A stretch of DNA of 64,000 bases from Synechococcus sp. (GCA_047285805.1 JBJBCN010000002.1:1216001-1280000); one strand, 5' to 3'. Counted from the stretch's first letter, positions 1 to 64,000 are shown. Program-made: numbers and translations. The notes: generated from the letters alone by a model not told the origin.

Positions 1-3
1 GTC

Positions 4-450
4 TTGGCCCTAGTGGGCTGCTCCGGTCAGGCCAACGCACTAGCCAGCGTGGTGATTGCCTCCTGCTACGAAGGCGACAAATGCAGCACGACCGAAGGGG
101 AGAGCGTTGGGCTGGCCTGTATCGAAACCCCGAAGCTGAGTGGCCGCAATGCTGGTCTCTTGCCGGCCAAGGCTGCTGGCGACTATCTCCACAGCAGGGT
201 GGTCGGAAAGGAGTTCTTGATTCGCCGTGTCAACACTGACCGCTATGGCAGGACTGTGGACGATCTCTACCTGAAGCCCTTTGAGTCGGTTGGGCTAGGT
301 CTGGTACGCAGTGGCCATGCGGTCATTTATCGGCGCTTCGCCAAGCAGGGTCCTTGGGTCAACGAACTTGTAGTCGACGTAGTCCCACAGCAGCATGATC
401 TGACCAACGATGGCGTGCAGCCTGAGCAAGAGGACGCTCACTCTAACTAA
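4..450 (+). pseudogene. Thermonuclease (SNase-like) family protein, probably decayed
   Basis: The SNase motifs are recognisable but altered: CYEGDK (usually DGDT), GLACIETPK (usually RLxxIDTPE), DRYGRT and LVRSGHA. The 5' end lies at the window edge. Confidence 0.6.
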
Positions 451-849
451 TTAGAATCAAGCGAGAACTAGAAGCCGCTGCCGCTATTTTGTCAAGAATA
501 CCACGCAAGATTCTAATTGCAGTCATTTTGTGTGCTTGCAACTATAGAGTATGCGCCTAATTATTTTGACCAGACATATAGAATCCGCATCTTTAGAAAA
601 TGTGGCAAGCTACGGATAACGGGTTACACGCAAAGGTGGGTTCAATCCTGGATGCAGAATTGATACCGAAAGCACAAAGAAACATAGATTTTACCTCGAA
701 ACAATCGAACTCGTCATAAAAGAAGTACAGCGAAATCACCATTGCAAAAATGAATCAGCGATTGGCGGTTAAACACCCTAAAACCGATATTGCTATGAAC
801 TGAGCTGCGCTAGGAGGTGAGTGATTGGAACGATCTTATATTGAACTCT

Positions 850-875
850 AAAAAAGCCGCCCACTTGGGCGGCTT
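850..875 (-). terminator. Intrinsic terminator of the outer-membrane protein gene
   Basis: Hairpin aagccgccca/tgggcggctt with an A-tract on + (U-tract on -), just past the stop at 900. Confidence 0.75.
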
Positions 876-899
876 GGCGAACATCTCCTACACCTCTAA

Positions 900-1664
900 T
901 CAGAGGCGAATACGAACCCCTGCACGAGCGCCGTAGGAATACAATGGGGAATAATTAAGCCCATTAATGGAGAACGCTGTAGAACCATTGTAAGTAGCCT
1001 CGACAAATACCTCAGCTTTCTCAGTTGCTGCATATGCAACACCAGCCTTAGCGAGGTAGCCGAATGCTCCAGCATTGCCACCATCTACTTTGACACTTTG
1101 AGAAAATGTGCCAGTTGCTCCTGAGGTCAACGAGGCACTACCGGACTGCGTAGGGACGGATACATTTGTGTAGCCTATTCCTCCACCCACATAGGGAGTA
1201 AACTTGGTCTTGGTTCCAATGTCATAATAAGCACTCGCAAACACACTATTTGTACTGAGAGTTCCGGTACCGGTAATAGTGAAGCCGTACGGAACATCGG
1301 TGTATGTATTGCCAAGGTTGGTGCCACTCTCATGACCGCTACCGGTGATTTCACCGATCATTGGGCCATTAAAAAGATAGGTCAGCTCAGCTCGAATATC
1401 TCCGAAGTCGTACCCAAAACCAGCTTCGCCAGCAAAGCCCACCCCAAGATCAAGTTGAGGGGTAAGGAAACCGGAATAGGTATCTCCGTTGTCGAATACT
1501 CCCGAGTAGGACTTTTCATTATTACCGGTATTATTGGTCCATGAAGCACCAGCTCCTAGCGTCGCGTAGAAACCTTTAGTTCCTTTGGGAGACTCTTGAG
1601 CGAGCACCGGAGAGCTGAGAGCGAAAAGCGTAGCTGCTGCGGCAATCTTTAGAAGGCCCTTCAT
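900..1664 (-). CDS. Outer-membrane beta-barrel protein (OmpW/Opa/porin-like)
   Basis: Signal peptide, GFYATLGAG, GYDFGDIRAEL, FTPYVGGGIG and a C-terminal beta-strand (GARAGVRIRL). Confidence 0.85.
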   Translation of the reverse strand: MKGLLKIAAAATLFALSSPVLAQESPKGTKGFYATLGAGASWTNNTGNNEKSYSGVFDNGDTYSGFLTPQLDLGVGFAGEAGFGYDFGDIRAELTYLFNGPMIGEITGSGHESGTNLGNTYTDVPYGFTITGTGTLSTNSVFASAYYDIGTKTKFTPYVGGGIGYTNVSVPTQSGSASLTSGATGTFSQSVKVDGGNAGAFGYLAKAGVAYAATEKAEVFVEATYNGSTAFSINGLNYSPLYSYGARAGVRIRL

Positions 1665-2065
1665 TTGACCAGAGGTTCAATAGGCCTTATTTAAGCACAA
1701 GCGTACCGAATGCAAACCCGTCATATGGCAATATTTCGTCTGACCCAGCTAGCGCAAATCAGCATTTATAATTAATTAAGTGCATTTGAAGCGCAGGCCT
1801 CTGCAACCCTTCAAGTGATATGCGCCTATCAACATTAAAACTCATAGCATTTCGTCCGGCGCTTGGTATGGCTTTTTTGAAGATGCACTACACGCTTATA
1901 GTCTGAGCTTACACGGTTGCTTGGATTGCGTTTCAGGTTTTTCCCGAATTACTACTTGCTGCAGGTGCCATTGAGCTTGATGCATTTTGGAGTTGAAAGG
2001 ATAGTTGGAACCATATCAATCCAACGAAATAATAACCTTCGGAGCCTCAGCTCCCATTGGTTAGT

Positions 2066-2913
2066 TCATGCCTTCTGAGATGTTGTAAGTGTTAGCTCAA
2101 GCTCTAGCTGCTCATACCGAATGATGAGAGTGACTGGTGCACACTTCCACTGGTCTACAAGCTCTGCCATATGGTCAAGCCTGAGTTCGAAGCTACTCAG
2201 CAAATCCATTGATGCCGGATCGTCCTGGATGCTTGCCCAGTCAGTAGCTTGAGCCGTCTTGACCAACTGGCTGACCAGATCCTTGGTTTGATCCTCCTCG
2301 AAGACACTCCCGTTCAACTTGGTTTTACAAGATCGGTTTCCTGAGTTCTCGGCTGGATATTTTGCTTGCAGCTTCTCAAGCTCTCGGACAATTAGCGACT
2401 TCCCTTCAGACAACTCATAACTATTGCTTGCTTCAGTGTGTCCTTCCCAGTTCATCCGAGCGACCTGATAAAGAGCTGACACTTGATAGGACTGCAAGTA
2501 TTTGAATTCATCCTCTTTCCTTACCTCAAATCCCTCTTCCGATTCAAGCCCGTCATTCATTTCGCAACTGATTCTTTTTAATTCACTTTCTAGAAACTCC
2601 CCGGAAGTACTCAGCTTTGAAACTTTAGAGGGCTTAAGACCTATTTCCTGGAGATACACACGCAGTCGCTTCAAGAAGGTCCGGAGTTACCACTTCTCCA
2701 TGCCGACTTGGAAGAAGCTTTTGACCAGAGTCAGCCCTGCTTTTTGTAGCATGATTCTGCATCGTTTGTGTACTGGTAAAGATTATATAGATCTTTGATG
2801 CACTCTTCTCCTGCCCTGCTGACGATCTCGTTAGCAAGATCAGTGAAACGGTGATCATTGCTACCGTCCTCTTGAGTTAGATTGATAGTTGTAGATAGAT
2901 TCATTTTTTCCAC
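2066..2913 (-). pseudogene. Hypothetical element-borne protein split by a frameshift and a stop
   Basis: ORFs 2731..2913 and 2066..2674 can be joined by a frameshift near 2740 plus one TAA: ...YKK/AGLTLVKSFFQVGMEKW*LRTFLKRLRVYLQE... Confidence 0.45.
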
Positions 2914-3314
2914 GTGGATACTTTTTGGTTGCCACCTGCGGGCAACTCATCCTGGCAAATGTCATGGCGCCAAGCTTGAATTAACTAACTGTCTAGTTAG
3001 TTCACCTATATTCGGTTTGGGAAGTGTTGGCGTCGGCTCCGGCCGTAGCACTCACTCCGCAAACACGACTTGCATCGAATGATGGACTTCACCTGAGTTC
3101 ATGGTGCCACCGGTATGTTACTCGCGTCGGGCTAAGGGGGTTGAATAACGGGTACTACTGCACAGTGCCTGAAGCTGTGCTCTACCTGGCATCCAACAAC
3201 GCGAACAACGAACTACTCCAACCTGTTGTGGTTGGCATTTGGAGTTGCCCCTTTCTTTAGAGATGAATCCACTTGTCTAGTTTTACCGCCTTGAAACTGG
3301 CTTGACGCGTTCTT

Positions 3315-3642
3315 CTCTGTATACGGGGGGTCTTCTTTTCCCTGTATACATGTGCTATAAAATTGTCTGTATAAGGGTACTAATGCTCTTTCTGCTTACA
3401 CATGACGGACTTGTCTTCTTGAATGATTCTGAGATTGGTTTCTTCTGTATACGGGTGCTATCGCTCTCTGTTTTATCGGTGACGAACCTGTCCCCCTCCT
3501 ATACATCCGCCATCACTTCTCCCCGTATAAGCCCGTTATCAATGGTCTCCCTCCCTGTATGAGGGGCGGATCAGTTTTCCCCTATACAACCTTTAGCAGT
3601 CTTCTCGTCTACACCCGTTATTGCCTTTGTCTGTATACACCC
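3315..3642. repeat. Degenerate tandem array, ~13 units with ~25-bp period and core (c)tGTATAC
   Basis: Cores start at about 3319, 3344, 3369, 3394, (3421), 3447, (3470), 3499, 3525, 3557, 3582, 3607 and 3633. Confidence 0.65.
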
Positions 3643-3679
3643 GACATCACCATTCCAAAACAAGTAAGCAAGAAACTCA

Positions 3680-4849
3680 CTACAGAGATCTAACGGCCTC
3701 TACCAACCGCTGCCAAGGAACAGATCCATAGCTTCCAGTAACATTCGATGGCTCGTGGCCAAGCAATTTCCCGATTATTACCTCGTTGAAGCTATACTCT
3801 CTGAATTATGTCGCAGCATGATGCCGCAGCCCATGTGGATTAACACCCTGTAAAGGATTTACAGGGTTTAGACAAGTTATCCCCCAACGTCCATCAGGTC
3901 CTTGTAGACGCGGCTAGACAAAGCCCGTAGAGGATCGAAGCGGGGTGAGTATCTCTTCAAGCTCAGGATGCAGTGGTATTTCTCGATGAGAAGCACTTCT
4001 CTTAAGCAAACGCTCTGGATTAGGACGCACAACAATCCGATCCTCAAGCAAATCCTCGACCCTCAAGCCAGCAATTTCTGATAAGCGAGCCCCTGTGTAA
4101 CAAAGAAGCTTGAGGACTGGGACATAAATGCTTCCGGTCCAGTCTGTGACTGGTTTGACAACATCAAGACGATCTTTCTTGACGACCTTAAGGCGCTTGG
4201 CCAAGCCCCTAAAAATATGCGTTGAATTAGGCTTAACTTCTTCAAGAATCGACCAAAGGACACTCAAATAATTGATTGTGGTCTTGGCTGTATTCGCACT
4301 CACCCGTTCAAGCAAGTAAGTCCGGTAGAAGGCAGCGTGATCTTTGGTGCATAACAGCGGTGAACCAACACCGCAAAATCCCATGAACAGATCTAGCTGC
4401 TTGCACCAGCTATTCCGCGTCCGCCTTGCTGGCTGCTTGAGCTTGGTCGCAACAGCAATCAGATCCTCCGCCGTGTAGACGGGCTCAGGAATCAGCTCAT
4501 GGGTGACGACAGCGACCATCCGCTCTCGTTGGGCCTGACTCAACTGCGGATCAACCCGCGCCCCTTCCAGCAGAAGCTCCTGCACCTCAGGATCGTCGAG
4601 AGCCGCGGTGCAGGGAAGCCAATCGATCTGCTCATCAGGGCTCAGCAGCAACTCCCCACGGGCAATCGCGATCTCTCGATCAGTACTCGCCAGAAAGCCT
4701 GGAAGCCTCGCTCTGGCTTCGTTGAGGGTCTTGCCACCACCTTCCTTCCAAGTGGCCTTACAGACGATCTGACGCACGTCAGATAGCACCGCTCGTTGAA
4801 GGACGTAAGACTGGCGTGCCTTGTAGATGTGGCTGGGAATTTTGGGCAC
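3680..4849 (-). pseudogene. Tyrosine recombinase/phage integrase with two in-frame stops
   Basis: YTGARLSEI, then past TAG (3914-3916) NPHGLRH, and past TAA (3806-3808) KLLGH...TGSYG, ending at TAG 3680-3682. Likely start is GTG at 4849. Confidence 0.85.
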
Positions 4850-6047
4850 CGCTACCAACGCTTCTACCAACGCAAACGCAAGTAGCCTTAGGGATCTTTG
4901 CCCAGCACTAGCCAACAAGACCTACTTCAACTACGGCGGTCAAGGTCCCCTGCCGACACCGTCGCTGGAGGCGATCAACCAGAGCTGGAGAACCATTCAG
5001 AAGCTCGGGCCGTTCACAACCGATGTCTGGCCCTTCATCGAGCAGGAAACAAGCCGCCTGCGCAGAGCCCTTGCGTGCTGGTGCGGGGTTGGCCCCCATC
5101 GAATGACCCTGACGGAGAACGTCACTAGCGGCTGCGTCCTCCCCCTCTGGGGCTTGCCCTGGGAGGCCGGTGATGAGCTCCTCATTAGCGACTGCGAGCA
5201 CCCCGGTGTCGTGGCCGCCTGCCAGGAATTAGCTCGCCGCCACCAGTTGAGCCTGGCCACCCTGCCTGTGCTCGCGCTCTGCCAGACCACGCCGCAGGCA
5301 GAACTGGAGTCCGCTGTGCTGCAGCAGCTCGAGGATTACCAAACCCCGCGGACCCGGCTCGTGGTCCTCTCCCACCTGCTCTGGAACACGGGGGCGGTGA
5401 TGCCGATCCCGGCTATCGCCCATCAGCTCAAGCATCACCCCAAACAACCCTGGCTGCTGGTGGATGCGGCCCAATCCTTGGGCAGCCTTCCCGTCGCCCA
5501 AGCGGCGCAGGCATCCGACATCTACGCCTTCACCGGCCACAAGTGGTGCTGCGGCCCCGAGGGCCTCGGCGGCGTGGCCCTCTCGGAGCGGGTCATCGAC
5601 CAAGGCCAACCGACCCTGATTGGCTGGCGCAGCCTCGAGCAAGAGAGCAGCACCAGCAGCAGCTGGCACCCCGACGGTCGGCGCTTTGAAGTCGCCACCT
5701 CCTGTGTGCCCCTCCTCAGCGGCCTACGTCAATCGCTGGAGCTCTTGGCCGCAGAAGGAAATGACGACGATCGCCTCGAAAGGATTCGTCAGGGCAGTCA
5801 GCAGCTCTGGTATGGGTTGCAATCACTGCCGGGCTGCAGCACCCTGCTGCCGGAAGCTCCGCCCGCCGGATTGATCAGCTTCAAGCTGCAGGGCATTGAG
5901 ACCGCCCAAGCCGTGACGGCCCTCGGTCAAGCAGGGATCTGGATCCGCCGCCTCGATTCCCCGGATTGCCTCCGGGCCTGCACCCACATCTGCACCACCC
6001 CCACTGAAATCGAGGGGTTAATCGGGGCGCTGGCCAAGGTCAGCTAG
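4842..6047 (+). CDS. Class-V PLP aminotransferase (cystine lyase/cysteine desulfurase-like); start uncertain
   Basis: [23 protein letters not shown] and FTGHKW (PLP lysine). Confidence 0.9.
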
Positions 6048-7555
6048 CAGGGTCGATTGCGCAGGGCCTTCTCGGCCTCCTCGCGGTCATCGAAATGCAC
6101 CTTTGTGGTACCAAGGATTTGATAATCCTCATGGCCCTTGCCCGCAATTAAGACGAGGTCCTTGGGCTGGGCCATCGCAATCGCCTCCGCGATCGCCTGG
6201 GCACGATCGGCGTCGACGCGCAGGGGCGTGCCCTCAGGAATCCCCGCAACCACGTCCTTGAGGATCTGCTCCGGATCCTCAGTGCGTGGGTTATCGGACG
6301 TGACCAGCACCTGATCGGCGAGCCGCGCTGCGATTGCCGCCATCTGGGGGCGCTTGGTGCGGTCACGATCGCCGCCGCAACCAAAGACACAGATCAGTTC
6401 TCCCTCCACAAAGGGCCGGCAAGCCGTCAGGGCACTCTCCAGGCCATCGGGGGTGTGGGCGTAATCCACCAGAACAGCTGGCAAGCCTGAATCGCAGCAT
6501 TCGACGCGAGCCGCTTGCACCCGCTCCATCCGACCCGGCACCCCCTTAAAGCTGCCCATGGCCTCCAACATCGCCCCCAAGGGCAGCCCTTGCTGCAGCA
6601 AAACCCCAACGGCCTCCAGCAGGTTCATCAGATTGAACTTGCCCAGCAACGGCGAGGCAAACGCTCCCTGACCAATCGGGGTGATCAGGGTTCCGCTGAC
6701 CCCCTGGGGGCCCATCTGCAACCTCTCCATCCGCAGCTCCGCGGAGGAGTGTGGCTCCAGGGAGGCCTGCCAGCAACGCTCCCCCAAACGTTCGGCCAAC
6801 CGCTGTCCCCAAGGGTCATCGACGTTGACGACAGCGCGCGCATCCGGTCCCAATAGGGGCGCCTCGAACAACTTGGCCTTAGCCTCGAAATACTCCTCCA
6901 TCGAGGGGTGGTAGTCGAGGTGGTCCTGGGTCAGGTTCGTGAAAATCGCCCCGGCAAAGCAACAACCGCTAATGCGCTGCTGATCGAGCGAATGTGAGCT
7001 CACCTCCATCGCCGCGATCCGCGATCCTGCCTCGGCGGCCATCGCCAGCTGGGCCTGCAGCTCATCGGCAAAGGCCGTGGTGTGCTGCGCCGTCACGCTG
7101 TGGCCGGGCCAGCGGTTGATCAAGGTGCCGAACAGGGCTGCTGGGTAGCCGCACCGGCTGGCCAGGTGCTCCAACAGATAGGTCGTTGTGGTCTTGCCGT
7201 TGGTGCCCGTCACCCCGATCAGAGCCAGTCGCTGACTGGGTTGCTGCCAGAACTCGGCGGCAAGCAAACCAGCCCAGCGGGAGACCGGATCAGAGACCAC
7301 CAAAACCGCATCGCCATCAGCGGGGGGCCGGGCTTCTGCGGCAGCGCGGCCAATCACGGCCAAAGCGGCACCAGCCTGAAGCGCCTCTGACCAATAGGCA
7401 CCGCCATCGACCGTGGCTCCAGGCAAGCCCACAAACACCGTCCGGGCCCCCACCCGGCGAGAGTCACAGCTCACCCCATCCACATCCGCATTCCCCAGTC
7501 CAGGGGGAAACGCCAGCCCGACCTGTCTCAGCAGGGTGTGGAGCCGTTGGGACAT
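6044..7555 (-). CDS. murE: UDP-N-acetylmuramoyl-dipeptide:meso-DAP ligase
   Basis: [27 protein letters not shown] and GKGHE. Confidence 0.97.
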
Positions 7556-7659
7556 GAAGAGGGGTTGCGACACCGCTGTTTTAAGTCGGTTCTGGGATGA
7601 AAACGTCGCCCCTGAGACCAGTCCCGTGAGCCTCAGCCAAGACAGGCTCCAGAGCGGGA

Positions 7660-7917
7660 CTAATGGACCCCCTGCCGGGTCAGCCAGCCGGCCAACTGCG
7701 ATGCCCCCAACCGAGGCGAGAACCGAGGCAAAACCCTCTCCCCATCTCGGTCGCGGTGAATCAAGACGGGAACTTCCAGGTCAAAACGGGCTAGCAATTG
7801 GGGATCCCGATCAACATCCACTGCTTCAAACGGGACCGCGGCGGAGCGCAACTTCTCCTCCAAGCCCTCGCAAAGGCAACAGCCCGCCCGGGTCACCAAC
7901 ACCAACGTGGCCATCAA
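7660..7917 (-). CDS. Glutaredoxin-like protein
   Basis: GCCLC (CxxC) and VPVL motif; usual position between murE and yidD. Confidence 0.8.
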
Positions 7918-8174
7918 TCCGGCACCGGGTCACAACCGCAGGGCGTCCAGGGGTGACAACGCAACAGGCGCTTCAGCGTTAGCCAGCTGCCGCGCCATGG
8001 GCCGTGGCGTTCAATCGCCTCCAGGCCATAGGCGCTGCAACTAGGAATGAAGCGGCAGCGGGGAGGCCCCAGCAGAGGTGAAATCGCCAGGCGGTAAAAG
8101 CCGATTAGGGCCAGCAGCAGGCGTTGAAGCAGGCTGTTCATGTGCGCTTCAGGCCGAGCGATAGGATCGTGAAC
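7914..8174 (-). CDS. yidD: Membrane protein insertion efficiency factor YidD (start 8174 GTG or 8141 ATG)
   Basis: [10 protein letters not shown]...RLLRCHPW...DPVP. Confidence 0.93.
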
Positions 8175-8272
8175 CTGCGTGGCGTTAAGCCTTGCAGCGG
8201 AGAAAGGTCCCAGGACCACCCCTCCATGCTCTCAGGCAAGCCATGTCTGAATCAACCTGAACATCAGTTCCT

Positions 8273-8881
8273 ATGTCTCGCTACCGCGGCCCTCGCCTGA
8301 GGATTACGCGGCGCTTGGGAGACCTTCCTGGTCTCACCCGTAAGTCCGCCAAGCGGTCTTATCCCCCCGGTCAGCACGGCCAAGCCCGTCGCAAGCGCTC
8401 CGAATACGCCATCCGACTCGAAGAGAAGCAGAAGCTTCGCTTCAACTACGGCATTTCCGAACGTCAGCTAGTTCGCTACGTCAAAAAGGCCCGTGCCCAA
8501 GATGGCTCCACGGGTACCAACCTGCTGAAACTGCTCGAGAACCGTCTCGACAACGTTTGCTTCCGCCTCGGCTTCGGCCCCACCGTCCCCGGTGCCCGTC
8601 AGCTGGTAAACCATGGCCACGTGACCGTGAACGGCCGCGTCGTGGACATCGCGAGCTACCAGTGCAAGGCTGGCGACGTTGTTGCGATCCGTGAGCGCAA
8701 GCAGAGCAAGAAGATGGCTGAAGGCAACCTGGAATTCCCTGGCCTCGCCAACATCCCCCCTCACCTCGAGCTCGACAAGAACAAGCTCACCGCCAAGGTA
8801 GGCGGTAAGTGCGAGCGCGAGTGGGTCGCTCTCGAAATCAACGAACTGCTGGTGGTGGAGTACTACTCCCGCAAAGTCTGA
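8273..8881 (+). CDS. rpsD: 30S ribosomal protein S4
   Basis: [10 protein letters not shown]...ARQLVNHGH...VVEYYSR. Confidence 0.99.
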
Positions 8882-8937
8882 CTTTCAGACCTGGCAAGAG
8901 ATCTGGACAGTTTTCTGGATCTCATTAAAACTTCACT

Positions 8938-8983
8938 CAAACCCTTGCTACCGTTTTTTTCTGGCGGTCAGCAAGGGTTTTTT
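8938..8983 (+). terminator. Element-supplied terminator downstream of rpsD
   Basis: aaacccttgct...agcaagggttt followed by a T-tract. Confidence 0.7.
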
Positions 8984-8984
8984 C

Positions 8985-9143
8985 ATGCCTGCCATTGCGC
9001 AGAAAGCCAAGGCCCTAAGCGGGAAAGGCGTGGTCCTGTCCTATGTGGACAAACCCGAGCACTTCTACTGGCGTGAACAGGTGCCAGGTGCCAGGTACCA
9101 AGCAGTGCCGACATCGACTACTGCCGAACGCCACCACAATTGA
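8985..9143 (+). pseudogene. Probable N-terminal stub of an integrase
   Basis: MPAIAQKAKALSGKGVVLSYVDKPEHFYWREQVPGA... lies next to the att site and resembles picocyanobacterial integrase N-termini (from memory). It stops after 52 aa. Confidence 0.4.
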
Positions 9144-9674
9144 AGAAGCACTGGCTGAATGCTTTGTTCCCATCTGGGGGTATCGCCTCAGATCAGGTCA
9201 GTCGAAAGTATTCAGGTGACCGATGGTCACTCTTCGACACTCCAGTCCCTTTCAGTGGTGCAACAGCTGAAAGGGATTTTTTGCAGTCAGGTTTGAGCAA
9301 GAAAAAACCCCTAAGTGTTCGACCTCAGGGGTTCGCGGTCCTGTCCCTTGACCTCATCAGGTCTATTCGGGGTCTTGTATCCACACGAGTAGGACAACCG
9401 TCGCTGAGGGTTCGGTCAAGGACGCTCACCCCAGGAAACCGCCCATTGAGAAGGGCGGCACTCACGCCGCCCTAGGCACCTGACCCCTCTGAACAGCAGG
9501 TGGGTCTGTTGGTGTCTGAACCCTTGATAGGTCGCACAGCAGGCAAACGACACCAGCAAAAACACCTGTTCAGGAGGAGGGGATCCCTGCACCCAGTGCC
9601 AGCACCTCACTGAAGAGATCCTCCGCCATCAGGTTGATCCCTGATGAAGGTGGAGCCTGCTTATTGCGTCACTC

Positions 9675-9932
9675 TCAGTTCAAGTCTTGGGTCATCACCT
9701 GAAACTCAGACCTGGGAAGCATCATCACGGTGACGCTGACACTCTTCGCCCTGGTGCTCTTCAAATTTGGGAAGTAATCGTTGATGAACCAATCGCGGAG
9801 GCAATCCTGGAGAGCCTCGCTCAATCCATCCTGGAAACGGAACTCACCCTTGATGTAGTCAAAGTGAATGCTTCCTAGACCCCTGTCGTTCAGAAGATTC
9901 GATAACCTCACCCTCGAGGAATAGACGATCAC
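9675..9932 (-). CDS. Hypothetical protein
   Basis: 85-aa ORF inside the rpsD element. Confidence 0.5.
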   Translation of the reverse strand: MIVYSSRVRLSNLLNDRGLGSIHFDYIKGEFRFQDGLSEALQDCLRDWFINDYFPNLKSTRAKSVSVTVMMLPRSEFQVMTQDLN

Positions 9933-10127
9933 TTAAGGCGAATTGATTTTGTTGAATCTAGGGTGGTCATGCTTAAGACCATGACCACATCCCGTTAAGA
10001 GAAAGCGAAGAACATAAAAAGGCGGTGAGCCAACACCGCCTCTCCTCCCCTAGACGCAACTCAACAAGTGGCATCTGACCCTGTTGTAGTTCCTCGGGAT
10101 ACAGAAGGCATCAGTACAAGCACCCGT

Positions 10128-10307
10128 TCAGGAGGGACTGGATCCCTGTTCCCAGTTCCAGCACTTCACCGAAGAGATGCGCTGCTTGGGGATAGAACCC
10201 TCATGAAGGTTGCAGTAGGCGCTGTCGTAGTGACGGCAGTACAGGCAGCAGTTGAGACCTGCTCCTGCCGTTCGCAGCAGCCCATAGGGGAGAACGTCAT
10301 TGGTCAT
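10128..10307 (-). CDS. Small Cys-rich protein (CxxCxH...C...C)
   Basis: MTNDVLPYG...CCLYCRHY...YCNLH...KCWNW, coupled by TGATG to the upstream gene. Confidence 0.65.
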   Translation of the reverse strand: MTNDVLPYGLLRTAGAGLNCCLYCRHYDSAYCNLHEGSIPKQRISSVKCWNWEQGSSPS

Positions 10308-10537
10308 CAGGCGACCTCTGGGCACCACCCAACCTGCTTTTCCCGTCTGGTCATCCAGTGACTGCACCTCTTGGTCAGGTGCTCTCCCTGTTGCAACTGC
10401 CGTGACTGAAGGCGGCACCCCAGCAGCGTTCGGCAGTGGGCATCAGTGCCATAGGTGAAGTGCTGACAGGTAATGCAGACCCTGCCTGACCTGGAGGCAC
10501 GTAATGCTCTCGATTCCATGAACTCCCAGCCCTCCAT
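10307..10537 (-). CDS. Conserved picocyanobacterial small Cys-rich protein (often mis-annotated 'galactose oxidase')
   Basis: CITCQHF...C...GC...GEHLTKRC..W...GWCPEVA. Confidence 0.75.
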   Translation of the reverse strand: MEGWEFMESRALRASRSGRVCITCQHFTYGTDAHCRTLLGCRLQSRQLQQGEHLTKRCSHWMTRREKQVGWCPEVA

Positions 10538-10552
10538 TGGCGCTCTGCCCTA

Positions 10553-10566
10553 AGTACACCCGTACT
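10553..10566 (-). promoter_or_regulatory. Cyanobacterial LexA (SOS) box
   Basis: AGTAC-GGGT-GTACT matches RGTACNNNDGTWCB, 15 bp upstream of the ATG at 10537. Confidence 0.7.
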
Positions 10567-10714
10567 ACTCGGGGCGGCGCTCGTTCCGCAATGCTTTTCA
10601 GGAAGGTTTCAGGTCTCAGTGGAATCCGGCAGAAACTTCTGAAGCCGGATTACGTAGGTGCATGGACGCAGCTACCCCCCTAGGGGGCGCCTTTGTCTGG
10701 ACGACGCAGGTTTG

Positions 10715-10954
10715 ATGGTCAACGTGTCCTCAGACTCCTTGCAGGCGCTCCTGGTGGCAGCTCAGCATTGGTTCCTGGCTCTCGCCGGCATAGGCCTTGT
10801 GGCGCTGGTTGCTCTGATGGCCAGGCTTCTTCCTGCGGTGAATCAAACCCAACGCCTGCTCGACTGCGTTGAGGGAGAAAGGCGGGGTTACGTCGGGAGT
10901 GCGATCCCGGAGATCGCTGAGATCGATGCGTATGACCACTGCAAGGGGTTGTAG
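10715..10954 (+). CDS. Small membrane-anchored hypothetical protein with a Cys pair
   Basis: One hydrophobic helix followed by ...LDCVE...DHCKG. Confidence 0.55.
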   Translation: MVNVSSDSLQALLVAAQHWFLALAGIGLVALVALMARLLPAVNQTQRLLDCVEGERRGYVGSAIPEIAEIDAYDHCKGL

Positions 10955-11213
10955 GCAGGCCTGATACCAGGCACGCTCTGACCATTCAAGTCACATCAAC
11001 CAACAGGAATTCGGTTAACTGGCCAACAAGAGACCAACCCAAACCAATCGGCGACAATCACTCGAACTATCAGTCAAACCGATTGCTATTACTGGAGTTG
11101 GAGAACTACGCTGAATAGTCTCCCCGTTCAAACTGATCCAAGATTCTTTGCTCTATTCCGGAGAGCACCGTGGTGACTTCAGGAACAAAGCCTTGGGAAC
11201 TGATGGACCACTA

Positions 11214-11414
11214 TCAGTTCCCTGAGCGAATCCAATCTTTTAAGAGCTGCGGGACATTGACTTGTTTCAATTCCTCATCAGCGATCACGGCAACTCTCTG
11301 AACGCCTGAATGAGTCGTCAGCACCTTTGCAATGGCGTGTTCTTCATCCATCGCCCGAACCGGATGGATGCTGCAGCGGTTCGAGTCGCAATAGAACACT
11401 GAATACGCCGTCAT
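11214..11414 (-). CDS. Hypothetical protein
   Basis: 66-aa ORF beginning MTAYSVFYCD. Confidence 0.55.
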   Translation of the reverse strand: MTAYSVFYCDSNRCSIHPVRAMDEEHAIAKVLTTHSGVQRVAVIADEELKQVNVPQLLKDWIRSGN

Positions 11415-11731
11415 ACCAATCAAAAGAAATGGTGTGGGCCGCGATGTGAGGAGTGCGACCCTGCGCTGCCGATAGGACCACGGGGAGGTAAGGACCTCGT
11501 CCGTTTGGTTAGGTCAGCACCGTTAGGTCATGGCCCAGGTGGGTCAAACCTGGCAAGCCTCTTCTTATCTCTCGCGATCTGTTCTTATTTCGAACCAGGC
11601 ATCCGCCTCGAACGACCCTTAACTCAAACTTTACTCAAACCTCTGAAAGTGGCTAAAAAAGTTCTCTAGCACTGAAGCTTGGTACTACTCCCGCAAGGTC
11701 TGATTCCGATCAGATACCCCTCTGTTCACCG

Positions 11732-11759
11732 AGCCCCCGCCAACGCGGGGGCTTTTTTT
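11732..11759 (+). terminator. Terminator, probably the original rpsD terminator, now downstream of attR
   Basis: agcccccgc-caac-gcgggggct plus T7, about 30 bp after the duplicated rpsD 3' end. Confidence 0.8.
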
Positions 11760-11780
11760 GTGCGTTGTGATGGCTAGGCC

Positions 11781-12665
11781 TCAGCCGACGATCAACGTTT
11801 CCAACGCGTGGGTGACATCGTCCTGGCGCATCAGCGATTCACCCACCAACACCGCATCGGCACCGGCGCTCTGGACCCGGTCGAGATCATCGCGACTGAA
11901 GAGCCCCGACTCACTCACGAGCAAACAGCCCTTGGCGCGCAGCTGGTCGCCGTAGCGCTCCATCAAATGCTCCGTGGTGGCCAGATCAGTGTGGAAAGTG
12001 GCAAGGTCGCGGTTATTGATCCCAATCAGCTGAACGCCATCGAGAGCCAGAACCCGCTCCAGTTCGGCAGCATCGTGCACCTCAACCAGTACCGTCAGTC
12101 CCAGACTCCTGGCCACCTTGAGCAGATAGGTCATGTCCTGATCGCTCAGGATCGCCGCAATCAAGAGGGCCGCATCGGCACCGGCCGCCCGCGCCTGGTA
12201 GAGCTGATAGGGGGTGAGGATGAAGTCCTTGCAGAGCAGCGGCAGGTCCACCACCTGACGCACCTGCACCAGCACCTCAAAGCCCCCCTGGAAGAACGGC
12301 TTGTCGGTCAACACCGACAAGCAGCTGGCACCCCCAGTGGCATACCCCTGGGCAATCGCCTCAGGATCGAAGTCCTCGCGAATAACTCCCTTGCTCGGGC
12401 TGGCTTTCTTGAGCTCAGCGATCACTGCCGGCTTGCGACAAGCCGATTTCAGCGCGGCGAGGAAGTCACGGGGGGCGGGCAGGGCCGCCACCTGCCCTTT
12501 TAGTTTTTCCAGTGGCACCCTATCGCGGGCCGCCTCTACTTCGCGGTCCTTCTTCCAGACGATCTTCTCAAGGATGTTGCGGGGCTCGCCCTCCTCATGG
12601 GGACAGGCGTACTCAAGGTGAGCAACCTTCACCTTGGGGTTTGGGGGCCTACGGCGGATCTCCAT
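11781..12665 (-). CDS. trpC: Indole-3-glycerol phosphate synthase
   Basis: [30 protein letters not shown] and VSESG. Confidence 0.97.
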
Positions 12666-12689
12666 GGTCGTCTCGGTAGGTGATTGAAC

Positions 12690-14132
12690 TCAGGCGGCGA
12701 CCGACATGGCGGCTTGCTTGTAAGCCACTTCGACCACCTCGCTCAAGGTGGGGTGGGTATGCACCTCATTGGCCAATTGCTTCACGCTCTGGCGGCGGGC
12801 CACGGCGTTGGCGATCTCTTGGATCAGGTCAGCGGCGTGGAGTCCATAGATGTGGGCACCAAGGACTTCACCGGTGGCCTTGTTGAAGAGCAGCTTCATC
12901 AAGCCATCGCTCTCCAGCTCCGCCAGGGCCTTGGAGTTGGCCTTGAAATAGCTGCGCACCGAACCCAGCTCAAAGCCCTCCTTGGCCGCCAACTCCTTGG
13001 CGTCGGCTTCGCTGAAGCCCACCGAGCTGATTTCAGGATGGGTGAAGGTGGCCGCCGGAATCGAGCGGTAATCGATCGTGCGGGGGTGCCCCAGGATGTT
13101 GTCCACCGCGACCGTGCCCTGGGCCGCTGCGGTGTGGGCCAGCATCATCTTTCCGGTCACATCACCGACCGCCCAGAGGTGGGGGACCGGCGCGCCGTTG
13201 ACCAGCACACGCAGCTGATCGTCCACGGGGATGAAACCGCGGTTGGTCTCGATCCCGCAGGCCCCCAGGTTCAGCTCGTTGCTGGTGGGGACCCGGCCAG
13301 TGGCCACCAGGACTGCGTCCACCTCCAGGGTCTCCACGGGCTCGCGGGTCTGCATATTTACCAGTTCGATCTGAACCGGAGCACCGGGCTTGATCGACTT
13401 GGCCAAGACCCCGGAGCGGGCATCGATATCGCGCCCGTCGATCAGGTTGCGAGCAGCGATCTTGGCGATGTCGGGATCGAAGGTGGGCATCACCCGATCC
13501 AGGGCCTCGATCATCGTCACTTCACAGCCCAAAGCCGTGTAGACGTCAGCGAACTCCAGGCCGATATAGCCACTACCAACGATCGCCAGCCAGCGGGGCA
13601 GCCACTCGAGGTTGACCGCCTCATCGCTGGTGAAGACTGTACGGCCGTCGGTTTCGATGCCGGGGGGCACAAACGGATCTGAGCCGGTGGCGATGATCAC
13701 GTCGCGGCCGGTCAGAACCCGATCAACACCGTTGATCTCCCGCACGCCCACCTTCTGGGAGCCCTCCAGACGTCCGGTGCCGCGGATGATCGTGACCCCA
13801 GCGCGCTCCAGGGTCTTCGTCAGATTGGTACGGATCGTCGCCACCAGCTGGTTGGCGTGATCGGCGATTTTCTGGCGTTCAAAGCGCACGGGAGCGGCAT
13901 GGATGCCGAACCCCTTCAGGTGCTCCGCGTCGGCCAGCTCGCGCACGCGGCCGCTGGCGGCCAACAGGGCCTTGGAGGGAACGCAACCGCGATTGACGCA
14001 GGTGCCGCCCATGTCGCGGCTTTCGATGATCACGGTGCGCAGCCCGTGTTCAGCGGCGTGCTTCGCAGCGTCAAAGCCGCCGTAGCCCGCGCCAATCACG
14101 ATGACGTCAAAGTCGAAACTGCCGTCGCTCAC
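12690..14132 (-). CDS. lpdA: Dihydrolipoyl dehydrogenase
   Basis: GAGYGG, GGTCVNRGCVPSK and HTHPTLSE; GTG start at 14132. Confidence 0.97.
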   Translation of the reverse strand: MSDGSFDFDVIVIGAGYGGFDAAKHAAEHGLRTVIIESRDMGGTCVNRGCVPSKALLAASGRVRELADAEHLKGFGIHAAPVRFERQKIADHANQLVATIRTNLTKTLERAGVTIIRGTGRLEGSQKVGVREINGVDRVLTGRDVIIATGSDPFVPPGIETDGRTVFTSDEAVNLEWLPRWLAIVGSGYIGLEFADVYTALGCEVTMIEALDRVMPTFDPDIAKIAARNLIDGRDIDARSGVLAKSIKPGAPVQIELVNMQTREPVETLEVDAVLVATGRVPTSNELNLGACGIETNRGFIPVDDQLRVLVNGAPVPHLWAVGDVTGKMMLAHTAAAQGTVAVDNILGHPRTIDYRSIPAATFTHPEISSVGFSEADAKELAAKEGFELGSVRSYFKANSKALAELESDGLMKLLFNKATGEVLGAHIYGLHAADLIQEIANAVARRQSVKQLANEVHTHPTLSEVVEVAYKQAAMSVAA

Positions 14133-14167
14133 CTGAGGCCTGCCCAATTGGGGGGCATTCTCCCCTG

Positions 14168-14974
14168 TCAGCCCCCCAAACCCAAGTTGTGTTGCTGTCG
14201 CCACCGCTCCAGCAGCAGTGGAGCGGCCGCCACGCCGACGTTTAAGGACTCCACAGCTGTGCTGTGGGGAATGGTCACCCGATGACTGGCCAGGGCCGCC
14301 AACTCCGGATGGAGCCCGGCCCCTTCGTTGCCCAGCAACAGCACCGTTGGCCGTGTCCAATCCAGCTCCCAATAGGGAACCGTCCCGGCCTGATCCACCA
14401 GGGTGGCGACCAGTTGATGGCCTGCGGCCCGCGCCTGCCCGAGTTGTTCTGCTAAGCCGCTTCGGTCGGGATCACGGCGGTGGGGCAAGGCCAGGGCCAC
14501 CCCCGCCGAAGCCCTCAGCACCTTGGGCTGACAGGGATCAGCCCCGCCCCCCAGCCAAAGGTCATCCACCCCCGCCGCCAGGGCCGTCCGCATCAAGGTG
14601 CCGAGATTGCCGGGATCCTGCAGTTGATCCAAGGCCAACACAAAGGAGCCCAGGCCCTTGGTCTTGGGCAGGGCCTCCTGGGGGAGCGTGGCCACCACTC
14701 CGTCCGGGGTCTCCGTGGTGGCCACGGCCGCCAGCACGGCCTCACCCGCAGGTTGCAGAAGCTCCTCGGCCAGGCCGTCCAAGAGAGATCCGTGGCGTTC
14801 CAGCCAGTCCGGGGTCGCCAGAACCTGCTCCGGCAACAGGCCCAGGCGAAGGAGTTCTTGGAGCTGATGGGTTCCCTCCACAAGCAACAGGCCCTGCTCC
14901 CGGCGACCTTTCGGCTGATGCAGGGCGCGCATGCGACCCACCAGGGGATTGCGACGGCTTGTGATCAGCTCCAT
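14168..14974 (-). CDS. TrmH/SpoU-family RNA methyltransferase
   Basis: QDPGNLGTLMRT, GNEGAG and ESLNV. Confidence 0.93.
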   Translation of the reverse strand: MELITSRRNPLVGRMRALHQPKGRREQGLLLVEGTHQLQELLRLGLLPEQVLATPDWLERHGSLLDGLAEELLQPAGEAVLAAVATTETPDGVVATLPQEALPKTKGLGSFVLALDQLQDPGNLGTLMRTALAAGVDDLWLGGGADPCQPKVLRASAGVALALPHRRDPDRSGLAEQLGQARAAGHQLVATLVDQAGTVPYWELDWTRPTVLLLGNEGAGLHPELAALASHRVTIPHSTAVESLNVGVAAAPLLLERWRQQHNLGLGG

Positions 14975-15222
14975 CAGAAGCTTTCGTGTCTCCTCACGTG
15001 CAGGCCATCGCCCACAACGATGCTCTGGTCATCGAGATCCAAGCCCCGGACCGCGGCGACCTCGCCCTTCAGGCCTTCGGCCTGGAGATTTTTGATGAGC
15101 TCCTTGATCAGGACGTCTTCAATCGTTTTCTGATCAAAGGCATCAGGAGTCAGGGCCTCCAGAAAGCGCCCCATCTTGGAAGCCACCACTTCCGGGGCGT
15201 TGGTGATCTTCAGAACGAGCAT
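14974..15222 (-). CDS. Conserved hypothetical protein
   Basis: MLVLKITNAPEVVASKMG..., with a stop overlapping the next start. Confidence 0.7.
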   Translation of the reverse strand: MLVLKITNAPEVVASKMGRFLEALTPDAFDQKTIEDVLIKELIKNLQAEGLKGEVAAVRGLDLDDQSIVVGDGLHVRRHESF

Positions 15223-15330
15223 CGACTCAAAAACAGAAGGAAGCGCTGGGTTGAGCACCGACCCCAAAGCTGGCAAGAGCAGCGGGGTTCAGCAATAAAA
15301 AAGCTCCTCCCCGAGGGGAGGAGCCTTCAG

Positions 15331-15414
15331 TGCGGATGGGGAGACTTGAACTCCCACGACATTGCTGCCACTAGTACCTGAAACTAGCGCGTCTACCAAT
15401 TCCGCCACATCCGC
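15331..15414 (-). tRNA. tRNA-Leu(CAG)
   Basis: Cloverleaf with a long variable arm and anticodon arm ctagt-ttCAGgt-actag; terminator hairpin at ~15297-15325. Confidence 0.97.
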
Positions 15415-15600
15415 AGGGGGGGCGATGTCGCTCGCGGCAACCAGCGAAATTTACCCCATCAGGGTCCGGCTTCAGGAGAGGGGCGCAATCGGCGACAAAC
15501 CAGGCCAGCAACGGCTTCGAGCCAGTTCGAATGCCGGCCGTCTTGCCGGTCTCATTCGTTGTTGTCAGGATAGGACCCCTCAGGCGGGACACCTTTAGCC

Positions 15601-16896
15601 ATGACCGCGACGCTGGTCCCGTCTCAACAGATTCTCATCCCGCAACTGGAAATCGCCGGCGGTCGGCGCCTCTCCGGAGAGCTCCGCACCAGTGGGGCTA
15701 AGAACTCTGCCCTGGTTTTGATGGCAGCTAGCCTCCTCACAAGAGAGCAGCTGCGGCTACGCAACGTGCCGCCCCTCACCGACATCGGCGGCATGGCCGA
15801 TATCTTGACCTCCCTCGGCGTAACCACCAGCCATAACGGCGACACCCTGGAGATGGACGGCTCTGGCCTGAGCCAGTCCGCCCCGCCCTACGAGCTGGTC
15901 AACAGCCTGCGGGCCAGCTTCTTCTGCATTGGCCCGCTTCTTGCTCGCCTGGGCATCGCTCGGGTCCCCCTTCCCGGGGGCTGCCAGATCGGCACCCGCC
16001 CGGTGGTGGAACACGTCAAAGGCCTCAAAGCCCTCGGCGCCCAAGTGACGATTGAGCACGGCGTCGTCTCCGCCGTGGTCCCCGGCCGCAGCCATCGCCT
16101 GACCGGCGGACGCATCCATCTGGACTGCCCCAGCGTGGGCGCCACCGAGACCTTGATGATGGCGGCCGCCCTCGCCGAGGGGGAGACCGTCATTGAAAAC
16201 GCAGCCCTTGAACCTGAGGTCGTGGACCTCGCCGGGCTACTGCTCGCCATGGGAGCCAAGGTGCGGGGCGCGGGTACCCCCACCATCACTATTGTTGGCG
16301 TTGAACGGTTGCACGGCGCGGACTATTCCGTCATTCCCGACCGCATCGAAGCCGGCACCTTCCTGCTGGCTGCCGCCATCACCCGCTCCTGCCTCACCGT
16401 TACCCCAGTAGTGACCGATCACCTCGGCGCCGTGCTGACCAAGCTCAAAGAGGTGGGCTGCAAGTTGGAGATTGATGGCACCAACGTGACCATCAGCGCC
16501 GACGCGATTCAAGCGGTCGATCTGCGCACCCAGCCCTTCCCTGGATTCCCCACGGACCTCCAAGCTCCCTTCATGAGCCTGTTGGGGACGGCGAACGGCA
16601 ACAGCGTGGTAACCGAGAACATTTTTGAGAACCGGCTCCAACACGTCGCCGAACTCCAACGCATGGGGGCAGCCATCCGCACCCAGGGCAACACCGCCTT
16701 CATCGAGGGGGTTCCGCGCCTGAGCGGCGCACCGGTGCAGGGCTCTGACCTGCGAGCCTCAGCCGCCATGGTGCTCGCCGGCCTTGCCGCCGATGGCATC
16801 ACGACCGTGCAAGGGCTGGAGTACCTCGATCGAGGCTATGCCGATTTCGAGGGCAAGCTGAACGCGGTCGGCGCCTCGATCCGCCGACTCGGCTGA
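15601..16896 (+). CDS. murA: UDP-N-acetylglucosamine 1-carboxyvinyltransferase
   Basis: [26 protein letters not shown] and FPTDLQ. Confidence 0.98.
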
Positions 16897-16915
16897 CCCC
16901 TAAAGTCATAAACGC

Positions 16916-16997
16916 GGGAGCGTGCCGGAATTGGTAGACGGACTCGACTCAAAATCGAGCGCCTTCGGGCATGTGGGTTCAAGTCCCACCGCTCCTA
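16916..16997 (+). tRNA. tRNA-Leu(CAA)
   Basis: Cloverleaf with anticodon arm ctcga-ctCAAaa-tcgag. Confidence 0.97.
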
Positions 16998-17038
16998 TTT
17001 CTCCCCCACCGACCACATCGCCGACTGAGACGGCGGTG

Positions 17039-18253
17039 ATGAATACCTACGGCCGGTTCCCCCTGGAATTGGTCCGCGGCCATGGGGTCTGGGTTTGGGA
17101 CCAGCACGGCCGCCGATACCTCGATGCCGTTGCCGGCATTGCGGTCTGCACCCTCGGCCACAGCAACCGCGTCCTGCGCAAGGCGCTCGACCGTCAATTG
17201 CGCAAGCTGCAGCACGTCTCCAACCTGTATCGGATCCCTGAGCAGGAACAATTGGCGGGCTGGATTCGCGACAACAGCTGCGCGGACAGCGTCTTCTTCT
17301 GCAACTCCGGCGCGGAAGCCAACGAAGCCGCCATCAAGCTCGCCCGCAAGCACGGCCATGTGGTGCGGGGCATCGACACCAGCAGCGAGCGGGGCCCGCT
17401 GATCCTCACGGCCCAGGCCAGCTTCCACGGCCGCACCCTGGCCGCCGTCACGGCGACCGGGCAGCCGAAATACCACCAGGGGTTTGAGCCCATGGTGCAC
17501 GGGTTCCGCTACTTCACCTACAACGACACCTCCGCCTTCGAGGCGTTGCTGCACCGCTGCGAGGCCGCCGGTCCGCGGGTTGCCGCCGTCATGCTCGAGC
17601 CGCTGCAGGGCGAAGGAGGTGTCAATCCCGGCAATGTGGCGTTTTTCCAACGAGTACGGGACCTCTGCGATCAGTACAAGATCCTGCTGATCTTCGACGA
17701 GGTCCAGGTCGGCGTCGGCCGCACCGGGCGGCTCTGGGGCTACCAAAAACTGGGGGTTGAACCCGACGCATTCACCCTGGCCAAGGGTCTCGGAGGTGGA
17801 TTCCCCATCGCCGCTCTCTGCGTCAAGGCCCAGGCGGATCACCTCAAGCCCGGAGAACACGCCAGTACCTTTGGCGGCAACCCCATGGCCTGCCGGGCCG
17901 GCCTCACGGTGGCCAGCGAGCTGCAACGCCGCAACCTGCCGGCCCATGCCGAAGCAATGGGTCGGCTGCTGCAGCGGGAGTTACTCGAACTCGCCAAGCG
18001 CCATCCCCAGTTAGTGAAGGGCGTTCGCGGCTGGGGGCTCCTGCAGGGTCTCGTCCTTCAAGCGAACGGCCCCAAGGCCATTGAGGTGGTCAAAGCCGCC
18101 ATGGACCACGGACTGCTGCTGGTGCCCGCCGGCACCGATGTGGTTCGATTTGTCCCTCCCTTGACGATCCAACCGCGGCATCTGCGCCTCGCGGTCAAAC
18201 GACTCGAGAAAGCCCTGCTGGCGTGTCCATCCCCGACCCCTTCAGCGAGCTGA
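17039..18253 (+). CDS. argD: Acetylornithine aminotransferase
   Basis: FCNSGAEANE, SFHGRT, DEVQVG and AKGLGGG. Confidence 0.93.
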   Translation: MNTYGRFPLELVRGHGVWVWDQHGRRYLDAVAGIAVCTLGHSNRVLRKALDRQLRKLQHVSNLYRIPEQEQLAGWIRDNSCADSVFFCNSGAEANEAAIKLARKHGHVVRGIDTSSERGPLILTAQASFHGRTLAAVTATGQPKYHQGFEPMVHGFRYFTYNDTSAFEALLHRCEAAGPRVAAVMLEPLQGEGGVNPGNVAFFQRVRDLCDQYKILLIFDEVQVGVGRTGRLWGYQKLGVEPDAFTLAKGLGGGFPIAALCVKAQADHLKPGEHASTFGGNPMACRAGLTVASELQRRNLPAHAEAMGRLLQRELLELAKRHPQLVKGVRGWGLLQGLVLQANGPKAIEVVKAAMDHGLLLVPAGTDVVRFVPPLTIQPRHLRLAVKRLEKALLACPSPTPSAS

Positions 18254-19422
18254 TCGCTCCCTTCAGCCGTCGCGGTGTCGACCTGGGGCTGAAGCGAATC
18301 GAAGCGGCCCTCGCGGAACTGGGAAACCCAGAGCGCAGCTTTAGAGCGGTCCAGGTGGCCGGCACCAATGGCAAGGGCTCCATCGCGACCATGGTCGAGC
18401 GCATTGGGACGGCCTCGGGACTGCGCTGCGGGCTCTACACCTCCCCCCATCTCCTGAGCTGGTGCGAGCGGATTCGTCTGCCGGACGGAGCCATTGCCGA
18501 AGACGTGCTCAAAGAACTGCTGCAACGGCTCCAACCGCTGGCCCTACGACACGACCTCACCCCGTTTGAGCTGATCACCGTCTCGGCCTTTGTCGCCTTC
18601 GCGGAAGCTGAGGTGGACCTGGCCGTCCTCGAAGTGGGACTCGGCGGGCGCCTCGATGCCACCACGGTCCACCCAGGCCGCGACGTGCTGGCCTTCGCCA
18701 ACATCGGCCTGGATCACCTGGAACATCTCGGGCCCACCCTGGAGGCGATCGCCCAAGAGAAGGCGGCCGTGATGAATCCCGGGGCCATCGCCGTCAGCGG
18801 CCCCCAGGCCCCGGAGGTGACCGCGGTGCTGCAAACGCAAGCCACGGCAAAAGGGTGCGAGCTGCGTTGGCGAGCCCCCGTGGCCGAGGAAGCGGAAGGG
18901 GGACCGGCCTTGGGGTTGCACGGCGCACTTCAACGCAGCAATGCCGCCGTGGCCATCGCCGCCGCCGAAGCCCTCAAGGAAACCGGCTGGCCCATCACCG
19001 ACGCGGCCATTCGCCGCGGCCTCCAGCAGGCCCGGTGGCCCGGTCGGCTCGAGCTCCGCCAGTTCCGCGGCCAGGCCCTGCTGATCGACGGAGCCCACAA
19101 CCCCCCCGCCGCCATGGCCCTCCGCCAGGAACTCCAGCCCACTCAGCGGCGCTGGCTGATAGGAATGCAGCGCCACAAGGACGCTCCCGATCTGCTGCAC
19201 CACCTGCTGGAGCCCGGGGACCTGGTGCGCGTGGTAGCCCTACCGGAGCACGCCAGTTGGAGTGCTGACGAACTCGCCCGAGTGCTTCCCGGCATCGAAG
19301 CCGGCTCCGGTGATCTGGCCAAGAACCTGGAGTGGCTCGTGCAATCGGAGGGGCTGCCGGTCGCTTGCGGTTCTTTTTATCTGGTGGCAGCCCTCCTACC
19401 GCTGCTCGACCCGACAGACTGA
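18223..19422 (+). CDS. folC: Folylpolyglutamate/dihydrofolate synthase
   Basis: AGTNGKGS, YTSPHL, EVGLGGRLDAT and DGAHN. Confidence 0.96.
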   Translation: MSIPDPFSELIAPFSRRGVDLGLKRIEAALAELGNPERSFRAVQVAGTNGKGSIATMVERIGTASGLRCGLYTSPHLLSWCERIRLPDGAIAEDVLKELLQRLQPLALRHDLTPFELITVSAFVAFAEAEVDLAVLEVGLGGRLDATTVHPGRDVLAFANIGLDHLEHLGPTLEAIAQEKAAVMNPGAIAVSGPQAPEVTAVLQTQATAKGCELRWRAPVAEEAEGGPALGLHGALQRSNAAVAIAAAEALKETGWPITDAAIRRGLQQARWPGRLELRQFRGQALLIDGAHNPPAAMALRQELQPTQRRWLIGMQRHKDAPDLLHHLLEPGDLVRVVALPEHASWSADELARVLPGIEAGSGDLAKNLEWLVQSEGLPVACGSFYLVAALLPLLDPTD

Positions 19423-19443
19423 ACCCCCGGCCCGATCCGCACG

Positions 19444-19971
19444 ATGACCTGCACCCGACTTCTCAGCTGGCTGTCGGCCGTGCTGATCCTGCTGGCAGCA
19501 CCGGGCCTAACCCTGGCCCTCGACACCTCCGCTGGGGTGGGGCTGCAGGATCGCGCTCTGTTCCAGGACACCGTCGACTACACCCTCACCAACCAAAGCG
19601 GCAAAGACTTCTCCGGCCAGCAACTGGCCAACACCTCCTTCGCCGGTGCCGTTGGCAAGGCCGCTGACTTCAGCGAGGCTGATCTCCACGGCGCGATCTT
19701 GACCCAGGGGGCCTTCCCGGAGGCCAACTTCAACGGCGCGGACCTCTCCGATGTGCTGCTGGATCGCACCGACATGAGCGGCACCGACCTGCGGAATGCC
19801 GTCCTGGTCGGCGTGATTGCATCCGGCAGCACCTTCACCGGTGCCCAGGTCGAGAACGCCGACTTCAGTGATGCCCTCCTGGACCGTGCCGATCAGCGCA
19901 GCCTCTGCACCAGCGCCAGCGGCACCAACCCCAGCACCGGAGTCAACACCCGGGTCAGCCTCGGCTGCTAG
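19444..19971 (+). CDS. Pentapeptide-repeat protein (exported/lumenal)
   Basis: Signal peptide, A(D/N)(L/F)xx repeats and C-terminal ...SLGC. Confidence 0.9.
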   Translation: MTCTRLLSWLSAVLILLAAPGLTLALDTSAGVGLQDRALFQDTVDYTLTNQSGKDFSGQQLANTSFAGAVGKAADFSEADLHGAILTQGAFPEANFNGADLSDVLLDRTDMSGTDLRNAVLVGVIASGSTFTGAQVENADFSDALLDRADQRSLCTSASGTNPSTGVNTRVSLGC

Positions 19972-21365
19972 ATCCAGCCCCGCAACTTGCCGGGGTTCAT
20001 CAGACCAGCCGGGTCATAGGTCCGTTTGGCCTCCACCTGATCGGCATCCACCACCCCAAGCCCCCCGTCCTCCACGCTGATGACGTGGGGGTTGAACAGC
20101 AAACACCCCAGGTCACGGGCCTGATCGATCAGTTCTTGCAGGGCCGAAGCACCCCTCCAGCGCACCAAGGGGAGACAGGCGAGGCGCTGCCGGCCCTGGC
20201 TGCTAACCGCCTCGAGGTGCCAAAGCAGGTCCTCGCCCCAGCGCTCCCGTAGGGCCTCCAAAGCTGGGGCTACCGGCTGGGGCAAGAGCAACTGCAGATA
20301 GGTCCACCCCGGCTCCTGACTGCGCACGTGCAGGGTCGTGTGATTCCAGGTCAGCTCCCGCAGGGGAATGCCGCGGCTGCGCCCTTGGGGCTCACTCCAG
20401 CTCAGACTCCCCCCCAGGTCCAAGACCCAGGACTCCAGGACCGGCGTCGCATCCGGAGCCGCCAGGAGCAGGAGGCGATGGGCAGCGCCGCAAGCTGCAG
20501 GGCACCCCTGGGGCCAGGGCAAGCGCGCAGCGACAGAAGCCTCCAACAGACACAAGGCCTTCAGCTCCAGCGCTGAGGCCGCCAGCTGCTGGGCCGCCAC
20601 CAGGGCAGCCGACCAGTCGTAAAACTCCAGCACCCACTGCCGCCAGGCCACCGCAGGGGCGGAGGCCATGGTCAAGGCCGTGAAAATCCCATTGGTCCCA
20701 TAGGCATGGTTGAGGGGACGCGCAGCCCTTGCGTCCAGCTGCAGCAACCGCGGCTCGGGCTCCACCGTGACCATCTCAACCCCGAGTAGATGCCCTGGGT
20801 CCCGCAAAAATCCCCAGCGCAACGAACCAATCCCGCCGGATCCCCCGGCCACGTAGCCACCCAGGCTGGCGGTGCGCACAGTGCTCGGCAGCAACCGTTG
20901 CTCGCGGCCATGGGGGAGCAACTGGCGATCCAAGTCCGCCAGAACGATACCGGGCTCTGCGGTAAACACGCCCGAGCTGGCATCCACCTCGCGCAGCTTG
21001 TTCAGGCCACTGGTCTCCAGCAGTAAGCCACCAGCCAAGGGAATGCATTGGCCGTAATTCCCGGTCGCCGCCCCCCGCACCGTCAGGCTGACCCCATGGC
21101 GGCCTGCGGCCGCCGCCACCTGCAATACCTCGGCGGCTGAGGTCACGCTAACGCCGATCTGGGCGCGCAGGCCACAGAGCAGAGGCTGAAGCACAGGCGA
21201 GTACACAAACCCATCGGCCGCCAGGCTCTCCAGCTCCCCCGGACTGCGGAGCAAGGGCAAGCCTGAGGCCCTCAGATCAAGGGCCAATGCCTCGAGCTGG
21301 GCAGCCGTTGCGGGGTCAGGGAGACCCGGGGGCAGGGCGCCGGGCAGGTCAGTCGTGCACTGCAT
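19968..21365 (-). CDS. FAD-binding oxidoreductase
   Basis: RGAATGNYGQ, ASLGGYVAGGSGG, HAYGTNG and DPAGLMNPGK. Confidence 0.88.
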   Translation of the reverse strand: MQCTTDLPGALPPGLPDPATAAQLEALALDLRASGLPLLRSPGELESLAADGFVYSPVLQPLLCGLRAQIGVSVTSAAEVLQVAAAAGRHGVSLTVRGAATGNYGQCIPLAGGLLLETSGLNKLREVDASSGVFTAEPGIVLADLDRQLLPHGREQRLLPSTVRTASLGGYVAGGSGGIGSLRWGFLRDPGHLLGVEMVTVEPEPRLLQLDARAARPLNHAYGTNGIFTALTMASAPAVAWRQWVLEFYDWSAALVAAQQLAASALELKALCLLEASVAARLPWPQGCPAACGAAHRLLLLAAPDATPVLESWVLDLGGSLSWSEPQGRSRGIPLRELTWNHTTLHVRSQEPGWTYLQLLLPQPVAPALEALRERWGEDLLWHLEAVSSQGRQRLACLPLVRWRGASALQELIDQARDLGCLLFNPHVISVEDGGLGVVDADQVEAKRTYDPAGLMNPGKLRGWI

Positions 21366-22642
21366 CAGACCACATTGGCAAGCCGTGCATCGGTATGGGC
21401 CTGATCCGGCGGTGGTAGCCAACGACCCTGGCGCAACACCCTGCGCTGCGGTGAATGGGCCAGGAATTCGGCCCAACTGCCGGCGCTGGTCAACAGCAGA
21501 TCCGCTGGTCCACCCACCCGCAACACCCCATCCCAGGCCAAGCCCAAGAGCCGTGCCGGGTTCGTCGTAAACGGCATCAATCCTTGGCGCTCCCAGGGGG
21601 GAGTGTGGGTGGCGCGAAAACTCAGGCGCAGCAAGTCCAGGGGATCGAAATCACCGCCCGGGTACCAAGGGTCCTGGACATTGTCGGCCCCCAGCGACAC
21701 CGCGACCCCCTCCTGCAGCAGCAGACGCATGGGGGCCAGGGGACGGAAGCCCGAGCTGACGCTCTGCTCACGGCCCAGCAACCAGAAATTCGTGGTCGGC
21801 AAGGCCACCACCGCCACCCCCAGGCGCTGCAACCGCTGCGCAAGAGGCCGGGCCTGGGCGGCCTTCAACAGTCCCATGCTGCTGGCGTGACTGCAGGTGA
21901 TCGGCACCCCCGGGTGAAACCGTTCTAGCCTCTGCACCAGCAGCTGGACCCCGGCGGCGGGGGCCTCGGTGGACTCATCGATGTGCAGGTCAATGCTGCA
22001 GCCCAGCTCCCCGGCCAAGCACAGCAGGGCATCAAGGTCCGCCGCATCGCGTCCGCTACTGGGATAGGGGGGACCCAGAACGCCGCCCAGCAATCCACCC
22101 GCGGCGGCCACCCGACTCGCCAAGGCCAAGCCCTCACTGGAGCGCCAGAGGGACAGGGGAGCGAGGGCGACCAACTGCAGCTCAATCCGTCCTGCCCAGC
22201 GCTGCTGGAGCTCAATCAGAGCCTGCCAGCTGGGCTCGGCGCAGGGGTCGCCGCTGTCGATGTGACTGCGCAAACCGCGCAGGCCGTAGCGCCAGGCCTG
22301 ATCGAGGGCCCGCTCACCGCGCTGCAGCACCTGCTCAGCCGTGCGTCCTTGCCCCTCCTGAAGATTCAAAGCCAGAGCCGCCTGCATCCGGCCGCTGTAG
22401 TTGGGAAAGTCCGGCCAACTGAAGGCCTTATCCAGATGGACATGGGGGTCCACCAATGGCGTCAGAGCCAAAGGCAAGCCTGAACCGCCGTAGGACTCGA
22501 TGGCGCTGAGCTGATCGCCTCGCCAACGCAACTCCACCGGCAACAGTCCCTGGGCATCGCCGCAGGGCAGATCGGTGCGTTGGGGATCCAACAGGGCCCG
22601 CGGCACCAAACACTGCAGCTGCTGCTCAATGCCTCGATCCAT
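21365..22642 (-). CDS. Cytosine-deaminase-like amidohydrolase
   Basis: DPHVHLDKA, DLHIDE, CSHA and GADNVQDPWYP. Confidence 0.9.
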   Translation of the reverse strand: MDRGIEQQLQCLVPRALLDPQRTDLPCGDAQGLLPVELRWRGDQLSAIESYGGSGLPLALTPLVDPHVHLDKAFSWPDFPNYSGRMQAALALNLQEGQGRTAEQVLQRGERALDQAWRYGLRGLRSHIDSGDPCAEPSWQALIELQQRWAGRIELQLVALAPLSLWRSSEGLALASRVAAAGGLLGGVLGPPYPSSGRDAADLDALLCLAGELGCSIDLHIDESTEAPAAGVQLLVQRLERFHPGVPITCSHASSMGLLKAAQARPLAQRLQRLGVAVVALPTTNFWLLGREQSVSSGFRPLAPMRLLLQEGVAVSLGADNVQDPWYPGGDFDPLDLLRLSFRATHTPPWERQGLMPFTTNPARLLGLAWDGVLRVGGPADLLLTSAGSWAEFLAHSPQRRVLRQGRWLPPPDQAHTDARLANVV

Positions 22643-22653
22643 CCCGAATGCGA

Positions 22654-23079
22654 TCAACGCTGCGCCAAACCCGGCGCCGCTTCCTCCGAACTCTGAACCA
22701 CCAAGAGCTGCCCTGCTCCCCCCAAGGTCACCGCGTGATAGCGGGGGATCGTCAATCCCGGCAACAGGGTCTGACCACCCAGTTCGGTCGTATAAATGCT
22801 GAACAGTCCGGCGTTGTAGCGGCGGCTGGAGGCCGCCGCCAATTGCCCCAACGCCTTGCGCTGACTGGCCACCAGCTGAGGGCAGTCCTGAATCACCAAG
22901 CGCGCGATCAGGGGAAGGGACCCAGACGCGCAAAGCTCGCGGGAGGCGGCGCGCACCAACTGATCGCCCGCGAAGGCCTCGAAGTCATCCGTCCCAGGGT
23001 TGGTCACCGCCAAAGCCACCACGGCCACACCGGCCGCCACGACCCAAGTCCAACGCCCATCACCCGGAGAATCAGCCAT
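22654..23079 (-). CDS. DUF4359-like protein
   Basis: N-terminal TM segment, TNP motif and RYNAGLFSIYTTE. Confidence 0.7.
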   Translation of the reverse strand: MADSPGDGRWTWVVAAGVAVVALAVTNPGTDDFEAFAGDQLVRAASRELCASGSLPLIARLVIQDCPQLVASQRKALGQLAAASSRRYNAGLFSIYTTELGGQTLLPGLTIPRYHAVTLGGAGQLLVVQSSEEAAPGLAQR

Positions 23080-23119
23080 CTATTGAGAGCCGTTGCATTG
23101 GTAGGATCGACTTGCCCTG

Positions 23120-23192
23120 GCGGGCGTAGCCAAGTGGTTAAGGCACCGGGTTGTGGTCCCGGCATTCGGGGGTTCAAGTCCCCTCGCTCGCC
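23120..23192 (+). tRNA. tRNA-His(GTG)
   Basis: Cloverleaf with ccggg-ttGTGgt-cccgg and an encoded G-1 at 23119. Confidence 0.97.
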
Positions 23193-23259
23193 CCTTCCAG
23201 AATCCCCTGATTCTCTCTGAGGACCAGGGGATTCGCCCTATTTAGAGCAAATCGCAGCG

Positions 23260-24321
23260 TCAATCCAGGGCCGCCAGCAGCCCAGAGCTTCCGTGGCGCA
23301 CTGGATCCCAGACGGGCAGACCGGTGAGTGCCTGCAAACACGCGCGCTCTTGCTCCGCCTGCTCCTTGTTCAACAGCGCGGTGTTCAGGCAGATCGCCCT
23401 GACCTTGGGACGCTGTCCATCGTGACGGGCCAGAGCCGCTATGGCCTCGTTGGCCGCGATCACCTCGGGGAGCGGCGGAATCGCCACGGGTACAGCACCC
23501 GGACGGGTGCGCACATGGCTCTGGCCAGCGCGATGCACCAACAGCAAGGCCGTCGGTTGGCTGCCTCGCATCAGGGGCAGGGTGGCTGTCGAACCAGGAT
23601 GGCAGAGGGAGCCCTGCCCTTCCACCAGCACCAAGGTCTCCGCCATGGCGCCCTCGGCAGCCGTCAGCACTGCCTCTTCCACAGCACCGGCGGCGTAGTC
23701 GACGCGCACCGCATCCAAGGCCACACCGTGGCCACTGATCAAGATCCCGGCCTGACCGGTGCCAACAAAGCGCACGTCGCGGCCCTGCCGCTGCCCCTCG
23801 CGCTGCAGCTCCAGGCAGGCGCTCATTTTGCCGACGGCCATATCGGAGCCGACCGCCAGCACCCGCCGGCAGGGCAGCGCCGCCGCGCGTGCGGTCGCGA
23901 CCTCCAGATCCGGGGGCTCATGGCGCAGATCCCAAATCCACTGCCCAGGAGCCAAGGCGATGGCCGCGAACTCCGGATCATCCGCCAGACGGCTGTGCAA
24001 ACCACTCGCCAGGCTCAATCCCGCCCGCAGGGCCAGGACCACATCGCTACGCATCTCCAGCGGCAGCCGTCCACCGGAGGGGGCTAAGCCCACCACCGCC
24101 ACCTCGGGGGCATAGGCCAAGGCCGCCTCCAAGTCGGCCACGACAGGAACAGAGCGCTGAATCCCCGTGACCGCTTCAAGCGACGCGCCGGCGTGAGCCG
24201 GGTCAACCACCGCCACGATTGGCCCGGAGCGATAGCGCAACATCGCCAGGCCGGTTTTGCCCGAGAGGTTGTCCAAGCCGCCGTGCAGCAGCACCACCAC
24301 TGGACGCTGAGCCGACAGCAT
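23260..24321 (-). CDS. DUF1611 P-loop protein
   Basis: GKTG, SGLH, GSDMAVGKM, TGQAG and EGQGSL. Confidence 0.9.
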   Translation of the reverse strand: MLSAQRPVVVLLHGGLDNLSGKTGLAMLRYRSGPIVAVVDPAHAGASLEAVTGIQRSVPVVADLEAALAYAPEVAVVGLAPSGGRLPLEMRSDVVLALRAGLSLASGLHSRLADDPEFAAIALAPGQWIWDLRHEPPDLEVATARAAALPCRRVLAVGSDMAVGKMSACLELQREGQRQGRDVRFVGTGQAGILISGHGVALDAVRVDYAAGAVEEAVLTAAEGAMAETLVLVEGQGSLCHPGSTATLPLMRGSQPTALLLVHRAGQSHVRTRPGAVPVAIPPLPEVIAANEAIAALARHDGQRPKVRAICLNTALLNKEQAEQERACLQALTGLPVWDPVRHGSSGLLAALD

Positions 24322-25376
24322 CAGCCCACCTCCAGGACGCCCAGGCCCGGGCGGTCCGCGGGTGCCAGTCGATCCCCCTGGCGATCCGGCCCCGAAAAGG
24401 GGTCATCCACCAAGTTGAGGTGGCTGTCGAGGTCCGGCCAGTGCACCAAGGGCAGCAGTTGGGCGGCGCCACTGTTCAGCAAGCCGCCATCGGAATAGCA
24501 ACCAAGCATCACCTTCAACCCCAAGCGATGGGCCGTGCGAGCCATGAGCAGTCCCTCACTCAGCCCCCCGGATTTCACCAACTTGATGTTGATGCCATCG
24601 ACATGGGGAGCCAGCCGCAGCAGATCGTTTAAGTCCCAGCAACTCTCATCGGCCACCAGGGGAATGGTTGCCAATCGATGCAACGCCGCAAAGCCAGCCC
24701 GGTCAGCCTCCCGATCCGCTAGGGGTGGCAGGGGCTGCTCCACCAGCACCACCCCCTGATCCGCCAACCAAGGAATCATTTGGCGAGCACCATCAAGGTC
24801 CCAACCGCCATTGGCATCGATCTGCAGCTCATCGCCGGGATGCAGGGCCGGCCTCACCCCCTCCACCAGCTGCCGGTCGTGGGCCAAACCATCGGGGGAG
24901 CCCAACTTCAGCTTCACCCGTGTGGCCGGCAGCAGCTGCCGCCAACGCTCCAGCCGCGTCAACACCGACGCCAGCGATCCCAGACCGAGGGTGATGCTTG
25001 TGGCCACACAGGCCGCGGGATCCAAGCCCCAAAGCCGATGCAGGGGTTGTCCGAGCCGCTGTCCCCACCAGTCGTGCAGGGCCAGATCCAAACCGCAGCG
25101 GGCCGGGGGGCTCAGCCCAGCCAATAGGGGCTCTAGGGCCTGCCAGGGCTGGGGCTTGAGGGACTCCAGCCGTGGCGCCAGGGCTTCGAGCTCCGCCGCA
25201 ACGGACTCGGTCGCGTAGTGCCGGTGCCCCGTATCGAAACCACCGGTCTCACCCCGGCCCGTAATGCCGTCCTGCTCCAGCTCCAGCAGGAGGTGCTCGA
25301 CAGCAGAGGTCGTGCCGCGGCTAATGGCCAAGGGCACCGCTTTGCTGAGGCGAAAACGGCTCAGACGGAGGCGCAT
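24321..25376 (-). CDS. Dipeptide epimerase (enolase superfamily)
   Basis: KLKLG, DANGGW, EQP, ADES and NIKL. Confidence 0.9.
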   Translation of the reverse strand: MRLRLSRFRLSKAVPLAISRGTTSAVEHLLLELEQDGITGRGETGGFDTGHRHYATESVAAELEALAPRLESLKPQPWQALEPLLAGLSPPARCGLDLALHDWWGQRLGQPLHRLWGLDPAACVATSITLGLGSLASVLTRLERWRQLLPATRVKLKLGSPDGLAHDRQLVEGVRPALHPGDELQIDANGGWDLDGARQMIPWLADQGVVLVEQPLPPLADREADRAGFAALHRLATIPLVADESCWDLNDLLRLAPHVDGINIKLVKSGGLSEGLLMARTAHRLGLKVMLGCYSDGGLLNSGAAQLLPLVHWPDLDSHLNLVDDPFSGPDRQGDRLAPADRPGLGVLEVG

Positions 25377-25446
25377 CGGGACTCAACAGCCCCTTTAAGC
25401 TGGCACGCATCGAAATGGCGCGCCGCCCATACCGGAAACTGGTGGC

Positions 25447-26832
25447 ATGACGGCGACACAACTGAGCGCTCCCCCAGCCACAACGGGACGGGGCAGCTAC
25501 TGGATCACGACCTTCGGCTGCCAGATGAACAAGGCGGATTCCGAGCGCATGGCCGGGATCCTCGAATCCATGGGTTACAGCGAAGCCACGGCTGAACTGG
25601 AGGCCGATCTGGTCCTCTACAACACCTGTACGATCCGCGATAACGCAGAGCAGAAGGTCTACAGCTATTTAGGGCGCCAAGCCCAGCGCAAGCGCACCAA
25701 CCCCAACCTCACCCTGGTGGTCGCCGGCTGCGTCGCCCAACAGGAAGGGGAATCACTGCTGCGCCGGGTGCCGGAGCTGGACCTGGTGATGGGGCCGCAG
25801 CACGCCAATCGCCTCGATGTTCTGCTGAACCAGGTGGAGCAGGGCCAGCAGGTAGTGGCCACCGAAGAGCACCATATCCTTGAGGACATCACCACCGCTC
25901 GCCGCGACAGCAGCATTTGCGGCTGGGTCAACGTCATCTACGGCTGCAACGAGCGCTGCACCTACTGCGTCGTTCCCTCGGTGCGCGGCAAGGAGCAGTC
26001 GCGTATACCCGAGGCAATCAAGCTCGAGATGGAGGGCCTGGCCGCCCAAGGCTTCAAGGAGATCACCCTGCTCGGGCAAAACATTGATGCCTACGGCCGC
26101 GACCTGCCCGGAATCACCCGGGAAGGTCGCCGGCAGCACACCCTCACCGATCTCCTCCAGTTCGTCCATGACGTGGAGGGGATTGAGCGCATTCGCTTCG
26201 CCACCAGCCACCCCCGTTACTTCACGGAACGGCTGATCGACGCCTGCGCCGACCTGCCCAAGGTCTGCGAGCACTTCCACGTCCCCTTCCAGAGCGGTGA
26301 CGACGATGTCCTTAAGGCGATGGCCCGCGGCTACACGGTGGATCGTTACCGCCGCATAATCGACCGGATCCGCGATCGGATGCCCGACGCCTCCATCAGC
26401 GCCGATGTGATCGTGGCCTTCCCTGGAGAAACCGAGGCACAGTACCGGCGGACGCTTGACCTGATCGATGAGATCGGCTTCGACCAGGTCAACACCGCTG
26501 CCTATTCCCCACGGCCCAACACCCCCGCCGCCGACTGGCCCAACCAGTTGAGCGAGGAGGTCAAAGTGCAACGCCTCCAAGAGATCAACGCCCTGGTGGA
26601 GCGCAAGGCCAAACAGCGCAGTGCCCGCTACGCCGGCCGCACCGAGCAAGTGCTGGTGGAGGGGGTGAACCCGAAACAAGCCGATCAGGTGATGGGGCGA
26701 ACCCGCACGAATCGCCTGACCTTCTTCCCCGCGACCCGCGCCGCTGGAGGCCAGTGGCAAGCCGGCGATCTAGTGGATGTACACATCGAAGAGGTCCGGG
26801 CCTTCTCCCTCAGCGGAGTAGCCCTGTCCTGA
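25447..26832 (+). CDS. miaB: tRNA-i6A37 methylthiotransferase
   Basis: GCQMN, the radical-SAM motif CNERCTYC and a TRAM domain. Confidence 0.97.
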
Positions 26833-26885
26833 CGCTGGCTGAGGGAGAAATCACTGATACGTTTGGCTCCTGATCTGACGCCCCT

Positions 26886-27980
26886 ATGAGCTCCGAAGCC
26901 ATCAAATTGGGGTTGGTGTTTGGGGGTGTTTCTGGCGAGCACGCCGTCTCGATTCGATCAGCGAACACCGTCGCCGCGGCCCTGCGCTCGGGGGCCAATG
27001 CCCAGCGCTATCAGCTCGACTGCTTCTACATCGACCAGCGAGGGCACTGGTGGCCTCCGACGGTCGCAGACGCGGTCTTAGCCAAAGGCACCCCCGCCGA
27101 GAGCAGCGAACTGCCCGCGGCACCCCTCAGGCAAGGGTTTCAAGGCTTCCCCGAAGGAGCCCTCGATGTGGAGCTCTGGGTACCCGTGCTCCACGGCCCC
27201 AACGGCGAAGACGGAACCATCCAGGGTCTGTTCAGCTTGATGCAGGTGCCCTTTGTCGGCTCAGGCGTCCTGGGTGGCGCGGTTGGCATGGACAAACAGG
27301 CCATGAAGGCCGCCTTTGCCGCCGCCGGTCTCCCCCAAGTTCCCTACGCCTGCGTGGATGCCAGCGACCTCGAAGCCGAGCCCGAGGCCCTCTCCCAACG
27401 CCTGGAAACGCAGCTGGGGTACCCCTGCTTCATCAAGCCCGCCAACCTCGGCTCCTCGGTCGGCATCAGCAAGGCCATCACCCGCACTGAGCTGCTGCAG
27501 GGCCTCGCCCTCGCCGCCCAGCACGACCCCCGAATCGTTGTGGAAAAAGGCATCCAAGCCCGCGAACTGGAATGCGCCGTCCTCGGCGGCCAGCAGATGC
27601 GTGCTTCGGTGCTCGGCGAGATCTGCTTCGAGGCCGATTGGTACGACTACGAGACCAAATACAGCGATGGCAAAAGCCACACCGTGATTCCAGCTGAAGT
27701 GCCCGAAGCCCTGAGTGTGCGGGCGCGAGCCATGGCCATCGCCGCCTGCAGAGCGGTCGGCGCGTCGGGACTCGCCCGAGTGGACTTCTTCTATGAGGAA
27801 ACGATTGGGGCGCTCTGGCTGAACGAGATCAACACCCTGCCCGGCTTCACCAGCCAGAGCATGTACCCGATGCTCTGGGCCAAGACAGGGTTACCGCTTG
27901 AGGAGTTGGTGCACGAATTGGTCCAGCTAGCGCAAGAATCAGCCCAGCCAAGCCACTCCAGGAGGACCGAAGCGGCATGA
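26886..27980 (+). CDS. ddl: D-alanine--D-alanine ligase
   Basis: [21 protein letters not shown] and NEINTLPG. Confidence 0.97.
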
Positions 27981-28387
27981 GTCACGGTCTGATCTGGCTC
28001 CCCTTGCTGGTGATCTTTCCCCTGATCACCGCCCTCGGCTGGCTAGAGCGACGTCGCCAGAACCTCTTTCGGGCCTGGGCGAAAGGGGCTGAACTGTCCA
28101 AACTCGACGATGGCGGCGGCGCCCGTCTGCTCGACGGCACCATTGCCTGGTGTGTCTTTGAGTCCGGCAATCTCAACGAGAAGGGGCGCTTTGAGGTCAA
28201 AGGACTCGATCAGGTCGATTTACTGGCCCTGGGCTCCGGCGAGGCGCCGCTGACAGAGGAAGCCCAGGGGGCTTGTCGGTTACGGCTGATGGGAAACGGT
28301 CAACAGGCTGATGTTCCATTTGCGGACGCTGAGCGCGCGCGGCGCTGGCGGGATCAACTGATGTCACGCTCCCGCTGCGAATTGTGA
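27977..28387 (+). CDS. Conserved hypothetical membrane protein
   Basis: N-terminal TM helix; translationally coupled between ddl and ftsQ. Confidence 0.75.
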
Positions 28388-29223
28388 GCACGGCCTCCTC
28401 GCGCTCCGGCCAGGCCCTCGAGCGCAGACGCCAACTCAGGCAAGAACGCCGGCAAGAGCGTTGGAAACAGATCTGGCGCATTGCCGTCCTGACCGGAAGC
28501 TCGGGGGCCCTGGGATGGGGGCTTCTCAAGCAGGGTTGGGTCGTCCGCGATCCCGATCAGATCGAAATGCTGGGGAGCCGCCAGGTCAGCCGGGCCCAGG
28601 TCATCCGTGAGGGCAATCTGCAACTGCCGCTTCCCCTGCTGACGCTCCAGCCCAAGCAGCTGGCCCAACGCCTCTCAGCCGGCCTGCCGGTAGAGCAGGT
28701 CCAGATCAATCGGCTGATGCTCCCCCCTCGGCTGCAGATCTCCCTGGTGGATCGGGAGGCTGTCGCCCAGGCCCAACGCCGCAGCCGTAAGGGCATCGAG
28801 ATGGGCTACGTCGATCGGCTGGGCAATTGGATAACCCGGCGTCAACAATTGGCAAGTGCCCCCGCCAATGCACCCACGGTCCTGGTCCTGGGTTGGCAAG
28901 ACCGACTGCGCCCGGCACTGGCTCAAGTCCTGGCGGAGAGGGACGACCTGGGCAGCCCCCTGCTGCAGGTGCGTTTTGAGGCCAACGGCAGCCTTTGGCT
29001 CCGCACCGCAGCCCTGGGCGACATCCACCTCGGACCCACGTACGACAATTTGGGCAAGCGCCTGAATGTGCTGCGGCACCTCTCCGGCGAACTCCCCCGA
29101 CAGATCCACAACCTGAAGTTGCAATCGATTGATCTCAGTGACCCGAATCAACCCGAACTGACCCTACCGGCGAAAGCAAAACCAAAAGCAGCACCCACCA
29201 AGGTCACGGCCAGTAACCCCTAG
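28384..29223 (+). CDS. ftsQ: Cell division protein FtsQ
   Basis: Basic N-terminus, TM segment, POTRA-like region and IDL..P motif; directly upstream of ftsZ. Confidence 0.88.
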   Translation: MSTASSRSGQALERRRQLRQERRQERWKQIWRIAVLTGSSGALGWGLLKQGWVVRDPDQIEMLGSRQVSRAQVIREGNLQLPLPLLTLQPKQLAQRLSAGLPVEQVQINRLMLPPRLQISLVDREAVAQAQRRSRKGIEMGYVDRLGNWITRRQQLASAPANAPTVLVLGWQDRLRPALAQVLAERDDLGSPLLQVRFEANGSLWLRTAALGDIHLGPTYDNLGKRLNVLRHLSGELPRQIHNLKLQSIDLSDPNQPELTLPAKAKPKAAPTKVTASNP

Positions 29224-29319
29224 GCAAAACCCGTAAACGGTGACAGGGCGTTGCGCGAAAGCCTCTAGCCAGCAAAGGTATGTCGATCTAGTCCTGTGAT
29301 CTTCAGGATCAACGACATA

Positions 29320-30462
29320 ATGCAGCGAAGCACCAACGGCACTGCACCTGCTATGGAGATCGCACCCGAGGGCCTCAGTGCCGTCACCAGCAATGGCTCG
29401 GCTGGGATCGTGCCTAGTCAATCCGCACGGATCGAGGTGATCGGCGTGGGAGGCGGTGGCAGCAATGCCGTGGGCCGCATGATCCTCTCGGATCTCGAAG
29501 GTGTTGGATATCGAGTACTGAATACCGATGCGCAAGCCCTGCTGCAATCCGCATCCAAGCAACGGGTCCAGCTCGGACAGAAGCTGACCCGCGGCCTTGG
29601 GGCCGGCGGCAATCCGGCCATCGGTCAAAAAGCCGCCGAAGAGTCCCGCACGGACCTGGCCCAGACCCTCCAGGGTGCGGATCTGGTCTTCATTGCCGCT
29701 GGCATGGGCGGCGGAACCGGCACCGGTGCTGCACCGGTCGTGGCCGAAGTGGCCAAGGAGTGCGGCGCCCTGACCGTGGGCATCGTCACCAAACCCTTTG
29801 GCTTTGAGGGTCGCCGCCGCATGCGGCAGGCCGAAGAGGGCATTGCCCGCCTCTCCGAGCACGTGGACACCCTGATCGTGATCCCGAACGATCGGCTGCG
29901 GGAAGCCATCGCCGGAGCCCCCCTGCAGGACGCCTTCCGCGCCGCAGACGACGTCCTGCGCATGGGCGTCAAGGGCATCACCGACATCATCACCAAGCCT
30001 GGCCTGGTCAACGTTGACTTCGCCGACGTGCGCTCGGTCATGAACGATGCCGGCACGGCCCTGCTGGGTCTGGGTGTGGGCTCTGGCCGCTCCCGTGCCA
30101 GCGAAGCCGCCCAGGCGGCCATCAACAGCCCGCTACTCGAATCGGCTCGGATAGACGGCGCCAAGGGCTGCGTGATCAACATCAGCGGCGGCAAGGACAT
30201 GACCCTCGAGGACATGACCACCGCCTCCGAGGTCATCTACGACGTGGTCGACCCCGAGGCCAACATCATTGTTGGTGCGGTGGTGGACGAGAAGCTCGAA
30301 GGCGAGATCCACGTCACCGTGATCGCCACGGGCTTCGAAGGAGGCGGTGCCTATCGCCCCGAGCGGCCCTTGAACAGCTTTGTCGCCGGCGACAGCGGTG
30401 AAGGCGACCTGCCCGGCGCGGCGATCCCCTCCTTCCTGCTCAACCGCCAGAACAAAAACTGA
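29320..30462 (+). CDS. ftsZ: Cell division protein FtsZ (start 29320 or 29353)
   Basis: [16 protein letters not shown] and NVDFAD. Confidence 0.99.
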
Positions 30463-30520
30463 GCCCAGCGCTCAACCCAACAAAAAGGGGGCCATGGGCC
30501 TCTTTTTTTTCGCTTGATTG

Positions 30521-30622
30521 GGGTGACCCGGAATCCACGCCTGCCAAGAGCATCCCGTGTGGCTGCTCCCTTCCGGTCCTGACCAGATTTGGGCGTCCGG
30601 GCCGCGTGGGTCCGAGTCACCC
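30521..30622 (-). ncRNA. ffs: SRP (4.5S) RNA
   Basis: Long hairpin with tcaggaccggaagggagcagc (SRP domain IV, GGAA loop). Confidence 0.92.
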
Positions 30623-30662
30623 GGATGCTAGCAATGAGCCCCATCGAACCGGTGATCGCCAG

Positions 30663-31499
30663 GTGCGACCTGCTGATCTGCTCACGTGCAAGCAGGAGGG
30701 CCGGCCCATCGCCGTCCTGACCGCCTGGGATGCCCTCTCCGCGGCCCTCGTGGAGGATGCCGGCGCGGACGCGATCCTGGTGGGCGATTCCCTGGCCATG
30801 GTGGTGCTGGGGCATGCCACCACGCTTCCGATCACCCTGGAGGAAATGGTGATGCACACCCGGGCCGTGGGCCGAGGGCTGCTGCGCCCCAGCAATCAGC
30901 AGCCGCTGATCATCACGGACTTGCCGTTCCTCAGCTACCAGTGCGGCGTAGACCAAGCCGTGGCCGCCGCCGGGCAAGTGCTGAAGAACAGTCCCGCCGC
31001 CGCCGTGAAGCTGGAAGGCGGGGAACCGGAGACCTTGGCGGTGGTTGACCGCCTCGTGCGATCTGGCATCCCGGTGATGGGACACCTTGGGCTCACCCCC
31101 CAGTCGGTGCATCGCTTGGGCTATCGCCGCCAGGCCAATGACCCCATCAGCCAAGAACGACTGAAGCGCTGCGCCCGGGACCTGCAAGCCGCTGGATGCT
31201 TCTCACTGGTCCTCGAGCATGTGCCAGCTGCCTTGGCCGGGGCACTGAGCCAGGAGCTGACGATCCCTGTCATTGGCATTGGCGCCGGTGAGCAGTGCGA
31301 CGGCCAGGTGCGCGTCACCGCTGACCTTCTGGGACTGACGGCCAAGCAACCACCCTTCTGCCCGCCGCTTCTGCAGGGCCGAGAGCTGTGTGTTGAAGCC
31401 CTCAGGGGCTGGGTCTCGGCGCTTCAACCTGCTCCGCCCACCACGCCAGCCACTCCCTCAGAACCGCGTTACTCAGAGCCAAGCCCTCTGGATCACTGA
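30663..31499 (+). CDS. panB: Ketopantoate hydroxymethyltransferase
   Basis: [20 protein letters not shown] and GIGAG. Confidence 0.96.
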
Positions 31500-32604
31500 G
31501 CCGCCAGCGGCTGCCCTCACGGCGCAGCAAGCCGCGCTGGAGGTAGGGCTGCCAGCTGCGCTCTAGCTCCGCCTGATCCAAACCAACCAGGAGCGGCGCG
31601 AGCTGAACCCCCTCCCGCCGGCGCAGACCAACCATCACCCGCTCGTCGATCGCCATGGGCTGGGGAACTTGGGCCTCATCCCGCTCCCGTTGCAACCAGG
31701 CGGCGTAGGCCTCACGGGTTCGGGGCCGGGCTTGCCGTTCGCCGCACGGCGCGGCGGTCGCCCCCATGCCAAACCCCCACCAGCCGGCGCCGCTCCAATA
31801 GACGCGGTTGTGGCGCGAGGCGTGCCCCGGCTGGGCGTAGTTCGAGATCTCGTAGTGGCCAAAGCCCGCGGCGGCCAAGGTGCCGGCGGTCAGCTCCATC
31901 AAATCCGCGGAGAGGTCCTCCTCCGGCAGCTGGATTTGCCCGCGGGACTCCAACCGCTCAAAGACCGTCCCTGGTTCCACGATCAGGTCATAGACCGAGA
32001 GATGAGGTGGATCGAGGGCGAGAGCCTGGCCCAACTGCTGCCGCCAATGTCCGGCCGTGGCCCCCGGAAGGCCCTGGATCAGATCCAGGCTCCAACTCAT
32101 GAGCTCTCCCTGAGCCCGCGCCGCCTGCAACCAGGTGGCAGCCTCGATCAGATGAGCGCGGCGATGCCGGCGTCCTAGACGCTCCAGCACACCGTCATCA
32201 AAACTCTGGCCGCCGAGGCTGACGCGATTGACCCCCGCCTGCAGATAGCCCTGCAGACGCGCCTGATCAAAGCTGGCGGGGTCGAGCTCCAGGCTGATCT
32301 CGGCACCGGGCGCCAAGCCGAAGCGGTTCCTCAGGCTACGGAGCAGACCCTGGATTTGCGCGGCTGTGAGCATCGAGGGGGTACCGCCCCCCACATAGAC
32401 CGTGGAGAGGGGCGGTCCAGGGGGTGAGGCCTCGATCTCCGCCGCGATCAACTCCAGATAGGCCTCAATCGAGCGGCTGCCGGATTGCCCGGCGGCTCCG
32501 CCGGCGCGGTCCCCCAGTGGCACCACGGGAAAGTCGCAATAGAAACAACGCCGGTGACAAAAGGGGATGTGCAGGTAGGCGCTTCGGGGCGGCCTGGGCT
32601 CCAT
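31402..32604 (-). CDS. hemW: Radical-SAM heme chaperone
   Basis: [28 protein letters not shown] and HNRVYW. Confidence 0.92.
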
Positions 32605-32683
32605 CGGCCGGTTACCTCCATGGGCCAAACCCGCCGCAATAGGGCATGCTGCTTTCGAGCGACTGGCAGCCACAGCACCCGCC

Positions 32684-33871
32684 ATGGTGGACACCCTCAT
32701 CCTGGTGCTGTTCGTGGTCTCCGGAGCCGCCGCGGGCTGGCTAGGAGTCGATCTGCTGCCCGAGCAACAGTTGATCCGCATCCAAAACCTGGAGCAGCTG
32801 AGCTGGATCCTCGGCGGCGGCGGTGCTTTGGCGGGCCTCTTGGCCGGGTTTGTCTTCCAGAGGCTGCGGCGCCGGCTCATGGAGCAGGTGCGCACGATGC
32901 CCACCGATCTGCTGGTGAGCCGGGCCGTGGGCTTAATCCTGGGCCTGCTCGTTGCCAACCTGCTGATCTCGCCCATCCTGTTCCTCTCTCTCCCTTGGGA
33001 GCTGGTGCTGGTGAAGCCCCTGGCGGCCATTGCCGCTAACGTTTTCTTTGGCGTCTCGGGCTACAACCTCGCCGAGGTCCACGGCCGCACCCTGCTGCGG
33101 CTGTTCAACCCCAACAGCACCGAAGCCCTGCTGGTGGCCGACGGGGTCCTGATGCCCGCCAGCGCCAAGATCCTCGACACGAGCGTGATCATCGATGGCC
33201 GCATCCGCGGCCTGCTCGAGTCAGGTCTGCTGGAAGGACAAGTGATCGTCGCCCAGGCGGTCATCGACGAGCTGCAGACCCTGGCGGACTCCTCAAACAC
33301 CGAGAAGCGCGGCAAGGGACGCCGCGGCCTCAAGCTCCTCAGCAACCTGCGCGAGCGCTACGGCCGCCGTCTTGTAGTCAACACCACCCGGTACGAAGGC
33401 AATGGGGTCGACGACAAGCTGCTCAAACTGACGGCGGACACCGGCGGCACCCTGCTCACGGCCGACTACAACCTCGCGAAGGTCGGCGAAGTGCAGGAGC
33501 TGAAGGTGATGAACCTCAGCGAACTGGTCATCGCACTGCGCCCCGAGGTGCAGCCGGGCGATGAGCTGAGCATCAAGGTGGTCCGCGACGGCAAGGAATC
33601 CCACCAGGGCGTGGGTTACCTCGAGGACGGAACGATGGTGGTCGTCGATGGCGGCCATGGCTTGAGCGGCGAGCGCCTTCAGGTCACCGTGACTGGCGCC
33701 CTGCAGACGCCAACTGGGCGGATGGTCTTCGCCAAGCGCGATGGTTGGGAGGGTAAAGAGAGTGCAGGGCCCATTCCACCCAAGGGAAGTGGTAGCAACG
33801 CACGCAATCGCGGCAAGGCCAGCGGAAAACGCGGCGGAAAACGCGATCAGGACCCCGCCAACCCCCGCTAG
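32684..33871 (+). CDS. PIN/TRAM-domain membrane protein (YacL-like)
   Basis: LDTSVIIDGRI, DYNL and QGVGYLEDGTMVVV. Confidence 0.92.
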   Translation: MVDTLILVLFVVSGAAAGWLGVDLLPEQQLIRIQNLEQLSWILGGGGALAGLLAGFVFQRLRRRLMEQVRTMPTDLLVSRAVGLILGLLVANLLISPILFLSLPWELVLVKPLAAIAANVFFGVSGYNLAEVHGRTLLRLFNPNSTEALLVADGVLMPASAKILDTSVIIDGRIRGLLESGLLEGQVIVAQAVIDELQTLADSSNTEKRGKGRRGLKLLSNLRERYGRRLVVNTTRYEGNGVDDKLLKLTADTGGTLLTADYNLAKVGEVQELKVMNLSELVIALRPEVQPGDELSIKVVRDGKESHQGVGYLEDGTMVVVDGGHGLSGERLQVTVTGALQTPTGRMVFAKRDGWEGKESAGPIPPKGSGSNARNRGKASGKRGGKRDQDPANPR

Positions 33872-33903
33872 GCTCCGGCTTCAAGCCAGCAGTGGATCCG
33901 CGG

Positions 33904-34581
33904 ATGTCGGTGTCAGCCCCCTACTACGGCGATTCAGCCGTGATGCGCACCCCACCGCCTGACCTTCCCTCCCTCTTGCTGAAGGAGCGGATCGTCTACC
34001 TGGGTTTGCCCCTGTTCAGCGATGACGACGCCAAGCGTCAGATGGGCATCGATGTCACGGAGCTGATCATTGCCCAACTCCTCTATCTGGAGTTCGACAA
34101 CCCCGAGAAGCCGATCTTCTTTTACATCAACTCCACCGGCACCAGCTGGTACTCGGGTGATGCCATCGGCTTTGAGACCGAAGCCTTCGCCATCGCGGAC
34201 ACCATCCGCTACGTGAAACCCCCGGTGCACACCATCTGCATCGGCCAGGCCATGGGCACCGCGGCGATGATCCTTAGCGCGGGCACCAAAGGCCACCGTG
34301 CAGCTCTCCCCCACGCCTCGATCGTGCTGCATCAACCCCGCAGCGGTGCCCGCGGCCAAGCCAGCGACATTCAGATTCGAGCCAAAGAGGTTCTGCACAA
34401 CAAGCGCACCATGCTCGAGATGCTCTCGGCCAACACCGGCAAGAGCACTGAAGAACTCTCCAAGGCCTCCGATCGGATGACCTACCTGACCGCCGAGCAG
34501 GCGGTTGAGTACGGCCTGATCGACAGGGTCCTGACCAGCCAAAAAGACCTTCCTTCACCCGTGCCCGGCGGCATCGGCTGA
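33904..34581 (+). CDS. clpR: Clp protease subunit, ClpR-like
   Basis: PPDLPSLLLKERIVYLG; the catalytic Ser is replaced (QAMGTA). Confidence 0.85.
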   Translation: MSVSAPYYGDSAVMRTPPPDLPSLLLKERIVYLGLPLFSDDDAKRQMGIDVTELIIAQLLYLEFDNPEKPIFFYINSTGTSWYSGDAIGFETEAFAIADTIRYVKPPVHTICIGQAMGTAAMILSAGTKGHRAALPHASIVLHQPRSGARGQASDIQIRAKEVLHNKRTMLEMLSANTGKSTEELSKASDRMTYLTAEQAVEYGLIDRVLTSQKDLPSPVPGGIG

Positions 34582-34617
34582 TCCTTCTTTCCCCGTCCCC
34601 CACTCACCAGACCAGCC

Positions 34618-35220
34618 ATGCCTATCGGTACTCCAAGCGTTCCATACCGCCTTCCCGGCAGCCAGTATGAGCGCTGGGTTGACATCTACACCCGTCTCGG
34701 TGTGGAGCGCATCCTCTTCCTCGGCTCCGAGGTCAACGACGCCATCGCAAACAGCTTGGTGGCGCAAATGCTGTATCTCGACTCCGACGACAACAGCAAG
34801 CCCATCTATCTGTACATCAACTCCCCCGGTGGCTCGGTGACCGCAGGTCTCGCGATCTACGACACCATCCAGTACGTCAAGAGCGACGTGGTGACCATCT
34901 GCGTGGGCCTGGCCGCCTCGATGGGTGCCTTCCTGCTGGGCTCTGGCACCAAGGGCAAACGGTTGGCCCTGCCCCACAGCCGAATCATGATTCACCAACC
35001 CCTGGGCGGCACCAGCCAACGCCAGGCGAGTGACATTGAGATCGAGGCGCGGGAAATCCTGCGCATGAAGGACATGCTTAACAACAACATGGCGGGCATG
35101 ACCGGCCAACCGGTCGAGAGGATCGAAAAGGACACCGACCGGGACTACTTCATGAGTGCAGAGGAGGCCATGAACTACGGCCTAATTGACCGGGTGATTG
35201 CCCACCCCAGCGAAGCCTGA
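34618..35220 (+). CDS. clpP: ATP-dependent Clp protease proteolytic subunit
   Basis: YINSPGG, AASMG, MIHQP and DRD. Confidence 0.96.
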
Positions 35221-35244
35221 GGAAGCTGACCGGCGCTTTCGTAA

Positions 35245-36276
<1,032 letters not shown>

Positions 36277-36284
36277 TTCAGGCC

Positions 36285-37313
36285 TTGTTGCTTCCAAGCG
36301 GGGTGGATGCCTTCACGGGGATCCACCCCTTTTTCTTGGTCCTGGGCGCCGCCGGACTCGATCGTTGGATCGGGGACCCTCGCTGGTGCCTGCATCCAGT
36401 CGTGGTGATGGGCTGGTTGATTACACAGCTGCGGCGGCTCGCGGAGCGCTACTGCGGAGGCTCCCCTCTTGGCCTACGGCTGGCGGGAGGCGGAATCACC
36501 CTGCTGTTGGTGCTGGGCAGCAGCGGCTTCGGCTGTTGGCTTGAGCATCGCAGCCGGGAGCTGTCCTGGCCGATGGGATCAATCCTTCTCTTGGTCGCCC
36601 TGGCCAGCGCCCTTGCCGGACGCAGCCTGGAGCAGGCGGTACAAGCCGTCCTCGAAGCCCTGAAGAACACCAGCGAGCTCGATCCGGCGCGTCAAGCCTT
36701 GAGCTTGATCGTGGGCAGAGACACCCGCACGTTGAACCGTCAGGAGATTCTGCGGGCCGCCGCGGAGACCGCGAGCGAGAACGCCGTCGATGGGCTCTTC
36801 GCGCCGCTGTTCTGGATGCTGATCGGAGCAGCACTCTGGCCGTATGGTGGGCCGGGTCCGTTGGCCCTGGCCTGGGGATTCAAGGCGGCGAGCACCCTGG
36901 ATTCAATGCTCGGCTACCGTCGCGGGACCCTGCGTTGGCTGGGAACCGCCGGAGCCAAGCTCGATGACCTGTTGGTCTGGTTGCCCTGCCGGCTTGTCAC
37001 CATCAGCCTGCCTCTCGTGCAGGTCAGCACGGCCCAACGGGTTCTGCCCCTGGCGCGGCGAGCCCTGCTGGAGGGCAAGCCCGATCCATCACCCAACGCG
37101 GGAGTCTCCCAGGCGAGCTATGCCCAGTGCCTGGAGATTCAACTGGGGGGCGTCAATCGCTACGCAGACAAGACCACCAGCAAACCCCTGCTAGCCGCTG
37201 GCGCTCGTCCTCCGGAGCCAGTCGATGTGGAACGCCTGCTCGCCTTAAGTCGCCGTCTCGAGGGTCTCTGGTTGCTGCTCGCCCTGTTAGTAGGCGCCGC
37301 GGTCCATCGGTAG
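36285..37313 (+). CDS. cbiB: Adenosylcobinamide-phosphate synthase
   Basis: GDP..LHPVV, VGRDT, SENAVDG, TLDSMLGY and SPNAG. Confidence 0.93.
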   Translation: MLLPSGVDAFTGIHPFFLVLGAAGLDRWIGDPRWCLHPVVVMGWLITQLRRLAERYCGGSPLGLRLAGGGITLLLVLGSSGFGCWLEHRSRELSWPMGSILLLVALASALAGRSLEQAVQAVLEALKNTSELDPARQALSLIVGRDTRTLNRQEILRAAAETASENAVDGLFAPLFWMLIGAALWPYGGPGPLALAWGFKAASTLDSMLGYRRGTLRWLGTAGAKLDDLLVWLPCRLVTISLPLVQVSTAQRVLPLARRALLEGKPDPSPNAGVSQASYAQCLEIQLGGVNRYADKTTSKPLLAAGARPPEPVDVERLLALSRRLEGLWLLLALLVGAAVHR

Positions 37314-38045
37314 GAGCACCACACCGATCGTGCGCAGGACGATGCCCAGATCCAACCAAAAATTGCGGTTGCGAGCGTAAAAGAGATCGAGCTTCACCCG
37401 AGTCTCATATGGCAGGTTGTTCCGGCCGGAGACCTGCCAGAGGCCGGTTAATCCGGGGCGGACCGAAAGCACCTCATCCATGGTGCGGCCGTAGCGCTCA
37501 AGTTCGTCCCAGACGATCGGGCGGGGCCCCACCACGCTCATCTCACCCTTGAGGACGTTGATGAACTGAGGCAGCTCGTCGAGGCTGGAGCGGCGCAGGA
37601 AACGGCCAATCGGCGTGATTCGCGGATCATTTTTGAGCTTGAAGTCCCGCTCAAATTCGGCCCGCAGCACCGGATCAGACGCCAGCACTTCTGCCAGAAT
37701 TCGATCGGCGTCCTTGCGCATCGTGCGGAACTTCAGGCACCCAAAGCCCCGGTAGCCGCGGCCGATGCGGCGCTGACAATAGAAGACTGATCCCTTGGAG
37801 CTCAGCTTGACCACGAGAGCCAGCACCAGCAGCAACGGCGAGCCCAGGATCAGCACCAAGAGGGAAAAGCTGATGTCACCGACGCGCTTGACGATGCGTC
37901 CTCGCTTGGATTGAGCCCTCAGCCAGAAGCTGGCCGTGGATTCAGCGGGAATCGAGTCAACGGCGGACAAACGCGCAGGGATTAGGCAAGTTCCAGCTTT
38001 AATTAAAGAAGTCGGGTGTTCAAGGCGAAACCTCGATGCGGTCAC
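37287..38045 (-). CDS. Sugar transferase (bacterial phosphoglycosyl transferase)
   Basis: KFRTM, DPRIT, SLDELPQ, VGPRP and RPGLTGLWQV. Confidence 0.93.
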   Translation of the reverse strand: MTASRFRLEHPTSLIKAGTCLIPARLSAVDSIPAESTASFWLRAQSKRGRIVKRVGDISFSLLVLILGSPLLLVLALVVKLSSKGSVFYCQRRIGRGYRGFGCLKFRTMRKDADRILAEVLASDPVLRAEFERDFKLKNDPRITPIGRFLRRSSLDELPQFINVLKGEMSVVGPRPIVWDELERYGRTMDEVLSVRPGLTGLWQVSGRNNLPYETRVKLDLFYARNRNFWLDLGIVLRTIGVVLLPMDRGAY

Positions 38046-39242
38046 TCAAGCCATAGGCACAGGCAAGGCGCGGCCGCGCTCCTGGCGGGCCCGTTGATAT
38101 CGGCTCCAGCTGTGCTCAATCACCGCCTCCATGCGGGCGCGGAAGCGCGCGGGACTGAAGCCTTCCGCCCATTGCCGGAGTTGTTCGGCAGGGAGTTGCT
38201 GCCAGAGCCGCTGCTGCTCAAAGGTCTCCAGGGCAGCCACCAGCGAGCTGAGCTCTTGATCCGGGAACAGCAGGCCAGTGGGCTGGCGATCGCCCCGCTG
38301 GATGCAGCGGACGGTGTCCAGCAATCCGCCCTGACCCAAGGCAATCACCGGAGCCCCGGCGGCCATCGCCTCCACGGGGGCAATACCGAAGTCCTCAAGC
38401 CCGGCGTAGACGTAGGCGCGGCAACGGCTCAGCCAGGCGTTGACATCGTCCTCGGGAAGGCGGCCCAGCAGCCGAACATTGGGACCGGCCATGGCCTGCA
38501 ACCGCACACGCTCGGGGCCATCACCAATCACCACCAAGGGAAGACCGGTGCGGTTGAACGCCTCCACAACGAGATCGACCCGCTTGTAAGGCACCAGCCG
38601 GCAGAGGCAGAGGTAGACGTCATCGCGAGGCTGATCCCAACGAAAGCGATCGACGTCAACCGGCGGGTGAACAACGGTGGACTCCCGCCCCCAGTAGCGG
38701 GCGATGCGTGAGGCCGTGAAACGGGAATTCGCCAGCAACTGATCCGGACGCTGGCCGCTAAGCACATCCCATTGGCGCAGTTGATGCAACTGCGCGCGAA
38801 TCAAGGGACCGAGGCCGCGCCGGGCCAGGGAGGACTGGCGCAGGTAGGCATGCATCTGGTCCCAGGCGTAACGCACGGGGGTGTGGACGTAGCTCAGATG
38901 GCACTGATCGGGGCCGGTCAACACCCCCTTGGCCACCAGGTGATTGCTGCTGATCACTAAGGGATAGCCCGTCAGATCGAGCTGCTCGATCGCCATCGGC
39001 AGCAGCGGCAGGTACTGCTGGACATGGCTTACGCCAAAAGGCAGTCGCTGGACAAACGAGCTGGTGATCGAGCGACCCGTCAGCCAACTTCCGCGGCGAC
39101 GACTCTCCCCATCCACCAAGGCAAAGAGCTGAGGCTGCTGCAGGAGGTCATCCAACTCCTGGACCACCAGTTCAGCCCCCCCCACCGACCGGGGGGTAAA
39201 CCACTCGTGCACCAGGGCGATCGGCCCGATTCCAGGAAGCAT
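38046..39242 (-). CDS. GT4 glycosyltransferase
   Basis: GGAE, RLVPYKR and EDFGIAPVEAMA. Confidence 0.93.
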   Translation of the reverse strand: MLPGIGPIALVHEWFTPRSVGGAELVVQELDDLLQQPQLFALVDGESRRRGSWLTGRSITSSFVQRLPFGVSHVQQYLPLLPMAIEQLDLTGYPLVISSNHLVAKGVLTGPDQCHLSYVHTPVRYAWDQMHAYLRQSSLARRGLGPLIRAQLHQLRQWDVLSGQRPDQLLANSRFTASRIARYWGRESTVVHPPVDVDRFRWDQPRDDVYLCLCRLVPYKRVDLVVEAFNRTGLPLVVIGDGPERVRLQAMAGPNVRLLGRLPEDDVNAWLSRCRAYVYAGLEDFGIAPVEAMAAGAPVIALGQGGLLDTVRCIQRGDRQPTGLLFPDQELSSLVAALETFEQQRLWQQLPAEQLRQWAEGFSPARFRARMEAVIEHSWSRYQRARQERGRALPVPMA

Positions 39243-39357
39243 GGCTCGCAGCCTAAGGGCGTTCCTTGAACTTTGATTGCCCGTCAGGTCACGAAAGTTC
39301 TCAGCTGATTGCCCTCAGACCACGAACTCTGAATCCTGAGGGAACTGCGTCTGAGCC

Positions 39358-39600
39358 ATGGCCATCCGCGAGCTACTGGAAGACGAGCTGAAGACGCCCT
39401 CCATTGGCACAACCGATTGCTTTAGCTGGCACGCCACGTCCGTCGGCATCGCGGCGCTGTGGACCGCCGGTCAGGCGCCCACACCTCTGCCTTACGACGA
39501 CGCCCTCAAAGAAGGGCTCGAAGTGGGCCTCGATCTCAGCCGCGAAGAACGGGAATTTCACCAAGTCAGCCAAGGGCTGGTCCTGGTCTTCCACAGCTGA
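39358..39600 (+). CDS. Conserved cyanobacterial hypothetical protein
   Basis: Host-like codon usage; ends GLDLSREEREFHQV..GLVLVFHS. Confidence 0.75.
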   Translation: MAIRELLEDELKTPSIGTTDCFSWHATSVGIAALWTAGQAPTPLPYDDALKEGLEVGLDLSREEREFHQVSQGLVLVFHS

Positions 39601-39889
39601 TCAATAACAACGGAGAGGGTGTTTGTCGATTTCATGCTCTGACGCACCTCAGCGAACCAACACGAACTTATTTTCCGAAATCGTCGGCAAACACCCTGCT
39701 ACCATTTCGCGACAGTCCACGAACGCTTGCGAACGACCCTGAGCGACCCATCTCACGACGGAAATCGGTCTGGAGCATTTTGAGTCGTGAGTAATCAGGA
39801 AGGTTCCGCAAGGCATAAAAAGGCAGAGCACCGATGAGTGCCCTGCCAACAGAGAGTTCTGAGGTATTTAGGTCCCCCACCCATCGGGG

Positions 39890-40087
39890 TCATCTGGATG
39901 CCATGCGGTCTGCCATCCATTTGGTGACCTCCTGTTCGTTCCAGACGACCGTGCGGGAACCCAATTGGATCTGCTTCGGGAAGGTTCCGTCCCTCATGCG
40001 GTCATAGATGGAGGTCTTGCCCATCCCCGTCATCTGAAGCACCTCTGAGATGCGGAGGAAGCGGGGTGCAGTGACTTGCTTAGGCAT
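39890..40087 (-). CDS. alpA: AlpA-family regulator/excisionase
   Basis: FLRISEVLQMTGMGKTSIY...FPKQIQLGSRTVVW. Confidence 0.92.
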   Translation of the reverse strand: MPKQVTAPRFLRISEVLQMTGMGKTSIYDRMRDGTFPKQIQLGSRTVVWNEQEVTKWMADRMASR

Positions 40088-40185
40088 CAGACCGACACCT
40101 CCTCTGGATCAAACAGGAAGTCGGTGAAACGTCCGCCAGTCACAACGGGTGCCGGTTCAGGTTCCTGGGGGGTGGCATCTCTTGT

Positions 40186-40506
40186 TTATTGTTCGTATAA
40201 GGTCACAGCTTTCTGAAGCCCTTCCCCCCCGTCGCCAGCACCTTCTGCTGCTGCTCCGCGAAGGTGTCGGAGATGTATTTGAGGAAGATCAATCCCAGGA
40301 CAAGATGCTTGTATTCGGCGGCATCCATCTGGGCACAGAGTTTGTCCCCTGATGCCCAGAGCACTGCCTTGAAGCCCTTGGCGAGTGGTTCCTTCTTCTT
40401 TCTTGGGTTGCTCGTCTTCGCCTAAGCGGACAGATGCCAGCAACGCATCCAGGTCGGCAGGTGCTTGGACTACGCCTTGAGCGAGAGGGACAACGGGATT
40501 TGTCAT
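40186..40506 (-). pseudogene. hsdM: Truncated, frameshifted type I R-M methylase (HsdM N-terminus)
   Basis: An alternative minus frame reads FKAVLWASGDKLCAQMDAAEYKHLVLGLIFLKYISDTF. Confidence 0.8.
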
Positions 40507-41320
40507 TTACTTATTTGATAAGTCATGAAATACCTATGAGGGCAGATCTTTAATAATCCAAACTGGTGGCGAAGAGACGAAGGAATTTCGATTTGTCCCT
40601 GGTCAAATCATTATCCATCCGTCTTCTATGCTTAATTGTGTTGCACCGGTTTTGAGTGTTGTCCGCCACGTATGTGTCGGCTTGATTGAGAGCGATGTAA
40701 AAGCAACTGACGATCTTTCAAAGTTATTCGATATTGATACAGGTGCCCGAGTTTTGTTATCCCTCGACAGCACACTATTACAGGTTGGTTTGATCAGACT
40801 TGGGTTAAGTATGATCGGCGCCAAAGCGCCCGAAGCATTGCTGAAAGCTGCAGATTCAGACTTGGCTGAAATTCACGTAGCCCATTTTCAGCATTGGGAG
40901 ATCAAAGACGAAAGAATGACGATTTAAGAGCACAGAATAGAGTGTTTCAAGCACTCGAGGACATCTCAGCAGAAGTCAGAGCAGAAGCGGCGACTATCAT
41001 CGTTTAATCATGCGAAGCGGAAGATGTTAAAGACATGCGCTCATCAGAGAATCAATCGAAGCAGACACTCAGGTAAGCCAGAATACAGCGGCGGGGCCGA
41101 CGAAACTCGAAGCAATCAACAGCATCTAAAGCATAGAAAAAGTAAAATCGACAGAAACAGATGAGTCAACTCAAGCAGTATTCAATGTAGCGATGAATAT
41201 TCTAAGCTGAGATTCATAGGAACAACAAGAATGCAGAAAGCCAAGAAGATAATTCAAAAGGAACCGGTCACCATGGAGAGAATTAAGTCAATAACACAAT
41301 CAGAGGCGCGACCTACCAAA

Positions 41321-41337
41321 CTGATAAGAAATGGATA
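41321..41337 (+). promoter_or_regulatory. CTGATAAGAAATGGATA motif upstream of fciA
   Basis: 16/17 identical to the copy at 44962-44978. Confidence 0.6.
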
Positions 41338-41438
41338 CGAACAAGAGAAAAAGTAATCTCTCAGCAAAATGCAAAATATTAAGCTTGTCACGCACAAGCC
41401 CAGGATAACAATAGAGTATATAAATACGGAGAAGAAGT

Positions 41439-42470
41439 TTGCGAAAAAAACGATCTCGAAATTATGTGTTCTCGGATACGCTTGAGATGGAAGAGTTTTG
41501 CAAAGCACATTTTGAGGAATATCACTCAACATCCAGCTTCGGATGCAATGTAACTCAGTTGAGCACAGGTCTTCTCGAAACAAAGACAACTTGCTCACCA
41601 ATTCAAGATGTACATCTTGAGATTTTCAACTCTAACCAAACGTTACTCTATGAGGAAGAAGCGAACACAAAGTCAGTATCATTCTGCTGGCTTGATAGAT
41701 TGAGTGCTAATGACAAGGCACCACTGACAATAATCAGTGGACACCAAATGACAAGCAATAGCATTGCAGGCTTCAACCGGATAAACAAAACAGGTGGAAA
41801 TATCTGGGATATCATTGGCGCAAATGAAAAGCTCTGCTGCATGAGCTTAAAATGGAATATATTGCAAAAGAGAATCAACAAGTTAAATGCATTTAATGCC
41901 TATGCAAGGCTTGAGGAATGCATCGGCATTGACTCAGATGATGATCCGAGCGTACAGCTCAAAGAGTTATTTAACAACCATTTTTCTGGCAAGTCATCCA
42001 CGAATACAAACTCTTTTTACGATCTAGCAATCATATTCTTAGACAACGAAGACAGTGAATCAACACATGATTTTCATCGATGTGAGTCTACAGACCTAGT
42101 AGAGGATATGGTCAAACTAATTCACGAGGATAGAGCTGGTAGGCCTCCAATAACACTTGATGAAATCACTGAATACCTCAATTCAAGTACAGACTCACTG
42201 AATAGAGCATGCCAGAGAATGTTTAATATGGGTGTGCTTGAGCTTGTCAGAAGAGTACGAATAGAACAGACCCGTAAGTTTTTTTTGAATCCACATTCCA
42301 CAATAGGACTCAAGGAATTTACAAAAAAAAGAGTAGCACTTTACTATGGCTTTAAAGACTGGAAAAAGTTTGAGATGTCTTACGCTCTATATTTCGGGGA
42401 AACTCCTAGTCAAACAATAGATCGGTCAAATAAGACTTTGTATTCATTTAACGCACGGCCTGGAGATTGA
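41439..42470 (+). CDS. fciA: AraC-family regulator FciA of the CA4 island
   Basis: C-terminal AraC HTH (...YGF...YFGETPSQT); first of two tandem AraC genes next to a phycobilin lyase. Confidence 0.85.
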   Translation: MRKKRSRNYVFSDTLEMEEFCKAHFEEYHSTSSFGCNVTQLSTGLLETKTTCSPIQDVHLEIFNSNQTLLYEEEANTKSVSFCWLDRLSANDKAPLTIISGHQMTSNSIAGFNRINKTGGNIWDIIGANEKLCCMSLKWNILQKRINKLNAFNAYARLEECIGIDSDDDPSVQLKELFNNHFSGKSSTNTNSFYDLAIIFLDNEDSESTHDFHRCESTDLVEDMVKLIHEDRAGRPPITLDEITEYLNSSTDSLNRACQRMFNMGVLELVRRVRIEQTRKFFLNPHSTIGLKEFTKKRVALYYGFKDWKKFEMSYALYFGETPSQTIDRSNKTLYSFNARPGD

Positions 42471-42473
42471 TAC

Positions 42474-43439
42474 ATGAAAAAATCCATTGAATATAGTGAT
42501 CCACTAGAACTTTCTGAAGAGCTTGCAAAGCTTGGTCAGCTAACGAAAATAACGCAATTAGAAGGCGGCAGTGGTTTATATACCATGCAAGCAGCAAGTG
42601 CAAATAAAGTTGCCCTGGCGGAAATATCTGCAAACAAGACATTATTGTACGAAGGGTGGGGCAATGGGATAACTATTGATTTCAATTGGATTACACCGAA
42701 AGAAAGTAATCAAGTCACCTTTGGTTTTTGTGATGGATTTCAGATGACCAAGAATAGTCTGGCTGGGTTTGGCACCATTAATTCAGTGCCAGGTAATGCA
42801 TGGGGAAAATATGGCAGTGAATGCTCGAGTACTGGTTGCATGATTGAAAAGAAGTTCCTACTTGAATTATTAGAGAGTTGCAAAGCATATGATGGACTCG
42901 AACGACTCACTGGTGATCAAGGTCTTCATTGTAATAATAAAGCTCTAAACCAGCTTAAGCAATTATCTGCGAGAGAAGTATCGTCAGGTATTCGGGACCC
43001 ACAAAAGTATTTTGATCTGGTGATCGCATGCCTTGAAGAACCAATGAATGAGCAAAGTGGTCAGGAAAAAAGACACGTCGATGAATTGAGAGAAATTATA
43101 AATCTTGCACACAGCGAAAGCGCAAGGGAATCCCCTCTATCGTTATCAGAAGTATGCCGATATATAAATACAAGCCAAGCATCTTTGTATCGGATATGTC
43201 AGGAATACTTTGGCATGGGAATTATAGAATTGATGACACATATTAGACTAGAAGAATCCAGGAGAATCATGCTCAACCAAGAAGCGCGTCAAAAACTAAG
43301 GTTGCATTCGATTCGAGATATTGCGATTAGATATGGATTCAGACATCAAGGAAGATATGCAAGGCGCTATTATACTGCATTTGGAGAACTTCCCAGTCAA
43401 ACAATAGAAAGGTCGAGAAGATATAGATTACCAATATAG
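42474..43439 (+). CDS. fciB: AraC-family regulator FciB of the CA4 island
   Basis: SIRDIAIRYGFRHQGRYARRYYTAFGELPSQT; starts 3 bp after the fciA stop. Confidence 0.85.
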   Translation: MKKSIEYSDPLELSEELAKLGQLTKITQLEGGSGLYTMQAASANKVALAEISANKTLLYEGWGNGITIDFNWITPKESNQVTFGFCDGFQMTKNSLAGFGTINSVPGNAWGKYGSECSSTGCMIEKKFLLELLESCKAYDGLERLTGDQGLHCNNKALNQLKQLSAREVSSGIRDPQKYFDLVIACLEEPMNEQSGQEKRHVDELREIINLAHSESARESPLSLSEVCRYINTSQASLYRICQEYFGMGIIELMTHIRLEESRRIMLNQEARQKLRLHSIRDIAIRYGFRHQGRYARRYYTAFGELPSQTIERSRRYRLPI

Positions 43440-43464
43440 GTGCCTTGCAGCCAGAGAGAATGTT

Positions 43465-44658
43465 CTACAGCTCACGTAAGACTTCCGCGCATGTCCATCG
43501 CAGTGGCTCCCACGTGGATTTTAAAAGTAGTTGTTCAATATCACTACGACATTCCATTAGACCTAGAGTTAAACATCCCCAAGTCGCAGCTATTTTTGAT
43601 TTTGCATACTGCGGAGCTGGCTCCAATAATGATTCCTTTATTATGAAAGATAGTTCTTTTAAGCCGAGTTGAGACACCAAGCAATTTACCTGATAGTGAA
43701 TACCATAATCAGAGCCATGATTTTCCCAAATAGACTTGATTGCATCAGTAACAGTTGAAGCCGGCCAACTCAATAAGGTCTTTGCAGCAAAGTACTGGCG
43801 CTCTTCATCTCTATGCTTGAGGAGATCGCAAACTTTTTCTAAATCAAGTGATGCATCATATGTCTGCATAAAACATAGATTCCGAGAATCGTCCCGCAAA
43901 ATTTGATTGATTAATATTCTTTGGGATTTAGTTTTAATTTTAGGAGTAATCTTGAACGCACTTTTAGCTCTCAACGGCATTGACACCGCTGCTTTCGAAA
44001 GACTTGACAACAGAGAAGGATCTCCAGCATCACCAATATCAATGACGGACGAACGTCTATTTATGACATTCAAATCTTTGAGATGATTTTGAAGGATATG
44101 CAATTTATCCTGGCAGTCTTCAACCCTTATTGAATAAGCTATTGATGCGCCATTAACCAAAATATTTGGATTGCTCTCTTGCTCGTGAATGATGCCAGTA
44201 CACTCATGCAACTCCAAACGAGTGAAGCATTGAATGGCGACACGCTTGAGTGCATCGGAGCCATTTTGAATAATGTTCAAAAGAGATGATTTAAACTGAG
44301 CGTCAAGTGGTATACCAAATTTAATTAGCGTGTCCACAGAATTAACAATCGTCTGCTCGTCACTACTATGCATAGCTTCATAAATGGTTGGCAGAGTACT
44401 AAGGTCGCGACGACGCCCTAGCGCTTCAATAGATTTACGACGTGTAATGGAATCGTAGATATTATTTCTATCCCCGGTAGCCGCTACAACTAATGCATCC
44501 AGAGAATCTCGTGAAGAACAAGCTCCCAACCGTGTTGCAGCTATATATTTGATGCCAGGATTATCAAGAGTATTAATGTTTTGTGAAAGCATCTCAATTG
44601 CTTGCTGTTCACTCATCCATGAGAAAAGATTATCAAATCGTTGTGAACTTGGCACCAT
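43465..44658 (-). CDS. mpeW: E/F-clan HEAT-repeat phycoerythrin-II bilin lyase, MpeW-like
   Basis: 397 aa with RFDNLF, Y318-G319 and K353. Gly319 is the non-isomerase signature (recalled from MpeQ/MpeW work). Convergent with fciB. Confidence 0.72.
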   Translation of the reverse strand: MVPSSQRFDNLFSWMSEQQAIEMLSQNINTLDNPGIKYIAATRLGACSSRDSLDALVVAATGDRNNIYDSITRRKSIEALGRRRDLSTLPTIYEAMHSSDEQTIVNSVDTLIKFGIPLDAQFKSSLLNIIQNGSDALKRVAIQCFTRLELHECTGIIHEQESNPNILVNGASIAYSIRVEDCQDKLHILQNHLKDLNVINRRSSVIDIGDAGDPSLLSSLSKAAVSMPLRAKSAFKITPKIKTKSQRILINQILRDDSRNLCFMQTYDASLDLEKVCDLLKHRDEERQYFAAKTLLSWPASTVTDAIKSIWENHGSDYGIHYQVNCLVSQLGLKELSFIIKESLLEPAPQYAKSKIAATWGCLTLGLMECRSDIEQLLLKSTWEPLRWTCAEVLREL

Positions 44659-44961
44659 GCAACATGCGTATATTCAATATTTAACAGAAAAATCAATTGA
44701 CAAGTCCAATCTGGTAAGAAGTGACCCGCGCGACGGGCAGATTGATAATTAGCGGACATAGACTTTAAGAAGAATAAACCAACATATTCGGCAAGCACAG
44801 CGGGAGCAAGTTGCCTCCGTATTCAAATCACTGTGCAACTAGTAATCGTATAACTAGATACGGCTGAACTATTTATCAAGGACAAGACCTTTTACGAAAA
44901 AGCTACATTTGACATTAAGATTGCTAACAGGGTGCTGAGCTGTCGATAGGCAAAAACAACC

Positions 44962-44999
44962 CTGATAAGAAATGGACACTTGCTGATAAGATGTGGATA
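44962..44999 (+). promoter_or_regulatory. Tandem 17-bp direct repeats (21-bp period) upstream of unk10
   Basis: ctgataagaaatggaca and ctgataagatgtggata. Confidence 0.65.
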
Positions 45000-45014
45000 T
45001 TCCGCTGATGCATC

Positions 45015-45359
45015 ATGTCGCGCGCTGAGTTTATCCGCTTTCTTCAGGTTCTAGAAGAAGACTTGTCATTCAGATCTCTTTTCAAAGAAGCTGAGCCCGA
45101 GGAGATCCTGAAGCTCGCTGATCAACATGGATTTATCTTTTCCGATGAAATAAAAGGGCGTTTTCTTAATCGATGGGCAGGGGTTTACTTCTGCCCATTT
45201 GCCAATGATGTTGGGAGGCTATGCCCCAAGATGGTGCCCGAAGGATTTAGCACTCTCCTCCACTATTCACAGACGACATGCGCAAAAGACGACAAAGTAG
45301 AACGTTTTGAATTCCGGGCTGGAGGCTATTACAAAGGAGTAGAAACTGTAGCTCGATGA
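45015..45359 (+). CDS. unk10: Nif11-like protein Unk10 of the CA4 island
   Basis: Nif11-type N-terminus MSRAEFIRFL...LADQHGFIFSDE; position in the island. Confidence 0.75.
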   Translation: MSRAEFIRFLQVLEEDLSFRSLFKEAEPEEILKLADQHGFIFSDEIKGRFLNRWAGVYFCPFANDVGRLCPKMVPEGFSTLLHYSQTTCAKDDKVERFEFRAGGYYKGVETVAR

Positions 45360-45368
45360 AGGAAACAA

Positions 45369-45548
45369 ATGAAATCAAGAAGCATCTGCTTATCCATCAG
45401 CAAACGCAACCAAGACATGGTGGATGTAATCGACGAATATGCGGACATGCTTGGTATGTCAAAGGCATGTGCCGTGTTCCACATCATCAAGGACTACAAC
45501 CGACTCAAACTCAAAGAACGCATCAGAGAACTGGAAGGTGTCTCATGA
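45369..45548 (+). CDS. Small ribbon-helix-helix protein (59 aa, missed by the ORF track)
   Basis: MKSRSICLSISKRNQDMVDVIDEYADMLGMSKACAVFHIIKDYNRLKLKERIRELEGVS. Confidence 0.7.
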   Translation: MKSRSICLSISKRNQDMVDVIDEYADMLGMSKACAVFHIIKDYNRLKLKERIRELEGVS

Positions 45549-45977
45549 GGCAGTTTCCTTGTTACTTGCAGAGGCAATGACAGAAGTATTCTCGGCAATC
45601 TTAATAATGGCAATCATGGACTCAAGAATAAACCGAGACACAAGCACAACTGCAATTGGAATAAAGATAAGACCAAGAACGCCTAGGAGTTCGGAATATC
45701 CAGAATATGGTTGAGCAATAATCAAAGCAAAAGGAAAACAAATCACCCCCATCACCACAAGGGAGACAGCAAACATTATTAAAAGGAAATAAATTGCGCT
45801 GACAAACTTCCTTAGAACAAAGAAGTTAAATCTAATATCAGTAAATAGTATCAAGAAAAGACCCTTAAATCCAGAGGGAATCGATACAGGAGAAGGACGC
45901 TTATAGGATGCGATTGTGGTCCAAATGGCAACCACAATTCCAACTATACAAGCAATGATTGCAATGCCTTCACTCAC
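45543..45977 (-). CDS. DUF4282-like membrane protein
   Basis: TM helices and ...RFILESMIAIIKIAENT. Confidence 0.7.
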   Translation of the reverse strand: MSEGIAIIACIVGIVVAIWTTIASYKRPSPVSIPSGFKGLFLILFTDIRFNFFVLRKFVSAIYFLLIMFAVSLVVMGVICFPFALIIAQPYSGYSELLGVLGLIFIPIAVVLVSRFILESMIAIIKIAENTSVIASASNKETAS

Positions 45978-46148
45978 AGTTAGTGAATCAAACTCTCTAG
46001 GAACCTAGGAACAAGACTGCTAGGGGGAAAAATACTACAGATTCTTGTAACAAGCAGATTAAGAAATCAATACTAAATCCTAATGAATGAATTTTTTAAT
46101 TCAAACGAAAGCACCAAGAACTCTTATATATCCGTGAAATTAAACCAT

Positions 46149-46481
46149 TTAAGGTGACGATGACCTAGCATACTTAACAAATACGATAAAGCGCAAACCA
46201 GTAATTAGAGCAGACCTTACTTTACTACTATCTAATCTCTTAATAGTGACCATAGAAGACAGAAAGAGTGCTACTAAAGATATTGAAGCGCAAACTCTAT
46301 TCGTTAAGAGGAATGGTTCTCCTTGAATCGCCGCCGAAACAGATTGAAAAGGAACCCCCCACACCAAAAAGTGAGTCACTAGCATCAATAATGGACATAA
46401 AGTCAAAAGGATTAAAGAAAAGTTTTGCATTTTAGTCGTCAAATCTTCCATAATTTTAGAAAATAGCACTTCGCATGTCAA
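46149..46481 (-). CDS. Small membrane protein, paralog of 46590..46937
   Basis: VALFLSSMVTIKRLDSSKVRSAL. Confidence 0.55.
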   Translation of the reverse strand: MTCEVLFSKIMEDLTTKMQNFSLILLTLCPLLMLVTHFLVWGVPFQSVSAAIQGEPFLLTNRVCASISLVALFLSSMVTIKRLDSSKVRSALITGLRFIVFVKYARSSSP

Positions 46482-46589
46482 GTCTATTAATTAGGTGAAA
46501 TTAGTATTCCAAAAAACGCATCAATAGTCCGAATAATTCCTGAGTTCAAATCCAATACAAAACAAGAGAAATCAAGATAATAAAGAGAT

Positions 46590-46937
46590 TTACCAATTCG
46601 CTAACGGATTAGAACTCACCTTCAAATAAAAGACAAAGTTTGCAGCACAATAAGCAGTTAGTAGAGCGGACCTTATCTTTTCACTATCCAATCTATTGAC
46701 AGTTACTATAGAAGACAATACAAGTGCCACAAAAGACATCAAGGTGATGATATAATTTGACAAGTTCATTAGTTCGATTACTTTATTGGCAACAAAAGAA
46801 TCAGGATAATGGATAATTGCGCTCCATATCACATTGTAAGAAAGTATCGTGAAAAGCACTTGAGCAATCAAAATCGCAAGCGCGCAATTTTGCATTTTCT
46901 TGCCATGATTAAGGAAATCGTACCAAATGAAATTCAC
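46590..46937 (-). CDS. Small membrane protein
   Basis: VALVLSSIVTVNRLDSEKIRSAL. Confidence 0.6.
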   Translation of the reverse strand: MNFIWYDFLNHGKKMQNCALAILIAQVLFTILSYNVIWSAIIHYPDSFVANKVIELMNLSNYIITLMSFVALVLSSIVTVNRLDSEKIRSALLTAYCAANFVFYLKVSSNPLANW

Positions 46938-47006
46938 GTGTCAATGCTTGCCGTTCTTGTTTAAATAAACGCAGGCACAAACAAACTAAAATATTGGGGG
47001 TGCAAT

Positions 47007-47144
47007 ATGAACGGGATATTTGATTCAGTAGAGATGAAGATGCTGGAAGAACTTTCTAAGAGAGGTGCTGTTGTCGGAAAGAAGTATTCCGATAAAAAGA
47101 AGTATCTGAAAGAACTGGTCCGTCGTCTTTACCTGAACCTCTGA
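47007..47144 (+). CDS. Small basic hypothetical protein (45 aa)
   Basis: MNGIFDSVEMKMLEELSKRGAVVGKKYSDKKKYLKELVRRLYLNL. Confidence 0.4.
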   Translation: MNGIFDSVEMKMLEELSKRGAVVGKKYSDKKKYLKELVRRLYLNL

Positions 47145-47405
47145 TTCGTTCGTGAATCACCAGTTGGTTATACGAAAATCGGTTTTTATATGAGACCCAA
47201 AGTCCAATCTATATGCGGCACCTTTCGGTCAAGCAATATCAAAATCAACTTTCCGATTACAGGTCTCAAAAAAAATCCCCGCAGGAAAACTGGTTCCTGT
47301 GGGGTCGAATACATAGAAGATGAGGGTCGAACAACGGACAACCCTTACCTTCTCAGTGAATAACAGCAGGAGTTGCTGCCCTGCTGTTTTTTTTTGGGTC
47401 AGAAC

Positions 47406-48026
47406 TCAACCGAAACCCACACCAGAGGTTTCTGTGGTCTCCTCTTCTTGCTGTCCAAAACGGAAAGCATTTAGTTCGTCCTTGCGTCGTCTCCAACCAT
47501 GTAGGAGAGCAACTCGTTCATTCGGATAGTGCTCCAGTGATTTCTCACGGGTCTGAAGTTCGAGAAGACACTTTTCCTTTGACTGCTTCCGAAGTTCGTC
47601 CTTGCGTTGTTGGACTCGGACTTTCCACTCGTCAGTGGTTTCATCTCCCTTCTTCGTGAGGGAGGGAGCAGGAGACGGACCACCTTCCTCTCCTAACCAT
47701 TCATACCCGTCATAACGATGACCAAACTGCTTAGCAGCAAGTGTGATTGTGTCGTCTTCCCACTGCTGGGTTTCTTCGTTCCAGACCTGATAAAGTTCTT
47801 CCAACTTTTTCATAGGTGTAATACGAAGACGACTGAATATAGGAACACACTTCTCTTGGTCTTCGTCGTAAATAAACGGAAGGTGATAAGCAATAAAGTC
47901 CTGAATCTCCTCTAAGGTCATATATGGAGAACGAACCCAACGAATATCCATATGGTCGGAGTAGTCAAGGAAGTAATACTCCTTGTTGGGGTCAAAGGTT
48001 GTTTCACCAGAAATAAGTTGAGACAT
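47406..48026 (-). CDS. Hypothetical element protein
   Basis: 206-aa ORF with a clear AGGAGG RBS, downstream of alpA. Confidence 0.75.
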   Translation of the reverse strand: MSQLISGETTFDPNKEYYFLDYSDHMDIRWVRSPYMTLEEIQDFIAYHLPFIYDEDQEKCVPIFSRLRITPMKKLEELYQVWNEETQQWEDDTITLAAKQFGHRYDGYEWLGEEGGPSPAPSLTKKGDETTDEWKVRVQQRKDELRKQSKEKCLLELQTREKSLEHYPNERVALLHGWRRRKDELNAFRFGQQEEETTETSGVGFG

Positions 48027-48119
48027 AAGGATTCCTCCTATAAAGTGAATGAAAATATGTTTGTTCTCGGTGTTCTCTCACCGATAGGGTTTTGAGTCAG
48101 TTTATTGACTATCGATTAC

Positions 48120-48311
48120 TCAACCAAGAGCAGCACATACCTTTTGAGCACACCAATCTTCGACCTGGGACTTCACCCAGACGACAGAACGAGCGCCCAA
48201 AGGAACTTGCTTTGGAAAATCTCCCTGCTCCATTAGTCGGTAAATGGAGGATTTAGAGAGACAAGTAATTTCTTTGACATGTTTCAGTCGCAGAAAATGT
48301 GAATGGACCAT
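48120..48311 (-). CDS. alpA: AlpA-family regulator/excisionase
   Basis: FLRLKHVKEITCLSKSSIY...FPKQVPLGARSVVW. Confidence 0.92.
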   Translation of the reverse strand: MVHSHFLRLKHVKEITCLSKSSIYRLMEQGDFPKQVPLGARSVVWVKSQVEDWCAQKVCAALG

Positions 48312-48580
48312 GTGTTTGCGTGTTTCATAAGGTTTATTGATTACAACAATCTCGGAGTTAGATTAGTCAGGTAGGGGGCGTCTGACTTAGAAGACCCTTA
48401 TCGGGTTAGTGATTATTTGATTTTGAGGCAGTCGGTCGGTTTGCTCTGTTCGTTTATCTTGACTACTATAACCCTGGGGACTCGACCCGTCGGTTCCCAG
48501 TGGACACTTTGAGCAACTAACCTTCCATTCATACCAGAAGGTCTCACGAAGTCCTACTAACTCAAATACACCTCAAATCG

Positions 48581-49876
48581 TCAGACCTTCATGCCCTGAG
48601 CAAGCAAGGCATCACACCAAGCAACCATGAACAATCTTCGTTCTTTTAGGAAGTCATGTCGGTCATATATGCCCTGAATCCGGTCCTTCACCTTCCATCC
48701 TTGTTGGAGTCGAATGACCTTCTCATCGAATCCCAGTTCCTTCTGCCCATAGGTCAGAACACAAGTCCGAACTCCATGCCCCACGAAGTCCCCCTTGTAT
48801 CCGAGGTCGATGAAGTGGTTGTTGATGGATGACGGGTTGATGTGCCTGGACTGAGTGCGAGGAGAGGCAAAGACGAACTCGGTTCCTCCATTCACCTTCT
48901 CCATCTCCCAGAGCAGGTCCTTGATGGGTTGAGTCAGAGGCACCAGGTGGTTCTTCTCTCCGTCATCCCAGGTCTTCATACGGGTCGCAGGAACCTTCCA
49001 GAGTTCCTCTTCCATATCAACCTCCTCCCACTTCATCCCTGAAATCGCACCTACCCGCAGACCAGTCATGAAGGTCAGCAAGCAAGCACCACGGGTTGAG
49101 AACTGACCATTCGGTTCGTTGCGGTCGAACACCTCAAAGAACTCAGGGAGTTGTTCCCAGAAGGGGAACGGATGGTGCTGGACCTGATGGGTCTTCTTGT
49201 CCTTGGGACTGAACACCGAACGCATCAACGGGTTCTGTCCGTCCCTTATCCATCCCTTATTGACCGCATTCTCAAAGACCCCTTTCAGGACCATCTGCTG
49301 TTTGCTTGCTGAGGAGGGTGCCTTCTTCCTGACTCTCCCCAGGTATTCGGTCATTAGTTCCCGAGTGGTCTTCCCACCTGGGTGCCTGTATTCCCAGGAG
49401 AAGTGCTCCACGGGTGTCTTCGCACCGAACTCAGGCAGAACCTGATTCCAGAGGAGGTTCCTGTATTCCCTCTTCCCCCTCTCGTTTGCCGAGGTCCAGT
49501 CAGAGAGAAAGGACTCACATGCCTGTTCCAGGGTTGGAGAGGTCGTCTTCTGAACCAGGAGTGCCTGCTGCTCTCTCTTTCTCTCCCTGGGGTCTTTGCC
49601 GTTCTCTCTGCTCCATGTCCTGATTGCGGACCATTCCTCCTTTGCCTCTCTCAGAGACCACTTCCCAGTTCCCTTCCCATAAGGACCTATTCGGACCTCA
49701 ATCCACTTCCCTCCGTTGCTGGGACTACGGGGAGGGAACCGAGTGATGCCGATAAAGGACTTCCCACCCCCCTTGCTGATTGGTTCGACGACCACATACA
49801 ACGAATCACCGCAACTCTTCTTCTGTCGTTTAGTCCCAGGGGGTAGAGCACGGACTTGGGAGTCAGTAAGAGGCAT
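48581..49876 (-). CDS. P4-like tyrosine integrase, intact
   Basis: MPLTDSQVR arm-binding N-terminus, TGLRVG, RMK, HGVR and GIYD. Confidence 0.93.
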   Translation of the reverse strand: MPLTDSQVRALPPGTKRQKKSCGDSLYVVVEPISKGGGKSFIGITRFPPRSPSNGGKWIEVRIGPYGKGTGKWSLREAKEEWSAIRTWSRENGKDPRERKREQQALLVQKTTSPTLEQACESFLSDWTSANERGKREYRNLLWNQVLPEFGAKTPVEHFSWEYRHPGGKTTRELMTEYLGRVRKKAPSSASKQQMVLKGVFENAVNKGWIRDGQNPLMRSVFSPKDKKTHQVQHHPFPFWEQLPEFFEVFDRNEPNGQFSTRGACLLTFMTGLRVGAISGMKWEEVDMEEELWKVPATRMKTWDDGEKNHLVPLTQPIKDLLWEMEKVNGGTEFVFASPRTQSRHINPSSINNHFIDLGYKGDFVGHGVRTCVLTYGQKELGFDEKVIRLQQGWKVKDRIQGIYDRHDFLKERRLFMVAWCDALLAQGMKV

Positions 49877-49885
49877 TTCAGGATT

Positions 49886-49946
49886 CCCCCAACACGGATA
49901 TTTTCCCCCAACACACCCCCTTTATCCCCCAACATTTCCCCCAACA
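49886..49946. repeat. Four cccccaaca repeats (integrase arm-type sites)
   Basis: The repeats lie between the integrase start and the tRNA att site. Confidence 0.6.
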
Positions 49947-50061
49947 CTTTTTCGGAAAACCCTGGTGTCTCATGGGACGAACCAGGACCATGAACCACTA
50001 AGAAAGTCCCTCACCGCAACGGGTTTGGGACATTCAGAGACCTTTCAGGACTTTTTCAGAA

Positions 50062-50146
50062 CGGAGAGGGTGGGATTCGAACCCACGGAAGGTTGCCCTT
50101 CAAACGATTTCGAGTCGTTCGCTTTCGACCACTCAGCCACCTCTCC
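50062..50146 (-). tRNA. tRNA-Ser(CGA)
   Basis: Cloverleaf with aacga-ctCGAaa-tcgtt and a long variable arm. Confidence 0.97.
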
Positions 50147-50182
50147 AGGCGACCCGGCCAGTGTACGGATCAAGCCGCCAGC

Positions 50183-51505
50183 TCAGCTCTGGTGCCATCC
50201 GCTGGTGGAACCGGCAGTGGGCCACCAGACTTGGCACTCGCGCAAGACCCGGACCTCTCGGACGCTGGGAACAAACCCCAACCAGACCGCATCACCGCCA
50301 CAGCCACAGCCAACTCCACCAGACCTGCCGATCGGGCAGCACCCACCAACGCTGCCGCCCTGCCCGCAGCGATAGGCCTCGGCTATCGGGGCTAAGGCGA
50401 CGCACGGCCAGCCCCGGGCTCTGCAGCTGCTGCCTCGGCAAGAAGTGGTCGACCGTCGTGTGGGCCAGGCCCGCCCAGAAGGGGTTGGCCTCCTGCGGCA
50501 ACGGATCGAGCAACAACAGCCAATCGAAGCGGGGCACCCCCAGCCCCTGGGCCAATTGCGCGGCACGGCCTCAACTGCTCGCGTCCGCCTTCAGGCTTAC
50601 CAGAGCCGCCCGAACCTGGAGACGGAGGACCAGCCATTGGCGCGGAATCTGGCGCACCAACAGCAATTGATCCCGGCTCTGCTCCCAGCGGCGCAATCCC
50701 ACCGCCAGAGCCAGAAGCCGCCAGCCCCAGCAGCGGGGTAGCCAGCATTGCAGGCGCTCCTCCGGGGGCCGGCCGAGAGAATCAAGCCACCCGTGGCGGC
50801 CCGCTCAGCTGAAAGCCCACATCCAACAGCCAGCGGGGGCGCAGCAGCAGCAGGAGCACCTCCAGGGGAAGGGAGCGGCGGCCGCGCTCTTTAAGAACGA
50901 ACGCCAGGGCACTCATCAAGAGGGCGCAGACCATCGACGCCTGGGCGCCCGCTAAAAAGTCCAATCAGCCCCATCGCACCGAAGGCGGAAAGCCAGCGGA
51001 TGAGCGCTGGAGCGCGGCGACTCAGCAGCAGCACAACGCCCAGCAGCACGCTCAAGTGAAAGCCGCTAGCGGCCAGGGCATGGGAGAGGCTCGCCGCCCG
51101 AAAGACACCTCGAAGCGAGGCAGGCAACGGCACCATCGCCTGCCCCAAGACCAGCGCGGCCAGCAGTCCCACAGGTTCCTTCCCACCGGCCCTGCTACAG
51201 CTCCGAGCGGTCGCGGAAGCGCAGGTGCACCCGTCCCTGGGGCACATCGGCCAGGGCCTGATAAGCCGTGCCGATCGCTCGCGGATCGTGCAGCAGCCGG
51301 GCTTCCAGCTGAACGAGCTACGTCTGCTGGTGAGGGGGAATCCGGTGAACCGGATCAGCCGCTTGCCGGGTGGGGCTGGCTGGGACGGCCCCACCCGGCA
51401 AGCAGCAGCACGGCCAGCAGCCGGGGGAGGCGCCGTCGAGGGGGGGTAGGACTCTAGGAACAGGACCACTAAGGCCCCACCAAGAGCAGCAACGGAAAAC
51501 CTCAC
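50183..51505 (-). pseudogene. comEC: Competence protein ComEC, fragmented
   Basis: GLLAALVLG...FRAASLSHALAASGFHL is present, but the pieces fall in different frames and total only ~1.3 kb. Confidence 0.8.
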
Positions 51506-51535
51506 CCAATCCGGCTGGAGTGAGCGTTCCCTTCG

Positions 51536-52423
51536 TTATGCCTCGACCGCCGCCTCTTTCTTGAGCAGCGGGAAGCCCAGGGCTTCGCGCTCCTCAAGCC
51601 AGGCCTCAGCGACTTGCCGGGCGAGGTACCGGATCCGGCCGATCGTCGCGGTGCGCTCCGTCACAGAAATCACCCCACGGGCCTCCAGCAGGTTGAAGGT
51701 GTGGCTGCACTTCAGGACAAAGTCCAGAGCCGGTGCGGGCAGCTTCTTCGCCACTAGGTCCGCGGCCTCTGACTCATAGATCGCGAACAGCTGCTTGAGG
51801 CGCTCCGGGTTGGAGGCCTCGAAGTTGTAGGTGCACTGACCCTTCTCAAACGGCAACCAGATGTCGCCGTAGGAGCGGTTACCGTCCCAGGAGAGATCCC
51901 AGATACTCTCGACGTCCTGGAGGTACATCGCCAGACGCTCCAGGCCATAGGTGATCTCGATCGAGACCGGCCTGCAATCGATGCCGCCGCACTGCTGGAA
52001 GTAGGTGAACTGGGTCACCTCCATGCCATCGAGCCAGACTTCCCAGCCCACACCCCAGGCGCCGAGGGTCGGGGACTCCCAGTTGTCCTCGACGAAGCGA
52101 ATGTCGTGGTCCTTAGCGCGAATGCCCAGGGCTTCCAGCGAAGCCAGATAGGTCTCTTGAATCGCATCCGGACTGGGCTTGACCAGCACCTGGTACTGGA
52201 AATAGTGCTGAGCCCGGTTCGGGTTATCGCCATAGCGGCCATCGGTGGGCCGGCGGCAAGGCTCCGGGTAGGCCACCGCCCAGGGCTCCGGCCCGATGGC
52301 CCGCAGCACCGTATGGGGGCTCATCGTCCCGGCACCCTTCTCCGTGTCGTAGGGCTGAAGGATCAGACAACCCCGCTCAGCCCAAAAGCGGTTTAGGGTC
52401 TGGATGATGTCCTGGAAATGCAC
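51536..52423 (-). CDS. glyQ: Glycine--tRNA ligase alpha subunit
   Basis: (M)[19 protein letters not shown] and [10 protein letters not shown]. Confidence 0.98.
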
Positions 52424-53256
52424 TGTTGTTGCCGGACCTGGGTTTACTGGGGTCTCGAAAGCTAGAGCAGGTTGGAATGGGTAGTTCACAAGTCGTGACC
52501 CAACTCGCTCAAAGGACTTTCAACCCAACCGAGTTGGGTAGAGGTTGGGTCGATTCTCGCTAATCGCCGACCAACCCAACTATCTGGGAGGAAGGCGGAG
52601 ACACAAAGGCAGACCCCCGTGCAGCCAAGCGAAGGCAAAACGCGGACATCAAGCGCTCCCGAAAGGGTCCTGAAGGCACGCTGGGCGCTTCACCTCAAGC
52701 AGTCCAGAAGAGCGCCCATGGGGGTTTGTCGCCCATGCACATAGCTAATACTGCTTCAGAAACTGGGGCCGGAAACCCTCTGAAGCTGAGGCTTTTCCAA
52801 TTCACAGCAATGGTCGAGAGTCAGCAAAGATTTCGTAGGTCGGTCGAATAGAGCGACTGACCTTCTCTGAGGGCTCTTGAGTTATTTCAAGACTCAGCTT
52901 AGTCGTTGCAAGCTCAACCTCTATAGCCAATTGCCCCAACCGAGCACACAGGAGTTTTTGAGTTCGTGATGATATGTTTGACATGGATATCGTGCAATTG
53001 GCGTAAAGCCATAAATATGGTTTGACGATTGCGCAAAGACTTTACCTATCCAAACATAAGCATATGGTTAGGTGAAGCATTTGCTTGGCTCAGCCTGATT
53101 GGCGGGGGGTTGTGTGGTCCTCTTCTGGGTATGGGCCTCCAGATAAAATAAATCCAACGTGCCAGAGCTAGCAAATCCCATACGTGTATGGAACAAGGCG
53201 AGCAGACGCCACAGCTCAACTCTGTCAAGATTGGAGAGGAAATGCTTCTTGGCTCA

Positions 53257-53646
53257 ATGGCAGCTTTCGACGACAGCACCCCCTTTATGCTCCTGGCCCG
53301 CATCCAAGTGAAGGAGGGACGTGTTGATGAGTACTTGGAGTTGGCACGCGTCACCGATGCCGCAGTTCAAGCGAGCGAACCCGGAATGCTGCACCACACA
53401 TTCGATCAAGATCCAGATGATCCCAAGGGATTCGTCTGGTCAGAGGTCTATGCGAACGATGCAGCCTTTGCCGCTCATGTCTCAAACCCTCCCGTTCAGG
53501 AGTATCTGCAGAAGCATGCAGAACTTGGCGATGGCTTCAGCGTTGAGGTCTATGGAACTGTCGGCGACGAGTGCAAGGCTCTGATGGAGTCATTCGGACT
53601 ACCGCTACGAATCTTCCGAACGAAGCTGGGTTACAGCAGGGTCTGA
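53257..53646 (+). CDS. ABM-family (putative quinol monooxygenase) protein
   Basis: SEPGMLHHTF, FVWSEVY and AFAAH. Confidence 0.85.
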   Translation: MAAFDDSTPFMLLARIQVKEGRVDEYLELARVTDAAVQASEPGMLHHTFDQDPDDPKGFVWSEVYANDAAFAAHVSNPPVQEYLQKHAELGDGFSVEVYGTVGDECKALMESFGLPLRIFRTKLGYSRV

Positions 53647-53879
53647 TTGAACTGCAAACAGCACCTGGATACTGTGAACTGAGCAAAGCCATAAACATTG
53701 AGGACACGCTCGAGCTTTGCTCGCCATGATCCGAGAGGGAGGAGGTCATTCCGCTCATCCTCCTCAACTCTCCCCGCTACTGAGCAGTGGGGCAGTGGGC
53801 TGTATATCGGCAAAAACGAAGCGTGTAAATCGCTGGTTCGCCATGCGCAATTGTCACCACATTGCCTCGTCAATGTCTT

Positions 53880-54134
53880 CTACTGAGGCAAAGATGTCTT
53901 TGGCTCTCTGTAGCTGCCATTGCAGTGGACGACGATTTCATCAAGCAGGTATTTGGAGTTCTCCTAGATATGAGACTTGAAGCAATGGTTGAAGTACTTA
54001 GCCTCTTCTTCAACAGCGTGCATTCTTTGATTGATCTAGATAACGTTCACCATTCCAATCGCAATATAGATGGTACCAGCCGTTGCCAGCACAGGGTAGA
54101 GGTGGGCGTTGATGAGATCACGTGCGTTGTTCAT
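53880..54134 (-). pseudogene. Small membrane-anchored Cys-pair protein with two internal TAG stops
   Basis: MNNARDLINAHLYPVLAT...VI*INQR...YFNHCFKSHI*ENS...VHCNGS. Confidence 0.55.
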
Positions 54135-54687
54135 AGTTTTTTTTGTAGGCGTAATCTTTTTCTAGCCAGCTTCGGGGGATCGACCCATCTCCGTCTGTCG
54201 GGTATGACGATCAGAGGTGGATCAGCAGAAAACTGCAATAACGGGCTTACCGGCCCCCGCTTGATGGATCGCAAGCCGTAAACAGGTGTTTCTACTGATG
54301 CCAGTTCCTGATGGCCCAACTATTACGGGGTCCGACACCTAGAAGGCCTGCCTTCATTCTGACGGGTTAGGTGCCGAGGGGGCGGTGGGGACACCGCCCT
54401 TCTCGGTGCCAGCTTTCCTGGCGAAGATGGGGAGCAAATGGAATGCAATCCATGCAGTACCAATTCGCTAATCCAAGTTAGCGCCACAAATCCGATGCGC
54501 TCTGTCGTTTCTCGGCCTCAGGGAATGCCAGGCTTCAAGAAGCCACCCGTGAATTGACAGTTGCTGCAGACATGAGTGGCATTCAGGAGAAAGCTGCCTT
54601 TTCGAAATGAATACATGCATCCCACTTCCAGTAATCACTACCATCATCGCCTGCATCTTTGCCATACACCTGCTTGCGAATGAGCAC

Positions 54688-54894
54688 ATGAACCCAATCC
54701 CGCGGAAACTAAAGAAAGCATTATCATGGTCATTAATTGCATTTGTCCTATTAGTAAATACTGGCACTTTTGCTGGATTTTATGTCAGCAAGCTGATTGG
54801 CTGGTGGGAGGATGATTGGCAGACAGTTGCCTTATCTATAATTGCGGGCATAGGTTCATGGTATTTCCTTTTTCTAGCATTTGGACTGCTATAG
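54688..54894 (+). CDS. Small two-TM hypothetical protein
   Basis: MNPIPRKLKK followed by two hydrophobic helices. Confidence 0.5.
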   Translation: MNPIPRKLKKALSWSLIAFVLLVNTGTFAGFYVSKLIGWWEDDWQTVALSIIAGIGSWYFLFLAFGLL

Positions 54895-55709
54895 TCAATG
54901 GCAGGTAAGTCAGGACAGGTTTAAGCAGTATCCAGCTACCTGAGGATCATGTAAGCAGCGCTTCACCCCGCTCTTATCAAGTGACTGAGAAATCACCAGC
55001 GCACGACTTACTTCAGATAGGCGACATCGAACCTGTGGCTAACGGCCGCCCTTCTCAATGGGTTGGGTTGCTTCCACCCAACACTGGTTTCGAATCTCGT
55101 AGACCAGCACAGAGCCGACGCAGTCGCTGTGAGCGCAAACGTCTGTGGCTAGTCATCCCATGGAGGTTTTTCTTGGCTGGTCGCTGGTGGGTCATTTACG
55201 GCTCGCTGCTTTGAGAACCTCAGGCCGAGTGCTAAGTCCCACACACAACGCCAAAGGGGTAACCAAAGACACGTCACCGCTTAAGCCCTGACTCCACTAT
55301 TGACAGGAGACCTTCGAATGGGTTTCAAGGGAGAACCTGAGGCGGGGTGGAACCCGCCTCTTTTTTATGTCTCCCTGGCCACTGATGGTTTGCTTCAGCA
55401 GACGCTGCTGCCAATCCTGCACCAGCTAGTCCAGGCGGGTGAGCACAGCTGGGTTCAATGGAAGCCGCACAGTAACCGGCCAATGCCTAGCTGATGCCGC
55501 CAAACGGATACCCTCTATGAGACAACTGGAGTCCTTGTGAGTACGCGAAGCGGCTACGGAGATTTGGACAGGAGCCTCGCTAGAGCCAAGCGAGACAAAT
55601 GAAGCAGCCTGGTAGTGGATGCAATCGTTATGTGTTCTCAACCCGGGGAAGCAAAGTCCTGTGGTTGCCTTGTTGTGGGTAGATAGCGGAAGTATCAACC
55701 ACAAGCGCA

Positions 55710-56423
55710 TCAGGCAAAACCTCTTCCCACAGCGTTAATCTTCTCTTTTGCATCTAAGAATTCAACTTTATCTGTGGCGGGATCGTAGATTGTGAATTTA
55801 CAGCCGCTGCCAATTCCGATAATCGTTCGTTTTGGCACGCTGTGATCAGATTCATGCTTAGCAGCATGATCAACAACCTGAGAGTGCACTACCCCTCCAG
55901 AAAGTTCAATAGTGAACTGCTTGTGACTCCGCGCTGTAAATAGACGATTGACATCCAAGCGCGTAAGCCGGTCCAGAAGAATCAGAGGTGATGTCTTCTC
56001 AGTAAGCTGATCGCCAACATCGGCGGAGCTTCCATGGATCAAGGCGCAGTCTAGTTCTATAAATCCAAACTGAAGATTTGCCAACCATGAAACATGACTC
56101 TGATCAACAGAGGAAACAAGTCTATGCACAAGATCTTTACCTTTCTGTTGCCTCAGCAGGTCTGCCTTGCGATCACCTCGGTAACCAAGCTCTGCCAAAA
56201 GCTGATCCTCCCACCAGCCATAGATGCAATCAGGTGCGATGTCATTATGTTTTGGGTTTCGAATTCGTTCAAGCAATGCATTGCAGTTTGAACTTGCTCC
56301 GACTAAGTCTCCTAGAATAAAAAGATTAGCAACTCCCCTTTTGTGCTTAAGGTGACGTTGGATCTGCTCATAAGTTTCAAGGTCACCATTAAGACCGCTA
56401 ACGAGTGCCCAGCGCTCCATCAT
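55710..56423 (-). CDS. Degenerate calcineurin-like metallophosphoesterase
   Basis: GDLVG and HGS are kept; SGLNGD, YGWWE and TARSH replace metal ligands. Confidence 0.8.
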   Translation of the reverse strand: MMERWALVSGLNGDLETYEQIQRHLKHKRGVANLFILGDLVGASSNCNALLERIRNPKHNDIAPDCIYGWWEDQLLAELGYRGDRKADLLRQQKGKDLVHRLVSSVDQSHVSWLANLQFGFIELDCALIHGSSADVGDQLTEKTSPLILLDRLTRLDVNRLFTARSHKQFTIELSGGVVHSQVVDHAAKHESDHSVPKRTIIGIGSGCKFTIYDPATDKVEFLDAKEKINAVGRGFA

Positions 56424-57235
56424 CGCTCACACACATGAGAAGCATCGTCGGCACGCTCGGCATACTCAAAGCCATGGCCAAGTCTCCATGCAAATATAGC
56501 GGGCAGGCCGGCTTCTATAATTGCCTTACAAGTCTTCTGGACGTCGTAACCAACCTCTCGAATTGTCACTGATCCAGTTTCTTCATTGTGGATCACGTAC
56601 GTGGCCTTTGTATTGCCATGTCGAGGCTCTCCAACAGAGCCGGCGTTCACTATTCGACGTAGGGGTATCTCCATCTCAGCTGTTAGCGACTCATTGTGCT
56701 CAGGCATCTGGACTTTAACTTGAATACTTCCACCACTTAACTCGCGCACATAGGGTTGATGGGTATGACCACAGAATAGAGTTTCAGCGCAAGCAGTCTC
56801 GACACGTTCAAGCGCTGCAAAAGCACTCATATCAGGCAGAAGATATTCATGCTGACTGTTTGGACTACCATGTACAAAAAGAAGCTTATTGCGACGGAAA
56901 GACATTGGCAAAGCCGCAAGATAGCTCTTGTTATCGTCGGTTAAGACTGCATCTGTCCAACGATGTGCACGATGACCTCGCCTCTCTGCCAGCTGAGATG
57001 GGTAACTGCAGTCACAAGCATTGAGGCCGTCAATAATGTCCTCATCCCAACAACCCTGGCAGGATGGTATTTTTCTCTGTCGAAGTAACTCAATCACTTC
57101 ATTGGGCTGAGGGCCATACCCAACGAGATCCCCGAGGCATGTAATTCTATTAATACCCTGGGAGTCAATGTCCTTGAGAACTGCCTCGAATGCAGCAAGG
57201 TTTGCATGTAGACAGGAAATGACAGCGTGATTCAT
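56420..57235 (-). CDS. Calcineurin-like metallophosphoesterase
   Basis: SCLHAN, GDLVGYGP, GCWD, HGSP, GHTH and NAGSVG. Confidence 0.9.
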   Translation of the reverse strand: MNHAVISCLHANLAAFEAVLKDIDSQGINRITCLGDLVGYGPQPNEVIELLRQRKIPSCQGCWDEDIIDGLNACDCSYPSQLAERRGHRAHRWTDAVLTDDNKSYLAALPMSFRRNKLLFVHGSPNSQHEYLLPDMSAFAALERVETACAETLFCGHTHQPYVRELSGGSIQVKVQMPEHNESLTAEMEIPLRRIVNAGSVGEPRHGNTKATYVIHNEETGSVTIREVGYDVQKTCKAIIEAGLPAIFAWRLGHGFEYAERADDASHVCER

Positions 57236-57248
57236 TGGATTCAGAATA

Positions 57249-58016
57249 CTATGAATGAGATTGTTGCCGTGTCCGCAGTTGTTGCTGTTGTACTTCTAGA
57301 GCATCGTCAGAGATAAGGCAGTCGTTAATCGTTGACTTGATACCTTCTTGATTGAGGTCTCTACCCTGAACCACAAGTTCAGATACGCAACTTGGCCTAC
57401 CATTTGGTGCAGATAACTGATTGAGTGGAAGGAATTGAGAGCCTTGCTGGCTTACCATCCAGTTGAAGTAAAAGGATCTACCGTCGGGCAGATTCATTAA
57501 TGCCTTAGCTCGGTAGACATCACCATATGCACCATTAACTAATTCAAACCAAAAGGCATTGAGACTGTCAGGATCCCAGACTTCACCGCCAAGGTCAAGG
57601 TTCAAGGATTCTAAGACACTGAATTCGAGCGTATCATTCGTTGGTAGTTCCAGGTCTCGTCCGAAATGAAGATAGGCGGTTGGCTTAACATATAGTTTAT
57701 TCAACTGATCCCTTACACCTTCACTAAATGCATCAATGCCTGTTTTCTCGGGTGGACGGAATTCTTGCAGCTCAATTATCAGAAGCTGATTATCCTCTTC
57801 CCTACACGTAAGCAATGAGGATTGAAGGTTGGGCACTTGATCTTGCAGCCAGGCTTGGTCGATCCCAGAGTCATTGCCTTGTTCAAGTTTGAGGCAGCTT
57901 TCTCCAGCAAGGCGCATATAAGCCCTGGAACCTTGGTGTTCCTGGAGAGCCTTCAGTGCCCATGCGGTTTTTCCGCAACCAGGAGGCCCTGAAAGCAATG
58001 TGACCTTAGCCCCCAA
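57249..58016 (-). CDS. CobW/COG0523-like P-loop protein with CobW_C domain
   Basis: GPPGCGKT, GDVYRAKA and SELVVQG. Confidence 0.75.
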   Translation of the reverse strand: MGAKVTLLSGPPGCGKTAWALKALQEHQGSRAYMRLAGESCLKLEQGNDSGIDQAWLQDQVPNLQSSLLTCREEDNQLLIIELQEFRPPEKTGIDAFSEGVRDQLNKLYVKPTAYLHFGRDLELPTNDTLEFSVLESLNLDLGGEVWDPDSLNAFWFELVNGAYGDVYRAKALMNLPDGRSFYFNWMVSQQGSQFLPLNQLSAPNGRPSCVSELVVQGRDLNQEGIKSTINDCLISDDALEVQQQQLRTRQQSHS

Positions 58017-58026
58017 AATCCTTCAC

Positions 58027-58045
58027 AGGAATGGTAATCGTTCCT
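58027..58045 (-). promoter_or_regulatory. Fur/Zur-like operator
   Basis: Inverted repeat AGGAATG-GTAAT-CGTTCCT; core aatggtaatcgtt resembles AATGATAATCATT. It lies between a -10-like CATAAT and the start codon. Confidence 0.6.
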
Positions 58046-58159
58046 ATTATGGCCTAGAGTGATGATGAGCGTCTAGGGCGCAACCGCTGAGTGGCTATGA
58101 ATTTGAACAGTCCATAACGCCAACTCTCGCTAACGTTTAGGCGGTAGGGGTTTTTCGTT

Positions 58160-58429
58160 ATGCCAACTCTGGAAGAATTTACATACATTCTACTAGACCT
58201 TGCTCTAGTGGTTTTCTTGTCTCAGAAGGGATATGAGTTCTTTAGTGCTTACTACAAGCGAAAGCGTTTAGTAAATAATCATCCAGAGATGAAAGGAGTC
58301 GACCCAGACGAGGAAAGTATGTTCGTATTCGAGAGTGACGAAATACTGAAAGACTTCGTCCTCAGCAATGACGAGCCAGGTGCTGATGAGCCATTCTATG
58401 TCTCAGAGGAAGATATTGACAGCCAGTGA
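58160..58429 (+). CDS. Hypothetical protein (N-terminal TM segment, HPEM motif)
   Basis: 89-aa ORF. Confidence 0.65.
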   Translation: MPTLEEFTYILLDLALVVFLSQKGYEFFSAYYKRKRLVNNHPEMKGVDPDEESMFVFESDEILKDFVLSNDEPGADEPFYVSEEDIDSQ

Positions 58430-58656
58430 CCCTCAACAATTCATACAAGAACATGGAAGAGTGGACTGAAGAATTTGTGCAGAATGCACAAACGGAGCTG
58501 ATATCAATGGTCGAAGACTGGAAATATGAATTTGGGGCTGATGACATCGAATGCTCAGCTATGCTTCTATGGATGGTATTACGTCTAGGGGCGAATCTAA
58601 AGTCATCCCAGGAAGTCATCTCAATACTTTGCAGTGAGAAGTTGTCTTCAAGTTGA
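58426..58656 (+). CDS. Conserved picocyanobacterial hypothetical protein
   Basis: MEEWTEEF...DWKYEFGADDIECSAMLLWMVL; GTGA coupling with the upstream gene. Confidence 0.65.
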   Translation: MTLNNSYKNMEEWTEEFVQNAQTELISMVEDWKYEFGADDIECSAMLLWMVLRLGANLKSSQEVISILCSEKLSSS

Positions 58657-58736
58657 AATTCATCTTGCTAGAGGGTATAAGCATGCGCGCAAGGCAATAA
58701 CTAAAGATTAAATCTTTAGGTGGGACTTTCGGCTGA

Positions 58737-60110
<1,374 letters not shown>

Positions 60111-60118
60111 GCAGCCAG

Positions 60119-61012
60119 TTGTCACTTATTCTTCCAAGAGAGTACAACAAGATTAACTCTCTTCAACGAGCTGGTGTCCTTTGGATAGATCCATTCCTTG
60201 CACAGAAGCAAGACATTAGACCGCTTCGGATTGGAATAATTAATATTATGCCCCTTGGGATGCAGTATGAATACAACCTGCTGCACCCACTTGGATTATC
60301 ACCTCTCCAGATTGAGCCCATATGGATTCGCCTGTCTAGCCATGACTACAAGACATGGGATCGAGACCATTTGGACCGTACATATATTTCTTGGGAAGAA
60401 GCGAATTCTAACGACTTCGTAGATGGGCTAGTTATTACTGGTGCGCCAGTCGAGCATCTGGAATTTGAAAAAGTCAAATATTGGGAAGAGCTAGTGATGA
60501 TCATTCATGAAGCTCGTGCCCATTGCGCTAGCACACTTGGTCTTTGCTGGGCTGGTTTTGCATTGGCTTATCTAGCTGGAGTTAATAAGAGACCGTTATC
60601 ACAAAAGCTTTTCGGGGTGTTTCCTCTCAAGTCACTAGCTCCAGATAATCCAGTGATTAGCAGCCAAGATGACATCTTTGTTTGCCCACAAAGCCGGCAT
60701 GCATCACTAGATGATCAGCAGATGGAAAAAGCAGCGCTTCAAGGAAAGTTGAGGCTTCTAGCTCATGGAAAGGGTGTTGGCTACACCATCTTTGAAACAT
60801 CCGACCAAAAGCAGCTTATGCATCTCGGTCATCCAGAATATAATGCAGATAGGATTCTTGCGGAAATGGCGAGGGATCGTGGCCGAGGTGATGTTCCACC
60901 TCCGTTCAACTTTGATGAACACGAGCCTATTACAATCTGGAGATCGCACCGAAACTTGTTTTTTCAGCAATGGCTCTGGCTCTGCTATCAGAGGCTTAGC
61001 TTTAAGAGTTAG
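60119..61012 (+). CDS. metA: Homoserine O-acyltransferase
   Basis: QDIRPL, ITGAPVE, LCWA, PQSRH and GHPEY. Confidence 0.93.
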   Translation: MSLILPREYNKINSLQRAGVLWIDPFLAQKQDIRPLRIGIINIMPLGMQYEYNLLHPLGLSPLQIEPIWIRLSSHDYKTWDRDHLDRTYISWEEANSNDFVDGLVITGAPVEHLEFEKVKYWEELVMIIHEARAHCASTLGLCWAGFALAYLAGVNKRPLSQKLFGVFPLKSLAPDNPVISSQDDIFVCPQSRHASLDDQQMEKAALQGKLRLLAHGKGVGYTIFETSDQKQLMHLGHPEYNADRILAEMARDRGRGDVPPPFNFDEHEPITIWRSHRNLFFQQWLWLCYQRLSFKS

Positions 61013-61568
61013 ATTAATGATATGAATTCATTGGTGGGATGGATCACTTTGACATCTCTTAATCAGAGCACGACAGCTTTCTTCGTCGGGCTCGGTTTCT
61101 CTCTCCCTCTAGGTTATTAAATTCGGAATCTGGGGCAGAACGGCACAGCGGTTCACCCCATGCAGCGCAGTCATTCTCGGGTTCTGCTGAATCCGATTGA
61201 CTTACAACTGAGCGCCATCTCAATGGGCTGTAGAAGCTCTTAAACGGGCCGTTGGTTTACCGTAGAGGTTCACGCAGAAGTGGGGCGTGGGGGCTTCTGG
61301 AGCCCTTGGGGGTACGAAATAGGAGTGCGGAAATTTGGGGCAGTGAACTGAGGGCGAGTGCCACTCCCCCCCCGGTGTTCCTTTCTTTAAGACCCTCAAA
61401 AGCCAAGGCTTCTCATACCAGGTCTTGGGCTACCCATCCCGGACGCCGGGAGTCCCCCGCTTGCAGATGGAGCCAATCGAGTAGAGCGCGGTTCAATTCG
61501 AGTCACTGCGACAAACAGCCCGATGAACACGATCAACACGATGAACCGGATCGCCCTGCCAGTCGCCG

Positions 61569-61784
61569 TCATTGCCCCAATCCTGAAGTCCTGTCATCAC
61601 ACTCTCCGGTTCGAAGCAGCAACAACTGCAATTCACGCTCTTGGATCGCCTGATAGGCGCGGCGCAGCCCATTTACTTCGACGCAGACTCGTTCCGGATC
61701 GCAAACGCGAAACCAGTCGTCGCCAGCGATCTCAACCGTAAAACCAGTCTCTGTCTCGAAAACTGGAGGTAGGTCTTTCTCCAT
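61569..61784 (-). CDS. Hypothetical protein
   Basis: MEKDLPPVFETETGFTVEI...CDPERVC. Confidence 0.5.
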   Translation of the reverse strand: MEKDLPPVFETETGFTVEIAGDDWFRVCDPERVCVEVNGLRRAYQAIQERELQLLLLRTGECDDRTSGLGQ

Positions 61785-62163
61785 CCAATTCAGCAAGCTC
61801 ACTCTGTTGGTAGCTGCCAAGGCAATGGGATTGGTGGGGCTTAAGGATCCCCTCGCCTCATGCTGCCGATACGCGCCTAAGTGGCCTGGGAAAGAGTGAA
61901 GATCGCGCATCCAGCGATGCTTGGCTGGTCCTTACCTCCAGGGTTCCTCTAGTGGATGCGCCACCCCCTTGCACTGCTGGCAGCACCAAGGTCATAACAG
62001 CTGAGGAAACGGCTCCCCGCAGACCCCGTAATCAGAGACAGGGGTTCCACCTACCGCGTAGCCCTCACCTCAACACTCCCCACAGCGAGCTGTGGTCAGG
62101 GGAGCTGTTGATGCTTTTTGGTTGCCGCGTGGCTAATGCAGGAGCATCCCATCTTCCCCACTC

Positions 62164-62340
62164 ATGAAAGCTCTATTACCCCTTCTTCTTCTTACGGGGC
62201 TTATTGCAGCCTGTAGCAGCAATGGACTCACGCCAGAGCGAAAAGCCTGCCTCGAGAAAGCAACCTCAGAAGCTGAGCGGATCGAGTGCAACAAGCAGTC
62301 AGCCATTGATGCTGACAAGGAAGCGGAAGCGTCGAAATAG
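62164..62340 (+). CDS. Small lipoprotein (58 aa, missed by the ORF track)
   Basis: MKALLPLLLLTGLIAA-C lipobox and two further Cys. Confidence 0.7.
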   Translation: MKALLPLLLLTGLIAACSSNGLTPERKACLEKATSEAERIECNKQSAIDADKEAEASK

Positions 62341-63078
62341 TCCTGGCACTCCCCGCTACTGAGCAGTGGGTCGGGGAGCTCTTGTTAAGAGAGCCACGCT
62401 TGCTGTTCTCAGCATTCAATCCGGAGCTTTGTGCACTTTTTGCAGCGGCAGATGTAGTCATCGCCCTTGCTGCCAATCGCCTCCTGGCTTTCTCAAACCC
62501 ACTTCCGTATGAATAGTCAGTGGCATCCAGTTCGCAAGTTCGTCGGCACTCGGTGGTGTGTTGGTGCCATCAGTCATGCCCGAAGAATGCACTCAGGCTG
62601 AGAAGTGCACCATCGGTTACCAAGCCGCCGCGATGTAACCGCTTTTCAGCCACGATCACACTCACTTCCTGCGGAAGTAGCTGCAACTCAGAAGCCGAAA
62701 GGCATATGTGCAGCTGATGATTGGATTAGAGCCGCTGCTGGCATGCACACCTCAACAGGTGCTTGAAGCGCTCCTGCGGCGGTCCGCAGGCCCACACCAG
62801 AAGTTCAGTCGGTGACAAAAAGAACATCACTTCTGAAGCTGCTGCCGGATCATTTGCTCACGACCGCCGGGTCGGACAAGGGAGATAGAAGAGGCGGGCT
62901 GGCACCCGCATTTTCATGTCAGATTGACCGCTGCTTGGTTACATCAGCAGATGCTCCTGCCATTCCTGCTCCAGCTGGTCTTGGTAGGTAGCTCCAGCTA
63001 GCGCCATCGAGGATTTCTCTGTGCGCCAAGGCTGCCACTGGAAGCTGACAAGCAAGTTAGAAATTATGCTTTCTGTTC

Positions 63079-63261
63079 TCACCACTGAGCGTTGACAGGT
63101 TGCCATCCCAGCTGCATAAGAGAATTCCATAATTTGTGGGCATCTTCTGTTGTCATCATCGTGTGCTCTTCTACTAAGGGCAAATCCCAGCCCCGAAGAC
63201 TCGATTTTGCGACCAGGACACCGTCAGGGCCTTGAGAGCTTGCTGTCGTGAATCTGGCCAC
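63079..63261 (-). CDS. DUF1651-like protein (possibly truncated)
   Basis: C-terminal A..LW..L...GW....QW pattern. Confidence 0.55.
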   Translation of the reverse strand: MARFTTASSQGPDGVLVAKSSLRGWDLPLVEEHTMMTTEDAHKLWNSLMQLGWQPVNAQW

Positions 63262-63342
63262 TGCCTGCCCACATGGGCTCTTGAGCCAACTCCTTTTCTG
63301 ACGAGAATCATTAGAAGATAAGAATGAGATGAGATGATCCTC

Positions 63343-63999
63343 TTACTTCTTTGCCGACCATGCATTAAGGACTTCTGGGAAATGATCTTGCATACACTTC
63401 TCGCATATTCCATGGCTAAAGTTTAAAGTAGAATGCCTTCCAAGGTATTGATCCAGGTACTCCCATCCTCCATCCAAGTCTTTAACTTTTCTGCAATATG
63501 CGCACGTCGTAATAATTTCCCCAGCACCCTTATGCTTACAAAAGCTCTCGATGAGCTTGACCGATCTTTTTCTAAGTTCGAGGAAAGCAACGACCTGCCT
63601 GGCAAGCGCTTTCATAATGAAAAGTTGATTCTCGCTGAGAACTCTTGGAACTGTATCAATGATACAAAGCGTCCCTATTCTTATGGAGTCATCAGTGCTC
63701 AATGGAAATCCTGCATAGAGCCTTATCCCTGGCTCACCACAGACCAGCGGGTTATCAGTAAATCGACGATCCTTTACGGCATCCTCGACGATCAACGGCT
63801 CTGAATCTTCTATGGCATGGGCGCAGAAAGACCAATCTCGCGGTGTTTCCTCTACGTCAGTGCCAACCTTGGACTTAAACCACTGTCGCCCAGAGTCGAC
63901 CAGGCTGATCAATGCTATAGGGGCTTCACATACTCTTGCTGCAATTTCGGTTATATCATCATAAGTTTGCTCTGGCTTAGTGCCCAGAATCCTATACTC
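63343..63999 (-). CDS. GAF-domain protein with C-terminal Cys motifs (5' end beyond the window)
   Basis: EYRILGT.PE..YDDIT...ISLVD..RQWFKS, SFCAHAI, IRLYAG, CAYC and HGIC..C. Confidence 0.88.
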   Translation of the reverse strand, partial: EYRILGTKPEQTYDDITEIAARVCEAPIALISLVDSGRQWFKSKVGTDVEETPRDWSFCAHAIEDSEPLIVEDAVKDRRFTDNPLVCGEPGIRLYAGFPLSTDDSIRIGTLCIIDTVPRVLSENQLFIMKALARQVVAFLELRKRSVKLIESFCKHKGAGEIITTCAYCRKVKDLDGGWEYLDQYLGRHSTLNFSHGICEKCMQDHFPEVLNAWSAKK

Positions 64000-64000
64000 T

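Follow-up and report, generated by a model that had tools for sequence, protein, structure and literature searches.

A complete CA4-B island in a putative integrative element at tRNA-Ser(CGA) of a Synechococcus lineage of subcluster 5.2

The insert at tRNA-Ser(CGA) and its integration module

The window, that is, the whole 64-kb stretch of Synechococcus sp. DNA analysed here, contains an insert with a tyrosine integrase gene, two AlpA-family genes, four arm-type repeats and a 4.6-kb block of chromatic acclimation genes (fciA-fciB-mpeW-unk10). The insert measures 10,451 bp between two 13-bp cores, which have no assigned strand and are exact copies of AACGGAGAGGGTG at 39609–39621 (attL) and 50060–50072 (attR), the latter at the 3′ end of an intact tRNA-Ser(CGA) gene identified by ARAGORN (50061–50147, minus strand). 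Twelve nucleotides of the 13-mer come from the tRNA 3′ end and one is additional, and no third place in the 64-kb window matches it without mismatch; by chance, an exact repeat of a given 13-mer would be expected about 0.002 times in 128 kb (both strands). GC content is about 0.62–0.67 outside and 0.35–0.50 within the insert and changes sharply at both borders. In the closest genome of the same genus, G125, the site is empty: the left flank (94% nucleotide identity) is directly joined to the tRNA gene, and the three-way alignment, from which both junctions were placed, is a textbook case of attB versus attL/attR. The preliminary description had proposed that a 13-bp duplication of the tRNA-Ser 3′ end brackets the insert and that relatives might hold an empty site, and both were found.

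The same sharp change in GC could be produced by misjoining a low-GC insert to a high-GC chromosome, a chimeric assembly being a concern that the preliminary description itself had raised. The contigs from three runs span 38500–51000 in one piece with 0 differences, which argues against a chimera even if these runs may themselves be the source data and so not independent, and the borders match the G125 attB and the 13-bp direct repeat to the base. We consider an artefact of this kind highly improbable.

The integrase gene (48581–49876, minus strand) encodes a protein of 431 aa that has an arm-binding domain at its N terminus (PF13356) and a PF00589 domain. R274, H367, R370 and Y404 are invariant in the five rows of alignment A3, while at position 398 two rows have W and three have H, an alternation known for the family. 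Judged by its full length and conserved catalytic residues, the integrase is intact. Four arm-type repeats, (T/A)TCCCCCAACA, were found by repeat search at 49884–49947 (plus strand) within the 184-bp spacer from the integrase gene to the tRNA. The four positions are shared with sibling elements and are occupied in all six elements compared, across which repeat sequence (TCCCCCAACA, TCCACCCACA or TCCAACAACA) and integrase vary together. Adjoining the integrase gene, as an AlpA gene does in all six elements, is AlpA 2 (48120–48311, minus strand; 63 aa; PF05930, E 3.4e-21; phrog_2790), which is likely to be an excisionase/regulator; it is 63–79% identical to the integrase-side AlpA of four of the five siblings and 46% identical to that of G009. 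AlpA 1 (39890–40087, minus strand; 65 aa; PF05930, E 2.6e-21; PHROG excisionase/regulator) lies at the tRNA-distal end and is 40–44% identical to AlpA 2. The arm-binding domain, the matching arm repeats and the AlpA gene beside int are the hallmarks of P4-type integrase/AlpA islands, so that the intact P4-like integrase, arm-type repeats and two AlpA genes described at first all stand. Searches of Pfam, NCBIfam and PHROGs, which weak homologues could escape, found no replication, packaging or transfer genes in the element.

At E<=1e-40, integrase matches were present in 33 of the 400 other genomes of the family and in 16 of 64 genera (the host's own genome counted in the genus tally), and relatives with 31–32% identity occur in small-genome genera. 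The C-terminal 298 aa of the integrase share 93% identity with a g5 copy (G370), and the flanking glycosyltransferase is just 64% identical to that of another g5 genome (G330). At 22 of 29 relatives' loci tRNA-Ser(CGA) adjoins the integrase gene. The same 13-bp core is duplicated at the insert ends in G009 (~19.95 kb) and G098 (8.8 kb), at the same site. Only the int-AlpA-arm module (window 48055–50155) is common to the siblings, in which resolvase genes and a type I R-M system occur; none of the five sibling elements examined has fciA, fciB, mpeW or unk10, and the DUF3987 gene of the G009 element has no remnant here.

Related genomes have different inserts at tRNA-Ser(CGA), which makes the site a hotspot. 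G156 carries a CA4-A island in the identical slot, with tRNA-Ser(CGA) on one side and the orf80-glycosyltransferase flank on the other but no integrase, AlpA or second core copy, and in G095, G298 and G330 a CA4-A island lies just past glyQ, 0.9–5 kb from tRNA-Ser(CGA). The query panel found no int or AlpA at the 18 CA4-A loci examined. The G156 island indicates that such cargo does become fixed at the slot, and the insert studied here may likewise have integrated once and be an immobile island now, its int and AlpA retained fortuitously or because they serve another function, its CA4 genes inherited only vertically. The occurrence of the insert in a single genome, the lack of replication and transfer genes among those found, and the strain's own run contigs (which drop rare variants), with neither excised-circle nor restored-attB joints, would agree with this, but the full-length integrase with its catalytic residues, the identical cores, the four intact arm repeats and the intact integrase-side AlpA would not, in contrast to the decay of the non-selected neighbours described below (mpeU, dioxygenase fragment). 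We regard permanent fixation as unlikely, and present-day excision and transfer between cells as plausible for an element with these parts.

The CA4-B cargo and its neighbours

The block at 40767–45360 has a colinear counterpart, at 79–85% nucleotide identity, midway along the phycobilisome rod region of the CA4-B (3dB-type) genomes G281, G200 and G254. fciA (41439–42470, plus strand; 343 aa) and fciB (42474–43439, plus strand; 321 aa) encode AraC-type regulators (PF12833, HTH_18) that are 83% and 84% identical in amino acids to those of G281; compared with the copies in 11 g5 genomes, which have equal spacing, identity is 75–85% for the two together and 79–85% for FciB. mpeW (43465–44658, minus strand; 397 aa) encodes a CpeY/MpeY-family lyase 79–91% identical (91% to G281) to the lyase encoded about 7 kb from the second lyase in the 11 g5 genomes and 35–38% identical to MpeZ-tier proteins. 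Trees placed it inside the 5.1-type W clade, which settles as mpeW a gene that had been left as mpeZ or mpeW. At the right end of the block, unk10 (45015–45359, plus strand; 114 aa) encodes a Nif11-domain protein (PF07862) with 88–97% identity to the g5 copies and 97% to that of G281. The dN/dS values of 0.10 for fciA, 0.10 for fciB, 0.22 for mpeW and 0.04 for unk10 indicate purifying selection on the cargo genes. The fciB-mpeW gap of 25 bp leaves no room for fciC, and no RHH match was found among the small ORFs of the insert. By gene content and colinearity, the AT-rich block that was first described as a complete CA4 island can be assigned as such, and specifically as CA4-B.

An 18-nt motif, CTGATAAGAAATGGATAC (repeat family D2), lies upstream of fciA at 41321–41338 (plus strand) and is a candidate operator, its position being conserved in three of three 5.1-type islands checked. 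A repeat search revealed two further tandem copies, 21 bp apart, at 44962–45000 (plus strand), directly upstream of unk10 in the divergent mpeW-unk10 intergenic region. All 12 of the 5.1-type islands compared, the present one among them, retain this pair, whereas the 5.3-type islands have a single copy of a CTGATAAGAAATGGATAC-type motif in two of two cases, with up to four substitutions. At the start of the block, tblastn with the protein at the mpeU position of G281 detected residues 155–307 of 309 at 40772–41231 (plus strand) as three HSPs of 58–73% identity in different frames, that is, a truncated and frameshifted mpeU pseudogene of which the 3′ piece remains. The colinearity with the middle of the rod region together with this remnant identifies the cargo as a CA4-B island taken from a rod region. 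Its divergence from the nearest sampled rod regions (15–21% of nucleotides; dS 0.23–0.97) suggests that the capture was not recent or that the donor is unsampled.

The remaining genes of the insert are of other kinds. To the left of the block, a 106-aa ORF (40186–40506, minus strand) with no family match and no assigned function has a 90-bp stretch 80% identical to the element of G268, and an Fe(II)-dependent dioxygenase-like fragment (40628–40766, plus strand) forms the N-terminal part of a 99-aa ORF, matches positions 154–199 of 221 of the NF003974 profile (E 1e-6) and has a 48%-identical paralogous stretch elsewhere in the genome. To the right are a DUF4282 protein of 144 aa (45543–45977, minus strand; PF14110, E 1.2e-8), counted as other cargo, two paralogous ORFs of 110 and 115 aa (46149–46937, minus strand; DNA repeat D1; 37% mutual identity) with no match in Pfam, NCBIfam or PHROGs, and a 206-aa ORF (47406–48026, minus strand) with a weak PHROG match only and no function assigned.

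The borders of the block, with the dioxygenase and mpeU fragments, are ragged, and a later insertion into a resident element would fit them too. A tRNA-Ser element free of CA4 would then have been resident first, and the 4.6-kb rod fragment would have entered by illegitimate or homologous recombination, e.g., after uptake of foreign DNA, so that the element was not the CA4 vehicle. Such an order agrees with the sharing of the int-AlpA-arm module alone among the siblings, with the unrelated gene fragments flanking the block and with mpeQ having come separately, from a donor of another type (see below). Moreover, the CA4-B island of canonical donors is not adjacent to tRNA-Ser, which rules out simple imprecise excision as the way of capture. 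However, G125 lacks the whole insert and not the block alone, and the insert has no internal att-like sites; the order of events is not set by these data. We think it improbable that the block came second.

No other case of CA4-B outside the rod region was found: the islands of 13 other genomes and of the five metagenome loci with readable flanks were all canonical. The combination of the element with CA4 had no second copy among these genomes and metagenome loci, and scans of viral contigs gave nothing related. The reading that we favour, with a probability of roughly 0.7, is that the insert is a tRNA-Ser(CGA) integrative element with a complete CA4-B island from a 5.1-type 3dB rod region.

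The host lineage and a possible modular origin of its acclimation genes

The genus of the host includes members named Vulcanococcus, which has been placed in subcluster 5.2 (PMC8955281, as far as its available text goes), and through these members the host belongs to a subcluster 5.2 lineage, as its GC-rich sequence had led the preliminary description to expect. According to that description, CA4 is also not known to have been described in this group; the accessible portions of Humily 2013 (PMC3877281) report no CA4 strain in subcluster 5.2, and our literature search found no later report. The window contains no phycobiliprotein genes, all 13 PF00502 matches lying elsewhere in the genome, in line with the first impression that rod genes are not nearby.

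The rod region is on contig C3, while the island is on contig C2 within the tRNA-Ser insert. Both mpeBA and mpeQ, for which a search of the genome had been advised, are present, mpeQ on a separate insert. The rod region is of the simple kind and colinear with that of G125; mpeC, a full mpeU and unk10 were not found in it with the queries used, and mpeY has decayed to a pseudogene, interrupted by a frameshift and several in-frame stops. The lyase-isomerase gene mpeQ, the partner gene of a CA4-B island, lies in an ectopic location outside the rod region (C2:193031-194242). MpeQ, assigned also with the help of a quick tree, shares 94% amino acid identity with the rod lyase of G023 (a subcluster-5.3 copy), 70–74% with those of the 12 remaining genomes that have mpeW and 48% with MpeY of G125. 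The gene is carried, together with that for a 382-aa integrase, on a 3,427-bp insert that is absent from G125, G098 and G009.

These data fit the following model. The insert, with its P4-type tyrosine integrase, four arm sites and adjacent AlpA, belongs to an element family whose target in picocyanobacteria of marine and brackish waters is the tRNA-Ser(CGA) 3′ end. Its CA4-B island comes from the middle of a 5.1-type rod region, with the dead mpeU piece and the control-region motifs retained. Already with this cargo, the element would have integrated by Int recombination between attP and the tRNA end, thereby regenerating the tRNA. Integration would have taken place in the subcluster-5.2 lineage, the sister G125 being empty at the site. 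According to the published CA4-B mechanism (PMC10904595, from the part available), in green light FciA and FciB would raise mpeW, and MpeW would attach PEB at Cys-83 of alpha-PEII in competition with MpeQ, which gives PUB in blue light. MpeQ would here be supplied from the second, separately acquired integrase-bearing insert, the resident mpeY having decayed.

Humily 2013 (PMC3877281, in its accessible portions) considered that simple pigment types may have too few genes to acclimate. The gain of mpeQ and the loss of mpeY look like adaptation rather than a failed transfer. We tentatively propose, as a doubtful but possible course, that a 5.2 lineage with a simple green-light-type antenna is in the course of becoming a chromatic acclimater by modular horizontal transfer in three steps: a 5.1-type donor would have supplied fciAB and mpeW through a tRNA-Ser(CGA) element that can still excise, a 5.3-type donor would have supplied mpeQ through a second small element with an integrase, and the resident mpeY would have been lost. 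If so, the tRNA-Ser(CGA)/glyQ neighbourhood may be a general port of entry for both CA4 types, and this would also supply the missing mechanism for the exit of CA4-B from rod regions and its entry into them.

The patchy phylogenetic spread of CA4 has been attributed to lateral transfer or incomplete lineage sorting, and to our knowledge no vehicle for CA4-B was known before. Along the Tara Oceans transect, type IV chromatic acclimaters accounted for over 40% of marine Synechococcus (PMC10904595, in the part available). The locus is a physical example of a B island outside the rod region, on an element with intact integration and excision parts, and it places CA4 genes in a subcluster without an earlier CA4 report. 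The insert is thus a concrete candidate vehicle, as far as its sequence tells, for the spread of CA4 between lineages. It opens to test the movement of CA4 by Int and AlpA, the minimal set (fciAB, mpeW, unk10 and mpeQ) for a simple antenna, and tRNA-Ser(CGA) as a general entry point for light-colour genes.

Comparison with known systems

The CA4-A island (fciA-fciB-fciC-mpeZ, unk10) is variable in genomic position. Like the island described here, it is small, of low GC content and located outside the rod region. Nevertheless, its lyase belongs to a different clade (35–38% amino acid identity to MpeW), its FciA and FciB are only about 48–55% identical to the copies here, and its mpeZ-fciB gap of about 670–750 bp holds fciC, compared with 25 bp here.

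The island shares gene order, strands and spacing with the CA4-B island of 3dB Synechococcus, as far as this is given in the available parts of the sources (PMC3877281, PMC8995045, PMC10904595), and the two have a low GC content of about 40% (PMC3877281, likewise in part) and conserved upstream motifs in common; amino acid identity to the islands of 11 g5 genomes is 79–97%. CA4-B is described as always or systematically lying in the middle of the rod region (PMC8995045, PMC10904595, in the available text), whereas here it lies in an integrase/AlpA element at tRNA-Ser on another contig. The known CA4-B hosts belong to subclusters 5.1 or 5.3 and the present one to 5.2, and the partner mpeQ is here outside the rod region too. 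In the part available, Grebert et al. 2022 (PMC8995045) state that the mechanism of CA4-B island transposition 'remains unknown'.

In the available text on tycheposons (Hackl et al., bioRxiv 10.1101/2020.12.28.424599), these elements resemble the present one in that they insert at the 3′ end of a tRNA gene and duplicate part of it, encode a tyrosine recombinase and an excisionase, carry niche-adaptive cargo and use a hotspot site. The resolvases and type I R-M system of the siblings recall the tycheposon-like inserts at tRNA-Phe upstream of rod regions (PMC8995045, in its accessible portions). However, tRNA-Ser(CGA) differs from tRNA-Phe and is not among the seven Prochlorococcus tycheposon targets. 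Since no replication module (primase, helicase or polymerase) was found, the element is not a tycheposon in the strict sense; with no primase or helicase found, it falls with the 'cryptic' integrase/excisionase elements of the Hackl scheme, as given in the text available.

Mismatched pigment types offer a last parallel. In WH8016, a degenerate CA4 island accompanies a rod region of type 3a (Humily 2013, PMC3877281, as far as available), and such strains join a simple rod region to a laterally acquired CA4 island, as does the present host. Compared with WH8016 as described there, the island here is of type B and fully intact, and its host has gained mpeQ and lost mpeY.

Integration at tRNA-Ser(CGA) and the mobility module

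The low-GC stretch at 39609-50072 is an integrated element with complete attL and attR, an integrase (Int), arm sites and AlpA. As the preliminary description had claimed, a duplicated tRNA-Ser 3′ end brackets the insert. The exact 13-bp direct repeat (AACGGAGAGGGTG) lies at 39609-39621 and 50060-50072, and 12 of its bases are the 3′ end of tRNA-Ser(CGA), placed by ARAGORN at 50061-50147 on the minus strand. A whole-window search found no third exact copy of this core, and no internal att site dividing the insert into two elements was detected at up to 2-3 mismatches. Between the two cores the GC fraction drops to 0.35-0.50, from about 0.62-0.67 outside. The empty site that the preliminary description had proposed to look for in relatives was found: among 44 other genomes of the host genus, G125 was the closest by its left flank (94% nucleotide identity), and there the flank continues directly into tRNA-Ser(CGA). 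In a three-way junction alignment (A1), the G125 row reads left flank, core and remaining tRNA, and the window rows read left flank, core and element at one end and element, core and remaining tRNA at the other. Measured against this empty site, the insert is 10,451 bp long.

A chimeric assembly had been named as an alternative explanation. Contigs of three runs span 38500-51000 unbroken and with 0 differences, which argues against a chimera, with the reservation that these runs may be the assembly's own source and so not independent. The same contigs hold no attB or attP joints; since contigs drop rare variants, this is uninformative either way. A metagenome contig (X4) joining 39563 to 50060 was considered as an excision product and rejected, as its shorter side has only 27 letters and it carries the G125-type base at 39564, pointing to a relative's empty site. 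The genome's own contig C1 (6,832 bp, 44.8% GC) was also rejected as an excised form, having neither the core nor any similarity to the element. It is unplaced, with a 181-bp match to the start of contig C2 only and no terminal overlap.

The reported intact integrase with arm-type repeats and two AlpA genes stood up to analysis. Pfam and NCBIfam identified the two AlpA genes and, in the 431-aa integrase, one domain for arm binding (PF13356) and one for catalysis (PF00589). R274, H367, R370 and Y404 were invariant among five aligned integrases and position 398 was W or H; these five positions are what we take to be the catalytic set of tyrosine recombinases. Alternation of W and H at this catalytic position is familiar in the family. 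Integrase relatives at E<=1e-40 occurred in 33 of 400 other genomes of the family and in 16 of 64 genera, the latter count including the host genome itself. tRNA-Ser(CGA) adjoins the integrase gene in 22 of the 29 relatives' loci fetched, and the order tRNA, integrase, AlpA was identical in the five relatives studied closely. The 183-184-bp spacer between integrase start and tRNA contains four copies of a 10-nt repeat, whose four positions do not differ among the six elements and whose sequence varies with the integrase: TCCCCCAACA in the window's element and G268, TCCACCCACA in G009, G370 and G158, and TCCAACAACA in G098. G370 is telling, because its integrase is 93% identical to the window's over residues 134-431 and only 74-75% over the arm-binding part, and its arm repeats are of the other kind. 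Such co-variation of repeat and integrase is what functional arm-type sites predict. Searches of all ORFs with Pfam, NCBIfam and PHROGs revealed no primase, helicase, packaging or transfer genes in the element, and tblastn with sibling-element proteins revealed no replication module.

At this tRNA-Ser site, two genomes of the host genus harbour inserts unlike the window's, each with the 13-bp core at both ends. The insert of G009 (about 19.95 kb, L099:2925-L100:2877), whose integrase is 70-71% identical to the window's, holds a type I restriction-modification system (hsdM/S/R) and a DUF3987 protein; that of G098 (8.8 kb, L101:2904-11709; integrase 48-50% identical) holds an Mrr/helicase fusion, a DUF1651 gene and a resolvase. 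Both look like defence cargo. The G268 element carries a resolvase. None of the five sibling elements contains fciA, fciB, the lyase gene or unk10.

A CA4-B island from a rod region

The fciA-fciB-lyase-unk10 block proposed for the low-GC insert is present, with all four genes at full length: Pfam and NCBIfam recognized two AraC-type regulators, a CpeY/MpeY-family lyase and a Nif11-domain gene, and the lyase is mpeW. The names mpeU, mpeW, mpeQ and cpeZ follow the 3dB (pigment type) rod-region order in the available text of Grebert et al. (PMC8995045) and do not come from a tool. Among 400 other family genomes, the lyase is 79-91% identical to that of 11 genomes of g5, the genus of 5.1-type CA4-B genomes. 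Ten of these have a second family lyase at a distance of ~7 kb, which places it in the rod region; for the eleventh (G216) the distance is about 5.8 kb, and the second lyase is cut by the contig end. Identity is 47-49% to the equivalent gene of two genomes of g23 (5.3-type), drops to 42-44% for the lone lyase in genomes like G125, and to 35-38% for a third tier (the MpeZ tier), whose genes are remote from the rod region. In trees, among them a quick one of the lyase family with SH-aLRT support only, the window's lyase nested in the g5 clade, and the g5 and g23 clades were separated at full support. These identity tiers and trees ruled out that the island is CA4-A, the type with mpeZ. All 13 genomes (11 g5 and two g23) share the window's gene neighbours and spacing, namely fciA, fciB, the opposite-strand lyase gene and unk10.

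Positions 40767-45360 form one block that is colinear with rod-region DNA of G281, G200 and G254 at 79-85% nucleotide identity. Its G281 counterpart begins within the gene that precedes fciA, at the mpeU position, and ends one base past the unk10 stop, 9 bp before the convergent gene at the cpeZ position. An mpeU remnant at 40772-41231 matches residues 155-307 of the 309 of the G281 upstream protein, split over three frames. This decayed fragment of a rod-region gene, at the edge of the block, shows which way the island went: out of a rod region and into the element, not the opposite way. Relative to G281, the dN/dS values of the four island genes, all full length, were 0.10, 0.10, 0.22 and 0.04, indicating purifying selection. 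The cargo is thus of rod-region origin and has been kept intact by selection, and the matching mpeQ is in the same genome. An 18-nt motif, CTGATAAGA-N3-GGATA, occurs once upstream of fciA (41321-41338) and twice, 21 bp apart, upstream of unk10 (44962-45000). The tandem pair is kept in all 12 of the 5.1-type CA4-B islands, the window's included, and the fciA copy in the three checked; we regard the motif as a candidate FciA/FciB operator.

The host and the rest of its pigment genes

The host genome (2.37 Mb in three contigs, 60.9% GC) belongs to a genus that we assign to subcluster 5.2 through the Vulcanococcus affiliation of its members, with little weight given to one V. limneticus label among them; PMC8955281 assigns V. 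limneticus to 5.2. In the text available from Humily et al. 2013 (PMC3877281), a CA4 strain in 5.2 was then unreported, and we found no report of one in later literature combining subcluster 5.2 and CA4. The suggestion of a 5.2-like host, from a group in which CA4 had not been described, therefore agrees with these data. A family lyase is present in only one (G125) of 29 other sampled genomes of the host genus. Both G125 (L038, C1:1462000-1481999 of that genome) and the host (L031/L032) have mpeBA and a PEII-type rod region, both within a 5.2 genus. The literature on 5.2 strains, as far as its available text goes, describes them as without PE or of type 2 at most, and a limited literature search found no report of PEII in this subcluster.

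The absence of rod genes near the element, noted earlier, was borne out: the window contains 0 phycobiliprotein genes, and the genome's 13 PF00502 matches are confined to contig C3 and two distant sites on C2. The rod region, at about 111.7-137.1 kb of C3, ends at a tRNA-Phe and is colinear with that of G125. With G281 proteins as queries, mpeC, full mpeU and unk10 were absent from it, which are marks of pigment type 3a in the accessible text of Grebert et al. (PMC8995045). The region also includes the ferrochelatase gene hemH (C3:116228-117403; L031:12229-13401), with the phycocyanin genes on one side and pebB/pebA on the other. Next to mpeBA, the mpeY position (C3:126452-127604; L032:2453-3605) is taken by a pseudogene that has a frameshift and several stops in frame and shares 38% identity with the intact MpeY of G125.

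The genome check for mpeQ proposed in the preliminary description revealed a full-length mpeQ-type lyase at C2:193031-194242. It shares 94% amino acid identity with the rod-region lyase of the 5.3-type genome G023 (whose own island is 7 kb away), 70-74% with the rod lyases in the 12 remaining genomes that bear the island, 55-60% with the next tier and 48% with G125 MpeY, and is sister to the G023 gene in a quick tree. The gene lies in a lower-GC insert of 3,427 bp outside the window (C2:191592-195018; L033:5593-9019), which G125, G098 and G009 lack to the base and which shares with G023 a stretch of only 1,567 bp (91% nucleotide identity). A tyrosine recombinase of 382 aa (phrog_1, E 1e-27) is encoded there as well; no tRNA lies near the insert, whose junctions overlap by about 4 bp. 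Both members of the published CA4-B enzyme pair are thus present, each on an integrase-linked insert and each from a different donor type, and the resident same-site enzyme is dead.

Two other sites on C2 were recorded. An unk10-like frame (46% amino acid identity, with an in-frame stop) at C2:781676-782017 (L186:7677-8018), in a low-GC variable stretch absent from sibling genomes, may be a trace of an earlier acquisition. A divergent 313-aa PBS linker (PF00427) is encoded at C2:1319660-1320598 (L185:7660-8601), in an islet of 43-49% GC outside the rod region, and has no orthologue in G125, G098 or G009. With only 37-46% identity to any linker in 10 genomes, it is at most a candidate for an acquired mpeC or mpeE.

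Position of the island and its possible transfer

By gene content and descent the island belongs to CA4-B, but it departs from the CA4-B type in its position, which is the point of interest. In the available text of Grebert et al. (PMC8995045) and Dufour et al. (PMC10904595), a place outside the rod region is not known for CA4-B. The island is beside a rod-region lyase in all 13 other genomes bearing it. A metagenome scan with MpeW gave seven loci, two of them too short to tell; the five with readable flanks all had the canonical order mpeU, fciA, fciB, mpeW, unk10, cpeZ, cpeY. A full-text literature search for CA4-B with an integrase or tycheposon, whose coverage excluded subscription journals and supplements, brought up nothing relevant beyond the Grebert paper and its preprint.

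CA4-A islands point to a recurrent address. Eighteen of 22 MpeZ-tier loci were fetched, the four on short contigs being left out. In G156 (genus g37; L235:9046-16188) a complete, low-GC CA4-A island occupies the same slot as the window's element, in the order glyQ, competence-like gene, tRNA-Ser(CGA), island, orf80, glycosyltransferase; it has no integrase or AlpA detectable with our query panel and no second core copy. In G095, G298 and G330 (g5), the CA4-A island or its lyase lies just past glyQ, 0.9-5 kb from tRNA-Ser(CGA), and in G310 the CA4-A locus abuts tRNA-Ser(GCT). Four of the 18 loci thus lie <10 kb from a single-copy tRNA, far above chance, with three of the four from one genus and possibly sharing descent. 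The words tRNA and integrase are absent from the main text of Humily et al. 2013 (PMC3877281).

The window has two further variable regions. That at 52500-64000, starting right after glyQ, has lower GC and holds an ABM monooxygenase, a metallophosphoesterase, a CobW-like gene, metY/metA-like genes and a GAF protein; it is the place where three g5 genomes carry a CA4-A island or mpeZ. In the low-GC left end (1-5 kb), a tyrosine-recombinase frame at 3728-4117 is broken by a stop, with PF00589 in two pieces, and is probably a decayed integrase of another island.

The original observation of a tRNA-Ser element with a CA4 island is confirmed, and its interpretation as a vehicle for CA4 is supported; from the intact module we infer present excision and transfer. 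AlpA and Int would excise the element as a circle, which would re-integrate at the same tRNA end in another cell. As the element has no transfer genes, it would have to travel by phage particles, vesicles or DNA uptake, the routes that Hackl et al. (bioRxiv 10.1101/2020.12.28.424599) propose for tycheposons. Under green light, FciA/FciB would activate mpeW and unk10 in the host, and MpeW would then outcompete MpeQ at Cys-83 of alpha-PEII, following the mechanism in the available text of PMC10904595; the amplitude of acclimation may be small because the antenna is otherwise of a simple type. Several results count against the vehicle reading. The contigs revealed no excision product. A second instance of the element with this cargo was not found among sibling elements, viral contigs and metagenome loci, and the nearest sampled rod regions differ from the cargo by 15-21% (dS 0.23-0.97). 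Viral contigs compared with MpeW, the integrase and the five-integrase alignment yielded a single 23%-identical integrase and otherwise nothing related. The borders of the block are ragged. The canonical CA4-B island does not adjoin tRNA-Ser, so simple imprecise excision does not explain the capture. Compared with known systems, the element would work like a tycheposon, but no replication gene of the kind that defines tycheposons was found in it.
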